From NCBI GenBank assembly GCA_016709155.1, contig JADJEI010000013.1, forward strand, positions 904,093-968,092: a stretch of DNA of 64,000 nucleotides, in the 5' to 3' direction. The position numbers and the translations under genes are program-made. Under the pieces are notes generated by a model. The model did not search any database. It was not told the origin of the DNA and was given only the letters and a program-made list of their open reading frames with translations. This DNA is from Ignavibacteriales bacterium (GTDB lineage: Bacteria > Bacteroidota > Ignavibacteria > Ignavibacteriales > Ignavibacteriaceae). Below, piece by piece: positions 1-64,000 of this stretch; positions within the stretch are counted from its first letter, which is position 1; each line of letters starts with the position of its first letter.

Positions 1-1
1 T

Positions 2-781
2 TTTGCTCTCTCTGAACCGGAAGCAGGAAGTGATGCTACAAAACAAAAAACGACTGCTGATCGAAATGGTGATTTTTATATTTTAAATGGCATGAAAAAT
101 TGGATCACCAACGGAACTACAGCAGATTATGTTTTAGTTATGGCTACAACTGATAAGGAAAAAGCTCACCATGGAATTTCTACTTTATTGGTTGAACGCG
201 GTACCCCCGGATTTGATCATGGCAAAAAGGAAGATAAACTTGGTATCAGAAGTTCTGATACTTGCTCATTAACTTTTGAAAATTGTAAAGTTCCAAAAGA
301 AAATATAGTCTGGGAGGAAGGCAAGGGATTTAACTTTGCAATGAATACACTTAATGGCGGAAGAATCGGAATCGCATCGCAGGCTATCGGCATCGCTGAA
401 GCTTCGTTCGAAGCAGCATTGAAATATTCAAAAGAAAGAAAAGCATTCGGAACGATAATTTCAAATCATCAGGCAATTCAATTTAAACTTGCCGACATGG
501 CTGTAAAGATTGACGCAGCAAAGATGCTTACACTAAAAGCTGCCGCTATGAAAGATGCCGGTCAAAAATATTTTAAGGAAGCTGCGATGGCTAAACTTTA
601 CTCTTCCAAAATAGCGTTTGAATGTGCTTCGGAAGCGATTCAAATCCATGGTGGTTACGGCTATGTGAGAGAATATCTGGTAGAAAGATATCTTCGTGAT
701 TCAAAAATCACTGAAATTTATGAAGGCACAAATGAAATTCAGCGCGTCGTTATTGCAAGAGCATTATTAGATTCAAAATAA
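2..781 (+). CDS. acyl-CoA dehydrogenase, C-terminal part (5' end outside window)
   Basis: Frame open from base 2 (FALSEPEAGSDA...). ACAD-type motifs through ...IYEGTNEIQR. ORF track 92..781 is the part after an internal Met. Confidence 0.9.
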   Translation, partial: FALSEPEAGSDATKQKTTADRNGDFYILNGMKNWITNGTTADYVLVMATTDKEKAHHGISTLLVERGTPGFDHGKKEDKLGIRSSDTCSLTFENCKVPKENIVWEEGKGFNFAMNTLNGGRIGIASQAIGIAEASFEAALKYSKERKAFGTIISNHQAIQFKLADMAVKIDAAKMLTLKAAAMKDAGQKYFKEAAMAKLYSSKIAFECASEAIQIHGGYGYVREYLVERYLRDSKITEIYEGTNEIQRVVIARALLDSK

Positions 782-783
782 AA

Positions 784-1239
784 TTGAAATTGTTATTGAT
801 TTATATCTTTCTTCTGCTTCAATCTTTTTTAATCGCACAGAGTGATTGGAAAAAATGGGAAGCAGAAGAAATTTCTTATCAGCGAACTGATAATCATCGA
901 AGCCGTGATTATTCATTCGGATTTGAAAACATCTCTGATTTTAGCGTCAAAATTTTTACTAATTCTTATTGGTTTTTTATTTCAGAGGTGGATGGAGACA
1001 ATTGTCCTTACAGCCCGTCCTGTTCTGCATTTTTTGTGGCTTCGGTAAAAGAGACTAATCCCGCTCAAGGTTTGCTGATGTTTTTTGATCGCTTTACACG
1101 CGACTTTAATATTTTCAATCGCAAATCTCACTATCCTCGTATTCTTGACGGTCATTACTTCGACCCACCTTCGCTTTATACTTTGGAAGAATCAAAAATA
1201 AAATATACACCACCTGTCCTTTTAACCTCCGATAAATGA
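784..1239 (+). CDS. secreted protein with YidD-like (haemolytic-domain-like) Cys motif, tentative
   Basis: TTG start, N-terminal signal-like segment. CPYSPSCSAFF resembles the YidD CxxxPSCSxY core, but the rest of the family signature is not obvious. Confidence 0.4.
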   Translation: MKLLLIYIFLLLQSFLIAQSDWKKWEAEEISYQRTDNHRSRDYSFGFENISDFSVKIFTNSYWFFISEVDGDNCPYSPSCSAFFVASVKETNPAQGLLMFFDRFTRDFNIFNRKSHYPRILDGHYFDPPSLYTLEESKIKYTPPVLLTSDK

Positions 1240-2098
1240 AAATATTTTTTTTAATTGCGCTATTTACATTTAGCTTAATATTTGTAAAAAATTTATCAGC
1301 ACAAAATGAATTGCATTCTCCCAAAAATGTAAAATTATTTGCTGATTATATTTTCTGCGAAAAAGATTACTTGCGCGCTGCCGGGGAATATCAAAAATTA
1401 GATGGGGAGGGTATGAGTGACACCGTTGCCTATAAAATTGCTCTATCCTACTCAATTACTCAAGACTTTGATAAAGCAATAGAATCATTTAATAAAATAG
1501 AGGCTAAATCACTTTTCTATGAATTGTCGTTGCTCCAATTAATGAAAATCAAATTTCTACTTAATAACAAAATGGAATTAGAGCGAACCGTAAACCTCAA
1601 TTTCCCATTCTTTAATAATAATGTGAAGCGAGCGGCAATGAAATTAACATTGCTTTCAAATTTGAAACTGACTCCTGATTTTTTGAATGAAACAGATTTT
1701 TATCAGCCTTCGAAGACTCCGAAAAAGTTTCAGCAAAATATTTATTTGATTTAAGAACTGATCCGCCATACAGAAGTTCTTTTACTGCAGGAATTTTATC
1801 TGCTATTATTCCCGGCGCCGGAAAATTTTATGTTGATGAAATCGGCGATGGAATAATGGCTTTACTTACTACAGGGATATTTGCCTTTTTATCTTACGAT
1901 AACTTTAGAGCAAATCATGATTTTAGAGGATGGTTATTTGCAGGCATAAGTTCGCTTTTTTATGCGGGTAATATTTATGGTTCGGTTGCGGCTGCACAAA
2001 TTTATAACTCGCGTGTTGATTATGAATTTGGGGTAAACCTAAATTTATTCCTCGAAGACAACAATTTTTTTATTCCACAGACTAACTTTTGCAAATAA
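1236..2098 (+). CDS. TPR-like protein with C-terminal PG(A/L)G(K/Q)FY membrane module; apparent frameshift at T-run 1697..1701
   Basis: ORFs 1236..1754 and 1856..2098 lie in different frames. One extra T at 1697..1701 gives NETDFLSAFEDSEKV...ILSAIIPGAGKFYVDE, parallel to the paralogue 2103..2945. Confidence 0.5.
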
Positions 2099-2102
2099 TT
2101 TA

Positions 2103-2945
2103 ATGCGATGTTTTAACCGATTAATTGTTTTTGTAATTCTGATATTTTTAACCTGTAGTTCTTTTTCTCAAACGATTTACGAAAATCAATTCGAACTTGC
2201 TAAAAATTTGATGGGTAAGAAAAAATATTTCGATGCAATTACAGAATTCAAGCGATTAATATTTTTTGAAAAAGACAGTGGAAATATTTATTCGAATTAT
2301 TCTCTTCTTGGCGATTGCTACAAAGCGGGTGCAAAGTTGGATGAATCAATTTATTACTACACTTTGTCCGAAATAAATTCAAAAACTTCAGAGCAGATTT
2401 ATGATGCACAAATAAAAATCATCCGCAGTAATATTTTACGGAGAACTACTAACCGGGCATTAACTTTACTCGATTCTCTGGAAGCGAATAAAAATTATCC
2501 TGATAAAATTGATGAAATAAATTACTGGCGAGGCTGGGCTTTTATTTTTTCTGATGACTGGGAAGCTGCTTCTGCTGAATTTTCTAAAGTAGATTCAGCA
2601 AAGCAACTCGAAGAATTTTGCAGACTGACTGATAATAAACTTTACTCAGTACTGCTCGTTAAAGCAATGTCTTTCGTTTTACCGGGGCTGGGGCAATTTT
2701 ATACTGGCAATTACGTTAGCGGCATAATATCGTTTGCCTGGAATGTACTTTGGGGATACACTGCAATAAAAGCCTTTGCAGCCGATCGGGTTTTTGACGG
2801 TCTTATGGTTTCCAATTTTTTATGGTTCAGATTTTATCGCGGTAATTTTGAAAATGCCGAAAAGTTTGCCGAAGCTGATAACTTGATCGAGACCAATAAT
2901 GCATTAAAATGGCTTCAAAATGAATTTACTGGTACAAAACCTTAA
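2103..2945 (+). CDS. TPR-like lipoprotein/membrane protein, paralogue of 1236..2098
   Basis: Signal/lipobox-like N-terminus (LTCSS), helical repeat region, C-terminal LPGLGQFYTGNY membrane segment. Confidence 0.6.
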   Translation: MRCFNRLIVFVILIFLTCSSFSQTIYENQFELAKNLMGKKKYFDAITEFKRLIFFEKDSGNIYSNYSLLGDCYKAGAKLDESIYYYTLSEINSKTSEQIYDAQIKIIRSNILRRTTNRALTLLDSLEANKNYPDKIDEINYWRGWAFIFSDDWEAASAEFSKVDSAKQLEEFCRLTDNKLYSVLLVKAMSFVLPGLGQFYTGNYVSGIISFAWNVLWGYTAIKAFAADRVFDGLMVSNFLWFRFYRGNFENAEKFAEADNLIETNNALKWLQNEFTGTKP

Positions 2946-3069
2946 TTTTTTTTCAGAAGTTTTTATCTTAAAAAAATTCTAATTAAATGTTATATTCATT
3001 TTTAAGAATTATAAAATATTATAGTTGCTTGCAGAAATTCCCTTATTTAAACACCAAATTGGAGATTAA

Positions 3070-3687
3070 ATGAAGAATAAAGGTCTAATAATCGGTTTAT
3101 CAATTGTCGGAGTAATATTGCTTGCAATATTTATGATGATCATGTGGGGAGTAGGCGTTTATAATAATATGGTCACGCTTAACGAATCTGTTACTAAAAG
3201 CTGGGGGCAGGTTGAAAACCAGTATCAGCGAAGAGCCGATCTAATTCCAAATCTTGTAAACACTGTTAAAGGTTATGCTGATTTTGAACAGAAAGTTTTG
3301 ACTGATGTGATTGAAGCGCGCTCAAAAGTTAGTCAATTCAATATTACACCAGAAGTTTTGAATGATCCTGCTGCGTTTCAAAAATTTCAATCGCTTCAAG
3401 GAGAGTTGAGTGGCGCACTTTCAAGATTATTAGTTACAGTTGAAAATTATCCCAACCTAAAAGCAAACGAGGGATTCCTGAATCTACAGGCTCAGCTTGA
3501 GGGAACTGAAAATCGGATTACGGTTGAGCGAAAAAATTTCAATGAATCTGTACTAACTTATAATACCTCTATAAAGAAATTCCCTGCATCATTTTTAGCC
3601 GGAATGTTTGGCTTCAACGAGAAACAATATTTTAAATCTCAGGCAGGAAGTGAAAATGCACCCAAAGTTGATTTCGGTACTCGATGA
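3070..3687 (+). CDS. lemA: LemA family protein
   Basis: N-terminal TM helix followed by the LemA-type sequence NxxVxLxExVxxxWxQVENQYQRRADLIPNLV. Confidence 0.9.
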   Translation: MKNKGLIIGLSIVGVILLAIFMMIMWGVGVYNNMVTLNESVTKSWGQVENQYQRRADLIPNLVNTVKGYADFEQKVLTDVIEARSKVSQFNITPEVLNDPAAFQKFQSLQGELSGALSRLLVTVENYPNLKANEGFLNLQAQLEGTENRITVERKNFNESVLTYNTSIKKFPASFLAGMFGFNEKQYFKSQAGSENAPKVDFGTR

Positions 3688-4385
3688 GAATTTTGCTCTT
3701 CGTTCTTGTTAGTTCGTTAATAGTTTTTGCTCAGCCCAAAATCCCTGAACTTAAAATGTGGGCAACTGACCAGACAAAAACTCTAAAATCTGATGAACTT
3801 TCGAACTTAAACTCTCGCTTAAAAACGTACGAGGACACTACTTCAAATCAGTTGATTACTTTGATGATCGCCTCACTCGAGGGTTATCCAATTGAAGACT
3901 ATTCTCACGAAGCTGCTTCAAAAAATAAAATTGGAACTGAAAAACACGACAATGGTGTTTTACTTCTTGTTGTTAAAGACGATAGAAAACTCCGCATTGA
4001 AGTTGGATATGGATTAGAAGGCGCACTGCCCGATGCTCTTGCAAGCTCAATTATCCGAAATGTCATTGTACCAAAGTTCAAAAACAATGAATACTATGCA
4101 GGCATTAGTGATGGCATCAATGCAATCATTGCAACAATTGCAGGCGAATATAAAGCTGAACCTGATGATGATTCTGACGGAGGCGGTTCAATTATTTTTA
4201 CAGTCTTTGTAATTATATTTATTATTATTATTCTTTTTGGAAAATCAACCGGTGGAAAATCAGGCGGATTTTATTATGGTGGAAGTTCAGGAAGCGGCGG
4301 TTTTTCCAGCGGAGGATTTTCAAGCGGTGGATTTAGCGGAGGCGGTGGTTCATTCGGCGGAGGTGGTGCAAGTGGGAGCTGGTAA
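3684..4385 (+). CDS. TPM-domain (YgcG-like) protein with Gly/Ser-rich tail
   Basis: ATGA overlap with lemA (a common pairing). TPM-like core, TM helix, GGFSSGGFSGGGG tail. Confidence 0.85.
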   Translation: MRILLFVLVSSLIVFAQPKIPELKMWATDQTKTLKSDELSNLNSRLKTYEDTTSNQLITLMIASLEGYPIEDYSHEAASKNKIGTEKHDNGVLLLVVKDDRKLRIEVGYGLEGALPDALASSIIRNVIVPKFKNNEYYAGISDGINAIIATIAGEYKAEPDDDSDGGGSIIFTVFVIIFIIIILFGKSTGGKSGGFYYGGSSGSGGFSSGGFSSGGFSGGGGSFGGGGASGSW

Positions 4386-4471
4386 AAACTTTATAATTGG
4401 ATTGAGTATGAAAAATTATATTCATATTTTTAGATTAAACAATTAGATAATTAAAATTATTATTGAAATAA

Positions 4472-4812
<341 letters not shown>

Positions 4813-4834
4813 AATTTAGAATTTAGTTTTATTA

Positions 4835-4866
4835 ATGCCCGGTAAAAAGAAGCCGGGCATTTTTTA
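4835..4866 (+). terminator. rho-independent terminator
   Basis: ATGCCCGG / CCGGGCAT stem followed by a T-run. Confidence 0.75.
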
Positions 4867-5035
4867 TTTCAATTCAGAGAAAATTCAACCCTCAATTTCT
4901 CACTTCTGATAAATTCTCAATAAATCATTCATTCTATCCTTCTTTTTTTCTAATAGTTCAATCTTTACACTTGACTTCTTCTGGTACGATTTTAGTCATT
5001 ATTTGTGAAATATAATTTGAACAATTGGAGTTATA

Positions 5036-5305
5036 ATGGCTTATAAAATAACTGAAGAATGTATCAACTGCGGTGCTTGCGAACCAGAATGCCCGAACAA
5101 TTCAATATATGAAGGCGGCAATAACTGGGAAATAAATGGCGCTTCATTTGGCGAAAACGACGCTGCTCCTTCGGGTGCAACAGGTTTTTACTCGGGTGAC
5201 TACTATTATATTGTTCCCGATAAATGCACAGAATGTCAAGGCTTTCACGATGAACCTCAATGTGTCAGCGTTTGTCCGGTTGATGCAGTTGTACATATAA
5301 ATTAA
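5036..5305 (+). CDS. 4Fe-4S ferredoxin
   Basis: [12 protein letters not shown] and [18 protein letters not shown] cluster motifs. Confidence 0.9.
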
Positions 5306-5360
5306 TATTTTTCGGGAGAATGGGGAATTTTTCAGGGGACCTTTCTAAATAGAACACGCA

Positions 5361-5400
5361 AAAAGGATGGGCATAAATAGTGCTCATCCTTTTTCGTTTT
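5361..5400 (+). terminator. rho-independent terminator (one mismatch in stem)
   Basis: AAAAGGATGGGCA ... TGCTCATCCTTTT hairpin followed by a T-rich tail. Confidence 0.6.
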
Positions 5401-5470
5401 AAATACTTCGAGACTTTATCCTTTCTTTTTACTTGATTAAATTGTTCTTAAAATTTAATCAATTCCTTAA

Positions 5471-6337
5471 ATGAAAATCGGTAAATATAAATTAAGTCTT
5501 TTTGTTAGCGGTTATTTTTCGTTAGACGGCGGCGCTATGTTTGGCATTATTCCTAAACCATTGTGGAGTAAAACAAATCCTACAGATGAGCAAAATCGAG
5601 TGAGACTTGCCACGAGGCATTTAATCCTTCAGTCTGATAACAGAAATATTATTATAGATACAGGAATGGGAAATAAATGGGATGATAAATCCAAAAGCAT
5701 TTACAATATTGACTCAACTCATGAACTTGAACATGAACTTGAAGATGAACTTGAACTTGAACCTGAACTCAATAACATATCCGCAGCCTCCATCACTGAT
5801 GTACTATTAACTCACCTTCATTTTGATCATACCGGTGGCTCAACAAAAATTGAAAACGGAAAATTGATTCCGACTTTTCCTAATGCAAAATACTATGTGC
5901 AGAAAAAAAATTATGATTGGGCAGTCAATCCATCCGATAGGGATAAGGGCAGCTACATAAAAGAGAATTTTGAACCTTTAATGAAGGAAGGCGTTCTCCA
6001 TTTTATTAATGGCGAAGAGCAGTTTGATGATGAAATTAGTTTCATACTCGTAAATGGTCATACTTTTTATCAACAGCTTATAAAAATATCTGATGGCGAC
6101 AATACTTTTCTCTTTGTATGCGATTTGCTGCCTTTTGCATCTCACATTCCCTTGCCATATATAATGGGCTACGACCTTCAACCGCTGGTGACGTTAAATG
6201 AAAAGAAAATAATATTAAAGCAGGCGGTGGATGAAAATTGGAAATTATTTTTCTACCATGATCCCGAAATTGCGTATGCGACTTTAATGCAAACTGATAA
6301 AGGCATTCGAGTGCAAGAAAAGTTCTCTGCTTTATGA
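5471..6337 (+). CDS. MBL-fold metallo-hydrolase
   Basis: HLHFDHTGG metal-binding motif. Contains an acidic HELEHELEDELELEPEL insert. Confidence 0.85.
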   Translation: MKIGKYKLSLFVSGYFSLDGGAMFGIIPKPLWSKTNPTDEQNRVRLATRHLILQSDNRNIIIDTGMGNKWDDKSKSIYNIDSTHELEHELEDELELEPELNNISAASITDVLLTHLHFDHTGGSTKIENGKLIPTFPNAKYYVQKKNYDWAVNPSDRDKGSYIKENFEPLMKEGVLHFINGEEQFDDEISFILVNGHTFYQQLIKISDGDNTFLFVCDLLPFASHIPLPYIMGYDLQPLVTLNEKKIILKQAVDENWKLFFYHDPEIAYATLMQTDKGIRVQEKFSAL

Positions 6338-6669
6338 GCATAAAAAATGATTTCTACAAAGTCTGTTCTATAAAAGAACTAAAAGAGGAAGTTGGCAAAA
6401 GATTTTTAGTCAACGATATTGATATCGCCGTGTTCAAAATAAAAGATGAAGTGTTTGCTGTTTCAAATAACTGCCCCCATCAGCATACACAAATGATTTA
6501 TGATGGACTGATAGAGGATAATTGTGTCGTTTGCCCGGCGCATGGCTGGATGTTCGATTTGAAAACCGGATGTCTGCCAACAGGCGCAAAAGGATTGAGA
6601 ACTTTCCCCGTTATCATTTCTGGCGATGATGTTTTTGTTAAAGTGGATCGGAAAGAATTAAACTGGTGA
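6334..6669 (+). CDS. Rieske [2Fe-2S] domain protein (NirD-like small subunit type)
   Basis: CPHQH ... CPAHGW Rieske ligand motifs. ATGA overlap with the upstream gene. Confidence 0.8.
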   Translation: MSIKNDFYKVCSIKELKEEVGKRFLVNDIDIAVFKIKDEVFAVSNNCPHQHTQMIYDGLIEDNCVVCPAHGWMFDLKTGCLPTGAKGLRTFPVIISGDDVFVKVDRKELNW

Positions 6670-7622
6670 ATGAAAATATCTCCCCCTTGCTGCCCGATCG
6701 TGTTACAAATGATGTTGTTATCAGCAAAGCTAAATCATTGGGCTTTAGTTTAGTTGGTTTTGCAGAAGTGGAATTGCTCACTAACGAAATTACAAACCTA
6801 AATGACTGGCTGAATCAAAATCATCAAGCTGGAATGAATTACATGCAAAAAAATTCTGATAAGCGTGAAGACATTTCTAAAATACTTCCTGATGCCAAAA
6901 GCGTTATTTCTCTCGGTATGAATTACTACACGAATAATCTGCATTCAAACCAAAAGGGGATGGGAAAAGTATCGCGCTACGCCTGGGGAAAGGATTATCA
7001 TCTCATTATCTGGGAAAAGCTGAATGAGTTTGAAAATTACCTTCAACAAATTGATAAAAAATTCAACTCTAAATCCTATGTTGATACTGGTCCTGTTATG
7101 GATAAAGCCTGGGCTGTTCGTTCCGGCATTGGATGGATGGGGAAGCACTCAAACATTATCAATCGTGAATATGGCAGTTGGTTCTTCATCGCAAATATAA
7201 TTTGTAATCAGGAATTTATTTACTCGGAGCCGATACCTGATTTCTGCGGCGAGTGCACTGCCTGCATTGATGCCTGTCCCACCGATGCAATCATTCAGAA
7301 TTATGTTGTGGATGCGAACAAATGTATTTCATATTTAACCATTGAAAATAAAGGCAGCATTGATACATCTTTCAAAGATAAATTTGATAACTGGCTTTTC
7401 GGATGTGATATTTGTCAGGATGTTTGTCCGTGGAATATTAAATTTGCTCAGGAAACTTCTTTAAAAGAATTTCAACCCGCAGATGGCAACGGAGAAATAG
7501 AATTGAATAGCATTTTGGAAATGAGCGAAGAAGATTTTAAAAAAAGATTTTCAAGCAGCCCGATAAGTCGTGCAAAGCTAAAAGGACTAAAACGTAATGC
7601 TGAATTTTTAAACGATATATAA
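6666..7622 (+). CDS. queG: tRNA epoxyqueuosine(34) reductase
   Basis: GTG start. SRYAWGKDYH, DTGPVMDKAWA..GIGWMGKH, CGxCxACIDACPT and GCDICQDVCPWN motifs. Confidence 0.9.
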   Translation: MNENISPLLPDRVTNDVVISKAKSLGFSLVGFAEVELLTNEITNLNDWLNQNHQAGMNYMQKNSDKREDISKILPDAKSVISLGMNYYTNNLHSNQKGMGKVSRYAWGKDYHLIIWEKLNEFENYLQQIDKKFNSKSYVDTGPVMDKAWAVRSGIGWMGKHSNIINREYGSWFFIANIICNQEFIYSEPIPDFCGECTACIDACPTDAIIQNYVVDANKCISYLTIENKGSIDTSFKDKFDNWLFGCDICQDVCPWNIKFAQETSLKEFQPADGNGEIELNSILEMSEEDFKKRFSSSPISRAKLKGLKRNAEFLNDI

Positions 7623-7711
7623 AAATCTTTTTAATAATGATTTGAAACTATAAACATTAATTTGAATCTAACCATCAATCATAAAAAATATTTTAATCAT
7701 CAGGAGAAATA

Positions 7712-8659
7712 ATGTCGAACAATCATCACAAAGTAATAATAATTGGTTCGGGTCCATCAGGTTTTACAGCCGCCTTATATACGGCACGCGCCGAATTAAA
7801 GCCCGTAGTTTTTGAAGGAATGCAGCCCGGCGGACAGTTAACTATTACAACCGAAGTTGAAAACTATCCCGGCTTCGAAAAAGGAATTATGGGTCCGGAA
7901 CTTATGGACGTTATGCGTAAGCAAGCCCACCGCTTTGGTGCAGTTAGTATCTATAAAGAAGTAACATCAGTGGATTTTTCAAGACGACCTTTCGTAATCA
8001 AAACTTACGATGATCTCTATACTGCCGATTCGGTTATTGTTTCAACGGGTGCTTCTGCAAGACTGCTTGGATTGGAAAGTGAAACAAAATATATGGGCTA
8101 TGGTGTTTCTGCCTGTGCTACGTGTGATGGATTTTTCTTTAAAGGATTAAAAGTAATTGTTGTAGGTGGTGGTGATACTGCAATGGAGGAGGCTAACTTC
8201 CTCACAAAGTTTGCAAGCGAAGTGACTATCATTCACAGGCGTAATGAATTCCGCGCATCAAAAATTATGTATGATCGTGCAAAGAAAAATTCCAAAATAA
8301 AATTGCTCACCAACGAAGTGGTTAAAGAAGTACTTGGCAAAGAAGAAAACGGCAAGAAAGTGATGACGGGAGTTCTTCTCGAAGACACGAAAGATCACGC
8401 TACCACCACCCTCGAAGCAGATGGATTGTTCATCGGTATCGGACATAAACCAAACACGGAATTATTTAAGGGGGTGCTTGATATGGATGAGAACGGTTAC
8501 CTGAAAGTTCAGCCCGGCTCGACTTATACAAACATTCCAGGTGTCTTTGCCGCCGGAGATGTCGCTGACCATAAATATCGCCAAGCCGTCACCGCCGCCG
8601 GTACAGGCTGCATGGCTGCCCTCGATTGCGAGCGCTGGCTGGAAGCACAAGAAGCTTAA
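7712..8659 (+). CDS. trxB: thioredoxin-disulfide reductase
   Basis: GSGPSG FAD motif, redox-active CATCDG, GGGDTAMEEA NADPH motif. Confidence 0.95.
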   Translation: MSNNHHKVIIIGSGPSGFTAALYTARAELKPVVFEGMQPGGQLTITTEVENYPGFEKGIMGPELMDVMRKQAHRFGAVSIYKEVTSVDFSRRPFVIKTYDDLYTADSVIVSTGASARLLGLESETKYMGYGVSACATCDGFFFKGLKVIVVGGGDTAMEEANFLTKFASEVTIIHRRNEFRASKIMYDRAKKNSKIKLLTNEVVKEVLGKEENGKKVMTGVLLEDTKDHATTTLEADGLFIGIGHKPNTELFKGVLDMDENGYLKVQPGSTYTNIPGVFAAGDVADHKYRQAVTAAGTGCMAALDCERWLEAQEA

Positions 8660-8732
8660 ATATTTTTGGAATCAACTTCCAATTGCATTGTCATTGAAGG
8701 AATTGGTATTGGTGAAAATAGAATTGAATTCC

Positions 8733-8800
8733 AAGGCTGTTCAGAAATGGACAGCCTTTTTTACTTTTTAATTGACAACTTTAATAAATTTCTTTAAGTT
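8733..8800 (+). promoter_or_regulatory. terminator hairpin (GGCTGT..ACAGCC + T-run) followed by TTGACA-N17-TAAGTT promoter; copy 1 of a 4-copy module
   Basis: TTGACA 8772..8777, TAAGTT 8795..8800, 17-nt spacer. Near-identical modules at 10688, 12443 and 15148. Confidence 0.6.
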
Positions 8801-8885
8801 GTGATCAGTCTTATAATCATTGCGATTATCTGAATTATTTTGTTTCTTAATTAACCCAATCATCATCAATTAAAGGAGTCTTTAT

Positions 8886-10631
8886 ATGAGGTATAATATT
8901 CAGTTTAACCTGCGGACAGTTTTTTATGTCCTCTTTCTGTTTCTCTTGCTTCCGATATTCTCAATTGCACAGACAACACAATTACCATATCACATCAAAC
9001 CATATTCAATGGAGTCTGGAGTGTTTAATGGTAATTTCGAGATCGAGGCTACTGAGAATATTGCATTTGATGGCGTTGTGCAAGTTGCAGATGCCCCCTG
9101 GTTAAAATTGACATTTAGTAGTGCCAATCTTGGTGAAGATAGTTATTTAATACTTCGTTCCGTACTGGATGGCAAGTGGCAAAGACTCAATGCTGTTGCT
9201 TTAGAGCAGTGGCAAAACTCAAGCGCATTTTTTAATGGGGATGCTGTTGAAATAGAATTACATGTTGCCGATGATGATAAAGGTGTGTACGTGAACATCG
9301 CCGATATCATAGTTGGTGAACAGGTACAGGAATATGGTGTAGAAAGTCAATGCGGTCCCACAGATGATCGAGTAGCTTCTTCAGATGATAGAGCCTGCAG
9401 ATTATTAAATATTGGATGTACAGCGTGGTTGATCACTAATGGAAAACTTGTTTCGGCAGGACATTGTGTGTCTTCAAATTCATTGTTAAATACTCTTGAA
9501 TTTAATGTTCCTCCTTCCTTAGCAAATGGAACATTGCAGCATCCCGGGCCTGAAGATCAATATGCAGTAAACACTGCTACAAAAGTTTTTTCAAATGGTG
9601 GAATTGGAAATGATTGGGGAGTATTTGAAGCTTTTCCGAATTCAAATACAGGTTTAACACCATTGCAGGCACAAGGTGTAGCTTTCACCGTTGTTCAAAA
9701 TTTGGGACCGAGCACAATTAGAATAACCGGTTATGGAGTTGATGGTGGCACAGCAAATCAAACGCAGCAAACATCAATAGGGCCAAACGCCGGTTCATCA
9801 GGAACTACCATGCGATATGTGTGCGATACTGAAGGTGGTAATTCCGGCAGTCCCATAATTGATGAAGCTACCGGCAATTCGGTGGGGGTTCATACAAATG
9901 GTGGGTGTACGACAGGTGGTTCCGGCAGTAACTCTGGCACGAGTGCTTTTAATACTGCTTTCTGGAATGCGCTTAATGCAGGCAGTACTAATCCAAATGT
10001 AACTTGTACTATCACACTCAATCCCACATCAGGGAATGGAACACTCGCTTACACTATGTCCATCACAAACAACGAAGCCACAAATCAAGCTGCTACCGTT
10101 TGGGTAGTGGTAACAGGACCAAATGGATTTAACCAGACAATTTTCAATCGGACTATGAACCTGAAGTCGAACAGAACACTGAATAGATCTAGAAATTATA
10201 CTATCCCTGTTTCTGATCTCGGAGCATTTACATTTACTATAAATGTTGGAACTAATCCAACTCCTATCTGGGATACGGATGCGAAGATTTATACTAAAAC
10301 ATCTCTTGAAAAACAGATTGTTGAATCAGCAGAAAACTTAACTTCAAATCCTGAAAACATGACATTGATCGGTAATTACCCCAACCCTTTCAACCCGACA
10401 ACAAACATTAAATATGCCTTAAACGAAGACGCAAGTGTTTCAATTAAGATATACAATTCTTTGGGGCAGGAAGTTGCAACACTCGTTGATGGCTTTGCAT
10501 CAGCAGGTTATTACGAGGCTGTTTGGGATGGAAGAAATGAATTTGGTGATCTGGTCTCCAGCGGAATTTATTTTTATAGAATGACCACAGGCAATTTTGT
10601 ACAAGTTAAAAAGATGTTACTGAATAAATAG
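8886..10631 (+). CDS. secreted trypsin-like (S1) serine peptidase with T9SS C-terminal sorting domain
   Basis: Signal peptide. Triad contexts SAGHCV, GNDWGVF, GGNSGSPI. C-terminal NYPNPFNPTTNIKY...GIYFYRM tail. Confidence 0.8.
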   Translation: MRYNIQFNLRTVFYVLFLFLLLPIFSIAQTTQLPYHIKPYSMESGVFNGNFEIEATENIAFDGVVQVADAPWLKLTFSSANLGEDSYLILRSVLDGKWQRLNAVALEQWQNSSAFFNGDAVEIELHVADDDKGVYVNIADIIVGEQVQEYGVESQCGPTDDRVASSDDRACRLLNIGCTAWLITNGKLVSAGHCVSSNSLLNTLEFNVPPSLANGTLQHPGPEDQYAVNTATKVFSNGGIGNDWGVFEAFPNSNTGLTPLQAQGVAFTVVQNLGPSTIRITGYGVDGGTANQTQQTSIGPNAGSSGTTMRYVCDTEGGNSGSPIIDEATGNSVGVHTNGGCTTGGSGSNSGTSAFNTAFWNALNAGSTNPNVTCTITLNPTSGNGTLAYTMSITNNEATNQAATVWVVVTGPNGFNQTIFNRTMNLKSNRTLNRSRNYTIPVSDLGAFTFTINVGTNPTPIWDTDAKIYTKTSLEKQIVESAENLTSNPENMTLIGNYPNPFNPTTNIKYALNEDASVSIKIYNSLGQEVATLVDGFASAGYYEAVWDGRNEFGDLVSSGIYFYRMTTGNFVQVKKMLLNK

Positions 10632-10687
10632 TTCCATCTTAAAAAAGAGGTCGTCTTTTCAAAAGATGACATCTTTGATTTTTGACA

Positions 10688-10751
10688 AAGGCTGTTCAGC
10701 AATGGGCAGCCTTTTTTATTAGTTGACAATAGCAATTTTTATCCTTAAGTT
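10688..10751 (+). promoter_or_regulatory. terminator + TTGACA-N17-TAAGTT promoter module, copy 2
   Basis: AAGGCTGTTCAGCAATGGGCAGCCTTTTTT, then TTGACA 10723..10728 and TAAGTT 10746..10751. Confidence 0.6.
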
Positions 10752-10780
10752 ACAAACAAAAATATTTAGGGATAAAAAAA

Positions 10781-12043
10781 ATGACAGTAATAAATCTTCT
10801 GTTCAAAAATTCTCGGCCCCTAAAGTATTTTATCTTTAGTCTTAGTTGTGTTGTTTTTGCAGTGATGTTGACAAGCTGCGAGCAAAACCCCACCGCCCCA
10901 AATGAACCGCCCAAACCCCCCGGCTACCAGGAAGATATTTACTGGCCCAGCCTTGCCGATAGCCCCTGGCCTATGAACCATCACGATCCGCAGAATACGG
11001 GGAGGAGTAAAATCAGTGGTTTCATAGTTGGTAACATATTGGCAGAATTAGAGGAATATTTTATTCAAACCGGTATTTCGGTATCACCTGATTCATCATT
11101 TTATTTGGTTACTTCATATCCGAGCGTTATTCGTTCATTCACAAAGGAAGGAATTGAAAAATGGAATATACAATTAGGAGATTATGAATCCTTTGTAACT
11201 CCTGCCATATCCGCAAGAGGGTATATTTATTCCATAGCCGCACAAGAAGGGTTACTATATCAAATTGATCTTACTGGGAAAATCAAATGGATATATCAAG
11301 ATCCTTATCCAATTTGGCAAAGTGGTATAAGTATTGGATTAGACGAAACAATTTATTTTGTTAATTCAAACAATGAACTTAAAGCGATTGATTTATATGG
11401 GAATTTAATTTGGAGTGTTAGTAATCAAAAGTTCGGAACCAGTACTCAGTCATTTACTGTTTTCTCTCCGGATGGAAAAACTCTATATATTCCGGGAGAA
11501 AATACTGTATCCTTAGTAGCATTTGACATTATAAGCCAACAGATTAAATGGGAAATAGGGCAAACTCCATTACTTGCGCCTCCAGTAATAAATTCAGGGG
11601 GGGATGCTTATATTTTCTGTTCGATTGAAGACATTAACGAATCACGTCCTTCATTGTTTTGCATTTCTGAAAAGGGTGAAATACACTGGGATTATGATTA
11701 CCAAAAAGATCATTCAATTCCCATAATCAATAATTCGGGGGGAGCATTGGATAGATACGGTAATTTTTATTTTGCCGAAGATACCTTATACAAAGTGGAT
11801 TATAATGGAAATCAGAAATGGAAAAAAAGTTTGGATGTTACAAACTGGACTCCAATTATTGTAGATGTCAATGACAATATATTCGTGACAACGATAAATA
11901 AAATATATAAATTTGATCAATCGGGGAATCAAATTACTACAACTGATTTGAATACAATTACCGGAGGATCACCCGCGATTTCTTATGGAGGAAAGGTCTT
12001 AATACCATCATGGAAATCGAAGGAAATCTTTATAATAAATTAA
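10781..12043 (+). CDS. lipoprotein, PQQ/BamB-like beta-propeller repeat protein (cassette gene A1)
   Basis: Lipobox LTSC. First ~77 aa nearly identical to A2/A3. Repeated G.IY/W-containing blade-like units. Confidence 0.7.
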   Translation: MTVINLLFKNSRPLKYFIFSLSCVVFAVMLTSCEQNPTAPNEPPKPPGYQEDIYWPSLADSPWPMNHHDPQNTGRSKISGFIVGNILAELEEYFIQTGISVSPDSSFYLVTSYPSVIRSFTKEGIEKWNIQLGDYESFVTPAISARGYIYSIAAQEGLLYQIDLTGKIKWIYQDPYPIWQSGISIGLDETIYFVNSNNELKAIDLYGNLIWSVSNQKFGTSTQSFTVFSPDGKTLYIPGENTVSLVAFDIISQQIKWEIGQTPLLAPPVINSGGDAYIFCSIEDINESRPSLFCISEKGEIHWDYDYQKDHSIPIINNSGGALDRYGNFYFAEDTLYKVDYNGNQKWKKSLDVTNWTPIIVDVNDNIFVTTINKIYKFDQSGNQITTTDLNTITGGSPAISYGGKVLIPSWKSKEIFIIN

Positions 12044-12053
12044 AGGCATCTAA

Positions 12054-12476
12054 ATGAAATTAATTTTGTTGTTCTTTTTTATGTTAATAAATTTATCGGC
12101 TCAAGAATTCCTACCCCCTCCAGTAGAAATCTATGTTTGGCAGCAGGATAATATATATTCTGCTCCAGTTGAATATCACTTCGATGCTCAATCAATCGTA
12201 TGAGACCAAAATCATAACATCAATATTATAGACCCCGTAGATGGTGATGATATTATTATTACAAAGTTTTTCATATAAGGTAATATGTTGACTTCAAGTA
12301 ACGGAGGATGGCATTTTATTATATCTAATAGCGGCGGTAGCAGTTCACAAGGCTATGAATACCCTGTTATAGGGTATGGATTATATAAGGTATACACAAT
12401 ACAAAGTCCCGAATATTATTTTGAATATAATCAATTGTTCCAGGGCTGTTCAGAAATGGGCAGCCTTTTTTATTAG
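12054..12476 (+). pseudogene. truncated remnant of a cassette B-type (T9SS-tailed) gene
   Basis: 49-codon ORF with signal peptide (MKLILLFFFMLINLSAQ) and VEIYVWQQ matching B2/B3 LEIFTLTT/VEIFIIIQ, then stops. 12285..12476 keeps the GLYKVY..YYFEYN motif and runs into the terminator. Confidence 0.6.
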
Positions 12477-12505
12477 TTGACATTTCATTTCTTTGTGCTT
12501 AAGTT
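12443..12505 (+). promoter_or_regulatory. terminator + TTGACA-N17-TAAGTT promoter module, copy 3
   Basis: GGGCTGTTCAGAAATGGGCAGCCTTTTTT, then TTGACA 12477..12482 and TAAGTT 12500..12505. Confidence 0.6.
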
Positions 12506-12533
12506 TCAAACAAAAATATTTAGGGATAAAAAT

Positions 12534-13850
12534 ATGACAGTAAAAAATCATCTGTTCAAAAACTCTCGGCCCCTAAAGTATTTTATCTTTAGTCTTAGTT
12601 GTGTTGTTTTTGCAGTGATATTAACAAGCTGCGAACAAAACCCCACCGCCCCAAACGAACCGCCAAAACCTTACGGCTACCAGGAAGATATTTACTGGCC
12701 CAGCCTTGCAGATAGCCCCTGGCCTATGAATCATCACGATCCTCAGAGTACAGGCAGGAGTAAATATTTTGGTCCTAGTATCGGTACAATTGAGTGGATT
12801 GTTGATAGCGTAATCATTATGAGTTCGATCTCCATTGGGATAGACTCGTCAATATATTTACCATCACAATCAAGTGCTCATAACGGCTTTTTTTCGTTCA
12901 GCCCCAAAGGTGAATTAAATTGGAAACTTAGTGTACCTGAGGATATTATATTTTCATATGATGTCTCAACACCATTAGCGGCAGCAGATGGCACTATCTA
13001 TTTTACAGGTGGCTTATATGGTGCAATTTATGCAATTAATCCCAATGGTAGTATTAAATGGGAATTTCATCCTGAGAGTTCAATTTATCAAACAGGAATA
13101 AATTTAGGTTTAGATGGAACTATTTATTTTATAACTGTGAATAAAGAGTTGTTTGCTCTCGACCATAATGGGGGTTTAAAATGGACTTTCAAAAATGATG
13201 ATTTCTTCAGCGGTCTTGGTTCCGTCCTTTCTTTTTCTCCTGATGGTAGGACCCTGTATATACTTGGTAAATCAATTTCGTTGTATTCATTTGATATCCA
13301 ATCTCAATCTATAAATTGGACATTCGGAACCGAAACTCTGTATGCTGCACCAATTGTTGATGATGAGGGAAATATATATATACAATCTGCCTCACCGGAT
13401 TTCAATAATGGCATCAACTCTCTATTTTGTTTGAAACCGGATGGAAGTGTCAAATGGTCATTCGCGCACAACAATCCTCAAATGGATCAATCCTATGGCT
13501 ATGCAGAAGGAACAATTGATAAGTTGGGTAATATTTATTTCGCCTTTGATACTCTTTATTCTTTAAATTATTTGGGTCAGTTAAACTGGAAGATCCCTTT
13601 GAATGGTTTTACAGCGTCACCTTTAATATGCGATGCAAATGGAACAGTTTATATTAGCGTTTCTACTGTGGAATCGTATGCACTTAGTGAAATTATTGCG
13701 GTAGATAGTGATGGCAATTTTTTATGGAAAGTACCGATATCATCAATTTCTCCACTTGGAGATGTACTTGGTCTTTCACCAGCACTAAATAATGATAGAA
13801 GACTTTTTGTTCCAACATTTAAACAATATAGATTTTTTGTAATTAAATAA
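12534..13850 (+). CDS. lipoprotein, PQQ/BamB-like beta-propeller repeat protein (cassette gene A2)
   Basis: ATG at 12534 is homologous to the A1 start (MTVKNHLFKNSRPLKYF...LTSCEQNP). The ORF-track TTG at 12477 is the promoter -35 box. Confidence 0.75.
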   Translation: MTVKNHLFKNSRPLKYFIFSLSCVVFAVILTSCEQNPTAPNEPPKPYGYQEDIYWPSLADSPWPMNHHDPQSTGRSKYFGPSIGTIEWIVDSVIIMSSISIGIDSSIYLPSQSSAHNGFFSFSPKGELNWKLSVPEDIIFSYDVSTPLAAADGTIYFTGGLYGAIYAINPNGSIKWEFHPESSIYQTGINLGLDGTIYFITVNKELFALDHNGGLKWTFKNDDFFSGLGSVLSFSPDGRTLYILGKSISLYSFDIQSQSINWTFGTETLYAAPIVDDEGNIYIQSASPDFNNGINSLFCLKPDGSVKWSFAHNNPQMDQSYGYAEGTIDKLGNIYFAFDTLYSLNYLGQLNWKIPLNGFTASPLICDANGTVYISVSTVESYALSEIIAVDSDGNFLWKVPISSISPLGDVLGLSPALNNDRRLFVPTFKQYRFFVIK

Positions 13851-13864
13851 TACAGGAGAGTGTG

Positions 13865-15066
13865 ATGTTTTTAAATTTCGATATTACCTGCTTGTTTTAT
13901 TGTTTGCCTCAACTTTTCAAATTCTATCACAAGAATCAGAATTTCAACTAGAAATCTTTACGCTTACAACTGGATTTGGAGAATATGATGTAACGCGATT
14001 CAGATTGGATCCTTTGGGTGAAGTCTATTGTACGGATAGTTATTCCAACTATTTTCACGTTCCTAACGAAAGGAATACCATAGCATTAGAAGAGGTTACA
14101 GGCAATAACAGCGGTGGATATTTAGGACTTCAAATATGCTTTAATGATGATTCTGATTATGGAAAATTTTGGTTAGGATTGTATAAATTTTCCATTCAAT
14201 ATTTTAATGGGGGTGAGTGGATTGATTATTTCCATTTTTATATAGACTATAGGGATTGTTGGTATGGTAGATCTGGAATTGGAGGCTGTAACTCGAGTGA
14301 TATTGTTATTAAATATGATAATAATCTTGGCAAAACTTTTTGGGCATACGGCATACCTACACCCAATACTCAGTATACTGAATTAACACAGAATGAAGTA
14401 TTGAATTGGTGGGAAGCTAATGAATGTGATTCACATTGTGTAGAAGATTTTGAATCTATAATATTTCCTCAGTTAGAAAATGTAATTATAAACCAGCAGA
14501 ACCATGTTCAATTAAACTGGTCGGAGCCCGATCCCGCTTATGATATTGTTACAAACTATCAAGTTTGGAGAATGATGTTTTCGGGTAGATATGCCGGTCA
14601 GTTCAAATTGCGCACAACTGTAAGCTCAGGTGTTACTTCTTACACAGATTTATCACTCGATATTACTCAAAACCAGAATGGTGAGTTACTCCAATACAAA
14701 GTTGTTGCGCTGTTCCAAAGCAAACCTGATGAGCCATCGAATATTCAAAAAATAAGATTTTATTTTAACGAGGAAAAAAATGTTTTCGAAGTTAATCAGA
14801 CTATGGATTTTGAATTATCTCAAAATATTCCCAACCCCTTCAACCCAAGCACAAGTATTAGCTATTCAATTCCTGAAAATGCTTTTGTTACTTTGAAGAT
14901 TTATGATGTACTTGGAAATGAAGTTGAGGTTTTAATTAACGAGCAGAAAGAGTCGGGCAATTATCAAATAGACTTTAATGCAAGCGAACTTTCCAGCGGA
15001 ATTTATTATTACACATTAACCGCAGGAAATTTTACAAGCACGAAGAAGATGATCCTGGTGAAGTAA
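13865..15066 (+). CDS. secreted protein with FN3-like region and T9SS C-terminal sorting domain (cassette gene B2); start-region frameshift
   Basis: ATG 13865 plus one extra T in T5 13868..13872 gives signal peptide MFFKFRYYLLVLLFASTFQILSQ. The ORF track starts at TTG 13900. C-terminal NIPNPFNPSTSISY... tail. Confidence 0.65.
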
Positions 15067-15069
15067 AAG

Positions 15070-15122
15070 CCTCACCCGAACCCCGCTAAGCGGGGCAAGC
15101 CCCTCTCCAAAGGAGAGGGGAG
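15070..15122. repeat. GC-rich double-hairpin REP-like element
   Basis: CCCCGCtaaGCGGGG (15081..15095) and CCCCTCTCCaaaGGAGAGGGG (15100..15120). Confidence 0.6.
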
Positions 15123-15147
15123 TCTTTTGAATATAATTAATTGTTCT

Positions 15148-15211
15148 AAGGCTGCTCAGAAATGGGCAGCCTTTTTTATTAGTTGACAATGGCAAGCTTT
15201 ATCCATAAATT
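15148..15211 (+). promoter_or_regulatory. terminator + TTGACA-N17-TAAATT promoter module, copy 4
   Basis: AAGGCTGCTCAGAAATGGGCAGCCTTTTTT, then TTGACA 15183..15188 and TAAATT 15206..15211. Confidence 0.6.
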
Positions 15212-15240
15212 ACAAACAAAAATATTTAAGGGATAAAAAA

Positions 15241-16487
15241 ATGACAGCAATAAAGCTTCTGTTCAAAAATCTCGGCCCCTAAAGTATTTTATCTTTAGAC
15301 TTACTTGTGTTGTATTTGCAGTGATGTTGACAAGCTGCGAGCAAAACCCCACCGCCCCAAATGAACCGCCCAAACCCCCCGGCTATCAGGAAGATATTTA
15401 CTGGCCCAGCCTTGCCGGTAGCCCCTGGCCTATGGAACATCATGACCCACAAAATACTGGGCGAAGTAACATTGTAGGCCCAACCTTTGGTGTCATTGAA
15501 AAAATTATTGACGATGTTTTTTCAAATACTGGTATTGTCATTAATGGGGACTCAACTATTTATTTTGCTTGTCAGTACGAACTTAAAGCCTATTCATTCT
15601 TCGGTAATCTTAAATGGAAAATTTCATTTGCTTCAGAAACACTTTCAACCCCAATTATAGGAAATGATGGGACTATTTACGCATTATACTCCGACACGAT
15701 CAAAGCAATAAATCACAATGGTACTATAAAATGGGTGCTTCCAGTACATGCTAAAAATAGTGGAGGCATGAATATTGGGAGAGATGGTACACTGTATTTT
15801 TGTGATAGCGAGGAGCACACTCTTTATGCAGTAAGTAAGTACGGGAAACTATTATGGACAATGAATGACGAAAGAATGATGGGCTGGAACTCGCCAACAT
15901 TCTCTCCGGATGGTAATACGATATATTTACCTGGCAATCAAATATCTGTCGTCGCTATCGATATTGAGAACAAAAAAGTTAAATGGGAATTTGGTTCAAT
16001 AATTAGTGGCTCGGATTTCCTTGTTGATTCAGACGGAAATATATATTTATATACCGATCAATATGTCGATAATGAACATATATTCGGAATATACTCGCTC
16101 AATCAAAATGGTTTTATCCGATGGTATCATAGAGATATTAAAAATATTAATAGTGCTTTTACGATGGATGTGAATGGAAACTTAATTTATGGGGTTGATA
16201 CACTTCATTCTTTAAATTATAGCGGAAATCTAAATTGGAGTTTTCCTCTGAATGGATTTGTTGCCGCCAATTCCCTGGTGTGTGATTTTAATTCGAATAT
16301 TTATGCAATTTCCTCTGAATTATTTTCACAAGGATTCTCATTATTCTGTATTGATAAAGCAGGAATTCTAAAATATTCTATTATTTCTACATTCACCGGG
16401 TGGATCACTAATTCTTCTCCGGCAATAGCATTTAATAGACTAATCATACCCACTGAAGAATCAAATATTGCATATATCATAAAATGA
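15241..16487 (+). pseudogene. beta-propeller lipoprotein A3 with 1-nt deletion in the signal-peptide region
   Basis: ATG 15241 reads MTAIKLLFKNLGP*. Relative to A1/A2 (AAAAATTCTCGG) one T is missing at ~15270. The remainder (15321..16487) is intact and homologous. Confidence 0.7.
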
Positions 16488-16523
16488 AGAAAAAGTAAAA
16501 TGAAAAAAATAAAAAATAATTAA

Positions 16524-17687
16524 GATAATTTTACCCAAAGTCTTGCTTGGCCAGTCGACGTCGAGATTTTTATAATCATTCAAGGTTTGAATGCCGGCGA
16601 AAGTGTAGGATTCAGAATGGTTGCTCAAGGGGCAGTATGGAAAAGTTTAGGTCTTTGGGAGTTTCAATTAACTAATGAATATCATGATGTTTATTATCCA
16701 GGCGAATGTTTGATCACTGGCAATACGATCGGTAATTGGGCTTACGGCAATAATATTGCCGGTGGAAATTCCTTTAATCAACATACTATTGGTTATTCAT
16801 TGTATCGTTTAGAAGTTTATAATAACTATTGTGAATTTTTCCCAACCGTTTATTATTTTGATTACAGAGATTGTGATTATCCATTACGCACTAGGCCTGA
16901 TGGGACACCCTCACCTAATAGTAATAGCACAGGAGGAAATGACATTTGGATATTATACGATGCCCCCACTACTACCTGTTCTCTCAGTATAGATGGTGCA
17001 TTAACATAGCAATTGTTAAATAATAATGCTTATTCTAGTTATTGGGATATCAAAAACAAAAGTACACATTCGCCTTATACCAATTATTTCCCAAGCTACT
17101 GGCAAAATTGCCTTGCTCTAATTCCGTCATCGGGTAATCACCCCCATCTTGTTTGGGGACCTCATCCTACTTTTAATACTACCCAATACAGAATTTACAG
17201 AGCAGTTAGTAACTACCCCAGAAATCCTCAAGTTCTGAATTATTCCTTGATCACAACCGTAAGCTCTTCAACCTTTGATTATGTAGATTATGCTGTTCTA
17301 ATTATTCCAGGCTATCAATATGCTTATTATTATGTAGTTGGATGGGATGGAACTGTTCAATCGGATAAAACAAACTATGTAAGTACACAAGCAGTATTTT
17401 ATAAACAATCAGCTGAGATACCTAACGAATTTAGTATATCCCAAAATTACCCCAACCCATTCAACCCAAGCACAAGCATCAGCTATTCAATTCCGGAAAA
17501 TGCTTTTGTTACATTGAAGATTTATGATGTGCTTGGAAATGAAGTTGAGGCGTTAATAAACGAGCAGAAAGAGCCGGGTAATTATCAAATAGATTTTAAT
17601 GCAAGCGAACTTTCCAGTGGAATATATTATTATGCATTGACAGCAGGTAACTTTATAAGCACGAAAAAGATGTCGCTGATTAAATAA
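16524..17687 (+). pseudogene. cassette gene B3: T9SS-tailed protein lacking a signal peptide and carrying an in-frame TAG
   Basis: ORFs 16587..17009 and 17013..17687 share one frame, separated by TAG 17007..17009. The upstream ATG 16501 is out of frame and stops after 7 codons. The C-terminal tail is close to B2 at DNA level. Confidence 0.65.
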
Positions 17688-17718
17688 CGCCTTCATTTAT
17701 ACAGAAGTTCGTCGCCAG

Positions 17719-17757
17719 AAAAACCTCCAGGGTTTAGGAAAACTCTGGAGGTTTTTT
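17719..17757 (+). terminator. rho-independent terminator
   Basis: AAACCTCCAG ggtttaggaaaact CTGGAGGTTTTTT. Confidence 0.75.
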
Positions 17758-17879
17758 ATCGGAAGTCATCAAAGGTGTGCTAATTCTCCTTCCCAACCGC
17801 GGAATTTATCTTAACTGTGTCCTTTTTTATCTTATCCGTACTCTAATATTCGTTTTTTGTACGGTTTAGTACTTTCTGG

Positions 17880-18226
17880 GTGTCAAAGATGTTATCAAAT
17901 CTAAATAATTTAATAAATTATATGAATAATAATATGAAATATCTAAATAATATTATCTATTATCTAAATATTATTAAGAATTATTAAAATAATAAATAGT
18001 ATTATTTATATAAATCTATATATTACTTGAATAATAATATATTTAACTTATATATTATTTATTATTATTTGTATAATAGAATAAAATATTTGAGTAATAA
18101 TTAGAATTACTTAAGTATTTTTTATTATACTTCAAATAAAATATTAAATAATTTAGATAATACTTAATATTATCTGCCAGTATTTATAAATTGTGTGCGT
18201 TAATACTAAACTAATGAGGATTTTTT
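17880..18226. other. extreme A+T tract upstream of 18227..18859
   Basis: Hand count gives 5, 4 and 7 G+C in the three 60-nt lines 17941..18120. TCTAAATA recurs three times direct and once inverted. No ORF. Confidence 0.8.
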
Positions 18227-18859
18227 ATGCCAAAGCAGGACTATATACCAAAATTAAAGCCCAAACTTTTCACGTGGGTTAAATCTTTTCTGACAAACTT
18301 TCCCACGCTTGCCCCCGGGCTTGGAATTTCTGCCCCCTCCGTTACCGATTTAACAAACCGTCTTAACGATTACCTGACCGCTTACACCGAAATGATAAGT
18401 CTGCGTGCAACCTACCACGCCAAAGTCGCCGAAGTGAAATTGAAACGCAAGCACGCCATCTCCGAAGTGGGTGGGGTAAGGTCAATTGTGAAAATTATGA
18501 AGGCGAGCAGTGCCTACACCCTTGCAGTAGGAGAAAGTTTACAAGTCGAGCTTGATGCGCCTGTGCCGGATAGGAACAATATGCAGCCGCGCTTTAAGGC
18601 AGAGGTGGATGCAAATAGGATTGTAAAATTATTTTATAAGAAAGGAATTGCCAGCGGAGTGAATGCGTATTGCCGACGCGAAGGCGAAAAAGATTTTATT
18701 TTTATCGGGACCGATAGTATAAGTCCTATGCTTGATCCCCGCCCCAACCTAACCGATCAGCCTGAGGAAAGAGAGTATTATTTAATTTATGTAATTGACG
18801 ATGTCCAGGTTGGAAAGAAATCGCCCATCCTAAAGGTTACGGTTGACAAGAAGGGGTAG
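18227..18859 (+). CDS. hypothetical protein, paralogue of 35778..36389 (helical N-half, beta-rich C-terminal module)
   Basis: Clean ORF, visibly higher G+C than neighbours. Shares KDxIPx start and C-terminal RRxGE...EREY..YVIxDVxVG...V motif with 35778..36389. Confidence 0.7.
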   Translation: MPKQDYIPKLKPKLFTWVKSFLTNFPTLAPGLGISAPSVTDLTNRLNDYLTAYTEMISLRATYHAKVAEVKLKRKHAISEVGGVRSIVKIMKASSAYTLAVGESLQVELDAPVPDRNNMQPRFKAEVDANRIVKLFYKKGIASGVNAYCRREGEKDFIFIGTDSISPMLDPRPNLTDQPEEREYYLIYVIDDVQVGKKSPILKVTVDKKG

Positions 18860-18887
18860 TATTTTTTGAATTCATTAATTTTAATTA

Positions 18888-18927
18888 GAAACCTTCGAGG
18901 GTTAGGAAAACCTCGAAGGTTTGTTTA
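18888..18927. terminator. bidirectional terminator between convergent genes
   Basis: AAACCTTCGAGG gttaggaaaa CCTCGAAGGTTT. Loop resembles that of 17719..17757. Confidence 0.7.
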
Positions 18928-18942
18928 GTGAATATAAATTAC

Positions 18943-19293
18943 TCATTCAACTTGTTTGTTCATTTTCCTCGAAAGAATATTTGCAAGAATAAACCCCATC
19001 CCTGAAAATGTGAACAAAGAGAACGGCACCCAGTATTCTTTTGTTGTATTATCTTCAAGCATCAATCCAAAGCCTAAACCAAGCCCGAAGAATAGGATCA
19101 CAATACCTATCTTCATCATTACATAAGGGTCTTTCTTTTCGCGGAAATATTCCCTCACATCCTCGGCTGATAAACCTTTGTCAATCAATGCTTGCTTTTC
19201 TTTAGAACGAAGATAAAATACAGTGACCAAAACCAATCCAGTTACCACTGCAAATACAATCGGTATAAAAACCGCAATTACTTCTTCTCTCAT
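18943..19293 (-). CDS. small membrane protein (3 predicted TM helices)
   Basis: Hydrophobic segments VIAVFIPIVFAVVTGLVLVTVFYL, IGIVILFFGLGLGFGLML, FSLFTFSGMGFILANIL. Divergent from the ECF sigma gene. Confidence 0.6.
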   Translation of the reverse strand: MREEVIAVFIPIVFAVVTGLVLVTVFYLRSKEKQALIDKGLSAEDVREYFREKKDPYVMMKIGIVILFFGLGLGFGLMLEDNTTKEYWVPFSLFTFSGMGFILANILSRKMNKQVE

Positions 19294-19507
19294 TTTATTG
19301 CTCCTTATTTTAAGTTAAATAAATTTTTATTTCTTCTGATAGATAAGACAAAGGATAAAGCAAACAGGTTACAAATTATTTTTTTACTCGTTCTTTAGTT
19401 AAGGGCTAAAGTCACTTCTGGTAAACCTTCTTTCCTTCCTATCAAGGAAAGAAGATTGTATATTTGTCGTTGTAACCGGTCATAGTTTCTATAAGTCTAA
19501 TAGGAAA

Positions 19508-20074
19508 ATGAAAAACATCACCGACATCGAAGTAATAGAATCCGTCCTTAAAGGAAATCAAAACGACTTTGCTTTATTGATAGATAGATATAAAAACAAA
19601 GCCTTCTCAATGCTGAAAAGAATGCTGCGTAACGATTCTGATGCTGAAGAGGTTTTGCAGGATTGTTTTTTGAAAGCATACAAGGCGTTAAATAATTTCA
19701 ATGGTGATGCAAAATTTTCAACCTGGTTTTACAGGATAGTTTATAACACAGCGTTGACAAAACTATCTTCAAAGAAAAGAAAAATAGAATCAGAGATGAC
19801 TTCGATAGATGAGCATTATGATATAGCGGATAACAGTATAAATATTTCAGAACAGTTCAGTGATTCAACCGAACTGATAAACAAAATGATTGAGAAACTT
19901 CCACCATCCTATTCAACAGTGATAAATTTATTTTATATGGAAGAAATGAGCTGTGAAGAAATAAGCAAAGTGATGAATACTTCTGTGTCAAATGTAAAAG
20001 TAATGCTGCACCGTTCAAGAAGCGCTCTTAAGGATATCATCATAAAAAAGAATTTAATACCGGAGTTGTTGTAA
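19508..20074 (+). CDS. ECF-type RNA polymerase sigma-70 family factor
   Basis: Region 2 (FSTWFYRIVYNTAL) and region 4 (EEMSCEEISKVMNTSVSNVKVMLHRSR) signatures. Confidence 0.9.
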   Translation: MKNITDIEVIESVLKGNQNDFALLIDRYKNKAFSMLKRMLRNDSDAEEVLQDCFLKAYKALNNFNGDAKFSTWFYRIVYNTALTKLSSKKRKIESEMTSIDEHYDIADNSINISEQFSDSTELINKMIEKLPPSYSTVINLFYMEEMSCEEISKVMNTSVSNVKVMLHRSRSALKDIIIKKNLIPELL

Positions 20075-20592
20075 TGAAAGTAACAGAAGAAATATTGAAC
20101 AAATATATTGACGGCGAACTAGAACCGGAAGTATTGGAAGAGTTGAATGAACAACTCGTAAAATCAAAAGAAGACTTGGAAAGATTACGCGCTCTACAAG
20201 CACTTCATAGAAGTCTTTCAAAAATAAAACCTGAAGAAACGCCAGCGGATTTTACACGTGCCGTAATGTTCAGGATAAATAAAAAGAGTAAGACGGGCAA
20301 TGAACAGAAGTTTTTTATAGGAATTATATCGTCCGTATTCGTTTCGTTTTCGATAGCAATAGCGGGCTATGTTTTATACTTGATTGCATCCACTTCAACT
20401 ACAACAAATCAAATGGGGGAGGCGTTTACGATTGTTAAATCTTACACTCAAATTGTTACCAATCCCCTGGAGAAATTATTCAGTGGAATTAATATGACAA
20501 TAATAGGTTCAATACTTTCTATGACAATACTCGGAAGTGCATATTATTTCTTCGAGACTTTTAAGAGAATTAAAAATAATATCACTTCTTAA
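20074..20592 (+). CDS. putative anti-sigma factor (membrane-anchored)
   Basis: Start overlaps the sigma gene stop. N-terminal YIDGELEPE motif typical of anti-sigma factors, followed by TM segments. Confidence 0.6.
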   Translation: MKVTEEILNKYIDGELEPEVLEELNEQLVKSKEDLERLRALQALHRSLSKIKPEETPADFTRAVMFRINKKSKTGNEQKFFIGIISSVFVSFSIAIAGYVLYLIASTSTTTNQMGEAFTIVKSYTQIVTNPLEKLFSGINMTIIGSILSMTILGSAYYFFETFKRIKNNITS

Positions 20593-20756
20593 AAAACCGA
20601 ATATTATTTCAACTCAGTGGTTGTTTATGTCCGTTAGTTATCGAATATCAGCGTTATTACTTGTAACTGCCTCTCTTCTTTTTCAGAGAGATTGATTCCG
20701 CCCTCCTAAATTTACTTTCCTGTTTCGTATATTTGAAATAAAAAAAGGAAACTAAA

Positions 20757-21083
20757 ATGTTGGTAACAACCACACCATCAGTCGAAGGTAAAAGAGTAAA
20801 AAAATATTTAGGACTCGTTAGCGGCGAAGCGATAATGGGTGCAAACATATTTAAGGATTTTTTTGCCGGCATACGTGATATCGTGGGGGGTAGGTCAGTC
20901 GCTTATGAAAAAGAATTAAGAAAAGCCAAAGAACTCGCAATCGAAGAAATGATACAAGCATCTGTAGCACTCGGCGGCAATGCAGTAATTGGCGTTGATC
21001 TTGATTATGAAACAATAGGCGGGGGCAGCGGAAATATGTTAATGGTCAGCGCATCCGGCACTGCCGTAGAGATAGAAGAATAA
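20757..21083 (+). CDS. YbjQ/UPF0145 family protein
   Basis: [29 protein letters not shown]...[13 protein letters not shown] pattern. Confidence 0.85.
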
Positions 21084-21084
21084 G

Positions 21085-21993
21085 ATGAGCGAAATCAAAT
21101 CGGGTTACGCTGCGATTGTTGGGTTACCCAATGTTGGTAAATCTACATTACTTAATGCGATGCTTGGACAGAAAATATCTATCACAAGCAATAAGCCTCA
21201 AACCACACGCAAAAGAATCTTGGGAATCTTGAATGAGGAGAATTATCAAATAATATTTTTAGACACACCGGGAATATTAAAGCCGGGTTACCTGCTTCAA
21301 GAAAAGATGATGAAGTTTGTTGAATTATCTTTTCATGATGCTGATGTTCTTATAATTATTATTGATGTGTCAGATGCTGAAAATGGAAAACACACGCTTG
21401 AAAATGAATTAATAAATCAATACTTGATTAAGAAAAAAAAACCGGCAATTCTAGTTCTTAATAAAGTCGATTTGTCATCTGAGGGAAAAATAAAGCAATT
21501 AATAAAACAATATGAAGGATTGAATTTATTCGAACAGATAATTCCTGTATCAGCAACTTTAAGTTTTAATATCCAAAAGTTAACTGAGGCAGTGTTAGAA
21601 TTTATTCCTGTTCATCCAAAATATTTTCCTGAAGATATTATTGCAGACGAGAACGAAAGATTTTTTGTCTCCGAAATAATTCGTGAAAAAATTCTTGAAT
21701 TATTTCAGGAAGAAATTCCATATAGCTGTGAAGTGCGTGTTGTTGATTATAAAGAAAGAGATGAGACAAAAGATTTTATCGAAGCAGAAATTATTGTTGA
21801 ACGTGATACACAAAGAGCAATCATCTTAGGAAAAGGAGGGGCAGCGATTAAAAGACTTGGACTTTCTGCGCGGAAAGAAATCGAACAGTTTGTTCAGAAA
21901 GAAGTCTATCTGGATTTACGGGTGAAAGTTAAAAAGAAATGGCGCTCTGATGATCAATCCCTTAAACAATTCGGCTATACTTCCGAAGAGTAA
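21085..21993 (+). CDS. era: GTPase Era
   Basis: GLPNVGKST G1, DTPG G3, NKVD G4, C-terminal KH domain (IIVERDTQRAIILGKGG). Confidence 0.95.
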   Translation: MSEIKSGYAAIVGLPNVGKSTLLNAMLGQKISITSNKPQTTRKRILGILNEENYQIIFLDTPGILKPGYLLQEKMMKFVELSFHDADVLIIIIDVSDAENGKHTLENELINQYLIKKKKPAILVLNKVDLSSEGKIKQLIKQYEGLNLFEQIIPVSATLSFNIQKLTEAVLEFIPVHPKYFPEDIIADENERFFVSEIIREKILELFQEEIPYSCEVRVVDYKERDETKDFIEAEIIVERDTQRAIILGKGGAAIKRLGLSARKEIEQFVQKEVYLDLRVKVKKKWRSDDQSLKQFGYTSEE

Positions 21994-22002
21994 TCTAATT
22001 CT

Positions 22003-22911
22003 ATGAAAAAGTATTACGGTGAAGGTGCACTTCTTTTGAATACACTTATTTGGGGGGGGACATTTGCTATTGTTAAGAACGCCTTTAACGATGTCTCACC
22101 CTTACTCTTTCTTAGCTTACGATTTATAATTGCAACTTTGCTGTTCCTTCCTTTTGTTTATAAGCATTTATTAAAGGTTGATAAAAAAACTATACTCGCT
22201 GGAGTTGTACTCGGTGTGTTTTACTTTTCTGGATTTGCAACTCAAACTCTTGGTCTGAATATCACGACTGCAACAAAGTCAGGATTTATTACTGGAACTT
22301 TTGTGATCTTTATTCCAATGTTGCAATTAATTATTGAAAGAAGAAAACCTAAATGGTTCAACATCGTTAGCGTGCTTTTAGTCTTGATAGGACTGGTAAT
22401 GCTAGCAAGTAAAGGTGATAATGCAATAGATTTTATACAGCAGCTTGGTACTGATTTTAACTTTGGTGATATACTTACTTTACTTTGTGCAATTCTCTTT
22501 GCGTTTCAAGTTGTCTATGTTGATATATTTACAAAACGGTATTATTATCTGCCAATGGTTTTTGTGCAGTTACTCATTACAGGCTTAGGCGGGTTGGTGT
22601 TCTCATTTATTTTTTCTATTTCGGAATTAGAGGCTTTCAGATTTGATTTGAATTCAAGTGTGATTGCATCTTTAATTTATACTGCAATATTTGCATCAAT
22701 CATTGCAACAATTATTCAGCTTAAATTTCAAAAAATAGTTTCGCCGACGAAAGCAGGGATCATATTCTCAATCGAGCCGATATTTGCTGCCGTATTTGCT
22801 TTCTTTTTACTCAGTGAAAAAATATCTAATTTTGGCTTAATTGGATGTGCAATAATTTTCATTGGATTAGTTCTGTCGGAATTTTTTGAAAACAAGTTTA
22901 AAGATGAATAG
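22003..22911 (+). CDS. DMT (EamA-like) family transporter
   Basis: About ten hydrophobic helices and a duplicated EamA-like architecture. Confidence 0.8.
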   Translation: MKKYYGEGALLLNTLIWGGTFAIVKNAFNDVSPLLFLSLRFIIATLLFLPFVYKHLLKVDKKTILAGVVLGVFYFSGFATQTLGLNITTATKSGFITGTFVIFIPMLQLIIERRKPKWFNIVSVLLVLIGLVMLASKGDNAIDFIQQLGTDFNFGDILTLLCAILFAFQVVYVDIFTKRYYYLPMVFVQLLITGLGGLVFSFIFSISELEAFRFDLNSSVIASLIYTAIFASIIATIIQLKFQKIVSPTKAGIIFSIEPIFAAVFAFFLLSEKISNFGLIGCAIIFIGLVLSEFFENKFKDE

Positions 22912-23179
22912 CAGAGCAATAATAACTGTATCAGGTGTAGTTCAGGGGGTGGGCTTTAGATATTTTGTTTATCGGACTGCGATTGCACTTAAATTAAAAG
23001 GCTTCACAAAAAATTTATACACCGGACAAGTTCTGACTGTGGTTGAAGGTGAAGATATATTTGTTAAAGAAATGATAAATAAAATAAAGATAGGACCTCC
23101 TCACGCTTCAGTAAAAAACTGCAATGTAAGCTGGGAGGCATTTAAAAATGAATTTGAAAGTTTTGAAATACAATCATGA
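22904..23179 (+). CDS. acyP: acylphosphatase
   Basis: VSGVVQGVGFRYF motif. ATG at 22904 preferred over the ORF-track TTG at 22886. Confidence 0.85.
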   Translation: MNSRAIITVSGVVQGVGFRYFVYRTAIALKLKGFTKNLYTGQVLTVVEGEDIFVKEMINKIKIGPPHASVKNCNVSWEAFKNEFESFEIQS

Positions 23180-23661
23180 AAAATAATTATAGAACAGGAA
23201 TTGGCTTCGATGTTCATCAATTTGCAGAAGGCAGAAAATTAATTATTGGAGGCGTGACCATTCCTTATGATAAAGGATTACTTGGGCATTCTGATGCTGA
23301 TGTATTGTTACATGCTATTGCCGATGCCTTATTAGGTGCAGCTTCACTTGGTGATATTGGTCAGCATTTTCCTGATACAGATTCAACATTCAAAAATGCT
23401 GATAGCAAAAATCTTTTGCATCAAGTTGTTAAACTTATCCATGAGAATAATTATAAAATTGAAAATGTTGATTCAATCCTTACACTGCAAAAACCAAAAG
23501 TTGCTCCTTTCATCCCTGAAATGAAGACAGTAATTTCCTCCATCCTTAATATTGAAGAGAGTAGAGTCTCTATTAAAGCAACAACTACAGAGCATTTAGG
23601 TTTTGTTGGGAGAGAAGAAGGCGCTGCAGCTTTTGCCACAGTTTTGATTTATAAAAAGTAA
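23176..23661 (+). CDS. ispF: 2-C-methyl-D-erythritol 2,4-cyclodiphosphate synthase
   Basis: GIGFDVHQF, GHSDADVLLHAI.DALLGA...GDIG..FPDTD motifs. Confidence 0.95.
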   Translation: MKNNYRTGIGFDVHQFAEGRKLIIGGVTIPYDKGLLGHSDADVLLHAIADALLGAASLGDIGQHFPDTDSTFKNADSKNLLHQVVKLIHENNYKIENVDSILTLQKPKVAPFIPEMKTVISSILNIEESRVSIKATTTEHLGFVGREEGAAAFATVLIYKK

Positions 23662-23663
23662 AT

Positions 23664-24272
23664 ATGTTCGAAGATATTTTAAGCAGTATTTCAGATTTCA
23701 GTCCACTCTGGATATATTTATCATTATTATTCTTTTCATACATTGAAAACATATTTCCACCCTCTCCAAGCGATTTAGTCGTTGTTGTAGGTGGTTCGTT
23801 AGTAGGTGCGGGAGCGATAAGCTTTGTCCCGACGCTTCTCATTACAAGTTTTGGGAGCATCGCCGGCTTTATGACTTTGTATTTTCTCGGCTCACAACTT
23901 GATAGAAAAGTAATCAGCTCAGGAAAGTTAAAATTCATTTCGCTCGAGGCATTACAAAAAGCAGAGACATGGTTTAATAAATACGGCTACCGGGTAATTT
24001 TAATTAATAGATTTTTGCCGGGCACACGTTCTGTTATTTCGTTTTTCGCCGGTGTGAGTGAACTAAAAATAAAAAGAACTTTAATACTTGCCGCTGTCAG
24101 TGCAATCGCATGGAATTTTATAATTATTTATTTGGGGATTTTATTCGGTGATAACATTTCGACGGTTGATAAATATCTTTCTATGTACAGCAATATTATC
24201 TTAATTATTTCGGGAGTACTCGTTATAGTTTTTACAGTTCAATATTTTATTAAAAAGAAAAAGAAGAAATGA
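23664..24272 (+). CDS. DedA/VTT-domain membrane protein
   Basis: IFPPSPSD ... NRFLPGTRS motifs typical of the DedA family. Confidence 0.8.
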   Translation: MFEDILSSISDFSPLWIYLSLLFFSYIENIFPPSPSDLVVVVGGSLVGAGAISFVPTLLITSFGSIAGFMTLYFLGSQLDRKVISSGKLKFISLEALQKAETWFNKYGYRVILINRFLPGTRSVISFFAGVSELKIKRTLILAAVSAIAWNFIIIYLGILFGDNISTVDKYLSMYSNIILIISGVLVIVFTVQYFIKKKKKK

Positions 24273-25961
24273 ATGAAATTATTTTTGTTTAAAAAATCAG
24301 AACTCAATCAAGATAAAAAAAAACAGCGAAACAAAAATCGAAAGTTGTTAATATTAAGCGGAGCGATGCTTGGTCTCTCGTTTCCACCCTTTCCGTTTCC
24401 ATTTCAGTTTTTGATGTTCTTTGCATTGATCCCTTTCTTTTTTGTTATTGAAAGGAAAAAAACTTTGCTTGAACTTAATAAAGCAATGTTTTTAACTGCA
24501 TTTATTTTTTGTGTGATTGGAGTATATTGGGTTGGAAGCTGGCAATCAAAAGCCGATCCTTTTTTAATGGCGGGGGGAGGTGCACTTTTATTTTTCTTAC
24601 CCACATTGTATATGATTATCTCCACGCTGTACTATCTTACCCGAAAATTATTCAAAGAAAAAGCTGCTTTGTTTTTGTTTCCTCTGCTTTGGGTTACTCT
24701 CGAACATCTTATGGCAATTACTGAATTTAGTTTTCCCTGGTTGACTCTTGGGCAGGGGCTTTCTTATTTCACTTTGTTTATTCAGATTGCTGATATTGTG
24801 GGAGCATTAGGTCTGTCACTGATAGTGTTATATCTGAATATCTTCATCTATAAAAGTATTTTATTATTTAAGGAAGATAGAAAAAGGTCTGCCTATTGGG
24901 TTTCGATGGCGGGGGTACTTTTTGGTGCAGTTATTATTTATGGCACTTTAAGAGTAAATACCATAAAACTTGATGGCAAGACAATTCGCGTAGGTGTCAT
25001 TCAACCAAATATTGACCCATGGGAAAAATGGAAAGTCACTGGATTAAAGCCCATCCTTTCAAACTATTTTGAATTGTCGCAGCGTGCAGTGAATGAAAAA
25101 ATTGATTTGCTTATTTGGCCCGAAACGGCTTTACCTGTTTATCTTTTGAATGGAGGATATAGTAATCACGTTGATTCGATTTATTCTTTTATTAAAAAAA
25201 ATAATGTTTACTTGTTAACAGGGATGCCGCATGTTGAATTTTATTTTGATAAAGATAATCACCCCAATGATGCAAAGCAGGGTGCTGAAAGCGATTTTTG
25301 GTATCGAACCTACAATTCTGTTTTAATGTTTTCGCCTTACAATAAAAGCATATCCCGATATGGGAAAATGAAGTTAGTCCCTCTTGGTGAGCACACACCG
25401 TATGTTGATAAAATTCCGTTCCTCGGTGATATGCTGAAATGGAGCGTGGGTTTATCAGGCTGGAACTTTGGACAAGATACCAGTGTGTTTAAAATGCTGT
25501 CAGTAAATAATGGTTCGCCAGCCCAATCGCCGAGGCTTAATGATACAATTAGTCTTTCAGGCATAGTATGTTTCGAATCCGTGTTCCCGGATTTCGTTGC
25601 GGGTTTTGTTAATCGCGGTGCACAATTCATCACTGTTGTTACAAATGATAGCTGGTACGGCAAATCAAGCGGACCATATCAGCATAAAGAAATTGGCGTA
25701 CTTCGCGCTGTTGAAAACAGAAGGTCTGTTGTGCGATGTGCAAACGGAGGAGTCAGTTGCATAATTAATCCAATTGGAATAACAGAGAAAGAAACTGAAT
25801 TATTCAAACGGACATATTTAACCGGTGATGTAAAATTAAATTCCGACAAAACTTTTTATACGAAATATCCGTTAATAGTTCCGGTTATCTCTATGGCATT
25901 TTCAATGTGGATTATAGGTATTAATATTTTAATATGGATGAAGAAAAAATTTAAATTATAA
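24273..25961 (+). CDS. lnt: apolipoprotein N-acyltransferase
   Basis: Multi-TM N-terminus plus a CN-hydrolase domain (VIQPNI...WPE...ICFESVFP). Confidence 0.9.
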   Translation: MKLFLFKKSELNQDKKKQRNKNRKLLILSGAMLGLSFPPFPFPFQFLMFFALIPFFFVIERKKTLLELNKAMFLTAFIFCVIGVYWVGSWQSKADPFLMAGGGALLFFLPTLYMIISTLYYLTRKLFKEKAALFLFPLLWVTLEHLMAITEFSFPWLTLGQGLSYFTLFIQIADIVGALGLSLIVLYLNIFIYKSILLFKEDRKRSAYWVSMAGVLFGAVIIYGTLRVNTIKLDGKTIRVGVIQPNIDPWEKWKVTGLKPILSNYFELSQRAVNEKIDLLIWPETALPVYLLNGGYSNHVDSIYSFIKKNNVYLLTGMPHVEFYFDKDNHPNDAKQGAESDFWYRTYNSVLMFSPYNKSISRYGKMKLVPLGEHTPYVDKIPFLGDMLKWSVGLSGWNFGQDTSVFKMLSVNNGSPAQSPRLNDTISLSGIVCFESVFPDFVAGFVNRGAQFITVVTNDSWYGKSSGPYQHKEIGVLRAVENRRSVVRCANGGVSCIINPIGITEKETELFKRTYLTGDVKLNSDKTFYTKYPLIVPVISMAFSMWIIGINILIWMKKKFKL

Positions 25962-25968
25962 TTTAATC

Positions 25969-26035
25969 CGTCATTCCCGCGGAATCGGGAATCCAGTCAG
26001 TGCAAAAACTGATTTCTGCCTTTGCAGGGATGACG
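25969..26035. repeat. REP/MITE-like imperfect palindromic element
   Basis: CGTCATTCCCGCGGAATCGGGAATCC ... GCAGGGATGACG arms. A recurrent intergenic element type in many bacteria. Confidence 0.55.
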
Positions 26036-26048
26036 AACAGAGAAAGAA

Positions 26049-27071
26049 ATGATTGACTTACGAAGCGACACAGTAACACGCCCATCCGAAGCAATGCGTA
26101 AAGCAATGTACAATGCTGAAGTTGGTGATGATGTTTTTAAAGAAGATCCCACAGTAAATAAGCTTGAGGAATATGCCGCAGAACTTTTAGGTAAAGAAGC
26201 CGCATTATTTGTTTCAAGCGGTGTGATGGGAAATCAGCTTTGTTTAAATGTATTGACCAAGCCGGGTGATGAAGTTATCTGTGAAAAAGATTGTCACATT
26301 TTTAATTATGAGTCCGGATCACCGGCAAAGCTTAGCGGTATTCAGTTGCATCCGGTTGAAGGTAAAGGAGGAGCTATCACAGCAGAGCAGGTTGAACCTT
26401 TGATTCGTCCGGAAAGCGCATATTATATGCCGCGCACACGTGTAATTGAAATTGAGAACACGCACAATCGCGCTGGTGGAACTATAATTCCTATCGAAGC
26501 AATTAAGAATTTAAGGCTGCTTGCAAATAAGTATAATTTATTTTTTCATCTTGATGGTGCAAGAATTTGGAACGCATCTGTAGCAACTGGAATTTCAGTA
26601 AAACAATATGCTTCACATTTTGATTCTGTTTCGTGCTGTCTTTCGAAAGGATTAGGTGCACCGATTGGTTCTATCATTGCCGGGACAAAAGATTTTATTC
26701 GTGAAGCGTATCGAGTCAGAAAATCGTGGGGCGGGGGAATGCGTCAAGTTGGAATTCTTGCGGCTGCGGGTTTGTATGCTTTGCAAAATAATATTGAAAG
26801 ATTAAAAGAAGATCACGAGAAAGCAAAATTATTTGCGAGTGCTATTTCTCAAAATTCTAGTCTCGAAATAGACTTATCTGCAGTTCAGACAAACATCGTT
26901 ATCTTCAAGCCAAAAAAAATATCTGTTGAGTTGGCAGTTGAAAAATGTAAGCATAAGGGACTATTACTTTCGGTTGGGAAAATAGACTCATTGAGGGCAA
27001 TTACTCATCTGGATGTTTCAAAAACAGATATTAATAAAGCGATTGAAATCTTAAAAAGAGTTTTCATTTAA
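26049..27071 (+). CDS. ltaE: low-specificity L-threonine aldolase
   Basis: DLRSDTVTRP...GDDVF.EDPTVN N-terminus and a PLP-lysine region (CLSKGLGAP). Confidence 0.85.
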   Translation: MIDLRSDTVTRPSEAMRKAMYNAEVGDDVFKEDPTVNKLEEYAAELLGKEAALFVSSGVMGNQLCLNVLTKPGDEVICEKDCHIFNYESGSPAKLSGIQLHPVEGKGGAITAEQVEPLIRPESAYYMPRTRVIEIENTHNRAGGTIIPIEAIKNLRLLANKYNLFFHLDGARIWNASVATGISVKQYASHFDSVSCCLSKGLGAPIGSIIAGTKDFIREAYRVRKSWGGGMRQVGILAAAGLYALQNNIERLKEDHEKAKLFASAISQNSSLEIDLSAVQTNIVIFKPKKISVELAVEKCKHKGLLLSVGKIDSLRAITHLDVSKTDINKAIEILKRVFI

Positions 27072-27137
27072 TTTATTTCTCAGCTTATATTACAAAAAAG
27101 TTTTCCGGAAAATAATTTCTAACTCCATACTTTTTTA

Positions 27138-27593
27138 ATGATAGAAAAAATATTTTATCACAAAATAATTACACGAGTACGATTTCACGAAGTTGATATG
27201 CTCGGTGTCTGCAACAATGCCGTTTACATTAACTATTTTGAAACTGCAAGGTTGGAATATATCAAAGCAGCCGGATTGATGCCCGAAAGAGGAATATTTT
27301 CTGATGGAAAAATATTTTTTATGGTTCGCAACGAAATAAATTATCGCGATCATGCTCGATACGACGATGAACTCGGAATTTATTCAAGGATATCCTTCAT
27401 AAAAAATTCGTCTTTCGGGTTTGATCATATTATTAAAAACGAAAAAAATGATAAAATAATTGTTGATGGATCGGGTGTTGTTGTCAGAGTTGATCCTAAC
27501 TCGAGAAAATCTATTCGCGTTGATGACGAGTTTATTCAAAAAATTAAAACATTCCAGGGTGAAGTGACAATTTTAAAAGGAGGCGGTAATTAA
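27138..27593 (+). CDS. acyl-CoA thioesterase (4HBT/YbgC-like hotdog fold)
   Basis: RVRFHEVDMLGVCNNAVYINYFE motif. Confidence 0.8.
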   Translation: MIEKIFYHKIITRVRFHEVDMLGVCNNAVYINYFETARLEYIKAAGLMPERGIFSDGKIFFMVRNEINYRDHARYDDELGIYSRISFIKNSSFGFDHIIKNEKNDKIIVDGSGVVVRVDPNSRKSIRVDDEFIQKIKTFQGEVTILKGGGN

Positions 27594-27594
27594 T

Positions 27595-28284
27595 ATGCGA
27601 AAAATTGTATTTGATATTGAAACCTGTTCACTCCCTTTTCAATCCTTAACTGAAAGTCAAAGAGAATATCTGCTTCACTTTGCCGAAAAGGAAAAGGATG
27701 AGGTGATTAAAGCAGAAATGATTAACGAGGCAGTACGATTTACTTCCTTATATCCATTTACAGCTAAAGTTATTTCTATAGGGATTTATGATATTGAGAA
27801 AGATAAATCTTTCGTTTACTATGAGTCTAAGGTTGAAGAAGAATGGTTCTCCGAAGATGATCAAATCCACTTTAAGGGTGTTTCCGAAGAGAACATGATC
27901 AAATCATTTTGGCGAATTGCAGAATTTGCTGATCAGGTAATTACATTTAACGGTCGAAATTTTGACGTACCATTTCTGATGCTTCGCTCGGCATTACTTC
28001 AAATTAAACCTTCAAAAAATTATCTGAAAAATAGATTTGACATTTCAAGACACATAGATTTATTGGAGCAGTTTACATTCTTTGGAGTTACAAGAAAATT
28101 CAATCTTGATTTTTATTGTCAGAGTTTTGGAATTGATTCACCAAAATCAAAAGATATTACAGGAATGGAAGTTAAATCTTTATACGAAGCAGGAAGAATT
28201 AAAGAGATAGCTATTTATTGCAGTAAAGATGTTAGTGCAACATTTCAGTTGTATAAAATATGGAATGAATATCTTAATTCTTAA
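27595..28284 (+). CDS. RNase H-like 3'-5' exonuclease (PolB-exonuclease-like, stand-alone)
   Basis: FDIET Exo I-like motif, ITFNGRNFDVPFL, C-terminal YCSKDV Exo III-like motif. Confidence 0.65.
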   Translation: MRKIVFDIETCSLPFQSLTESQREYLLHFAEKEKDEVIKAEMINEAVRFTSLYPFTAKVISIGIYDIEKDKSFVYYESKVEEEWFSEDDQIHFKGVSEENMIKSFWRIAEFADQVITFNGRNFDVPFLMLRSALLQIKPSKNYLKNRFDISRHIDLLEQFTFFGVTRKFNLDFYCQSFGIDSPKSKDITGMEVKSLYEAGRIKEIAIYCSKDVSATFQLYKIWNEYLNS

Positions 28285-28328
28285 ATAAATAATTTTTTTG
28301 TCATATTAAGTAAACAGGGATTTATTGA

Positions 28329-28817
28329 ATGAACAACTCTAAACATATTTTATTCATCATTCTACTTTTTACATCTTTCCCGTTCATAGGAGGGTGCCAG
28401 GAAAAGACTGAACAACCCGCTGATACAAACAAAACATTTGGAAGGGCAGATGTTAAAACTGAAAATATTGACGGGATTGAAGTGAAAACCATTTATTATG
28501 ATGATAAATCTAGATCAGAAACTCAATATCAAAATGGTGTTAGAAATGGCTGGACAAAAACTATTGATGGCAATGGAAACATTACTTCCGAAGGAAATTA
28601 TTTAAACGGTAAAATGGAAGGTGAATTTCTGTCTTTCTATCCTGATGGAAAAATAATGTTGAAAGCCAATTATAAAAATGGATTGCTTGACGGAATTTCG
28701 TACTATTATTTCCCTGATGGTAAAGTTCAAAAAGAAAGTAAGTACGAACGAAATAAAATTATTTTTATCAGAGAATATGATCAGAACGGCAAATTGCTTT
28801 ATGAAGATAAATTCTAA
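28329..28817 (+). CDS. MORN-repeat (YwqK-like) lipoprotein
   Basis: Lipobox-like IGGC and repeated G.(K/R).(D/N)G....YY..G units. Confidence 0.7.
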   Translation: MNNSKHILFIILLFTSFPFIGGCQEKTEQPADTNKTFGRADVKTENIDGIEVKTIYYDDKSRSETQYQNGVRNGWTKTIDGNGNITSEGNYLNGKMEGEFLSFYPDGKIMLKANYKNGLLDGISYYYFPDGKVQKESKYERNKIIFIREYDQNGKLLYEDKF

Positions 28818-28837
28818 TGAATTAATATGGACATATA

Positions 28838-31060
28838 ATGATTGAAAAAAATGTAAATCTCCAACTCGTTTCAGAACATGGTTTAACTGAAGAAGAATAT
28901 AACAAAATACTCAAGATATTAAAACGCGTCCCCACCTATACCGAACTGGGGATATTCAGTGTAATGTGGAGTGAGCATTGCAGTTATAAAAATTCAATAG
29001 CACTTTTAAAAACATTACCGAGAGAAGGGAAAAAACTATTAGTTGGCGCGGGTGAGGAAAACGCAGGGCTTGTTGATATCGGAGACAATCTTGCTGTTGC
29101 ATTTAAAATCGAAAGTCATAACCATCCTTCGGCAGTCGAGCCATACCAGGGCGCAGCTACAGGGGTTGGGGGAATTATGCGAGATATTTTTACCATGGGT
29201 GCGCGTCCGATTGCTTCATTAAATTCACTTCGATTCGGTTCGTTGAATGATGCACGCACAAGATTTTTATTTGATGGTGTTGTCCGTGGGATTGGTGACT
29301 ATGGAAATAGTTTTGGTGTTCCAACTGTCGCAGGCGAGGTTTATTTTGATGAATGTTATCAGGACAATCCATTAGTCAATGCAATGGCTGTCGGAATTGT
29401 AAATAAAAATCTCGTCGCAAGCGCTGTGGCAAAGGGGGCAGGTAACCCAATAATGATTGTAGGATCTTCTACCGGCAGAGATGGAATACACGGTGCTACT
29501 TTTGCATCAGAAGAAATATCTGAAAAATCTGAAGCAAAAAGACCCTCGGTTCAAGTTGGTGATCCATTTACTGAAAAACTTTTACTCGAAGCAACCCTTG
29601 AAATAATTAAAAATGGCTGGCTCATCGGCATTCAGGATATGGGGGCAGCAGGTATTTCATGCTCTACAAGTGAAATGAGTGCAAAAGGAAATTCCGGAAT
29701 GAAAATTAATCTCGACAGTGTTCCTTTGCGGGAACAAGGGATGACGGCATACGAAATCATGCTTTCTGAAAGCCAGGAGAGAATGCTTTGCTGTGTTAAA
29801 AAAGGTTATGAAGAAAAAGTTAAAGAAGTTTTTACTAAATGGGATTTGAATTGTGAAATCATTGGTGAAGTTACTGATCAAGGCTTATTAGAAATTGACT
29901 ATCAAGGAGAGAAAAAAACTTCAATGCCGGCTTTCGATTTGGTACTTGGCGGCGGTGCCCCGGTTTATTTTCGTGAAAGTATAGAGCCGAAGTACATTCA
30001 TGAATTACGTAAATTCAATTTTAAATCTCTACCGGAACCAAAATCAATTGAAGAAATATTTGAAAAAATATTCTCATCACCGAATATTGTTTCTAAAAAA
30101 TGGGTTTATGAACAATACGATTCGATGGTTCGGACAAACACTATTGTCGGTCCTGGTTGCGATGCTGCCGTCGTTTTTATTAAAGGTACGAAGAAGGCAC
30201 TTGCCATGAAAACAGATTGCAACGGAAGATATGTTTACTTGAATCCGCATGAAGGCACAAAGTTGGCGGTTGCTGAAGCAGCAAGAAATATTGTCTGTTC
30301 TGGTGGGAAACCACTTGCGATTACAAACTGTTTAAATTTTGGAAATCCATATAAGCCTGAAATGTACTGGCAATTTAAAGAAGCAATTGCCGGAATGGGC
30401 GAAGCCTGCAGATATTTCGACACACCTGTTACAGGCGGTAATGTTAGTTTCTACAATGAGTCTCAAAACGCTGCTGTGTATCCCACGCCCACTATTGGAA
30501 TGGTAGGTCTAATTGAAGATCTTAAAAATGTTACCACATCCTATTTCAAAAATGAAAATGATCTTATCTATCTTTTAGGCGAGGATTTCGAGGAAATTGG
30601 AGGAAGCGAATATCTGAAAATTATTCATGGAAAAGTTGCCGGTGATTGTCCTAAAATTAATCTTGCCACAGAAAGTATTCTTCAAAATACCGTGTTAGAA
30701 TTAATTGAAGCAAAATTAATAAACTCAGCTCATGATATTTCGGAAGGCGGTATCGCTTGTGCACTGGCTGAATGTTGTATAATTAATCGAGAGAAAATGA
30801 TTGGCGCTGAAGTGAATATACCAATAAAAAGCAGGGTTGACTTTTCTCTATTCTCGGAAAGTCAATCTCGGGTTTTAATAAGTATTGATATAAAAAATCA
30901 GAATTCAGCAGAAGATATCTTGAATAAGGCTAAGCAGCCATTTATATTAATTGGTAAAACAGGCAGTAACGTTTTAATAATCAATAAAAAAATAAGAATT
31001 AGTTTAGCAAACCTTGCAGATATTTATTTTAATACGATATCCAGAATTATGAATGAATAA
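28838..31060 (+). CDS. purL: phosphoribosylformylglycinamidine synthase subunit PurL
   Basis: [30 protein letters not shown], repeated AIR-synthase-like domains, ~740 aa. Confidence 0.95.
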
Positions 31061-32024
31061 AAAAGCATTACTAAAAAAAATAAAATCATTTGAAGTTTAT
31101 GAACTTTTCAGAAAAGTAAGATTTTTATTTAATGTTAAGCCGGACTATAACAAAGTAAAGATATTCATTCTGCATTATTTTGGTGGTCTATATAAACGAA
31201 TTGACACCCACCATGTTTTTTTATTTGCGGGAGGATTGGCTTTTTCATTATTCGTTTGTATTGTTCCGTTTACTCTGATAATCTTTTGGATACTTGGAAA
31301 TTTTTTAGACTCTGCCGAAGTCGAACTGCAGCTTAACTCGTTAATTCACACAGTCATTCCCTACGAAACATATTCTAATTTTGTTCAGGATATTATTTTC
31401 AAAAGAATTTATGAAGTGATTGAATATAAAAATATTGCGGGCGTTGTCGGTTTTACCGGATTATTTTTTGCAGCAAGCGGGTTCTTTAGCAGTGTAAGAA
31501 CTATTCTTAATAAAGTTTATGGCACCGATGAAGACGTAAGTTTGGTCTTGGGTAAAATTAGAGATTTCGCTTTGATTATTCTGGCTTTGGTTGTGCTGCT
31601 TGTTTCTACTTTCATTATCCCCGCCCTGGATATACTCCGAAATCTTTCCCAAACAATTCCGCTTTTTCACTTTTTTCAATTAGGAATTTTTCAGAAAATA
31701 TTCACCACCCTTTTCTCACTAACGATTCTTTATTTTATTTTTTCAGTAATGTACTCGGTAGTTCCTACTGTAAAGATTAAGAAACGAGCAGTACTTGTTG
31801 GAGCAATGTGGGCAGCGCTTCTTTGGGAAACTGCTAAACAGGCATTCGGTTACTATTTATTTAATTTAGCTTCCTGGGGTAAAATCTATGGTACTTATAC
31901 CTTAGTAGTTGTTGTGGCTTTTTGGATTTACTACTCCTCAATAGTTTTTATTATTGGTGCAGAAATAGGTATGCTGTATCATGAGCGTTTAATTGGAAAA
32001 TTATCTTTGGATGAGAAATTGTAA
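31053..32024 (+). CDS. YihY/BrkB family membrane protein
   Basis: Six TM helices. GGLAFSLF ... [12 protein letters not shown] pattern. Confidence 0.8.
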
Positions 32025-32182
32025 TCAATTTTTATTAATCGGTAAAATTATCTCTTGCTTTTGTTTAATTCTCTTTCTAAATTTCCTACGCCAATACAGA
32101 AAGGAAAATTTTTTAGTTTGAAAAGGATGTACTGGGAGTCATTCTTAATGAATATAAATAATTCTAAAATAATGAGGTAAGT

Positions 32183-32659
32183 ATGAAAAATTATTTGAGG
32201 GTTACTATTGTTTTTTGTTCGATTGTTGTATCAATTTTTAGTCTTAGTTGTTACAAGGCGCCGGTAGAAATATCTTACAATATTGATGTTTGTGCCGAAT
32301 GCGGTATGCTTATTAGTGATCAGCATTTCGGTGCTGAAATAGTTTTACGCAACGGCAAATATCTAAAATTTGATACAATTGACTGTTTAATAAAAACTGT
32401 ACTTGATAAGGATGTTAAAGTTAAACAGATCAACTCAAGATGGGTTGTGGATTACTCCAGACCATCTAATTTTATTTACCTGCCAAATGCAATTTTTTAT
32501 AAGGGCGATAAAATAAAAAGCCCATCGGGTAATAACATTATTGCTGTTGAGGAGAAGGAAGTTGCTGAAAGAATCCAATCTAAACATGGCGGGAAGATAC
32601 TTTCTTTTAGAGATGTAATAGATTTTATTAAAAAAAATCAGTTAGCCGCCAGCCTTTAA
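32183..32659 (+). CDS. nosL: NosL-family copper-chaperone-like lipoprotein
   Basis: Lipobox LSC. CAECGMLISD metal-binding motif typical of NosL. Confidence 0.7.
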   Translation: MKNYLRVTIVFCSIVVSIFSLSCYKAPVEISYNIDVCAECGMLISDQHFGAEIVLRNGKYLKFDTIDCLIKTVLDKDVKVKQINSRWVVDYSRPSNFIYLPNAIFYKGDKIKSPSGNNIIAVEEKEVAERIQSKHGGKILSFRDVIDFIKKNQLAASL

Positions 32660-32707
32660 TTTCCATTATAGTTTTATTTGTTTATTGGGTTATTTAGTGC
32701 TAATTTT

Positions 32708-32729
32708 AATCAGATAATTTAATCTGATT
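32708..32729. promoter_or_regulatory. 8-6-8 perfect inverted repeat abutting the Rrf2 start codon (candidate operator)
   Basis: AATCAGAT aattta ATCTGATT, ending 3 nt before ATG 32733. Confidence 0.45.
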
Positions 32730-32732
32730 ATT

Positions 32733-33164
32733 ATGACAGTAATATTTTCTAAAAAATGTGAATATGGAATCCAGGCGATTCTCTACTTAGCAGCGCACAA
32801 TGGCAAAGGACTGATAGTCTCAGATGAGATTGCAAACAATCTTAATATCCCCAAAGAATTTGTTTCCAAAATTTTACAAAGCCTGACCGAAAGCGGTATT
32901 ATCAATTCCAAAAAAGGAAGGGTTGGCGGTTTTACGCTCGGGAAAAACCCTGACCAAATTACTCTCTTGGATATCGTTGAAGCTATTGACGGGCTTGAAG
33001 TATTTAATAGTTGTGTGCTTGGATTTCCTGAATGTTCTCCCGAAAAACCTTGTCCCCTCCATGATAAATGGGGTAAGCTTAGAACCCAAGCCTATAATAT
33101 GCTGGCGGATGAAACTATTGATGCCTTCAGGCAAAAGACTTTGGATAAAATTTCTAAAAAGTAA
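32733..33164 (+). CDS. Rrf2 family transcriptional regulator (NsrR/IscR-like, three C-terminal Cys)
   Basis: Winged-helix N-terminus (YGIQAILYLA...). Cys cluster CVLGFPECSPEKPCPLH. Confidence 0.85.
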   Translation: MTVIFSKKCEYGIQAILYLAAHNGKGLIVSDEIANNLNIPKEFVSKILQSLTESGIINSKKGRVGGFTLGKNPDQITLLDIVEAIDGLEVFNSCVLGFPECSPEKPCPLHDKWGKLRTQAYNMLADETIDAFRQKTLDKISKK

Positions 33165-33194
33165 TACGAAATAATATTTCCTCCATTAGAAAAG

Positions 33195-34331
33195 ATGGAT
33201 ATGACCGGCAAGAAAAAAATATTAAAAAATTCTGCAAATAAAATTCAGCACTACAGATTTTTTATCCAGTCAACATTCGCAATTCTATGTATATGGATAG
33301 GAATTGAGTTTTATCTTTTTGCAACTTATTTAGAAAGCGGGGGGCATGCTCAATTTTACCAGAGACCTGCCGGTGTTGATGGTTTTCTGCCGATTAGTTC
33401 GTTCATGAGTTTCTATATTTTCCTCACTACCGGTATCATCCATCAAGCTCACCCTGCCGGTTTATTTATTTTCCTCTCCATTATTTTAATGTCAATAATA
33501 TTCGGTAAGTCTTTTTGCAGTTGGATGTGTCCGATTGGTTTTATTTCAGAATTGATAGGAGATTTTGGTGAAAAGATATTCAAGCGAAAGCTACGGCTGC
33601 CAAAAATATTAGATTATCCTTTGAGGAGTGTCAAATATCTTTTGCTGGCTTTTTTATTTTATGCAGTTTTGTTTCTTATGACAGACCTTGCTGTAAATGC
33701 ATTCCTCGATAGCCCATACAATCTTGTCGCCGATTTAAAGATGTACTATTTCTTTGCTGATATTTCCCGCTTCACCATTATTGTTCTTTCGGTGCTTTTC
33801 ATCTTTTCAATTTTTATCAGAAATTTTTGGTGCAGATATTTATGTCCCTACGGTGCGCTGCTCGGAATATTTTCTCTTCTCAGTCCACACAAAATAAAAC
33901 GCGAGGCTAAAAGTTGTATTGATTGCGGCTTATGTTCTAAAGCTTGTCCTTCTATGATTAGAGTTGATAAAGTTAAAACTGTTTTTTCTGATGAATGCAC
34001 CACCTGCCTTAGCTGTGTTGATGCTTGTCCGGTTGCTGATACTCTCCAACTGAAAAATATTTTTTACAAAGAGAAAAAAATCAGCGGGAGGGCAGTTGCT
34101 ATCGGTGTTGTTTCAATTTTTCTTTTAGTTACAGGGGCAGGGATGATTTCCGGCAACTGGCAAAACTCAATTTCGAAAGATGAATATTTAATCCACTATA
34201 AGGAGATGAATAGTTACGGCCATCCGACAGGGACTAATGCAATTAAAAAATTTAATGAATCCCATCAGCAAAAAATTATCGGGAAGGATGATGATTCATC
34301 AAAAGTGGTTCTTCGTTCTGAAATAAAATAA
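33195..34331 (+). CDS. NapH/NosR-type membrane polyferredoxin (4Fe-4S binding)
   Basis: TM helices with CSWMCPIG and CRYLCPYG motifs, plus CIDCGLCSKACP and CTTCLSCVDACP clusters. Confidence 0.8.
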   Translation: MDMTGKKKILKNSANKIQHYRFFIQSTFAILCIWIGIEFYLFATYLESGGHAQFYQRPAGVDGFLPISSFMSFYIFLTTGIIHQAHPAGLFIFLSIILMSIIFGKSFCSWMCPIGFISELIGDFGEKIFKRKLRLPKILDYPLRSVKYLLLAFLFYAVLFLMTDLAVNAFLDSPYNLVADLKMYYFFADISRFTIIVLSVLFIFSIFIRNFWCRYLCPYGALLGIFSLLSPHKIKREAKSCIDCGLCSKACPSMIRVDKVKTVFSDECTTCLSCVDACPVADTLQLKNIFYKEKKISGRAVAIGVVSIFLLVTGAGMISGNWQNSISKDEYLIHYKEMNSYGHPTGTNAIKKFNESHQQKIIGKDDDSSKVVLRSEIK

Positions 34332-34424
34332 ATGGGGAGTTTTGGCTTACTGCTAAATAATTGTTGCATGTAAGTTGTGAGAATAATTCATTATTCAAAT
34401 TCTACATAAAAAGGAGAGGTAGAT

Positions 34425-35658
34425 ATGAAAAGTATAATATCAATTCTGTTTTTTCTTTCAATTTCAATTTCCAACTTTGCGGCTACTTGTATTGAATGCC
34501 ACAGGCAAATTACACCTAACATCGTAACTGACTGGCAGCTCAGCAAGCATTCTGCAAACGATGTTGATTGCTCGGTGTGTCATGGTGATCAACATACAAA
34601 TGCAAATGACTTTAAGAATGCACTTATCCCCACCCCTGAAACATGCAAGCTTTGCCACGAAACTCAGGTTGAGCAATTCAGTAAAGGTAAACATGCAATG
34701 GCTTGGGCTTCGCTTAAGGCTATGCCGACTTTCCACATGCAGCCAATGGCGATGACTGAAGGTATGAAGGGCTGCGGCGGTTGTCATAAGATCGGTTTAA
34801 AATCAGAAGAAGAAATCAAGCAGCTTAAAAGTGAAGGTTCCGGTTTTGGTCTTGCGTCCTGCGACGCCTGCCATACCCGTCACACATTTTCTGTTGTTGA
34901 GGCTAAACAGCCGCAGGCATGTCAAACCTGCCACATGGGTTTTGACCACCCCCAATGGGAAATGTATTCAAGTTCAAAACATGGTGTTCGTAGTTCGTTA
35001 AAGCAAATGGATCTTCTTCCTGAATCTTCTTCTGCACCCACCTGTCAAACTTGTCACATGCAAGAGGGCAATCACGAAGTCCGTACTGCCTGGGGATTTC
35101 TCGCTGTCCGTCTGCCAATGCCTGAAGATAAGCAATGGACTGAGGACCGCGTAACTATATTACAAGGGCTGGGGGTTCTCGATCCTCAAGGCAACCCCAC
35201 CGGAAGGCTTGATGTTGTTAAAGCTGCTGATGTTGCTCGCCTTACTCAGGAAGCCTGGCAAACCGAGCGCGATAAGATGATCAAAACTTGCGGTAACTGT
35301 CACTCCGAGAATTTTGCAAAGGGTGAACTTGAAAAAGGCGACAACATGATCAAAGAAGCTGATCACCTGATGGCGCAGGGTATAAAAATTATTGCCGGGC
35401 TTTATCAGGATGGTATTATTCCTAAGCCTGAAGCTTATGCTTATAATTTCCCCGACTTGCTCACTTTCCATGACGCACCGACGGTTATTGAGCAAAAACT
35501 TTTTTGTGATGTTCCTTGAGCACAGGATGAGAACTTTTCAGGGAACTTTTCACGCGAGCCCTGACTACGCTCTCTGGTACGGCTGGAGTGAAATGCAGCA
35601 GGATTTAACTGAGATTAAAGAAATGGCTATGCAGATGAGAAAAGATTTTAAGCAGTAA
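34425..35658 (+). CDS. periplasmic octahaem c-type cytochrome (HAO-like family, tentative); frameshift at T6 35501..35506
   Basis: Signal peptide and eight CxxCH motifs. Removing one T joins ...TVIEQKLF to VMFLEHRMRTFQGTFHASPDYALWYGWSEM... (ORF 35392..35658 frame). Confidence 0.75.
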
Positions 35659-35692
35659 AAGTTTTTAGCTCCCCCCTCATAGTTGATGAATA

Positions 35693-35731
35693 AAAAAAAC
35701 CTCCGGAGTTTTTAAGCTCCGGAGGTTTTTT
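35693..35731. terminator. bidirectional terminator between convergent genes
   Basis: AAAAAACCTCCGGAG tttttaag CTCCGGAGGTTTTTT. Confidence 0.8.
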
Positions 35732-35777
35732 AAATAATTATTATCAACAAACAATAAATGAACCCCATTAAATATTT

Positions 35778-36389
35778 TTACGGTACTGCGATAGTTGCTA
35801 CATCAGATTCTAATCCAACTTCTACATCACCGATAACATAGACGGCTTTATACTCACGCATCTCTGCACCTGCAGCGAGGTTTTCGCGTGTGTCTATGTA
35901 AGGACTTTCGGTGTCAAAAGCTAAAAGTGTCCATTCAGTTTCACCTGCACGGCGGGTGTATATCTTCACTCCATCAGCAATACTTTTTTGAAATGAAATT
36001 CTAACATGCTGATTTGGCATAAGGAACAACTTCAATATTGGTTTCATTGTGTCTTTATCAACAAATGAATCAACACCTTCAATGCCAAGATCCTGACCGA
36101 TTGCTATAGTGTAATTCGGGTTTGCCTTCATCTGCCTTCCTTGAGCTCTGATTAGGTCATTTGCAATTTTTCGTTTTGCTCTTGTATCGGCGTACAGACT
36201 TTCCATATTTGCTTCGGCAGCAACCTGGGTGGAGTATGCAGTGCGGCAGGCACCCACCTTTGTGTTGGCTTCAGTTACCTGAGCCGGTGTGATGGCAAGC
36301 GCAACATTGTGCAGCGGCAGCTTGGTCAAATAATTTTCGTGAAATGTGTCCTGTTCATCAACAGGGCGGGGGATGAAATCCTTTTTCAT
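35778..36389 (-). CDS. hypothetical protein, paralogue of 18227..18859
   Basis: Clean 203-aa ORF, higher G+C than background. Same N-terminal KDFIPR start and C-terminal RRAGE...MREYKAVYVIGDVEVG module. Confidence 0.7.
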   Translation of the reverse strand: MKKDFIPRPVDEQDTFHENYLTKLPLHNVALAITPAQVTEANTKVGACRTAYSTQVAAEANMESLYADTRAKRKIANDLIRAQGRQMKANPNYTIAIGQDLGIEGVDSFVDKDTMKPILKLFLMPNQHVRISFQKSIADGVKIYTRRAGETEWTLLAFDTESPYIDTRENLAAGAEMREYKAVYVIGDVEVGLESDVATIAVP

Positions 36390-36574
36390 AAAAGGTCCTT
36401 TCTGAAAAAATTTTAAATTTGTTATTTATTAAAAGGAACCCTGCTTAATCCACGTTTATTCTCTTTTAAGCTATAAGAGTTCCAACTCAAACACCGGTTT
36501 CGGAATACCCAACTATTGTGCCATATTGATATTTGTTCTTTATTCTAAAAAAATAAAGAAAAGCACTTGGATGT

Positions 36575-36935
36575 GAGTTGCCGACGGTTAAAAATTACAT
36601 GCTGAAGATAAAAATTACCTGCCCAACGGTGGAAAGGTTGGCGCCAACGCTATGACGGGGGGTGGCAACGCGCCCGGGTTTGTAAGCCCCGCTGTACGGT
36701 TGACGGCAACCGTGAGACGGCGCAGACCAACCGTCGCGCAGATGCCTTCCCCGTGTGACGGGTGCCCACCGACAAGACGGCGTTGCAGGCAACCGTGACA
36801 TGGGCGGCTTCCCCCGTGGGACGGTTGGTCCTCACTTTCCGACGGTTATCGCCAACCATCCAAAAGTTAGTGGCAACCGTAGCACGGTTGGTAAAAAGCT
36901 TCGATTTTAGAGTATTTTCAACGGTTATTGGACAT
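36575..36935. repeat. G+C-rich non-coding block packed with ACGGTTG/CAACCGT heptamers and short hairpins
   Basis: Seven exact heptamers (36696, 36707, 36728, 36790, 36821, 36874, 36884) and about as many one-mismatch variants. Palindrome GTTGGCGCCAAC at 36637..36648. ~65% G+C at 36661..36840. Confidence 0.8.
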
Positions 36936-36990
36936 TAATTGTTGCGTGGGTGAAGGGAAATTAGGAAGCATTAAAGAAGTTTAACGTTTC

Positions 36991-37101
36991 GGGGCTTAAA
37001 GAAGTGGCGGGTTAGAAGCACGAACTGTCAACCTACCACAACTGTTTATTAGAAGCACAAATGTTTGATTAACCACTTCACCCGCCATTTCTTTTAAGCC
37101 C
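36991..37101. other. long imperfect hairpin (~20-bp stem, 66-nt loop), possible structured RNA or recombination site
   Basis: GGGGCTTAAAGAAGTGGCGGGT (36991..37012) pairs with CACCCGCCATTTCTTTTAAGCCC (37079..37101), with one bulge and one G-U. Confidence 0.55.
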
Positions 37102-37270
37102 TTGTTATCGGTAGCTCTTCTGTCTGTCCGAAGATGTGTCGTGTCAAGTTTGCACACACTTTGTCCGAAGCGAATTACATTAGAAGCTATGTCCGTCCAA
37201 TTACGCACAGTGCGTTGACAAAATAAATTAAAACATTGAAGAGTGTATTTTTTTTGCGTTGATTTTTTCA

Positions 37271-37828
37271 TCAGTTGTATCTTTTGTTTACTGTTTCCAT
37301 ATAATCTACCACAACTGCATTCATTTTATTTCGATACCACCGAAAAAAGAAATTAGGAACTTTTGCAGCTTCTTGTCGGCTGATATAAATTTCGTCTTGT
37401 ACGTCACGAAGTTCGTCTGTGCCAATATATATTTTATTGAGAATTATTTCGTCCAAATATATTGAGATAGCTTTTCGTCTATCAATTGCAGATGAGTGTC
37501 CACGAATAAGAGTAATAAAGTGAGTGTAAAATGAGAGTATAGAAAAGTAAATTAAAAAAATAGTCATGCCATTTGAGTTGTAAGAAATAAGAAATATCCA
37601 AAGCACGATTGAATAGGAAATAAGAAATCCCGCCAACCATCTACAATAAATAATGCGTAACTCAATATCCCAACTTGTGTTTGAATGTTGCAAAACTGCT
37701 ACGGAAATATTATGAGGAATCGTTGTTGAAATGTTTGGTGAATACCAATCTATAATTTCATTGCCTTTGTATTCAAGAGAAAATTTTGAAACTTCGAATG
37801 GTCTGGCTTCTTTAAGGTTGACTTCCAT
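37271..37828 (-). CDS. 2-TM membrane protein with charged helical C-tail (candidate membrane effector, second half)
   Basis: TM helices LAGFLISYSIVLWIFLISY and MTIFLIYFSILSFYTHFITLI. Overlaps the upstream gene by 17 nt. Confidence 0.6.
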   Translation of the reverse strand: MEVNLKEARPFEVSKFSLEYKGNEIIDWYSPNISTTIPHNISVAVLQHSNTSWDIELRIIYCRWLAGFLISYSIVLWIFLISYNSNGMTIFLIYFSILSFYTHFITLIRGHSSAIDRRKAISIYLDEIILNKIYIGTDELRDVQDEIYISRQEAAKVPNFFFRWYRNKMNAVVVDYMETVNKRYN

Positions 37829-38135
37829 CGTAAATTAAAAGTGCAGTGTCAAACTCTTCCTTAAATATTGCTCCCTTAGAAGTATTTCCTTTGAAAGTAT
37901 CTGCGAATATTTGAACTAAAACAGTAAGCAAAAAAGAACAACCGAATAAAGCAAGTTTTATGCTTTCGTCTTTGATAAGAACATAGGCGATAGGGTAAGC
38001 AAAAGCAAGAAAGATTAAAAAGTAAGTAACTTTTATTTCACCATTCTTTGCTTTTGTATATGCAACTGTTGATGCTTTTAGCAGCTTAATAAATTCAGGT
38101 TCGTTTTGTTTTATCAGAATTTCATTCATTTTCAT
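37812..38135 (-). CDS. 2-TM membrane protein (candidate membrane effector, first half)
   Basis: TM helices VTYFLIFLAFAYPIAYVLI and LALFGCSFLLTVLVQIFA. The start overlaps the upstream ORF end by 14 nt. Confidence 0.6.
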   Translation of the reverse strand: MKMNEILIKQNEPEFIKLLKASTVAYTKAKNGEIKVTYFLIFLAFAYPIAYVLIKDESIKLALFGCSFLLTVLVQIFADTFKGNTSKGAIFKEEFDTALLIYDGSQP

Positions 38136-38738
38136 TGTTGTTTAATTTCCAATCAGGATAAATAGCTTCATTTACTATTTTCTCTGCGATTTCAAAAAGG
38201 TAATCGGGAATAGTGACTGAATTTTCCTTTTTTGTTTTTACAATTTCCTCTGCCGTTTTTTTTGCTAAAGATTTTAATGAGGGATGGCCCAGTGAAATTC
38301 TTATATGGTCGCCTTTGTGTGATTCTCCATACACTTGAAAAATCTTTTGCTCTATTTCGGTTTGCCAATTATTCATTATAGTTTTACAAATTGGCTTGAG
38401 AGTATCGGGATAAGCCTGATAAGCATTCAACAAATTGGTGATAGCCCTTCTTTCAATTGTTCTCCAATTGGCAAAGATGTATTCACTTTTGTCTTCCATA
38501 AATAATTTTGATGAAAAGGAATATCCATCAATCCATAATAGAAATCCCTGTTTAATTTAAGCTTTCTGTTTGACAAAAAATTGTTAATGATATTGCTTAT
38601 AATGATTGTTACAAAATCATGAGTTGTTTCAATAGAAGAATAATATCTTAATGCAGACAAAACCGAGAATAAATATTTTCCTGAATTCCAATCAGGGTCG
38701 CTCAACCTTTTTTGAGCGGCTTTTTTTTTCCGCCTCAT
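38122..38738 (-). CDS. C-terminal continuation of the repeat protein (two overlapping ORF fragments) or a separate 125-aa protein
   Basis: ORF 38427..38738 continues the repeat consensus (AAQKRLSDPDWNS) in another frame after T9 38721..38729. ORF 38122..38499 overlaps it by 73 nt in a third frame. Confidence 0.45.
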
Positions 38739-39773
38739 TTTCTTTTTGATTAAAAGCGGCTACGACAATATCATGTTGAAGCGAAGTGATGTTTTGGTCG
38801 CTCAATATTTTATGAGCGGCTTGTTGTTTTTCCGTCTCATTTCCTTTTTGATTAAAAGCGGCTACGACAATATGATGTATTAGCGAAGTAATGTTTGGGT
38901 CGCTCAATATTTTATGAGCGGCTTGTTGTTTTTCCGTCTCATTTTCTTTTTGATTAAAAGCGGCTACGACAATATCATGTTGAAGCGAAGTGATGTTTGG
39001 GTCGCTCAATATTTTATGAGCGGCTTGTTGTTTTTCCGTCTCATTTTCTTTTTGATTAAAAGCGGCTACGACAATATCATGTTGAAGTGAAGTGATGTTT
39101 GGGTCGCTCAATATTTTTTGAGCGGCTTGTAGTTTTTCCGTCTCATTTCCGTTTTGATTAAAAGCGGCTACGACAATAACAGTTTGAAGCGAAGTGATGT
39201 TTGGGTCGCTCAATATATTTTGAGCGGCTTGTTGTTTTTCCGTCTCATTTCCTTTTTGATTAAAGGCGGCATTTACAATTATCCCATTGATTGAATAGAT
39301 GTTTGGGTCGCTCAATATTTTTTGAGCGGCTTGTAGTTTTTCCGTCTCATTTCCTTGTTGATTAAAAGCGGCATTTACAATTATCCCATTGATTGAATAG
39401 ATGTTTGGGTCGCTCAATATTTTTGAGCAGCTAATTGTTTTTCCGTCTCATTTTCTTTTTGATTAAAAGCGGCTACGACAATATCATGTTGAAGCGAAGT
39501 GATGTTTTGGTCGCTCAATATTTTATGAGCGGCTTGTTGTTTTTCCTCTTTGCCCGCTTTTTTGAAATAGTTTAACCATGCTAAATTGGGATAAACTTTC
39601 TTGTCATAGAGCTTATCTAAATATCCTACTATTTGAACGGGAGTTAAATTGATATCCTCATCAGTTAAATGATTAAGATATGACGGATATAAGTTGCCTT
39701 TTTCAAATAATATATTTATCAACAATAGTTTCTCCTGACCATCAGCAAATATTTGATTCTGGTATTGCATCAT
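38692..39773 (-). CDS. tandem 34-aa repeat (TPR-length) protein; two ORFs joined across T5 39420..39424
   Basis: Repeats of SDPNITSLQHDIVVAAFNQKENETEKQQAAHKIL. ORFs 39414..39773 and 38692..39417 differ by a 1-nt deletion relative to sister units. Confidence 0.7.
38697..39560. repeat. 102-bp tandem repeat array (about 8 full units plus degenerate ends), coding
   Basis: GTCG landmarks at 38797, 38899, 39001, 39103, 39205, 39307 and 39409 (exact 102-bp spacing), then 39510 (101 bp). Confidence 0.9.
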
Positions 39774-39778
39774 AGCAG

Positions 39779-41248
39779 CTAAAAAAATGATGAGAAATTA
39801 TCATAGCTTGGTGCATAGTTGTCAATTACAATATTCAGAAATTGTTTCAATAATAAATCATCATATTTTTTTGTGACAGGGTTATAAAATTCCAGCCATC
39901 CGTCTAAAATCACTCCGGCTAATCCTTCTTCGGCTAATTTATCGTGGTTGAATTGAACAAAATCTATTTGTTGAAGTTTTTTGTTTCTTAATGATGTATT
40001 CCTTCCTTTGTTTATATAACTTTTTACCCGTTCAAGAATAGTTGAGCGAGCATTCCAACTCGTAAAGGCGTTACTTACTTTATCATTTTCATTATAGGTA
40101 TCCGCAATTTTCAGAAATGTATCAAAGTCAATAAATATTTTGTGGTTGGTGTAAATGCAAGCCCAGTTGTGCAATGCTTTTGCCATTCCGGGATATACGG
40201 CATTTATTTTTTTCAAATCACTTTTCACAATGCTTTTAAAAGCCAAGCCGGGTTCAGAGAAATCAATTTCCATAGGGTCAAATTTTTCATTGCTCACTCG
40301 TGCAATTACAAACAACAAGAGGAATAGACTCGTATTATAATACTCCTGCTTCTTTGTAACTTTTTCTTTGGCATCTTTCCATTCTGTGTGAAGCTCCATG
40401 ATTTCAGCAATAATTTTTTCGTTTTCGGTTGATTGGAGATGAAATACATTTAATGGATCAGGTAGGTTATTAATATATTCCTTCCCCGAAGTTTCCCTGT
40501 CACCAATAATAACTCTGATGTTGTTTATGGCTTGTGTTTTAAGTAAAAACTCTTTTGCTTTTTCCTTTAGATTATCTGTAAGACGATACCAGTCTTCAAT
40601 TATTACTAAATAATTTCTAAAACGGTCCTCTTGTATTTGTATCAATCCATTATCCGTAAAGTTTTCAAACCCCCTGTCTTTTACCCAAATAAATTTAAAA
40701 GATTCGTTGCATAGTTCAACTGCCAATCGTCTAAGCAAGGTAGATTTACCACAGCCACCAAAACCATGCACTACTGCTACAACTTTGTATGTTCTTGGTT
40801 TATCAAAGCAACTAGAAGCGATTGTTTTAACTTTTCCGTAATCATTCCTTACCACATCATAATTATTTATTACACCATACCACTGGCAATTTTCGTCCTG
40901 TTTTGCAGTGTAGAAATCAGGTTTTGTAAATTGTTTTCCGTTCTTAATCCTTCTTATGAAAGTGCTGTTAATTACTTCAGCACCTTCTATATGTATGTTT
41001 TCAATTTTGTCTTTGTTGTCTTGCAGGAATTGGAGAAAAAGTTTTGTGCCTTTGATACATTCATCTTTATATAACTTAATAAAAGTGTAATCCCTATCCT
41101 TAAATTCAGCTTTCTCTGCAACATCATCATTCTTCAAATCAAAGTGGTAGATTTTTATGTCATTTCCTTTTAATCCTTTAAAAAACTTGTCGAATACAAT
41201 CTGTTCATTAAATTGAGTGCCGAGAATAATTAGTTTTTTTTGTTTGAA
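39779..41248 (-). CDS. P-loop STAND/NACHT-like NTPase segment
   Basis: Walker A VVHGFGGCGKSTLL and Walker B YLVIIEDW. The frame is open upstream to 41248, beyond the ORF-track TTG at 41137. Confidence 0.75.
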   Translation of the reverse strand, partial: FKQKKLIILGTQFNEQIVFDKFFKGLKGNDIKIYHFDLKNDDVAEKAEFKDRDYTFIKLYKDECIKGTKLFLQFLQDNKDKIENIHIEGAEVINSTFIRRIKNGKQFTKPDFYTAKQDENCQWYGVINNYDVVRNDYGKVKTIASSCFDKPRTYKVVAVVHGFGGCGKSTLLRRLAVELCNESFKFIWVKDRGFENFTDNGLIQIQEDRFRNYLVIIEDWYRLTDNLKEKAKEFLLKTQAINNIRVIIGDRETSGKEYINNLPDPLNVFHLQSTENEKIIAEIMELHTEWKDAKEKVTKKQEYYNTSLFLLLFVIARVSNEKFDPMEIDFSEPGLAFKSIVKSDLKKINAVYPGMAKALHNWACIYTNHKIFIDFDTFLKIADTYNENDKVSNAFTSWNARSTILERVKSYINKGRNTSLRNKKLQQIDFVQFNHDKLAEEGLAGVILDGWLEFYNPVTKKYDDLLLKQFLNIVIDNYAPSYDNFSSFF

Positions 41249-41844
41249 TCAATATCCCCATAAATAACGTTATATAAAGAGTTTTGTTCTGCTCCAAGTT
41301 TAGTATATGAAGCGGAAGTAAAAACAATATTATCCAAGGTAGTTTCTTCATTCATTAATCCGTGAAGGTGAAGAATACAATTATCATTACTATCCATTGT
41401 ATACGCCGGATAATTAAAAACCGGATACTTTTTCCCTTTATGTTTTGATTGAATTGTAGTTAAAACATTATCAAAATTAAAAGTGAAAATTGAATACCAG
41501 TTCGGCAGAAAAACCGAATCAAACAACTCGAAGTTAAATGCCGTTTCATCCACTAAAAATAAATTTCTTAGCTCATTAAGCAAATTAGGATTATTAGCAA
41601 TTTTGTTTTCCCATACCGATGCAGCAGCTTTATATTCTGTAACTGATTTTGTAAATTTTTCATTTGTAAATTTTATGAATTGTTCAGCCGTTGGAATTGT
41701 ACTAAATTCTTTGTTTTTATTCTTGACTCCAAAACTGAAACCAGCACCGAGAACCAAACAAAAATGCCCTTCTCTTAAGTCATCAAAAAAAGAATTGTCC
41801 GGCTTGAAATCGGCAATCAAAACAATATGGTTATCTTTGCTCAT
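41230..41844 (-). CDS. SIR2-like (SIR2_2-type) domain segment
   Basis: FCLVLGAGFS glycine-rich start, ILHLHG catalytic-His context, IVFTSASY. The expected LIILGTQF strand follows in the next frame after the T8 run 41234..41241. Confidence 0.7.
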   Translation of the reverse strand: MSKDNHIVLIADFKPDNSFFDDLREGHFCLVLGAGFSFGVKNKNKEFSTIPTAEQFIKFTNEKFTKSVTEYKAAASVWENKIANNPNLLNELRNLFLVDETAFNFELFDSVFLPNWYSIFTFNFDNVLTTIQSKHKGKKYPVFNYPAYTMDSNDNCILHLHGLMNEETTLDNIVFTSASYTKLGAEQNSLYNVIYGDIDSNKKN

Positions 41845-42187
41845 ATGTGAAAAACAAAAAAATGTGCTGGGGCAAAAATTAAAAAAACTTCATTGCGGCT
41901 GTGCGATAAAGTTATCATTCCATTTGGTTTCGTATTGAAAAATGTTCGTTTCATATCATTCAGTTTTAAGTTTCACAGTCGCCAATAGGGTTGCACATAA
42001 CTTGTTTATACCAGCCATAAAGTTGCACATATACAATGGCATTGCCATTAGCTTTGCGTTATAAACGGCTGTTATTATTTCTGGTACAAACATAAAAAAT
42101 AATATTATAATTCATCAAATGGTGATTTCATTTTCCGCAAACTTTCATCTCACTCATCACTTCTCTTGTCTACTCTTTGTGGAGCGA

Positions 42188-42949
42188 TTATTTTTTCCTG
42201 ATGTAGATGATTTTAATATTCTTTTTACCTGTGTCACGCTCATCAATTTCAAATCTGTTCAGGCTTTTAATTAAGGGCAGCATTTTGGGGAAGCCGTAAT
42301 TTCTGGGGTCAAAGTCGGGTTTCTTTTTCAGCATCAGGTTCCCTAATTCGCCTAAAAAAGTCCAGCCATTTTCGTCGGCAAGGTCAGTTATGCTGTCGGT
42401 TAATAGATTGATTAAATCAGAGTCAACTTTGCTCAAAGGATTATTGTCAGGTGGTGCTGCATCCTTTGATATTTTTTTATGCCTGTCTGCCGGCTGTCTT
42501 GTTGTTTTTGTTTTTAAAATTTCGAGGTAGATGAATTTATCGCAGGCGGTTATAAAAGGATTTAAGGTTTTCTTTTCTCCAATTCCAATTACTTTCATAC
42601 CTGCTTCTCTAAGTCTTGTGGCAAGTCTTGTAAAATCGCTGTCGCTTGAAACAATACAAAAGCCACCCACCTTACCGGTGTATAAAATATCCATCGCATC
42701 AATTATAAGTGCGCTGTCACTTGCGTTTTTTCCTATCGAGTAGCTGTACTGCTGTATTGGAGTAATGGCATTTTCTAAAAGCACGTGTTTCCAGCCGGAA
42801 ACGGATTGCTTTGTCCAATCAGCATAAATTCTTTTAAAGGTAGGTGTACCATACTTTGCAATTTCCTCAAACATTTCTTTCACGTTTGCGTAAGGCACAT
42901 TGTCGGCATCAATTAATACTGCTAATTTCAGGTCATTTTGGGTTTCCAT
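42188..42949 (-). CDS. NYN (PIN-like) nuclease domain protein with C-terminal LOTUS/OST-HTH-like module
   Basis: LAVLIDADNV...IYADW...GKNASDSALIIDAMD...FCIVSSDSDFTRLATRLRE.G NYN signature. C-terminal GWTFLGELGNLMLKKKPDFDPRNYGF. Confidence 0.8.
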   Translation of the reverse strand: METQNDLKLAVLIDADNVPYANVKEMFEEIAKYGTPTFKRIYADWTKQSVSGWKHVLLENAITPIQQYSYSIGKNASDSALIIDAMDILYTGKVGGFCIVSSDSDFTRLATRLREAGMKVIGIGEKKTLNPFITACDKFIYLEILKTKTTRQPADRHKKISKDAAPPDNNPLSKVDSDLINLLTDSITDLADENGWTFLGELGNLMLKKKPDFDPRNYGFPKMLPLIKSLNRFEIDERDTGKKNIKIIYIRKK

Positions 42950-43116
42950 AATTCAGTCCAATTAATTATTTAGAGAATTAATTAAGCGCCGGAAAACAAC
43001 TTAACCAGGTTGTATTCCATTTTTAATTACAACCAAAAATACTATGAAGTGGTGAAACTTGATACTGCTATGAGAAATAATCATATCAGCAGAGAAACAG
43101 TTACTCCAATGTCTAA

Positions 43117-43665
43117 TTAACTATTGCTGTTAGCTCGTGAATAAATAATTGTGTTTCTTTTCTGTAGTTCTTCTTTATGTTTTTGCTCGAATAAATAATT
43201 ACGTTTAAAATTATTCCGCTCCAAAAGTTTTATAGAAGGCAGATTTTCTTTATGTGTAAATGCTTCAAGAGATTTGAGTTTCATATCGTTAAATCCGAAA
43301 TCAATAACTTTTTTAATTGCTTCGCTCATAAACCCCATCCCTTGAAATTCCGGTTTCAGTTCATATCCGATTTCGCCGCTTGCATCTTCGAATGAAATAT
43401 TCCAGATGCATATAGTCCCGATTACTTTATCATCATCTTTTAATGCAATCGCCCAATAAATCCAGCCATTTTTGTCAATGCCGTCATTTATTTTTTTTAT
43501 AAACAACTGTGCCTCGTCAATTGATGCAGCAGGGCTTCTTTCGAGATATTTATTTACCCCATCGTTTGATCTTATGGCGTATAATTCTTTATCATCACTA
43601 AGCCTCAACTTTCTGAGTGTGAGCCGCCCGGTGGTCAATTCTTTGAATATAATGCTGTCTGACAT
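43117..43665 (-). CDS. GNAT family N-acetyltransferase (RimJ/RimL-like)
   Basis: LRKLRLSD...IGTICIW...IGYELKPEFQGMGFMSEA acetyl-CoA-binding pattern. Confidence 0.8.
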   Translation of the reverse strand: MSDSIIFKELTTGRLTLRKLRLSDDKELYAIRSNDGVNKYLERSPAASIDEAQLFIKKINDGIDKNGWIYWAIALKDDDKVIGTICIWNISFEDASGEIGYELKPEFQGMGFMSEAIKKVIDFGFNDMKLKSLEAFTHKENLPSIKLLERNNFKRNYLFEQKHKEELQKRNTIIYSRANSNS

Positions 43666-43707
43666 TTTATGGCTTTCTATTGAAATAAATTTCGTATCAA
43701 TTCAATT

Positions 43708-44400
43708 TTAAAAATAAACTGATAAACCAAATTTTATAGATGAAGGCATCAGATTGAAGCCCTTTCTTTTGCTCGAAATGTTTTTGCCTAAATAGGTTAC
43801 ATCCTGAGTGGATTCACTTGTTAAATAATATGCACGAACACCGTATTCAGCAGAGAGCGTCATTTTATTATTGAACATCCACTCAACACCGGCTAATAGT
43901 TCGGCACCGAAATTCCACTGGGTGGATGTACTGGAGGAATAAAAATCAAATACATTTGCAGTATCAATATCTTGTTTTGAAAAAGCATAACTGACATAAG
44001 GACCTGCGCCAATAAAAAATCCAACGTCTTCCATAGTGGTTAAATAATTTAAGTATTGCAGATTAACTGAATAAGTCTGGTAGTCGAACGAATTTGTATA
44101 TGAAGGATGAACATAAAAAGAATCAAGTTCTGATGCTGTAATATCATCATCAGAGTTATTTATTTGAGTAGAAACCCCTACCCGAATTGCTGATCGGTTG
44201 TCAAAGTGATACTTTCCTGAAAAAGTAGTTCCTTGAAAATGAGATAGTGTAAAATTGCTGCTGATCTGAAATTGGAGGGCAAACTTTCCGTTAAGTTTAT
44301 CAAGGTAGGTGCTGTCCTGTGAATAAACTTGTACGGTAGATAGTATGAGAAGTGAAATTGCAAGTACTGAATTGCGAAAGAGTAATGATAATGAAAACAT
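43708..44400 (-). CDS. outer-membrane beta-barrel protein
   Basis: Signal peptide, alternating-hydrophobicity strands, C-terminal ...FGLSVYF. Confidence 0.7.
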   Translation of the reverse strand: MFSLSLLFRNSVLAISLLILSTVQVYSQDSTYLDKLNGKFALQFQISSNFTLSHFQGTTFSGKYHFDNRSAIRVGVSTQINNSDDDITASELDSFYVHPSYTNSFDYQTYSVNLQYLNYLTTMEDVGFFIGAGPYVSYAFSKQDIDTANVFDFYSSSTSTQWNFGAELLAGVEWMFNNKMTLSAEYGVRAYYLTSESTQDVTYLGKNISSKRKGFNLMPSSIKFGLSVYF

Positions 44401-44644
44401 AAATCCTCCCGGATAAAATGAAATAATTAATTGAGTTTAATTTATCAATGATAACTTTTACTTTTATCAAGAGTAAACTTAAGTGTAACGGAGTGATCTT
44501 CAAAAACTAAAATTATACACACTGCTGTCCGAAATAATTTTAATATCAGTAAAAGAAATTAAAATTGAATTGTAATGAGAAGGATTTTTTATATAACTAA
44601 AAACAGTCTCTATTACCTATTAGGCAAGTTGATTCTACAGAAGA

Positions 44645-44746
44645 GCAAACCGTTAAAACGGTTGCAGTTAAATATTTTTTAAGTTCTCAACGGGATTAAT
44701 CCCGTTGAGAATGTGAATCAAAGAATGATTAACCGTTTCAACGGTT
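44645..44746. repeat. three AACCGTT/AACGGTT-type palindromic hairpins in a divergent intergenic region
   Basis: GCAAACCGTTaaAACGGTTGC (44645..44665); perfect 28-nt palindrome TTCTCAACGGGATTAATCCCGTTGAGAA (44684..44711); AACCGTTtcAACGGTT (44731..44746). Confidence 0.8.
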
Positions 44747-44914
44747 TCAAAGTTCGATTAGTAAAGTAGTGTATTTAGAATTAGTCAAAAACATTCAATA
44801 TTTTTTCAAAAAAATTATTTTGGAAAGATGTGATTATACAACACTATTTTTAATCCCTTCATTATCAGTGCCTTGAGTATTATTTTTGTTTAGTAAAAAA
44901 AATAAAGAGATGTT

Positions 44915-45886
44915 ATGTCAGAGTATTCAATTTATAAAAAATCTAACCTGTCAGAAGAAGAATGGGATAGTTTTGTGGATAGTTCAGATAACGGAACTAT
45001 TTTTCACAAAAGAGCTTTTCTTAATTATCACGCTAAAGATAAATTTAATGATGCTTCAATTGTTGTCACAAAGGATAAAAAAATCCTTTCGCTATTAACT
45101 GCGGCTGTGATTGAAAGGGAGGGCAAAAAAATCCTTAACTCTCATCCCGGGGCAAGTTACGGTAGTTTTGTGTATAAGCCTGATCTGAATTTTAAGGAAG
45201 CACACGAACTTGTGGATATACTAATCGAACATCCTAAAAACTTAAAGGTGGAGCGAATTCAGTTGACGCTGCCGCCGATAATTTATCAAACTAAATATTC
45301 CAACTATATTGATTTTGCTCTTTACAGAAACGGTTTCAATTATCTGAAAAGGGAGGTGTCAAGTATTGTCCAATTAGATTTTGAAAAGGATAGTTTACTT
45401 AATACCTATCGAGCTGAAGCACGTACTGCAACTAAGAAAGCACTTAAAAGCGGAATTGAAATTGTTGAATGCGAAAGGTTTGATGAGTACTACGAAATCC
45501 TAAAGAAGAATTTGAAATTGCGGCATGGTGTCAATCCCGCCCACACAATTGATGAATTGAAACTGCTAAAAAAAATATTTCCTGCAAAAGTTAGATTGTG
45601 GGGAGCATTCTTAAAAGACAAATTAATAGCAGGTGTTTGTAACTTCTCGGCAAACTCAAATGTTGTGCTTGCGTTTTACATTAGTCACGATGAAGCATAC
45701 CAGGAATATCGCCCGGTAAATTTACTTTTTTATGAAATAATGAATCGCTATCGTGAGGAGGGGTTTAAGTTTTTAGACTTCGGAATATTCACTGTGATAA
45801 TGGAACCAAATTGGGGATTGGCAAGATTTAAAGAAAATTTTGGAGCGCGTGGAATTTTTAGAGACACATTTTATAAAGATATTTAA
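44915..45886 (+). CDS. FemAB-like / GNAT-fold (Acetyltransf_6-like) transferase, tentative
   Basis: N-terminal W..F......G.IFH...FL.YH pattern and ~320-aa size are typical of FemAB-related proteins in polysaccharide loci. Confidence 0.5.
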   Translation: MSEYSIYKKSNLSEEEWDSFVDSSDNGTIFHKRAFLNYHAKDKFNDASIVVTKDKKILSLLTAAVIEREGKKILNSHPGASYGSFVYKPDLNFKEAHELVDILIEHPKNLKVERIQLTLPPIIYQTKYSNYIDFALYRNGFNYLKREVSSIVQLDFEKDSLLNTYRAEARTATKKALKSGIEIVECERFDEYYEILKKNLKLRHGVNPAHTIDELKLLKKIFPAKVRLWGAFLKDKLIAGVCNFSANSNVVLAFYISHDEAYQEYRPVNLLFYEIMNRYREEGFKFLDFGIFTVIMEPNWGLARFKENFGARGIFRDTFYKDI

Positions 45887-46962
45887 TGGCGAAAATTCTA
45901 CACATTGCTCCTGAAAATTTTGCTGGTGTACCAATCAGTTTTGTAAAGATGCACAGGCAATATGGTGATGAATCCCGGCTGATAACACTTCATAAAACTA
46001 AATTAGATTTTGAAGAAGATCTCTGTCTTAATCTGCCCCTTCCTGAATTCAAATTAGCAAAGCTATGGAGAAGTAAAAAAGTCAGCGAGATTCAACAGCA
46101 TAAAAAAATTGCCGCTCCTTTTTTTTCACCCAAAAATATATTCGAAGAGTTATATTTTAATTGGAGTGATGGGCAGCGAAGGGCACTTGTTGATGAGGTT
46201 ATTACGAAACTCAATCTAAATGAGTACGAGATTATTCATTACGATGGCGGTCTTGATTTTTTCCGCAACCCAACTCAGGCATTAAAGTGGAAGAAGGAGG
46301 GGAAGAAGATTGTCTGCTGTTATTATGGAAGTGATCTGCGCAGCCGCGGACTAATTCGTGAGCTTGATCAAATATCAGATCTAAATATTACATCGGAGTT
46401 TGATCATCTCGCATTAAAAAAAAATATTGAATATCTTTTTTATCCTTACGATGGATCAGACCTTCCCGTAAAATCAAATTCAGAAAATGATAGAGTTCGA
46501 ATTGTTCACTCGCCAACAAACAGAAAGTATAAAGGCACTGATTTAATAATATCTGTAATTGAAAAAATTAAAAAAGAAAAACAAATTGAATTTGTGCTTC
46601 TTGAAAATCTTCATCGAAGTGAAGTACTAAAAATAAAAAGTACCTGCGATATAAGCATTGATCAGGTAGGTGGAATAATGGGCGGGACGGGATACGGCAA
46701 AGCGGGGCTCGAAACTCTTGCAATGTCCATTCCAACTATTACAAATATGACGAATGAATATGAAAAATGGCTGCCGGAAAATCCGTTCGTTGTTGCAAAT
46801 AATATTGACCAACTTTACTTAAAGCTAAATGAACTGATTGAAGATAGACTTTTACGTGATGAATATGGAAGGAAAGGACAGGAGTGGGTTAAAAAATATC
46901 ATAGCTTCGAAAGTGTAAACAAGCGGCTTAAAGAATTATACAGATCTTACGGTATAACATGA
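45886..46962 (+). CDS. glycosyltransferase-like protein (GT-B C-terminal half recognisable)
   Basis: ...GKAGLETLAMSIPTITN resembles the GT4 E-x7-E region. Start overlaps the upstream stop. Confidence 0.5.
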   Translation: MAKILHIAPENFAGVPISFVKMHRQYGDESRLITLHKTKLDFEEDLCLNLPLPEFKLAKLWRSKKVSEIQQHKKIAAPFFSPKNIFEELYFNWSDGQRRALVDEVITKLNLNEYEIIHYDGGLDFFRNPTQALKWKKEGKKIVCCYYGSDLRSRGLIRELDQISDLNITSEFDHLALKKNIEYLFYPYDGSDLPVKSNSENDRVRIVHSPTNRKYKGTDLIISVIEKIKKEKQIEFVLLENLHRSEVLKIKSTCDISIDQVGGIMGGTGYGKAGLETLAMSIPTITNMTNEYEKWLPENPFVVANNIDQLYLKLNELIEDRLLRDEYGRKGQEWVKKYHSFESVNKRLKELYRSYGIT

Positions 46963-48377
46963 AAGAAAAAAAAGCCGGGCTCAGCGAATCAACTTTTTGG
47001 TACACTCTCGGAAATCTATTAATTAGATCGGTTAGTTTTTTACTCCTTCCTCTTTATTCCAACTTAATTTCAACTGACGACTTCGGCAGGTATTCTTTAC
47101 TGATGGCTTTTTATACTATCGCGGCAGTTTTTTATCAGGGAGGGTTAACGTCAGCACTAACTAAGTTTTATTTGGACTCGGAGGATGATAAACAGAGAAG
47201 CAAAATATTCTCTACAGTGGTGAATTTAATACTGTTGATTGGTGTTTCATTAACAATTTTAGCCGCTGCATTTTCTACTAATCTTTCAAATTTGATTTTA
47301 GGTTCGGATAAATTTTCGGGATTAGTTCTGCTTACTGTTTTCAGTTTGTTCATTGATAGTTTTGTTACTACAGTTCTTCAACTATTAAAGACGAAAGAAC
47401 TTTCACGAAAAGCGGTATCATTCTCAGCTATTTCTGCCATCACGAATTTGTTACTGAACATTTTACTTGTTTATTATTTAGGATGGGGGATAGTAGGAAT
47501 TATAGCAGCACAATTAATATCAGCTTTATTTGTATTATTAATATTAATACCGACAATTAGAAAAGAATACTCGTTCACTATCGAAACTCCAATTGTAAAA
47601 AGCATTTTAGCTTTTTCTTATCCTTTAATTGCTGCTGGAATTTTATCAACAGCAGTTGATGTAATTGACAGATTTATTATCAACTATTATTTCGGGGAGG
47701 AAACCACAGGTATTTACAGCTTCTCTTACAAAATTGCGCTGGTAATGAATGTCTTTGTCATTTCAATGAGGACAGCGTGGACCCCATATTCTATTAGATT
47801 ATTCAGGACGGGTAATTATGCTGATGATTACGGCAAAGTACTGACAAAAATTATTGCAGTATCTTCAATTATATTTCTTGCAACTTCCCTGTTAGCCGGT
47901 GATTTATTCAACTTTACTTTCAACGGTAAATATTTATTCAATCCATCATATCAGGGTGGGGTGATAATAATCCCGATCGTGCTTATCGCTTATGGCTTTA
48001 ATGCTTTAGCCGGCTTTTACGCAATCTATCCATTTATTATAGGAAAAAGTTCCTATTTCTTTTATGTTGATTTGTTAGCTTTGATTTTTAACCTTGTGTT
48101 CAATTATCTATTAATACCTAAGTATGGAATTGTTGGAGCTGCAATTGCAACACTGATAAGTTACTGTGCAGGATTTATGTTTTTCTTTTCAATATCACAC
48201 AAAAAGATGCAGATAAATTACCAGCTAAATAAAATCTTGCAATCATTGTTTGTAACAGGAATTGCTTATGTTATCTGCAATCAGTTAGATAAAATTTATT
48301 TTGATATAATCTTTGTGGCAATTGTTGTTTACATATTCAAGAGAATTACTTCACTTGATTTTCGCTTTGGTAAATAA
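46959..48377 (+). CDS. oligosaccharide flippase (Wzx/MOP family)
   Basis: About 12-14 TM helices, ~470 aa, in a glycosyltransferase context. Confidence 0.75.
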   Translation: MKEKKAGLSESTFWYTLGNLLIRSVSFLLLPLYSNLISTDDFGRYSLLMAFYTIAAVFYQGGLTSALTKFYLDSEDDKQRSKIFSTVVNLILLIGVSLTILAAAFSTNLSNLILGSDKFSGLVLLTVFSLFIDSFVTTVLQLLKTKELSRKAVSFSAISAITNLLLNILLVYYLGWGIVGIIAAQLISALFVLLILIPTIRKEYSFTIETPIVKSILAFSYPLIAAGILSTAVDVIDRFIINYYFGEETTGIYSFSYKIALVMNVFVISMRTAWTPYSIRLFRTGNYADDYGKVLTKIIAVSSIIFLATSLLAGDLFNFTFNGKYLFNPSYQGGVIIIPIVLIAYGFNALAGFYAIYPFIIGKSSYFFYVDLLALIFNLVFNYLLIPKYGIVGAAIATLISYCAGFMFFFSISHKKMQINYQLNKILQSLFVTGIAYVICNQLDKIYFDIIFVAIVVYIFKRITSLDFRFGK

Positions 48378-48412
48378 TACTTCGGAAAAGTATAATTTAA
48401 TAGCTGCGACAA

Positions 48413-49561
48413 TTAGGGCAAAAGATTTTTAATGAGGTTCAATAGAAGTGGTTCAAGAATTTCCCAATTGTATTTTCCCTCGAATAATTTCCTTGCAAAG
48501 GTTGAATGTGACATTAACAGCAATGAACTATCTAAATATTCTTTAACTTGATTAACAGCCGCTTGTAGGTCATTATTTTCTATAAAAATTCCAAATTGAT
48601 TTTTATCTCTCATTTCTCCAAGTGAATCAAGCTTGGTATAAATCACAGGCTTACCGCAAGCCATATAATCAAATATTTTAATCGGAAGTGATTTATTATA
48701 AACTTTGTTTTTATCACGTAAATCAATGCATATATCTACCGATTTTAATTCGGTTGAAAAGTTTTTGTAGTCCACCCAATCTTTATAATCAATCGATATA
48801 TTACTTAAAGTTGAAAGTGAATTCATGAGTTCGCGAAGTTCTTCATTTTCAAAAGGACCAATAATTTTTATAACAAATGATTTATTTGGAAAATCAGTCG
48901 CAGTCATTTTTACTAATTCTATAAATCTGGCGAATCCTCTTTCTTTTGAAATAATTCCAGTATAGCATAATGTAAAAGTTTTTCCACTATATGGCGGGGG
49001 GCTATACTGGAAATGTTTTTTAGATGGGTAATAACTTATAATAGTGTACTTCTTGAAAGGTGCAAAAAATCTGTACGGTATTGCTTTTAATTTTTCGCCT
49101 ATAATTAAATGATCAGCTCGATTGGAAACATAAATGTTGAACAGTGAATATATCTGGTAGAAAAAAGTACGCTTCAATCCTGAGAATTGATTCAACATAT
49201 TTTGGTGGGGATACCATTCAGTTATATCGTAAATGATTTTCAACTTTGGATTTTGTTTCTTGTATCTTAGTGCTGCAATGATTGTTAAAGGCTCACTGCA
49301 AATCGTTAGGTCGGGCATCGTCTCTTTTAAGAGTTTATTAAACTTTATAAGTTTATCAGGTTTAGAAAAAGCAGATCCGTCAAATCCATAAACTTTAATT
49401 CCATCAATTGTATCTGTGAGCTGCTTTGTTGAAGCAATAACCGAAACGTTGTAACCAGCATTTAGTAATGTCAATCCGAATTTATAAAATATTCTTTCGT
49501 CTAGTGGAGAATGTCCCGAAGTAATCAGGCAGATATTTTTATGAGTATTCACAAAATACAA
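48413..49561 (-). CDS. glycosyltransferase family 4
   Basis: GT-B layout with a C-terminal ...FDYMACGKPVIYT... motif. The exact start is uncertain. Confidence 0.7.
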   Translation of the reverse strand: MYFVNTHKNICLITSGHSPLDERIFYKFGLTLLNAGYNVSVIASTKQLTDTIDGIKVYGFDGSAFSKPDKLIKFNKLLKETMPDLTICSEPLTIIAALRYKKQNPKLKIIYDITEWYPHQNMLNQFSGLKRTFFYQIYSLFNIYVSNRADHLIIGEKLKAIPYRFFAPFKKYTIISYYPSKKHFQYSPPPYSGKTFTLCYTGIISKERGFARFIELVKMTATDFPNKSFVIKIIGPFENEELRELMNSLSTLSNISIDYKDWVDYKNFSTELKSVDICIDLRDKNKVYNKSLPIKIFDYMACGKPVIYTKLDSLGEMRDKNQFGIFIENNDLQAAVNQVKEYLDSSLLLMSHSTFARKLFEGKYNWEILEPLLLNLIKNLLP

Positions 49562-49621
49562 GTTAAGTTAAGTTAGAATTATTTATTAATTTTCAGATAA
49601 CATCAAACGTAAATTAAGCAG

Positions 49622-50374
49622 ATGAATGAGCCAAATAAAATTTCTGTAATTATCATTACAAAAAATGAAAATCAAAATATTACCGATTGCCTTAATTCTG
49701 TAAAATGGGCTGATGAAATCATCATCATTGATGCAGAAAGTTCGGACGATACAATAGAACTTGCAAAAAAATTTACTGATAAAGTTTTCATCAAAAAGTG
49801 GAATGGATATTCGGATCAGAAAATGTATGCGCTTTCATTAGCAAAGAATGAATGGGTTTTAAGTCTCGATGCCGATGAAAGAATTACTGATGAATTAAAA
49901 AATGAAATTATTTTTTCTGATCTTTCCATTGCTGACGGATATAAAATTTCGAGAGCTAATTATTTTTTAGGCAGACTTATTCGAGGCTGCGGCTGGAGTC
50001 ACGATTATCAGTTAAGGTTATTTAGAAAATCAAAAACAAAAGTGACTGAAAGAATGGTACACGAAGGTTTTATCGTTGACGGGAAAATTTCTGAACTGAA
50101 ATCTTCGATGCTTCATTATTCATATCGAAATTTTCATGATGCTGTGAATAAAATTAATAAGTACTCTACTCTTGAAGCACAAGAAAAATATCAGCGCAAA
50201 AAAGTAAATGGTTTTACAATCCTGCTAAATCCTTTTATCGCATTCGTACAGTTTTTTATTTTCAGAAAAGGATTTATTGATGGTACATATGGATTGCTCG
50301 TTTCCATTATGCATGCAATGACCAAGATGATGATGTACATGAAAATGTGGGAACTGCAGAAGAAACAAAAATGA
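49622..50374 (+). CDS. glycosyltransferase family 2
   Basis: ISVIIITKNE...IIIIDAESSDDT...LSLDADE (DxD) motifs. Confidence 0.85.
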   Translation: MNEPNKISVIIITKNENQNITDCLNSVKWADEIIIIDAESSDDTIELAKKFTDKVFIKKWNGYSDQKMYALSLAKNEWVLSLDADERITDELKNEIIFSDLSIADGYKISRANYFLGRLIRGCGWSHDYQLRLFRKSKTKVTERMVHEGFIVDGKISELKSSMLHYSYRNFHDAVNKINKYSTLEAQEKYQRKKVNGFTILLNPFIAFVQFFIFRKGFIDGTYGLLVSIMHAMTKMMMYMKMWELQKKQK

Positions 50375-51487
50375 GTATGAACGTTGTCATAACTAACGAC
50401 GCTGTCAATATTGCCGGTGGTGAAAACTATGCGCTTTATCTTGCCGAAGGATTAAGAGAACGAAATCACAAGGTCATTATAGCACCGTTAAAAAATTCTG
50501 CATTAGCCGACGAAGCACGTGAGCGTAAATTTTTAGTTTATGAAATTCCATATGGACTTAAGGGCAGGGAATTCAATGCAGTAAAAGTTTTATACAATTT
50601 TCTTCGAAAAGAAAAAATTGACATAGTCCATTCTAATTCAAATTTGGATAGAACTATCGCAGCCTTCGCTGGAAAATTTATTGGAGCTAAAAATTTTACT
50701 ACCGTTCATTCTTGCTTATCTATTAGCCGAAATGTAACTCATCGCTTTAGAAATAAATTCTTGATTGATCGCTTCACTCCGGTTGGATTTTCTACGAAAG
50801 ATATTTTGATAAACATGGATTTAATCCCTGAAGAAAAAATATCTGTGGTGCATATTGGCTTACCACCGGCTCAATTTGTTTATTCGAGTGAAGGCAGAAG
50901 AAAAATTCGAAATGAATTTTCGATTAAAGATGAAGAAATACTTATAGGAACGGTTTCCCGGTTAGTTGAATTTAAAGGACATTCTAATTTAATAAACGCT
51001 TTTAAGGATGCTTCTTTAAAAAATCAAAAGCTAAAATTGCTGATTGTTGGATCAGGTGAACTTGAGGCGGAATTAAAAACAAACCGCAAATTTTCAGTTG
51101 GAGGACAAAATCATTTTTACCGGGAATAGAAAAGATATTTCCGATATACTTTCTGCAATAGATATCTTTGCACAAACTTCAATTGATAATGGAGGGGAGA
51201 CATTTCCTGTGTCAATTCTCGAAGCTATTTCAGTCGGGCTTCCGATTATTGCAAGTAATGTCGGTGATATTAAATATCTCGTTCGAAATGAAAATGGAAT
51301 TTTGCTTCAGCCGGGAAATGTTTTGCAGATATCGGACTCAATCTTAAAACTTTCTTCTAATCAAAGCTTGATCGAAAAATATAAATCAGCTTCGAGAAAA
51401 TTGTTTGAAAATGAATATACTGTCGGGCGAATGGTAAATAAAATTGAATCACTTTATTTAGAAGAACTAAAAAAAGATGTCCATTAA
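50371..51487 (+). CDS. glycosyltransferase family 4, interrupted at A5 51075..51079
   Basis: ATG 50371 overlaps the GT2 stop. Removing one A joins ...GSGELEAELK to QTANFQLEDKIIFTGNRKDIS...ETFPVSILEAISVGLPIIAS. Confidence 0.75.
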
Positions 51488-52606
51488 AATATTGATCGCA
51501 CCCGATTCGTTTAAGGAATGTATTGACTCAATTTCGCTGGCAGCGCTTATTGAAGATGAATTTAAAAAGTTTAATAACTATGAACTGAAATCAAAACCAA
51601 TTTCTGACGGCGGAGATGGATTTCTGAATGTTTGTAAAAATTACTTTCAACTTGAAGAAGTTAAATATTCAGTCTCAACAGCTTATAATGAAGACATAAT
51701 GATTTGCCAAATTGGATATGATAAGATTAGAAGAAATATTTTTATAGAATCGGCTGATGTACTCGGACTAAAAAAATTCCTGCCGACAAGAGAAAACCTT
51801 TAAAGCTTAACTCAAAAGGATTAGGAGAGCTTCTTTTACAAATTAAATCAGATGTAGAAAAAGAAAAACTAAATTGTGACTCAATTTATCTTGGTATTGG
51901 CGGCACCGGCACAGTTGATTTCGGACTTGGTATGTGTTCAAAACTCGGGTTACAAATATCTGATTTTTATAAAAAAGAAATGGATGTACTCCCTGAAAAT
52001 TATTTCCGCATGGGTGAAATTTATCCGCCGAACAAGACTTTGCCATTTAATATTATTTGTGTTGTTGACGTTCAGAATCAATTGATAGGACAGGATGGGG
52101 CAGTGATAAAATTTGCCTCACAGAAAGGCGCATCACCGTCAGATATTAAATTGTTAGAACTTGGGTTTAGTAAAATTCTAAACATCCTTCAAACGAAAAA
52201 CTTGATAGGGAATGAAAAATCTTTTTCCGGGGCAGGTGGAGGAATTGCTGCGGCACTTCAAATATTTTATAATGCGAAAATTATACAAGCCAAAGATTTT
52301 ATTCTTAATTTGCTCGATGTGAAGATGGAGATTGATCATTCGGAAATTATAATTACCGGTGAAGGCAAGTTCGATTCACAAAGTTTACTCGGCAAAGGTG
52401 CATACTCAATTGCAGAATATGCCTTACAAAAAAATAAAAAGGTTTTTTTTGTCTGTGGTAAATCTGAAATGAAAGCCGGCAATTTTGATAATGACAATTT
52501 CTCTATTATAGAGTTGAGCAATTTTATGAGTTCAGAAAACGAATCAATTCAAAATATAAATCGGGGTATTTCTTTAGCATGTGAGCTAATCCGGTCTAAA
52601 CTTTGA
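51477..52606 (+). CDS. glycerate kinase, interrupted at A7 51770..51776
   Basis: KILIAPDSFKE...SDGGDGF N-terminus. One extra A joins ...DVLGLKK to IPADKRKPLKLNSKGLGELL...GIGGTGTVDFG and the 51932..52606 ORF. Confidence 0.75.
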
Positions 52607-52679
52607 TTATCATTTTTCCTCAGAGTCTAAATTGTTAAATTGAAATTGTAATGATTATATTTTTGGAAAAAGGATTTAG

Positions 52680-53567
52680 ATGAGAGAATATCTCGATTTA
52701 GTCAAACTTGTAATTGACAAAGGAACACGCAAATCATCCCGAACAGGGATTGATACTATTTCTTACTTTGGCGCCTTTTATAAGGTTGATTTACAAAATG
52801 GTTTTCCATTATTAACAACCAAGAAAGTTGAATGGAAGTCTCTGCTTAATGAAGTTTTGTGGTATTTATCCGGTGAGCATCATATAAAAAATTTGAGACA
52901 ACACACTAAAATCTGGGACGCCTGGGCGGATGAAAATGGACTGCTTCAAACAGCTTACGGTAGATTCTGGCGGCGTTATCCCGTACCCGAAGCAAAATCA
53001 ATTCTTGAAGGAGAAGTTTATGTTGATGATTCTCATCCATTTGTTCATAGAGAATCTAACGGCGCACTAACATTTGATCAGATAGGGTGGGTGATCAATG
53101 AGATTAGTACTAATCCCAACTCACGCAGATTAATTATCAATGCATGGCATCCTGCAAATGCAGTCATTAGCAAGCTGCCCCCTTGTCATTATACTTTTGC
53201 ATTCAATGTAAATTCCGGAAAATTAAATTGTCATTTAACTCAGCGAAGCGGCGATATTGCTTTGGGAATTCCTTTTAATCTTGCAGCTTATTCATTACTG
53301 ACACAAATAATTGCTCAAGAAACGAATCTGCAGTTAGGTGAATTCGCTCATACAATTATTGATGCACATATTTATGTTGCTGACAAGGGGAGTGTAAATG
53401 AAAAGTTTGATCATCTTGCAGGATTAAAACTACAACTTCAAAGAGAACCCCTTCCATTGCCAAAATTGAAAATTAATATGAAGCCGATTGATGAATTAAA
53501 GTTTGATGATTTTCAATTGATTGATTATCAGTATCATGAGAAGATAAAGTTTGAGGTTGCTGTTTGA
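52680..53567 (+). CDS. thyA: thymidylate synthase
   Basis: RTG.DT.S.FG, LPPCH active-site Cys context, QRSGDIALGIPFN. Confidence 0.95.
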   Translation: MREYLDLVKLVIDKGTRKSSRTGIDTISYFGAFYKVDLQNGFPLLTTKKVEWKSLLNEVLWYLSGEHHIKNLRQHTKIWDAWADENGLLQTAYGRFWRRYPVPEAKSILEGEVYVDDSHPFVHRESNGALTFDQIGWVINEISTNPNSRRLIINAWHPANAVISKLPPCHYTFAFNVNSGKLNCHLTQRSGDIALGIPFNLAAYSLLTQIIAQETNLQLGEFAHTIIDAHIYVADKGSVNEKFDHLAGLKLQLQREPLPLPKLKINMKPIDELKFDDFQLIDYQYHEKIKFEVAV

Positions 53568-54043
53568 AAAAAATTATCATTGCGGCAATTGCCAAAAATG
53601 GTGTAATAGGTCGGGCTGATAAACAAATGCCCTGGCATGATTCCGAGGAGTTTAAACATTTTAAGCGTACTACTTTTGGTTACCCAATTATCATGGGGCG
53701 GAAAACTTTTGAGTCGCTTGGTAAACCTTTAATTGGAAGATTAAATATTGTAATTACTAAAAACTTGGATTGGAAATGTAATTATCCTGAAGTTTTGGTT
53801 TTGACTTCACTTGAATCTGCAATTAAACATTGTGAAAACAGTCACTATGAAAAAATATTTATTACCGGCGGCGGACAATTATATAAGCAGGCTATTTTGA
53901 TTGCCGATGAGATGATTCTATCTTTTATGAATTTCGAAGCTAAAGGCGAAGTGTTCTTTCCGGCAATTGATGAATCAAACTGGATAATAAACAAAAGAGA
54001 ACCGAAAGAAAATTTTGAAATTGTAACCTACATTAGAAAATAA
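53564..54043 (+). CDS. folA: dihydrofolate reductase
   Basis: IIAAIAKNGVIG...MPWH..EEFKHFKRTT.G..IIMGRKTFES. Overlaps the thyA stop. Confidence 0.9.
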   Translation: MKKIIIAAIAKNGVIGRADKQMPWHDSEEFKHFKRTTFGYPIIMGRKTFESLGKPLIGRLNIVITKNLDWKCNYPEVLVLTSLESAIKHCENSHYEKIFITGGGQLYKQAILIADEMILSFMNFEAKGEVFFPAIDESNWIINKREPKENFEIVTYIRK

Positions 54044-55903
54044 ATGAGCTTAAATAAAAAAATAAATATACTTCCCGAAAACATTGCCAATAAAATTGCA
54101 GCCGGCGAAGTAATACAGCGCCCGGAATCGGCAGTTAAGGAATTACTTGAAAATTCAATTGATGCCGGGGCTGATTCAATTGAGGTAGTTGTAAAACGTG
54201 CCGGAAAAATCCTGATTCAAGTTTGCGATAATGGAATCGGAATGTCGCCCGAAGACGCAATTGACTGTATTAAAAAACATGCAACAAGTAAAATTACAAT
54301 CGTAGAAGATCTGGATAATATCAGAACGTTAGGTTTTCGGGGGGAGGCACTCAGTTCGATTGCTGCTGTTGCTCAACTTGAAATTCGTACTGAAAGAAAT
54401 GATGATGAAATTGGCTGTTTAATTAAATATGAAGATTCAATCGGAGTAGTAAAAGAAGCGGGCTCATTTGCAAAAGGCACTTGTGTTTCTGTAAAAAATT
54501 TATTTTATAATATTCCTGCCAGACGAAATTTTTTAAGGAGTGATGCGACTGAATTAAAACACATTTTAGATACTTTTAATAAAATTTCATTAAGCCATCC
54601 GCAAATATCATTTCGATTTTTTAACGATGATGATTTAATTTTTGATTATAAATCCGGAACTTTAGAAGAAAGAATAATGCAAGTGTTTGCAGATAATATT
54701 CTTGATGCTTTAATACCTGTTCAGGAGCATACAGAATATTTGAATTTGAAAGGATATGTAAGTAAGCCGGCTTATCTAAAAAGAAGTAAAGGCGAACAGT
54801 ATGTTTTCTTAAATAACCGTTATGTTATAAGCAGACAAATAAATCATGCTGTTTTTTCGGCTTATGAAAACATTCTTGAAAAGGGCGATTTCCCGTTCTT
54901 CATAATATTTATTGAACTTGACCCCAAAAAGGTTGATGTTAATGTTCATCCTTCAAAGCTTGAAGTGAGGTTTGATGATGAAAAAGATATTTATAGTTTT
55001 GTTCGTGCTGTTGTTAGAAAAGGACTCGGTTCTTTTGATCTAGTGCCTTCACTAAAATTTACAGAAAGTACTAACGATGGAGAGCGAACCCGCTTCGACA
55101 AATTTACTAAAACCGACGTGAATGATTTTTCCGATCGTCCTGTCTTTGAAGCAAAGCATTCGACTGCCAAATCCAATTTCAGCGATAAAGAAATTGATCT
55201 GATATTCAGCACAATTCCGGATGACATTTTACCTGCTAAACCGGGAGAAATTTCTACCCATCCCTTTGAGCAGGCAAATCAAAATACTGAAGTAAAAACT
55301 GAAAAATCTTTCCCAAATTCACCGGTGAGTGAGGAAACTCCATTCATTATTCAGCTTCATAATAAGTATATCCTATCGCAAATTAAATCCGGACTTATGA
55401 TTATTGATCAGCATGTTGCACATGAAAGAATTTTATATGAAAAAGTTCTAAACAGACTTGACGCTAATATTCCTTTTTCTCAACAATTACTATTTCCGAA
55501 AACACTTGAATTAAATCCGGGTACTTTTGGATTATTGAAAGAGATTTATCCAATATTAGCAAGGCTGGGGTTCGAGGTTAAATTTTTTAGCAAGCAAACA
55601 ATTGTTATTGAAGGTGTCCCGGATGATATAAAAAATGGTTCAGAAGAAGTTGTGTTAAAGGAAATAATTGATGAGTATATCTCGAACTCGCGTGAGAAAA
55701 AACTTGAGGAAACTGAAAACATTGCCAAGTCTTATTCTTGTAAAGCAGCTATTAAGGCTGGGGATAAATTAAGTGACCGCGAAATGCGCCTATTGATTGA
55801 TCAACTTTTTGCTACCTCCATGCCTTATATTTGTCCGCATGGAAGACCAATAGTTGTTAAAATTTCTCTTGATGAATTTGATCGAAGATTTGGTAGAACT
55901 TAA
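54044..55903 (+). CDS. mutL: DNA mismatch repair protein MutL
   Basis: IAAGEVIQRPESAVKELLENSIDAGA, DNGIGM, FRGEALSSI GHKL ATPase motifs. C-terminal dimerisation domain. Confidence 0.95.
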   Translation: MSLNKKINILPENIANKIAAGEVIQRPESAVKELLENSIDAGADSIEVVVKRAGKILIQVCDNGIGMSPEDAIDCIKKHATSKITIVEDLDNIRTLGFRGEALSSIAAVAQLEIRTERNDDEIGCLIKYEDSIGVVKEAGSFAKGTCVSVKNLFYNIPARRNFLRSDATELKHILDTFNKISLSHPQISFRFFNDDDLIFDYKSGTLEERIMQVFADNILDALIPVQEHTEYLNLKGYVSKPAYLKRSKGEQYVFLNNRYVISRQINHAVFSAYENILEKGDFPFFIIFIELDPKKVDVNVHPSKLEVRFDDEKDIYSFVRAVVRKGLGSFDLVPSLKFTESTNDGERTRFDKFTKTDVNDFSDRPVFEAKHSTAKSNFSDKEIDLIFSTIPDDILPAKPGEISTHPFEQANQNTEVKTEKSFPNSPVSEETPFIIQLHNKYILSQIKSGLMIIDQHVAHERILYEKVLNRLDANIPFSQQLLFPKTLELNPGTFGLLKEIYPILARLGFEVKFFSKQTIVIEGVPDDIKNGSEEVVLKEIIDEYISNSREKKLEETENIAKSYSCKAAIKAGDKLSDREMRLLIDQLFATSMPYICPHGRPIVVKISLDEFDRRFGRT

Positions 55904-55950
55904 ATTGTAACAGATTGAATTTTTATTCACTACAAAAACAGGATTAACTT

Positions 55951-57606
55951 ATGACAGATCCAAATTACCTTTCTAAAAAGGAAAAGTATTTTAATAATGC
56001 GGCTGCCGCTAAAACAACGGGAATGAAATTTACAAGTGTCAGCGGCGAGGATGTAAAAGTACTTTATACACCTGATGATATAACTCATTTGAATTATTTA
56101 GAGGAGATGAACTTCCCGGGGGAGTATCCTTATACAAGAGGAATCCATCCAAATGGTTATCGCGGAAAAATTTGGACGATGCGGCAATTTGCCGGGTTCG
56201 GATCGCCGGAGGATACTAATGAGCGATTTCATTATTTGCTCAAGAATGGTCAAACAGGATTATCTGTTGCTTTCGATTTACCTACTTTGATGGGATGGGA
56301 TGCCGATGCAGAGTTGAGCGCTGGAGAAGTTGGTATTTGCGGTGTTGCTGTTTCTTCATTGCAGGACATGGAAATTCTTTTTGATAAAATACCACTTGAT
56401 AAAGTCTCCACTTCAATGACAATCAATTCTCCGGCAGCAATGATTTTTGCGTTTTATCTTGCTGTGGCGCAAAAGCAGGGGGTTGATTTAAAAAGTTTAC
56501 GAGGTACTTTGCAGAATGATATTTTAAAGGAGTATATCGCTCAAAAAGAATTTATTTACCCACCCCATCCTTCTATGCGCATTATTGTAGATATGATTGA
56601 ATACTGCAAGAACGAAGTTCCGCAATGGAACCCTGTGTCTGTCAGCGGATATCATATACGTGAAGCCGGATCAACTGCTGTTCAGGAATTGGCTTATACA
56701 CTTGCTGATGGCTTCGCTTACATCGAAGCGTGCATCGAACGGGGAATGGATGTTGACGAATTCGCACCTCGTATTTCATTTTTCTTTAATTCACATCTTG
56801 ATTTTTTCGAAGAGATAGCTAAATACAGAGCTGCACGAAAAATTTATGCTAAAAGAATGAAAGAAAAATATGGTGCGAAAAATCCAAGAAGCTGGTGGTT
56901 AAGATTTCATACTCAAACTGCCGGCTGCACATTAACAGCACAGCAGCCTGAAAACAACATCGTGCGCACAGCGTTTCAGGCGCTTGCCGGCGTCCTTGGC
57001 GGTACGCAATCACTTCATACAAATTCGATGGATGAGACTCTTGCCCTTCCGAGCGAGAAGGCTGTTAAAATAGCATTACGTACTCAGCAGTTAATTGCTT
57101 ATGAAACAGGTGTGATCAACACAGTTGATCCACTTGGCGGAAGCTATTATGTTGAAGCGTTGACTGATAAAATGGTGAAAGGCGCTAATGAGATTTTTGA
57201 GCAAATAGATTCTCTGGGTGGGGTTATTCCCGCAATTGAAACCGGGTATTTTCAAAAAGAAATTGCAGATGCAGCGTATCGTTACCAAAAAGAAGTTGAA
57301 AGGAAAGAAAAGTATATTGTAGGTGTAAATGAATTTATTGAAACGAACGAAAAAGTTGATATACCTATTCTAACCATCTCCCCCGAAGTGCAGAAGAGAC
57401 AAATTCAAAGATTATCCGAATTAAAACAAAGTAGAAATCAGCAGATGGTAATTGATTGTCTAAATGAAATAAACCAGGCAGCTATTGATGGTAAAAACCT
57501 AATGCCTGTTTTTGTGAAAGCTGCCCATAATTATATTACACTTGGTGAAATGGTGAGCGAACTTAAAACAGTATTCGGTACTTATGAGGAAGTCTCGGTA
57601 TTTTGA
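55951..57606 (+). CDS. methylmalonyl-CoA mutase family, large (substrate-binding barrel) subunit
   Basis: [10 protein letters not shown]...[10 protein letters not shown]...FHTQTAG...NIVRTA.QALA motifs. No B12-binding domain in this ORF. Confidence 0.9.
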
Positions 57607-58472
57607 TGATCAGAACAGTTTCCCAATTACTAAGAATTACACAATGGATTAAAAACTTATTCGTTTTTATTCCCTTGTTGTTTTCGCTTCATCTGTTTCA
57701 TCAAAATTATTTTCTTACAGTATTGTTTGCTTTTATTGTGTTCTGTTTTGCTTCAAGTATAGTTTATATTATTAATGATGTCGTAGATCGGGAAGCTGAT
57801 AGTCAGCATCCTGTAAAAAAAAATCGCCCTATTCCATCCGGGAAAATTTCAATAAAAGCTGCATTATCAATCGCGGCAATATTAGTGAGTATAATAATAA
57901 TTATGCTCTATTTCCTTCCGGTAATGTTTATTTATTCGATCGCCGGTTTTTTATCTCTGAATCTTTTTTATACATTTATTTTTAAGCACATAGTCTTGCT
58001 TGATATTTTCAGTATTGCTGCAGGTTTTTCAATCAGAGTGATAGCTGGAGCCTATGTTATCAATGTTGAAGTATCCAACTGGCTGTTACTAACAACGATG
58101 TTCATCTCACTTTTTCTTGCGGTGATGAAAAGGTATTCGGAGTTAAATCTGCAAAATTCTGAAGCCGGAAAATCGCGCAAGGTACTTTCACAATATTCAC
58201 TTGAGTTTACATCGCAACTCTCGACTGTAGCAGCCGCAGCAGTTATTATATGTTACGCACTTTATACAGTTTCCACACGTACAGTTTCAGTTTTCGGGAC
58301 TGAAAATCTCATTTATACTACACCCTTTGTTGTATTTGGAATTTTTAGGTATATGTTTCTGGTATATATGAATCACGAAGGCGAGAACACTTCCAAAATA
58401 ATGATCACTGATTTGCAGATGATAGTAACAGTAATTCTATATATCACAACCATTGTTCTTATTGTTTACTAA
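57606..58472 (+). CDS. UbiA-family prenyltransferase (decaprenyl-phosphate phosphoribosyltransferase-like)
   Basis: NDVVDREAD motif and about 8-9 TM helices. ATG 57606 overlaps the mutase TGA. Confidence 0.8.
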   Translation: MIRTVSQLLRITQWIKNLFVFIPLLFSLHLFHQNYFLTVLFAFIVFCFASSIVYIINDVVDREADSQHPVKKNRPIPSGKISIKAALSIAAILVSIIIIMLYFLPVMFIYSIAGFLSLNLFYTFIFKHIVLLDIFSIAAGFSIRVIAGAYVINVEVSNWLLLTTMFISLFLAVMKRYSELNLQNSEAGKSRKVLSQYSLEFTSQLSTVAAAAVIICYALYTVSTRTVSVFGTENLIYTTPFVVFGIFRYMFLVYMNHEGENTSKIMITDLQMIVTVILYITTIVLIVY

Positions 58473-58487
58473 AATTATTTATAAAGC

Positions 58488-59729
58488 ATGATAAGCGAGT
58501 TATCCTTACTGATTATTTTGATTTTATTGAGCGGATTTTTTTCCTCAACAGAACTTGCATTCATTGTGAGTAATAAATTGAAGTTGGAAATTAAAGCCCG
58601 GAAGAAAAACATCGCAGCTATTAACGCAGTATTTTTCAATAATCATTCACAAAATTTTTATTCAACTATTTTATTGGGTAATAACGTTGTTGGAATTGCC
58701 TTTGCATCGCTCAGCACAATATTTTTTTCATCTGCTTTCGGTTGGGACGATTGGACTATATTAATTGTATCCACTTTAACTTTACTGTTATTTGGTGAAC
58801 TATTGCCAAAATATTTTGCCCGTGAAATTCCTGATAGATTTGTATTAATATCTTCAAGTCCGTTAAGAATATTTTACATCATTTTTTCTCCGTTTATTAA
58901 AACTCTTAGCGCATTTTCATCGCTGCTATTCAAATCCTCTGAAGTAAAATCCGGTAATATCAATTACATCTTTGATAAGGAAGACATCGAATTATTAGTC
59001 AAAGAAAGTGAGGCGGCAGGAATGGTTGAGAAAAAAGAAAGTGATTTCATTAGCAGGGTATTCGATTTAGGCGAGCAAAAAGTGTATGAAGCTATGCGCC
59101 CGAGAACTGAGATTGTCGGTATTGAAATTTCACAGGGGATAGATGAAGTGCTCGATATTTTCATCCAATCAGGTTACTCTAAACTTCCGGTTTTTGAAGA
59201 TAATCTGGACAACATAAAGGGAGTGGTTTATGCCTACGATTTATTTAGTAAGCCTTCAAACCTTCAAAGCATCATTCGCAATATTGAATTTGTACCGGAA
59301 ACTAAAAAAAGTTTTGACTTACTTAAAGAGTTTCTCTCGCGGAGATTTTCCATTGCCATAGTCATTGACGAATTTGGAGGCACTGCAGGATTGGTCACTA
59401 TGGAAGATATTCTTGAAGAAGTATTTGGTGAAATTGAAGATGAATACGATACAACTGAGGATATTTGCAGAAAAATTTCTGCCGACTCATTTTTAATAAG
59501 CGGAAAAGTTGAGGTAGATTATTTTAATGAAAAATATGGCGAGATTTTTCCTATTGGCGATTATGAAACTGTTGCCGGCTTTATAATATCTCGAATTGGA
59601 AAAATCCCGATACAAGGCGAGACGATTATTATTGACGGACTTCATTTCCTTATTGCCCGATCAACAAATTCAAAGATTGATTTAATTAAACTTACTCTTC
59701 CGGGTGACTACATTATTAAAAATGAATAA
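58488..59729 (+). CDS. CNNM/HlyC-CorC family transporter (DUF21 + CBS pair + CorC_HlyC)
   Basis: N-terminal TM domain, CBS region, C-terminal ...VDEFGGTAGLVTMEDILEE. Confidence 0.85.
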   Translation: MISELSLLIILILLSGFFSSTELAFIVSNKLKLEIKARKKNIAAINAVFFNNHSQNFYSTILLGNNVVGIAFASLSTIFFSSAFGWDDWTILIVSTLTLLLFGELLPKYFAREIPDRFVLISSSPLRIFYIIFSPFIKTLSAFSSLLFKSSEVKSGNINYIFDKEDIELLVKESEAAGMVEKKESDFISRVFDLGEQKVYEAMRPRTEIVGIEISQGIDEVLDIFIQSGYSKLPVFEDNLDNIKGVVYAYDLFSKPSNLQSIIRNIEFVPETKKSFDLLKEFLSRRFSIAIVIDEFGGTAGLVTMEDILEEVFGEIEDEYDTTEDICRKISADSFLISGKVEVDYFNEKYGEIFPIGDYETVAGFIISRIGKIPIQGETIIIDGLHFLIARSTNSKIDLIKLTLPGDYIIKNE

Positions 59730-60130
59730 ACACACTCATGATATAATCCTTTTCGATGGTATTTGTAACTTTTGTAATTTTTGGGTAAACCAATTATTGA
59801 AGTTCGATAAAAAATTCATTTTTAAATTTGCCGCTTTGCAATCAACTGCCGGTAAAAGAATTATTACAACAACATCTACAAACCGAAATTGATTTCGACT
59901 CATTCATTTTAATTAGCAACAACAAATTATTCAAGAAGTCAACCGCTGCATTATTAATTGCCAGAAAACTGGGAGGAGCTTTTATTTTGTTTTATCTTTT
60001 GATTTTTCTTCCACTTTCATTTCGGGATTTTGTATATGAAATTATTGCTTCGAATCGCTATAAAATCTTTGGCAAAAAAGATTCCTGCCGCGTCCCATCA
60101 GCCAAGGATCGTGAAAGATTTCTGAACTGA
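59722..60130 (+). CDS. DCC-family thiol-disulfide oxidoreductase, interrupted at A4 59854..59857
   Basis: ILFDGICNFCN motif. Removing one A joins ...ALQSTAGK to ELLQQHLQTEIDFDSFILI... (ORF 59828..60130). Confidence 0.7.
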
Positions 60131-60209
60131 TTTTAGGATTGTTTGCTTGCGAGTTAAATGATCTTGCACTTAAATTTAAATGTAATTAATTAAAACTTTT
60201 TGATAAGAA

Positions 60210-61358
60210 TTGAAATTCGAATTACTAAAAAAAAATTCGGCATCTAAGGCACGGGCAGCAAGAATAACGACTGAGCATGGCATCATTGAAACTCCAATAT
60301 TCATGCCTGTTGGTACGCAGGGAACAGTCAAAGCAGTAAACCAAAAACTTCTTCTCGAAGATATTAAAGCTCAAATTGTTTTATCGAATACATATCATCT
60401 ATATTTAAGACCAGGAACTGAAACACTTAATCAGGCTGGCGGTTTGCACAAATTTATGAATTGGGAAAAACCAATTTTAACCGACAGCGGTGGTTACCAG
60501 GTATTCAGCCTTTCTGAATTAAGAAAACTGAAAGCTGACGGAGTTGAATTTCGTTCTCACCTCGATGGTTCGAAGCATTTCTTTACTCCCGAGAAAGTGA
60601 TTGAAATTCAGCGAATCATCGGATCGGATATTATGATGTCTCTTGATGAATGCACTCCATTTCCGTGCGATTATGATTATGCAGTCAATTCAACTAAACT
60701 GACATCAGAATGGGCAGTGTTAAATAAACTTGCTTTTGAAAATTCGAATTCACTTTATGGGTTTGATCAGAATTTATTCGGTATTATTCAAGGGAGTGTT
60801 TATAAAGATTTACGTGAAAAATCTGCTGCGGATTTATTGAAATTAGATTTTGATGGTTATGCAATCGGCGGACTTGCTGTTGGTGAACCGACTGAAACAA
60901 TGTATGATTTAGTTAACTTTACAACTGATTTTATGCCGGAAAATAAACCCCGATATTTAATGGGTGTTGGTCGTCCCGAGAATATTCTCGAAGCAATTGA
61001 TCGCGGAGTTGATATGTTCGATTGTGTAATGCCGACACGAAATGCGAGAAATGCGAATTTGTTTACATCAAACGGCACTCTTTCAATGAGAAATGCAAAA
61101 TATAAAAATGATTTTTCAGTCATTGATGAAAATTGTGATTGTTACACTTGTTGTAATTTTACAAAAGCCTATTTGAGACATCTTTTTATTGCTGGGGAGA
61201 TTCTTGCTTTAGAACTTGCTTCGATACACAATTTGCATTTCTATCTTTGGTTAGTTGCAGAAGCAAGAAAACATATTCTTGACGAATCGTTTGGCAAATG
61301 GAAATCAGAAATTTTAAATAACATAACTTCAAATAATAAAATTACTCTGGAGGAATAA
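60210..61358 (+). CDS. tgt: tRNA-guanine transglycosylase
   Basis: TPIFMPVGT, TDSGG(Y)QV, GLAVGE, and the zinc site CDCYTC...H. Confidence 0.95.
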   Translation: MKFELLKKNSASKARAARITTEHGIIETPIFMPVGTQGTVKAVNQKLLLEDIKAQIVLSNTYHLYLRPGTETLNQAGGLHKFMNWEKPILTDSGGYQVFSLSELRKLKADGVEFRSHLDGSKHFFTPEKVIEIQRIIGSDIMMSLDECTPFPCDYDYAVNSTKLTSEWAVLNKLAFENSNSLYGFDQNLFGIIQGSVYKDLREKSAADLLKLDFDGYAIGGLAVGEPTETMYDLVNFTTDFMPENKPRYLMGVGRPENILEAIDRGVDMFDCVMPTRNARNANLFTSNGTLSMRNAKYKNDFSVIDENCDCYTCCNFTKAYLRHLFIAGEILALELASIHNLHFYLWLVAEARKHILDESFGKWKSEILNNITSNNKITLEE

Positions 61359-61359
61359 C

Positions 61360-61692
61360 TTGAGTATAATATTAGCAATGGCTCCGCAAGGCGGAGATGG
61401 TGGTGGCAGTTTAATAAGCACCCTGATAATGTTCGGTGCTATCTTTCTTATTTTTTATTTTATGATAATCAGACCGCAGCAAAAGCGTGCTAAGGAAAGA
61501 GAAAAAATGCTGAGTGCAATGGACAAAGGGGATAAAGTAGTCACAAGCGGTGGTTTACATGGTACAATCGCGGGACTTGATGATAAAACTGTTTTACTGC
61601 AAGTAGCTGACAATGTCAAAATGAAATTTGAACGCTCAGCGATAGCTTCGATAGTTTACAAAGAAAGATTCACTTGCATAATAATCAGATAA
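61360..61692 (+). CDS. yajC: preprotein translocase subunit YajC
   Basis: TM helix, then RPQQKR.KE...M...L.KGD.VVTSGG..G.I. The start may be ATG 61378. Confidence 0.85.
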   Translation: MSIILAMAPQGGDGGGSLISTLIMFGAIFLIFYFMIIRPQQKRAKEREKMLSAMDKGDKVVTSGGLHGTIAGLDDKTVLLQVADNVKMKFERSAIASIVYKERFTCIIIR

Positions 61693-61846
61693 TCTTTATG
61701 TATCTTCTCATGTTTAAATTAACAAAGAATAGATATTTAGAAATCCAAATTAGAACTTAGTTAAGGGGTGTATTTCTACATCCCTTCACTGATTAAAATG
61801 GGGAAGTCAAAAAGTAGATTATCCTTCTAATGATCAGTCAATAAAT

Positions 61847-63175
61847 ATGAGCCGTAACATGAAAAGCATTTTTATCCTATTCATAACATTCATTATTGCA
61901 TTCAGCATCTCAGCGCAGACTAACAAAGTTTTTCTGATCACTATTGATGAAGAAATTGACATCGGATTAGTGCCTTATGTCACCCGTGTGATTCACGAAG
62001 CCGAGATTTCAAATGCCTCAGCGATCATTGTCAAAATTAATACTTTCGGCGGGAGGGTGGATGCCGCTACTCAGATAAAAGATGCATTATTGAAAAGTAA
62101 GATAATAACAATAGCATTTATTAATAATCGCGCTATATCTGCCGGTTCATTAATTGCGCTTTCGTGTAATAAGATCATTATGGCACCTGGCGGATCAATT
62201 GGTGCTGCTACTGTTGTTGATCAGATGGGTGAAAAGCAAAGTGAAAAATACCAATCATACATGCGTTCTGAAATGAGATCCACTGCAGAAAAAAATGGAA
62301 GAAGAACAGATATTGCACAAGGAATGGTAGATGAAAGAATTATTATTCCCGGCTTGGTTGATTCAACTCAATTAGTTACTCTTACAACCGAAGAAGCGAT
62401 TAAATATGGGATTGCTGATATTGAATCTTCCGATTTAAAGGAAGGACTTCAAAAACTCGGCTTCGAAAATTTTGAAGTGGTAAACAATGAATCTAACTGG
62501 GCAGAAAATGTTGTTAAGTTTCTGAATAATTCATTGGTCTCTTCAATCCTGATAATGATTGGAATATTTGGTTTGATTGCCGAGGTCAAAACCCCGGGAT
62601 GGGGTGTACCCGGTACTGCTGGAGTAATTGCTTTAGCATTGTTTTTTGGTTCATCATATATACTTCAATTAGCTTCGACATTAGATATTATCTTATTCAT
62701 AATTGGACTTATTCTGCTCGCAGCAGAAATATTTGTTATCCCGGGTTTTGGAGTTGCGGGAATTGGAGGAATACTTCTAATACTTATTTCATTATTTTTG
62801 TCACTCACTCCATCCGGTCCATTTTTTAATTTTGAAAGCATTTCATTAGCATTTGTTCAATTGGCAGGAGCTTTGGCTGCGGCGTTCATTTTAATTTTGG
62901 TTCTCGCGAAATTCCTGCCCAAATCCAGATCATTCAGCAAGTTAATACTTGATGAATCAGAAAAAAGCGAGAAAGGATTTGTTTCTTATCCATCAGAGAA
63001 AAATTTAATAGGAGCCGAAGGCGTTGCTTTAACTACATTACGACCAGCCGGCACAGCAGAAATAAACGGGAAACGCGTTGATGTTATGACTGATTCGGAA
63101 TATGTTCAGCAGGGAAGCAGAATAGTTGTTGAGAGGGTTGAAGGTATTAAAGTAGTGGTCAAAAAGATCAGTTGA
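61847..63175 (+). CDS. NfeD family membrane-bound ClpP-class protease
   Basis: Signal peptide, ClpP-like domain (INTFGGRVDAA...AISAGSLIAL), TM block, C-terminal OB-like NfeD domain. Confidence 0.8.
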   Translation: MSRNMKSIFILFITFIIAFSISAQTNKVFLITIDEEIDIGLVPYVTRVIHEAEISNASAIIVKINTFGGRVDAATQIKDALLKSKIITIAFINNRAISAGSLIALSCNKIIMAPGGSIGAATVVDQMGEKQSEKYQSYMRSEMRSTAEKNGRRTDIAQGMVDERIIIPGLVDSTQLVTLTTEEAIKYGIADIESSDLKEGLQKLGFENFEVVNNESNWAENVVKFLNNSLVSSILIMIGIFGLIAEVKTPGWGVPGTAGVIALALFFGSSYILQLASTLDIILFIIGLILLAAEIFVIPGFGVAGIGGILLILISLFLSLTPSGPFFNFESISLAFVQLAGALAAAFILILVLAKFLPKSRSFSKLILDESEKSEKGFVSYPSEKNLIGAEGVALTTLRPAGTAEINGKRVDVMTDSEYVQQGSRIVVERVEGIKVVVKKIS

Positions 63176-63226
63176 TCAGAGCGACTAAATAAAATGCTAT
63201 CACTCTTCGTTTAGGATCATTCATAA

Positions 63227-63478
63227 TTAATTCTTGTCTAAAGAAAACCCCGATTCAATTTGTGGTTTATCGGAATTGGTTTTACTAAGATAAATTGTGT
63301 TGAAGATACTGATTATAAAATAGACTAATGCTAACCATGAATGATAATCGAAATCTCTATCCATAGAAGTCGCATAGAGCCAAAACAAACTTAGACAAGC
63401 AAATATTGCGTTCAGTATAATCATTATAAACCTCCGAAGGTTTTTTGTATTATTATTTTCAAACTGGTTTATCACCAT
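63227..63478 (-). CDS. small hypothetical membrane protein
   Basis: 83-aa ORF with two hydrophobic helices. No family recognised. Confidence 0.4.
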   Translation of the reverse strand: MVINQFENNNTKNLRRFIMIILNAIFACLSLFWLYATSMDRDFDYHSWLALVYFIISIFNTIYLSKTNSDKPQIESGFSLDKN

Positions 63479-63682
63479 TTTTGATAAAATTTATCAATCA
63501 AAACTTTCTAATGAAACGAATCATTGGAAAAATTGCTTGAAATCTATTTAATTATTTTAATATGACACTAATTTGAAGTAAAAATATAGTAATCCTTTCA
63601 AGTAAACAATAAGAAAATTTATCAAACATTATCAGACAAATTCCTATTTATTTTCGGGTTGGGTTAGCAGGTTTTATTTAGT

Positions 63683-63973
63683 TCAACTATGTTCACCGGC
63701 AACTAATAGTAAATCATGCCCCGCTGGTTCACCGGAGGTAGTAATCGAATAGTTAGACATTGTTACCGAGAGTTCAAGCGCGAAGGATTTTGGAAGACTT
63801 ATGTAGTATATAACCCCTTTGTCCATACTTTTTTCCTGCGATAATAGTAAAGCCATTCCATCAGGGGAAGATGATCTTCGATATAGCATTTCAAATTCTC
63901 TTTTGAGTTGAGCTTCTTTATTATTTAAAATTTCTTTCTGCGAAAAACGAATTCTGTACCATCTCTTTTCCAT
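63683..63973 (-). CDS. hypothetical protein
   Basis: 96-aa ORF. No family recognised. Confidence 0.4.
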   Translation of the reverse strand: MEKRWYRIRFSQKEILNNKEAQLKREFEMLYRRSSSPDGMALLLSQEKSMDKGVIYYISLPKSFALELSVTMSNYSITTSGEPAGHDLLLVAGEHS

Positions 63974-64000
63974 ATAGTCTATCTCCGGTAAATTTATAAT

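What the first reader, a model, noticed from the sequence alone, without database searches (positions are those of the whole stretch)
38122..41844. Six consecutive ORF fragments rebuild one ~1,240-codon SIR2-STAND-repeat protein if single bases are restored at homopolymers
Junctions, read on the minus strand:
- (a) 41234..41241 is T8 on the plus strand. ORF 41230..41844 ends GDIDSNKKN*. The neighbouring frame is open from 41248, and with one more A it reads GDIDSNKKK-LIILGTQFNEQIVFDKFF, the expected final strand of a SIR2_2 fold running into the P-loop ORF.
- (b) 39781..39787 (A7): one extra base would fuse ...DNFSSFF to LAAMMQYQ... of the repeat ORF that starts 5 nt later.
- (c) 39420..39424 (T5): sister units have T6 or TTTTAT here, and this unit is 101 bp rather than 102.
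- (d) 38721..38729 (T9): the alternative frame continues the repeat consensus (EAEKKKAAQKRLSDPDWNS versus ETEKQQAAHKILSDPNITS).
- (e) A fifth shift within 38499..38560 would add the last 125 codons.

Five interruptions in 3.7 kb is several-fold denser than in the rest of the window. Besides assembly error, genuine decay or slipped-strand ON/OFF switching at poly-A/T tracts remain possible.
Basis: seen in the sequence. Interest (0 to 1): 0.7.

Follow-up and report, generated by a model that had tools for sequence, protein, structure and literature searches.

The report
Defence gene split by assembly errors
The six ORF fragments are one Avs5-like SIR2-STAND anti-phage gene, and near-identical short-read copies of the locus are intact, so the breaks are most likely homopolymer errors in a long-read metagenome assembly, not decay or ON/OFF switching.

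Summary
Six minus-strand ORFs (41844..38122) rebuild one ~1,240-aa protein: SIR2, an nSTAND5 NTPase, eight 34-aa repeats and a C-terminal domain. Homologues are single 1,100-1,400-aa proteins.

The decay or phase-variation reading is not supported. An independent contig with a MEGAHIT-style name (L094) is 99.6% identical and carries the gene as one uninterrupted ORF. At all five junctions the window is short of bases:
- A8 vs A9
- T7 vs T8
- A5 vs A6
- A9 vs AAAAACAAAAA
- A4 vs A5

The downstream S_4TM effector gene has two more deficits. Three further contigs from other sequencing runs agree with L094 at every shared site.

The window comes from an NCBI Ignavibacteriales MAG with a 1.12-Mb contig. 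Elsewhere it shows the same kind of homopolymer indels against SPAdes-named contigs of the same species, mostly deficits, in conserved genes.

Break density is 18 times higher here. The 5-kb cassette is strain-variable, because conspecifics carry different genes at this site. I suggest, without testing it, that this made polishing poorer.

Verdict: an ordinary Avs5-like defence operon with consensus errors (about 85%). A real strain-specific pseudogene is about 10%, and phase variation about 2%.

The parts
38122..41844 (-). One SIR2 - nSTAND5 NTPase - 34-aa-repeat - C-terminal-domain gene (Avs5-like), shown in the window as six ORF fragments
   Evidence: Frames and repair. Full-length homologues. 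The orthologue L094 is an uninterrupted ORF 99.25% identical to the repaired protein. AF2 mean pLDDT 89.4. Foldseek top hits are EfAvs5, SAMD9 and the AVAST5 filament.
41230..41844 (-). Fragment 1: N-terminal part of the SIR2_2 domain (GAGFS, TFNFD and HLHG motifs)
   Evidence: PF13289 E=5e-7, profile positions 2-75 of 141. G33/G35/S37, N123/D125 and H161 are invariant among 33 homologues.
41234..41241 (-). Junction (a): A8 on the coding strand; the orthologue has A9
39779..41248 (-). Fragment 2: end of SIR2, the linker, the nSTAND5 P-loop NTPase (Walker A GFGGCGKST, Walker B LVIIEDW) and helical domains
   Evidence: PF25199 E=3.5e-10. Invariant G361-T369 and D418.
39781..39787 (-). Junction (b): T7 on the coding strand; the orthologue has T8
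38695..39546 (-). Tandem array of 102-bp (34-aa) units, 8.4 copies at 89% match. Each unit is a helix-turn-helix in the model. L094 has one unit fewer.
39420..39424 (-). Junction (c): A5 where sister units and the orthologue have A6, giving a 101-nt unit
38721..38729 (-). Junction (d): A9 where four short-read contigs have AAAAACAAAAA, a 2-nt deficit
38487..38490 (-). Junction (e): A4 where four short-read contigs have A5
   Evidence: Predicted from the homologue alignment and confirmed.
37271..38135 (-). Downstream S_4TM (SMODS-associating 4TM) effector gene. It overlaps the STAND stop codon and is split by two 1-nt deficits: T4 vs T5 at 37837-37840, and C vs CC at about 37797.
   Evidence: PADLOC 4TM effector hits on both halves. 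PF18159 E=2e-38 after a provisional repair. Intact 288-aa orthologue P0206 in 6 contigs. Indels.
36996..37271 (-). 91-aa ORF of unknown function, the third gene of the cassette; conserved in L094-L096
   Evidence: No Pfam or NCBIfam hit.
36960..41997 (.). Strain-variable cassette. Homology to conspecific contigs L098-L102 stops at 36959 and 41998, and they carry a different 4.4-kb gene set here.
36753..36756 (-). Non-coding G4 (approximate position) where L094-L096 and L098 have G5: the same kind of deficit outside any gene

Best explanation
The locus is an intact three-gene, strain-variable defence cassette. It holds an Avs5-like SIR2-nSTAND5-repeat protein, an S_4TM membrane effector and a 91-aa ORF. 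The apparent fragmentation comes from consensus errors, mostly under-called homopolymers, in the long-read metagenome-assembled genome that supplied the window.

Shown here:
- The fragments are one gene.
- Near-identical copies in short-read contigs are intact.
- At every break the window is short of bases.
- The same kind of homopolymer indels, mostly deficits, occur in conserved genes elsewhere in the window.

Inferred:
- The assembly is Nanopore-derived.
- The 18-fold local excess of breaks arises because the cassette is present in only part of the strain population, so it had low or mixed read support during polishing.

Inferred function of the intact protein, by analogy with Avs5: the C-terminal repeats sense a phage protein, the STAND NTPase oligomerises, and the SIR2 domain then hydrolyses NAD+ and aborts infection. 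The role of the S_4TM partner is unknown.
For: 1. L094 is 99.6% identical to the window outside indels (24 mismatches over about 5.9 kb). It has a MEGAHIT-style contig name (ENA ERZ27258567, k141). It encodes the STAND gene as an uninterrupted ORF running to the contig end, followed by an intact 288-aa S_4TM gene.
2. All eight small indels against L094 are deficits in the window: 41234-41, 39781-87, 38721-29 (2 nt), 38487-90, 37837-40, about 37797, and non-coding 36753. The window's extra repeat unit is also 101 nt rather than 102. That is nine of nine in one direction (two-sided P=0.004).
3. Logan contigs from three other runs (L095-L097) agree with L094 at all five shared sites. Only the window differs.
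4. The indel-to-substitution ratio is 9:24 in the cassette against 16:1106 in the flanks (Fisher P=6e-9).
5. The same error type occurs outside the cassette, measured against SPAdes-named conspecific contigs. The window has T5 vs T6 at 1696 (splits a TPR/TM gene), T8 vs T9 at 2945, T6 vs T7 at 4630 (splits a ferredoxin) and A5 vs A7 at 51080 (splits a GT1 glycosyltransferase). All these genes are intact in the other contigs.
6. The source is an NCBI MAG, 'Ignavibacteriales bacterium', locus tags IPH11_177xx, with a 1,119,086-bp contig, which is typical of long-read assembly. Residual homopolymer indels are a documented property of Nanopore assemblies (abstract of PMC9262707).
7. The repaired protein shows no other damage. 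It has no in-frame stops, and only 4 of 106 highly conserved columns deviate, all but one mildly (I164M, L607V, L693M; D681Y is not conservative). That is within the 0-20% range of intact homologues.
8. Conspecific contigs carry a different cassette at this site. This gives a reason for locally poor read support.
Against: The short-read contigs come from other samples, so they show that intact alleles exist, not that this strain's allele is intact.

The 18-fold local excess of breaks coincides with one functional unit, and relaxed selection on a dead operon would give the same pattern. The low-coverage explanation for the excess is not tested.

Five of the six 9-base runs in the window sit in intact ORFs, so the assembly is not uniformly poor at long homopolymers.

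Two discrepancies elsewhere go the other way, with the window carrying one extra base: T6 vs T5 at about 35500, which truncates the cytochrome gene, and A6 vs A5 at 44590.

I could not confirm the sequencing technology of the source MAG with the tools.
Confidence: 0.85

Rival explanations
1. Genuine strain-specific pseudogenisation. In this strain the costly SIR2-STAND/S_4TM cassette was inactivated once, and then accumulated further slippage deletions under relaxed selection, while intact alleles persist in other populations.
For: The breaks cluster 18-fold in one operon, while the neighbouring NYN, GNAT, OMP and orf203 genes are whole. Homopolymer density in the locus is only 1.2-1.5 times that of the rest of the window, so run content alone does not explain the cluster. 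Homopolymer slippage is the fastest mutation class in AT-rich DNA (general knowledge).
Against: There are seven frameshifts but no nonsense codon, no larger deletion and no excess change at conserved columns. Divergence from the intact allele is only 0.4%, yet there are nine indels, all deficits, including one in non-coding DNA. One lesion removes 2 nt including a C from AAAAACAAAAA, which is not simple slippage. Several conserved genes elsewhere in the same assembly show the same lesion type.
Confidence: 0.1
2. Slipped-strand phase variation, or transcriptional or translational slippage, switches the defence gene ON and OFF at poly-A/T tracts.
For: The intact allele does carry A9 and T8 tracts inside the ORF. 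Defence genes can be costly, so switching is conceivable.
Against: Five tracts in one gene plus two in its partner are out of frame at once, so no single switch restores expression. Some sites are runs of 4-5, or C versus CC, which are too short for contingency loci. Four independent contigs show no tract-length variation at the five sites they share. Similar indels occur in unrelated housekeeping-type genes.
Confidence: 0.02
3. The six ORFs are genuinely separate small genes.
For: GenBank annotates fragments as separate proteins. Looked up here were MBK6915415 (125 aa) and MBK6915419 (204 aa, 'SIR2 family protein'); the S_4TM halves are MBK6915413 and MBK6915414.
Against: All 84 homologues found are single long proteins. 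The junctions cut through a beta-strand of the SIR2 fold and through repeat units. The 99.6%-identical orthologue is a single ORF.
Confidence: 0.01

Closest known systems
Avs5 / AVAST type 5 (EfAvs5, PaAvs5): SIR2-STAND anti-phage NLR-like proteins
   Same: Same tripartite layout: an N-terminal SIR2_2 NADase-type domain with conserved Asn/Asp/His, a central STAND P-loop NTPase, and a C-terminal alpha-helical repeat sensor. The best Foldseek hits are EfAvs5 (9jap, E=3e-14) and the AVAST5 filament (9nc9). Described Avs5 proteins hydrolyse NAD+ after sensing a phage protein and assembling into filaments (PMC11897194, PMC12931631).
   Different: The NTPase matches Pfam nSTAND5 (PF25199), whereas described Avs5 proteins carry nSTAND3 (PF20720). 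There is no sequence-level match to any solved structure and no match to any PADLOC Avs model. The sensor is eight near-identical 34-aa units. An S_4TM gene follows in an overlapping reading frame. Activity is untested.
DSR2 and ThsA (defence-associated SIR2 NADases)
   Same: SIR2 effector fold, with Foldseek probability 1.0.
   Different: They have no STAND NTPase and use different sensor modules.
S_4TM effectors of CBASS (PF18159, PADLOC 'Effector 4TM')
   Same: The downstream gene matches PF18159 over positions 1-285 of 291 (E=2e-38) and nine PADLOC 4TM models.
   Different: No CD-NTase/SMODS gene is nearby. Here the partner is a SIR2-STAND protein. The pairing is adjacent in two loci.
Homopolymer indel errors in Nanopore-based MAGs
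   Same: The errors are mostly 1-2-base under-calls at A/T runs that split ORFs, and they disappear in short-read assemblies. The need for short-read polishing to remove homopolymer indels is stated in PMC9262707.
   Different: The local density is 18 times that of the rest of the window. This needs an extra cause, such as low or mixed coverage of a strain-variable cassette, which I did not test.

Membership tests
Avs5 (AVAST type 5) | N-terminal SIR2-like (PF13289) effector domain with catalytic Asn and His | tested here: met
   The 204-aa fragment hits PF13289 at 30.2 bits against a cutoff of 24.5. N123, D125 and H161 are invariant in 33 homologues. The fold matches the SIR2 proteins EfAvs5, DSR2 and ThsA.
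Avs5 (AVAST type 5) | Central STAND NTPase of the nSTAND3 type (PF20720), as reported for PaAvs5 | tested here: not met
   Pfam assigns nSTAND5 (PF25199, 40 bits) and gives no PF20720 hit for this protein. A few distant homologues hit both families, so the two are related.
Avs5 (AVAST type 5) | Recognised by curated Avs profile models | tested here: not met
   The only PADLOC v2.0 hit is a weak mad8 match (E=0.0014); no Avs model matches. phmmer against PDB sequences, which include EfAvs5, finds nothing better than E=0.047.
Avs5 (AVAST type 5) | C-terminal alpha-helical repeat sensor | tested here: met
   In the AF2 model, residues about 760-1035 are regular helix pairs with a 34-aa period, encoded by 102-bp tandem units.
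Avs5 (AVAST type 5) | Phage-triggered NAD+ hydrolysis and anti-phage protection | not testable with these tools
   Needs expression and phage challenge.
Phase-variable (contingency) locus | A single long simple-sequence tract whose length varies within and between populations and toggles the frame | tested here: not met
   Seven sites are out of frame at once, several at runs of 5 or fewer. Four independent contigs are identical at the five sites they share. Within-sample read heterogeneity could not be tested.
Bacterial pseudogene | Disrupting lesions reproducible in accurate reads of the same strain | not testable with these tools
   No reads are available. Indirect evidence points to error.
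CBASS | A CD-NTase (SMODS) gene next to the S_4TM effector | tested here: not met
   No such domain was found in the cassette or its immediate neighbours by Pfam or PADLOC.

The most novel reading that the evidence does not exclude
The breaks are real in this strain. A toxic two-gene SIR2-nSTAND5 / S_4TM abortive-infection cassette was silenced by a burst of slippage deletions while intact alleles circulate in sister populations. That would be population-level ON/OFF heterogeneity of an Avs5-like system by decay rather than by reversible switching. A separate point would hold whether or not the breaks are real: SIR2-STAND plus S_4TM may be a recurrent two-gene system in which the STAND/SIR2 protein controls a pore-forming partner.
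Probability: 0.1. Interest if true: 0.4.

Novelty: not a real feature. Interest (0 to 1): 0.12.

Why it matters
This is mainly a caution. GenBank annotates pieces of this gene as separate proteins, so domain-based defence-system finders will miss or miscount it. Apparent pseudogene clusters or phase-variable tracts in long-read MAGs need checking against short-read data.

The biology underneath is ordinary but usable:
- an Avs5-like SIR2-nSTAND5 protein with unusually uniform 34-aa repeats;
- an S_4TM partner gene;
- a strain-variable hotspot in an Ignavibacteriales species whose core proteins recur on many public metagenome contigs.

If the breaks were real, they would show fast loss of a defence cassette within a species.

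Tried and rejected
- Exact-protein look-ups of window products (the 204-aa fragment, NYN, PurL and P0102) returned nothing. The route that worked went through the 90% cluster members.
- The search with the repaired STAND protein found no homologue above 56% identity. The near-identical orthologue surfaced only through the S_4TM cluster.
- The genome-contig scan with the Fer4_5 neighbour identified the lineage (Ignavibacteriaceae; best hit 90% amino-acid identity on a 3.3-kb contig) and the conserved PurL-BrkB-Rrf2-Fer4 synteny. None of the 80 loci carried the cassette.
- The metagenome-contig scan gave only eight distant loci, none with S_4TM.
- The conserved-column deviation test cannot separate recent decay from error.
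- A uniform random-error model is rejected, because the breaks cluster (P about 5e-6) and homopolymer content explains only a 1.2-1.5-fold difference.
- My provisional single-base repair of S_4TM was wrong. The orthologue shows two deficits with a short stretch in the third frame between them.
- My first placement of junction (e) was replaced by the A4 site.
- Rfam and tRNA scans found nothing.
- I recall that the IPH/IPJ locus-tag series belongs to the Nanopore-plus-Illumina activated-sludge MAG set of PMC8012365 (methods read). I could not link the accession to that paper with the tools, so I treat it as unverified.
Full report
**What is in the sequence.** On the minus strand between 41844 and 38122 lie six consecutive ORFs in frames 2, 1, 0, 2, 0, 2. 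Neighbouring open frames overlap by 16-127 nt. Adding one base at 41234-41241, 39781-39787 and 39420-39424, adjusting 38721-38729, and shifting once more near 38490 gives a single 1,241-codon ORF with no internal stop. A 102-bp tandem array of 8.4 copies spans 38695-39546. The spacing of a conserved anchor is 101, 102 x6 and 100 nt. The unit at (c) is therefore one base short and the unit at (d) is two bases short.

**It is one gene.**
- A search of 5.8 billion proteins found 84 homologues. Nearly all are single proteins of about 700-1,600 aa, most of them 1,000-1,400 aa, carrying SIR2_2 (PF13289) and nSTAND_NTPase5 (PF25199). Several cover 99% of the repaired query.
- In an alignment with nine of them, every junction falls in contiguous conserved sequence.
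- The 204-aa first fragment matches only positions 2-75 of the 141-position SIR2_2 profile.
- An AlphaFold2 model of the first 1,140 residues of the repaired protein is confident (mean pLDDT 89.4). It puts a beta-strand at residues 204-208, exactly across junction (a), and shows regular helix pairs through the repeats.
- Foldseek against the PDB ranks EfAvs5 (SIR2-STAND), human SAMD9, the AVAST5 filament, DSR2 and ThsA at the top.
- Pfam gives nSTAND5, not the nSTAND3 reported for Avs5. PADLOC Avs models and PDB sequences do not match. The protein works like an Avs5 but belongs to a sister family.

**The neighbour is broken too.** The two ORFs downstream (37812-38135 and 37271-37828) match the N- and C-terminal halves of PADLOC CBASS-type 4TM effectors and Pfam S_4TM. 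The first overlaps the STAND stop codon, so the two genes form an operon.

**Other broken genes in the window.** Pfam scans and frame analysis found these splits:
- a TPR/TM protein, at about 1696;
- a ferredoxin, at about 4630;
- a multihaem cytochrome, at about 35500;
- a GT1 glycosyltransferase, at about 51080;
- a glycerate kinase, at about 51768.

In total there are 12 frameshift events, 7 of them in the 4.6-kb operon. That is an 18-fold excess (P about 5e-6). Homopolymer density, which is only 1.2-1.5 times higher in the operon, does not explain it.

**Source of the window.** A search with the S_4TM protein returned a 185-aa protein identical to the window's fragment, from an NCBI MAG. 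Cluster look-ups showed that the window's proteins are MBK6915375-MBK6915432 of 'Ignavibacteriales bacterium' (locus tags IPH11_), on a 1,119,086-bp contig. GenBank annotates the fragments as separate proteins. A megabase contig in a MAG indicates long-read assembly. I recall that this accession series belongs to the Nanopore-plus-Illumina activated-sludge MAG set whose methods I read, but I could not verify the link.

**The decisive comparison.** The same 90% cluster held an intact 288-aa S_4TM protein from other assemblies. Its contigs carry the same cassette.

L094 has a MEGAHIT-style name, is 5,853 bp long, and differs from the window by 24 substitutions over about 5.9 kb. It encodes the STAND gene as an uninterrupted ORF to the contig end (1,204 codons, 99.25% identical to my repair), then S_4TM, then a 91-aa ORF.

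Every small indel is a deficit in the window:

| Window position | Window | L094 |
|---|---|---|
| 41234-41241 (a) | A8 | A9 |
| 39781-39787 (b) | T7 | T8 |
| 38721-38729 (d) | A9 | AAAAACAAAAA |
| 38487-38490 (e) | A4 | A5 |
| 37837-37840 (S_4TM) | T4 | T5 |
| about 37797 (S_4TM) | C | CC |
| 36753 (non-coding) | G4 | G5 |

The window also has one extra repeat unit, and that unit is 101 nt long with A5 in place of A6 (site c).

Three Logan contigs from other runs agree with L094 at all five sites they share. The indel-to-substitution ratio is 9:24 in the cassette against 16:1106 in the flanks (P=6e-9).

**The same error type elsewhere.** Contigs with SPAdes-style names from conspecific strains (95-96.5% identity) carry an intact GT1, TPR/TM protein and ferredoxin. 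The window has A5 vs A7 at 51080, T5 vs T6 at 1696, T6 vs T7 at 4630 and T8 vs T9 at 2945. Two discrepancies go the other way: T6 vs T5 at about 35500, which truncates the cytochrome, and A6 vs A5 at 44590. Overall there are 13 deficits and 2 excesses (P=0.007). Under-called homopolymers are the expected residual error of Nanopore consensus (PMC9262707, abstract).

**Why the breaks are denser here.** In conspecific contigs L098-L102, homology to the window stops at 36959 and 41998. Between the NYN gene and orf203 they carry a different 4.4-kb set: protoglobin, DUF2024, MarR, DUF202, DUF6615 and DUF3276. The SIR2-STAND/S_4TM cassette is therefore strain-variable. Fewer or mixed reads over such a segment would leave more uncorrected indels. 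This is an inference and was not tested.

**Weighing the alternatives.**
- *A true pseudogene.* This would explain why the breaks cluster in one operon. It fits poorly with seven frameshifts and no nonsense codon. It also fits poorly with normal conservation at 106 constrained columns and with only 0.4% divergence from an intact allele. The uniformly missing bases, one in non-coding DNA and one a loss of 'AC' inside A5CA5, argue against it, as do the equivalent lesions in conserved genes elsewhere.
- *Phase variation.* This is excluded in practice. Too many sites are out of frame at once, several at very short runs, and four populations show no tract variation.
- *Probabilities.* Consensus error about 0.85; real strain-specific decay about 0.10; phase variation about 0.02.

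**Limit.** The intact copies come from other samples. Only reads from the MAG's own sample can close the question.

**Verdict.** The interesting interpretations are not supported. What is really there is an ordinary Avs5-like defence operon in a strain-variable hotspot, mis-rendered by assembly errors.

Noticed in passing
window 1236-2095, 4481-4809, 34425-35655, 50347-51487, 51477-52606: Five other genes are split by single homopolymer indels: a TPR/TM protein (T5 vs T6 at 1696), a ferredoxin (T6 vs T7 at 4630), a multihaem cytochrome (T6 vs T5 at about 35500, which removes the last 46 aa), a GT1 glycosyltransferase (A5 vs A7 at 51080), and a glycerate kinase (A7 at about 51768, with no reference available). 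The first four are intact in conspecific short-read contigs.
   Followed up: yes
window 36960-41997 versus L098 10953-15319: This is a strain-variable hotspot between the NYN/OST-HTH gene and orf203. The window's strain carries SIR2-STAND, S_4TM and a 91-aa ORF. Conspecific contigs carry protoglobin, DUF2024, MarR, DUF202, DUF6615 and DUF3276 instead. A 329-bp copy of window 42105-42433 lies inside the alternative cassette (L098 13317-13644).
   Followed up: partly
window 37271-38135; P0002 locus; L094: The S_4TM effector gene, normally filed under CBASS, sits directly downstream of a SIR2-STAND gene with no CD-NTase nearby. Nine S_4TM homologues share an exact contig length with a SIR2-STAND homologue: P0136/P0002, P0111/P0010, P0168/P0011, P0185/P0016, P0112/P0025, P0152/P0028, P0089/P0036, P0141/P0082 and P0093/P0084. 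This suggests a recurrent two-gene system. Adjacency is shown for only two loci, and five other STAND loci lack S_4TM.
   Followed up: partly
window 36590-36900: A GC-rich non-coding stretch carries 7 of the window's 13 ACGGTTG matches within 195 bp, on both strands (3.9 expected in the whole window). It is conserved at about 97% in conspecific contigs whichever cassette they carry. There is no Rfam match. It may be a protein-binding site array.
   Followed up: partly
window 38695-39546: The eight 34-aa sensor repeats are about 89% identical at the DNA level, and two adjacent units are nearly identical. The short-read orthologue has one unit fewer. This is either real copy-number variation or collapse in the short-read assembly.
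   Followed up: partly
window 16524-17006 and 17010-17684: Two open frames in the same frame are separated by a single stop codon. The second ends in a T9SS Por_Secre_tail domain. This could be a nonsense change, a base error, or two genes.
   Followed up: no
window 8886-17687 versus L105 15606-16944: A second strain-variable block. The window has a trypsin/beta-propeller/T9SS-tail gene cluster where a conspecific contig has a single Peptidase_C25 T9SS protein.
   Followed up: no
window 35778-36389: A 203-aa ORF with no Pfam or NCBIfam family, and only weak chance-level PADLOC hits to Cas12f and Cas12u4 N-termini. It is conserved (91% amino-acid identity) next to the cytochrome gene in the closest other species (L006).
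   Followed up: partly

Follow-up and report, generated by a model that had tools for sequence, protein, structure and literature searches.

The closest described systems to the one analysed here are the Avs5 proteins, in which a single polypeptide combines a SIR2 domain at its N-terminus, a STAND NTPase in the centre and an alpha-helical repeat sensor at its C-terminus (EfAvs5, 9jap; PaAvs5, 9nc9). Binding of the trigger leads to oligomerisation or filament formation and to NAD+ depletion (PMC11897194; bioRxiv 2025.07.08.663546). A second point of comparison comes from fungi, where NLR proteins such as HET-E, HET-D, NWD and others carry WD40, ANK or TPR repeats of high internal conservation (HIC) (Paoletti 2007; Dyrka 2014, PMC4986451). 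According to the same authors, WD and TPR repeats of the HIC kind also occur in some bacterial NLRs. We analysed a 64-kb stretch of DNA from an Ignavibacteriales bacterium (the window), in which a SIR2-STAND gene contains an array of near-identical repeats. This array is a bacterial counterpart of the fungal HIC repeats. Both consist of near-identical units in a STAND/NLR sensor, C-terminal to the STAND NTPase, with few hypervariable positions on a predicted binding surface; the window array may also share with the fungal ones a polymorphism of repeat number between alleles and the pattern of concerted evolution combined with diversifying selection. They differ in that the window family is made of bacterial SIR2-nSTAND5 proteins whose repeat has no WD, ANK or TPR Pfam profile, and in the presumed target, which is phage here and allorecognition in fungi.

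The array lies in the C-terminal part of a gene of 1242 codons located on the minus strand (38122..41844), which we reconstructed by following the reading frame through several frameshifts. All the junctions of the reconstructed gene were confirmed by an intact, 99.8% identical allele (L039), and in homologues SIR2, nSTAND5 and repeats form a single ORF of 1000-1440 aa. The SIR2-like (SIR2_2) effector domain is N-terminal (41140..41844, minus strand) and contains a GAGFS motif together with N123 (in FNFD) and H161 (in HLHG), two residues that are nearly invariant in the family alignment and present in the window protein. The corresponding profile, PF13289, matches 23 of 27 family members, the only PDB sequences matched by the family profile are SIR2 NADases, and the ORF bearing this domain is named 'SIR2 family protein' by NCBI. 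The STAND P-loop NTPase core (40475..40888, minus strand) is an nSTAND5 module (PF25199, E=3.5e-10, residues 320-457) with the Walker A sequence GFGGCGKST and the Walker B sequence LVIIEDW; throughout the family, G361-T369, D418 and G448-D449-R450 do not vary. Two features expected of an Avs5 protein, namely a SIR2 domain with catalytic Asn and His and a P-loop NTPase with invariant GxGGxGKST and hhhhED motifs, are thus present. By analogy, window-type proteins likely share with Avs5 the path from trigger to oligomer or filament and to NAD+ depletion. There are also differences. The window NTPase belongs to Pfam nSTAND5, whereas nSTAND3 was reported for PaAvs5; PADLOC assigned to the window STAND protein only mad8 (E=1e-3) and no Avs model; and the family profile found no match in the 9jap and 9nc9 sequences at E<=0.01, the resemblance to Avs5 being one of fold only. 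Moreover, characterised Avs5 sensors are poorly conserved TPR, Sel1 or PPR-like helices, divergent and hard to read, whereas this small clade combines a uniform scaffold with a short variable patch.

TRF detected a single array at 38695-39546 (period 102, 8.4 copies, 89% matches, score 1280). With the phase set from the AGC of 'SDPN' and counted from high to low coordinates, it resolves into eight near-identical 34-aa (102-bp) helix-turn-helix units on the minus strand (38703..39515). Six units are exactly 102 bp long (39414-39313, 39312-39211, 39210-39109, 39108-39007, 39006-38905 and 38904-38803), while the first (39515-39415) and the last (38802-38703) measure 101 and 100 bp as a result of 1- and 2-nt deletions that are absent in the near-identical allele. 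The array is preceded by a degenerate N-terminal capping unit (39516..39617, minus strand), in which the match to the unit is limited to the last 12 or so codons (EEKQQAAHKIL), and followed by a degenerate C-terminal unit (SDPDWNSGKYLF..., 38601..38702, minus strand). The latter opens a conserved C-terminal cap domain that extends to 38122 and whose motifs W..W, PFH, NW..E, GDHI..LGHP and P.W are kept throughout the family. The sequence SDPNITSLQHDIVVAAFNQKENETEKQQAAHKIL is present in two units that are one synonymous nucleotide apart, ..SLIHHIVV.. and ..SLQTVIVV.. occur once each, and ..YSINGIIVN.. twice; recent duplicates are thus evident in the window array, as two identical units and two YSING units. 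Pairwise DNA identity between units averages 86% (92% without the two YSING units). At the protein level the mean is 80% over 272 aa, slightly below the 85% (across 100 aa or more) that defines fungal HIC repeats, and 87% outside six patch positions. A preliminary description of this DNA, made from the letters and their ORFs, had placed 102-bp tandem units in a STAND C-terminal sensor. The units we find are the same, with a phase offset of 6 nt and the 101-bp step included, every peptide that it quoted is found in the array, and the sensor placement agrees with the Pfam nSTAND_NTPase5 match and with homologues that are single SIR2+nSTAND5+repeat proteins. The scaffold, described there as almost invariant, is not entirely so, since about seven of its sites (residues 3, 20, 21, 27, 28, 31 and 32) exist in two or three states. 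That description overlooked the minus-strand orientation of the gene, its apparent frameshifts in this assembly and its SIR2 effector domain.

We then considered where the units differ. Per-column variability and position in the family define a hypervariable patch in codons 6-14 of each unit (39474-39500, 39373-39399, 39271-39297, 39169-39195, 39067-39093, 38965-38991, 38863-38889 and 38761-38787, minus strand; overall span 38761..39500). Its core is formed by residues 9-11 and 14 of the unit, residues 6 and 8 being variable too. These codons, which represent 27 of the 102 nucleotide columns, contain 18 of the 33 variable ones (hypergeometric P=2e-5), a clustering at about residues 6-14 that had been noticed beforehand and is upheld. 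When the patch was instead defined from homologues, independently of the window, 12 of its 15 columns were variable in the window units (P=6e-5). In this family-defined patch, pN was 0.425 and pS 0.224 (pN/pS 1.9), against 0.073 and 0.156 in the rest of the unit; in eight relatives the patch pN/pS ranged from 0.49 to 1.86, compared with 0.29-0.44 elsewhere in the unit. The picture of cassette-like units bearing a variable patch is thus borne out by a patch position common to the family and a raised pN/pS. In the window array and in those of P0015, P0036 and P0014, three of the eight relatives, the patch exceeded the scaffold in synonymous divergence too, which fits, for these arrays, a homogenised scaffold and a patch that escapes homogenisation. 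Furthermore, the patch, which flanks a conserved "IV", was the most variable site in all the relatives that we compared, whose units measure 30-42 aa. As this is true of lineages with 30-, 34-, 35-, 36- and 42-aa units that are only 25-50% identical, the pattern is old and maintained.

Could such a patch simply be an unconstrained exposed turn of an ordinary structural helical repeat, the near-identity of the units resulting from recent amplification without any role in specificity? Such an explanation would account for the obvious duplicates of the window array and for patch pN/pS values close to 1 among the relatives (0.5-1.2 in P0014, P0009, P0029, P0040 and P0001). Moreover, pN/pS values of about 1-2, when computed from only eight units that are short and not independent, are expected under positive selection and under relaxed constraint of an exposed loop alike. 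We nevertheless regard it as unlikely. The same positions are the most variable across lineages whose units differ in length, and in the most uniform arrays, whose scaffold does not differ even at synonymous sites, 3-5 residue types persist in the patch. Moreover, variable residues and conserved hydrophobic ones segregate to opposite faces of the helix, the former at i, i+1, i+4 and i+5, and in characterised STAND sensors it is the C-terminal repeats that bind the trigger.

The position of the patch in the fold was deduced from a homologue that is 44% identical (P0004); the single-sequence AlphaFold prediction of the 241-aa repeat ORF of the window (pLDDT 51, implausible strands) was discarded. 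In the high-confidence AlphaFold model of P0004 (pLDDT 90.8), each unit comprises a helix A of 10 aa, a turn, a helix B of 12 aa and a 9-aa linker with a 3-10 turn. Aligning the units on this model shows that variation affects mostly helix A, at its N-cap, in its first turn and at positions i+4/i+5; we infer from helical periodicity that the patch corresponds to the N-cap and exposed face of this helix. The best Foldseek matches of the model, queried as a whole, were EfAvs5 (9jap, E=9e-15), SAMD9, the AVAST5 filament 9nc9 and DSR2. Like the window protein, DSR2 and SAMD9/9L associate SIR2-like and/or STAND modules with helical sensors binding viral proteins, and their Foldseek matches are significant; unlike it, DSR2 is devoid of a STAND NTPase, and the repeats of both are divergent and not cassette-like.

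Two kinships had been suggested on the basis of the 34-aa period, and neither was retained. This is indeed the TPR period, but no TPR, HEAT, ANK or Sel1 Pfam profile matched the window protein or the 27 family members (for TPR, Sel1 and HEAT, at E<=1 and E<=0.01, respectively), and the unit predicted in the homologue, whose helices have 10 and 12 residues and are followed by a 9-aa linker, would depart from the two helices of about 14 aa of a TPR. The resemblance to TALE and BAT repeats lies in the period (33-35 aa), in the near-identical two-helix units and in the tiny hypervariable specificity site of TALEs. However, we found no sequence match to solved structures in the PDB, and the patch is located elsewhere in the unit: it consists of 4-6 residues at the junction between linker and helix A, whereas the TALE RVD is a di-residue in the inter-helix loop. 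The context is also different, the window protein being a SIR2-STAND immune NTPase and TALEs being secreted DNA-binding effectors. A further comparison is with other bacterial repeats. The 42PR repeats, reportedly described by Marold and colleagues in Structure in 2015, are said to be TPR-like repeats of high internal identity in bacterial NTPase proteins. They would share with the present ones their nature of natural bacterial helical-hairpin repeats, very high internal identity and occurrence in NTPase-type proteins, and some relatives of the window protein have 42-aa units. In these relatives (P0001, P0002 and P0005), however, the 42-aa unit corresponds to the 34-aa one lengthened by 8 aa that separate the two helices.

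According to these results, we propose that the array is probably the ligand-sensing arm of a putative Avs5-like antiphage protein composed of a SIR2 effector, a STAND NTPase and a repeat sensor. In the scenario that we favour, unequal crossing-over and gene conversion between units would keep the scaffold uniform while changing unit number and order, and diversifying selection would keep the exposed patches different. Once stacked, the patches could form a continuous surface to which a phage protein binds and which can be re-tuned rapidly. The bound ligand might then free the NTPase module for oligomerisation or filamentation, and the oligomer or filament would activate the SIR2 NADase and abort infection, as EfAvs5 and PaAvs5 do. 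Patches differ from unit to unit, from relative to relative and apparently from strain to strain. If the patch is indeed the recognition surface, a handful of residues in each unit could suffice to read or to engineer specificity, as with DARPins or TALEs, and the fungal NLR strategy, which combines concerted evolution and diversifying selection, would extend to antiphage proteins of non-filamentous bacteria. It would also follow that short-read metagenomes systematically misassemble such genes.

A second protein may take part in this response. The STAND stop codon is overlapped by a downstream gene for an S_4TM protein, a membrane effector with four transmembrane segments (37271..38135, minus strand), in which PF18159 is split over two ORFs and which is recognised by the 4TM effector models of PADLOC. 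This translationally coupled protein is a possible second, membrane-targeting effector. The coupling to an S_4TM gene, found in some members of the window family, sets them apart from Avs5, and its recurrence hints at a two-effector design. Comparison with related contigs shows that the STAND and S_4TM cassette occupies a strain-variable slot (36360..42104): homology to these contigs stops at 42105 and restarts at 35887 or 36359, and the same slot contains there a Peptidase_S41 gene or a methyltransferase pair. It is flanked by an NYN/OST-HTH gene (42188-42949) and by a multihaem cytochrome region. The 64-kb window contains no tRNA and no Rfam family, and thus offers no clue as to an integration site.

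In the window assembly, the STAND gene is broken into six ORF pieces by five frameshifts, located at 41242, 39788, ~39422, 38726 and 38491, and the S_4TM gene carries two more, which alignment to intact homologues identifies as 1-nt deletions at 37841 and 37797. One could imagine that the two genes are a decaying pseudogene pair and the array a functionless relic in this strain. Seven frameshifting deletions within 4.6 kb, against two in the other 59 kb or so (binomial P=3e-7), would be in keeping with decay, and the pieces are annotated by NCBI as separate proteins. General homopolymer under-calling was itself first doubted, since many A7-A9/G8 runs elsewhere in the window stay in frame inside intact ORFs; the shifts are nonetheless absent from the four short-read assemblies of the locus (L039-L042), where every length difference is a deletion in the window and where the S_4TM gene is intact (288 aa). 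The intact allele of L039 is only 11 substitutions away in 5.2 kb, and the three other samples agree with it; the allele is carried by samples ERZ27258567, SRR31893911, SRR30113342 and SRR30113344. The ratio of indels to substitutions (about 8:11), with all indels being window deletions, is what one typically obtains from errors in a long-read consensus, as opposed to natural decay. Furthermore, the reconstructed STAND gene contains no in-frame stop codon and retains 99 of 102 family-conserved residues, and two ordinary metabolic genes, for a group-1 glycosyltransferase and a glycerate kinase, are frameshifted too, at short runs. Decay of the pair therefore seems improbable. Given a 99.8% identical allele that is intact in independent short-read assemblies, the frameshifts are most probably not biological: they would be consensus errors, made where the long-read assembly of a metagenome crosses an island of low coverage that varies between strains. 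Strain variability would entail low coverage and poor polishing, and we infer that the local clustering of frameshifts stems from it. The MAG series to which the window belongs (MBK69..., here proteins MBK6915413-20; locus tags IPH11_) is presumably that of a Nanopore-based activated-sludge study.

A more daring reading of the array is that the stacked patches form a code with one element per unit, in the manner of TALE, PUF or PPR proteins, so that unit order would spell out the specificity for a linear ligand. This ligand might be an extended phage peptide or a nucleic acid, and recombination between units might re-program the phage that is sensed. Several features would suit such a code: scaffolds that are near-identical, 4-6 adjacent positions occupied by 3-5 residue types, 1-17 units per protein, and unit gain or loss and patch swap between otherwise identical alleles. 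A conventional composite surface for protein binding would explain the same observations just as well, and we give the code itself little credence.

Comparison with L039 revealed an allele with seven units instead of the eight of the window; the seven are found in the same order in both, and six are base-for-base identical. Of the six substitutions that separate the two STAND genes, five are located in the last unit, and its patch contains two of these five (QHD against QPE, at 38774/38770). The comparison of alleles advocated in the preliminary description thus yields a difference of one whole unit and of the last-unit patch, and its warning about unit number was justified by the 7-unit allele and by three other short-read contigs that break at the array edge. 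Errors made during assembly or polishing, on either side of the comparison, could account for these differences within the array. It is nonetheless very improbable that the near-identity or the unit number as such results from the collapse or expansion of a more divergent array. It is true that short-read contigs from three samples stop exactly at the array, that 8 units are counted in the window versus 7 in L039, and that the locus of another family member has 1, 2 or 4 internal units in k141 assemblies. However, two independent assemblies obtained with different technologies agree on the unit sequences and on their order, bar one unit. In addition, at the junction that joins the first unit to the third in L039, the variants specific to each are about 67 nt apart; both fit within one 141-mer, and the junction should therefore have required real read support. 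The extra unit of the window (the second) differs from the third at 4 nt and is thus not a trivial duplicate. Among the relatives, P0019, P0021 and P0023 differ solely in unit number, a comparison in which artefacts are possible since all assemblies apart from the window are short-read ones. Finally, diversification of the patch by a diversity-generating retroelement, which is known for putative STAND-linked sensors of some multicellular bacteria (PMC10907252), was rejected as extremely unlikely, since the 64-kb window holds no second unit copy that could be a template repeat, the patch differences involve all four bases and not adenines only, and the variation extends over eight tandem units instead of one variable repeat.

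The family to which the protein belongs is small. We found 83 SIR2_2+nSTAND5 homologues. Members of the family come from the Ignavibacteriota, Bacteroidota, Cloacimonadota and others; the repeat matches 48 clusters only among 1.84 billion representative proteins, and no metagenome contig matched the unit scaffold when scanned for as an exact pattern. Uniform arrays exist elsewhere in the family, the units of P0015 and P0036 being 90-92% identical at the DNA level. Like Avs5, the family occurs in a defence-island context: P0001 adjoins MmeI RM and AbiTii genes, and P0015 adjoins CHAT and toxin-antitoxin genes.

Tandem Repeats Finder gave one tandem array, at 38695-39546 (period 102, 8.4 copies, 89% matches, score 1280), which is coded on the minus strand. 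Phased on the 'SDPN' turn, the array consists of eight units (U1 to U8) between 39515 and 38703 (-), six of them 102 bp long, the first 101 bp and the last 100 bp, with half-degenerate cap units on either side (39617-39516 and 38702-38601, both -). Every unit peptide quoted in the preliminary description was found in it. Pairwise identity between units averages 86% at the DNA level (92% without the two YSINGIIVN units) and 80% at the amino-acid level (87% outside the six patch positions). The clustering of variation that had been described was borne out, as 18 of the 33 variable nucleotide columns fall within codons 6-14 (P=2e-5); when the patch was set independently from the homologues, 12 of its 15 columns were variable among the window units (P=6e-5). 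The scaffold had been called almost invariant; about seven scaffold positions are in fact two- or three-state.

The array belongs to a minus-strand frame that runs across six overlapping ORF pieces from 41844 to 38122. Joined, these encode a 1242-aa protein with an nSTAND_NTPase5 domain (Pfam) at residues 320-457. A search of 5.8 billion proteins returned 83 relatives, the best 52-56% identical, each a single polypeptide of 1000-1440 aa in which SIR2_2 and nSTAND5 domains are combined with a repeat array and, at the C-terminus, a conserved cap. The SIR2 residues Asn and His and both Walker motifs (A and B) are intact in the window protein, as are 99 of 102 family positions with conservation of 90% or more; domain order and conserved catalytic residues are thereby established. 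When 1.84 billion representative proteins were searched in full with HMMER, the repeat itself turned up in only 48 clusters, and their lengths and positions nearly all fit the same SIR2-STAND architecture. We modelled homologue P0004, which is 44% identical to the window protein and likewise has 34-aa units, with AlphaFold from a 56-sequence alignment (mean pLDDT 90.8). The best PDB matches of this model in Foldseek were EfAvs5 (SIR2-STAND, E=9e-15), SAMD9, the AVAST5 filament and DSR2. No Avs model was matched in a PADLOC search of the window, and the family profile run against PDB sequences did not reach the Avs5 sequences. The window protein is therefore Avs5-like in architecture, yet belongs to a separate clade. 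Avs5 proteins are its closest functional relatives, although the characterised PaAvs5 proteins carry an nSTAND3 NTPase instead of nSTAND5.

In the P0004 model each unit comprises a helix A of 10 residues, a turn of 3, a helix B of 12 and a linker of 9 with a short 3-10 turn. Mapped to the window numbering (S1 D2 P3 N4 ... L34), helix A has Q9 as its N-cap and H10 and D11 in its first turn; I12, V13, A16 and F17 form its conserved hydrophobic face, and V14 and A15 are again on the exposed face. The model thus shows the units as helix-turn-helix and places the patch within them. By helical periodicity, such a placement would make residues 9, 10, 11 and 14, together with linker residues 6 and 8, one contiguous exposed ridge per unit. 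The period had suggested a TPR, an identity that the profile searches do not support: TPR, HEAT, ANK, Sel1 and ARM profiles match neither the window protein nor any of 27 family members. The array had no match among solved structures searched by sequence, and the repeat type is an unclassified alpha-hairpin solenoid.

Among the relatives, units are 30, 31, 33, 34, 35, 36 or 42 residues long and number from 1 to about 17. In each of the 20 arrays examined, entropy is highest in the 2-3 residues that precede a conserved IV/II pair and in the 1-2 that follow it. The arrays of P0015, P0020, P0036, P0030, P0028, P0073, P0040 and P0084 are more uniform than that of the window. Comparison of P0001, P0002 and P0005 with P0004, P0014, P0015 and the window protein indicates that the lengths of 30-42 residues arise by indels in the linker and in the stretch separating helices A and B; despite these changes, the IV anchor and its flanking variable patch keep register across the family. 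A rival explanation of the patch, which we consider improbable, is neutral variation of an exposed turn. Codon-level counts (Nei-Gojobori) gave pN 0.425 and pS 0.224 in the patch of the window array and pN 0.073 and pS 0.156 in the rest of the unit, with pN/pS of 0.49-1.86 in the patch and 0.29-0.44 elsewhere in eight relatives with DNA; drawn from few, non-independent units, such counts are alone no proof of positive selection. The patch exceeds the scaffold in synonymous divergence in the window array and in those of P0015, P0036 and P0014, three of the eight relatives, so that in these arrays the scaffold appears to have been homogenised while older patches persisted.

That the near-identity or the unit number is an assembly artefact seems very improbable, although the unit number had been suspected of mis-assembly. 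Contig L039, which carries a 99.8% identical allele, reads U1, U3-U7 and a variant U8 with patch QPE; U2 is absent, whereas the window has U1-U8 with U2 present and a U8 patch of QHD. U2 is a YSINGIIVN unit, 4 nt from U3. Five of the six substitutions between the two alleles in the 3.7-kb STAND gene lie inside U8, and two of these five make the patch difference. Patch variability is seen between these two alleles as well as within arrays and across the family. At the U1-to-U3 junction of L039, unit-specific variants about 67 nt apart lie inside one 141-mer, so that a graph artefact seems unlikely there. In another family member (L032-L038; P0019, P0021 and P0023), one locus seen in more than ten short-read metagenome assemblies encodes proteins that differ solely in having 4, 2 or 1 internal 30-aa units; the copy number may be truly polymorphic, or near-identical 90-bp units may have been collapsed by k-mer assembly. 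The three independent short-read Logan contigs L040-L042 all break off, at their position 1, inside the last repeat unit, exactly where the window-type array has its edge; short-read metagenomes therefore systematically lose or truncate such arrays. The large protein search likewise did not return the intact 99% identical protein.

The window copy (proteins MBK6915413-20, from a MAG of Ignavibacteriales bacterium) contains five frameshifts in the STAND gene and two in the adjoining downstream S_4TM gene, as if the strain truly carried dead copies, a reading that we consider improbable. A cluster look-up found an intact S_4TM of 288 aa, at least 90% identical. In L039, among the contigs with an intact S_4TM, the STAND gene stays open without interruption for 1204 codons or more and bears out every junction of the joined window frame. 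When L039 was aligned globally against 36500-41832 of the window, the two differed by only 11 substitutions, a 101-bp segment unique to the window and seven deletion events on the window side (41242, 39788, 38726 [2 nt], 38491, 37841, 37797 and 36753); three more short-read contigs from other samples are the same as L039 wherever they overlap. Since the indel to substitution ratio is near 1, all indels are window deletions, and there is neither a nonsense codon nor loss of a conserved residue, the sequence comparison points to long-read consensus error as the probable cause, rather than decay or biology. The 1-nt deletion at 36753 is non-coding, downstream of a 91-aa ORF (36996-37271), and fits error-type indels extending beyond coding sequence. 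Seven of the nine shifts found are concentrated in a region making up 7% of the window's length (P=3e-7), plausibly because low depth and ambiguous polishing are to be expected for a cassette in a strain-variable slot. The other two lie outside the slot, in a polysaccharide-synthesis region, where a group-1 glycosyltransferase is split at about 51100 (50347-51129 and 51077-51484) and a glycerate kinase at about 51780 (51471-51800 and 51758-52603); Pfam profile coverage carries on from piece to piece in both, and these splits are probably assembly indel errors. Finally, diversification of the patch by a DGR fails because the unit is without any other copy in the window and all four bases are substituted.

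We favour a recombining array under selection, in which unequal crossing-over and gene conversion would keep the units similar and alter how many there are and how they are ordered, while selection would maintain the patch differences. The stacked patches may bind a phage protein, and binding could in turn drive NTPase-dependent oligomerisation and license SIR2 NADase activity; oligomerisation and NADase activation have been shown in EfAvs5 and PaAvs5, whereas in the window protein we infer them by analogy. The closest evolutionary analogy to the array is found in fungal NLRs, whose WD/ANK/TPR repeats of high internal conservation are polymorphic in number, evolve in concert and have surface sites under positive selection (PMC4986451). 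According to the same group, some NLRs of filamentous bacteria carry such WD/TPR repeats (bioRxiv 2020.01.06.895854). In our literature search, neither such behaviour in Avs-type antiphage proteins nor this repeat type was described, and a 2026 survey of prokaryotic STANDs likewise gave no match to these terms.

S_4TM (SMODS-associated 4TM effector, PF18159) is a recognised family of CBASS-type membrane effectors. Its gene lies at 37271-38135 (-) in the window, at 10172-11032 in contig L028 and at 3603-4469 in L039, and is also found in L014, L015, L019 and L022. In three places (the window, the near-identical allele and P0036, a distant relative) the gene starts before the STAND gene has ended, with an overlap of 11-20 nt across the stop codon; it recurs behind a 31% identical nSTAND5 relative. 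In four other genomes, S_4TM homologues with 50-78% identity stand behind SIR2-bearing genes whose match to the query covers the SIR2 part only; in a protein search, relatives that match the SIR2 part alone carry a NACHT domain. The nSTAND5 relatives are mostly without an S_4TM gene. STAND and S_4TM look like a conserved two-gene module, and because S_4TM is repeatedly found in translational coupling with SIR2-STAND genes, it may act as a second effector or relay a signal. The cassette occupies a slot (about 35888/36360-42104) flanked by an NYN/OST-HTH gene on one side and a gene for a multihaem cytochrome on the other. In related contigs the flanks of this slot are 85-88% identical to the window; the slot contains a Peptidase_S41 gene in 21 of the 24 contigs read, and an N6/N4 methyltransferase pair instead in GCA_044227405.1. 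A GC-rich imperfect inverted repeat at 36693-36862, with neither an Rfam nor a tRNA match, has 43-nt arms that are 72% complementary and 84 nt apart; its site, 36.4-37.0 kb, is ORF-poor, with a GC content of about 0.40-0.42 versus about 0.34 around it.
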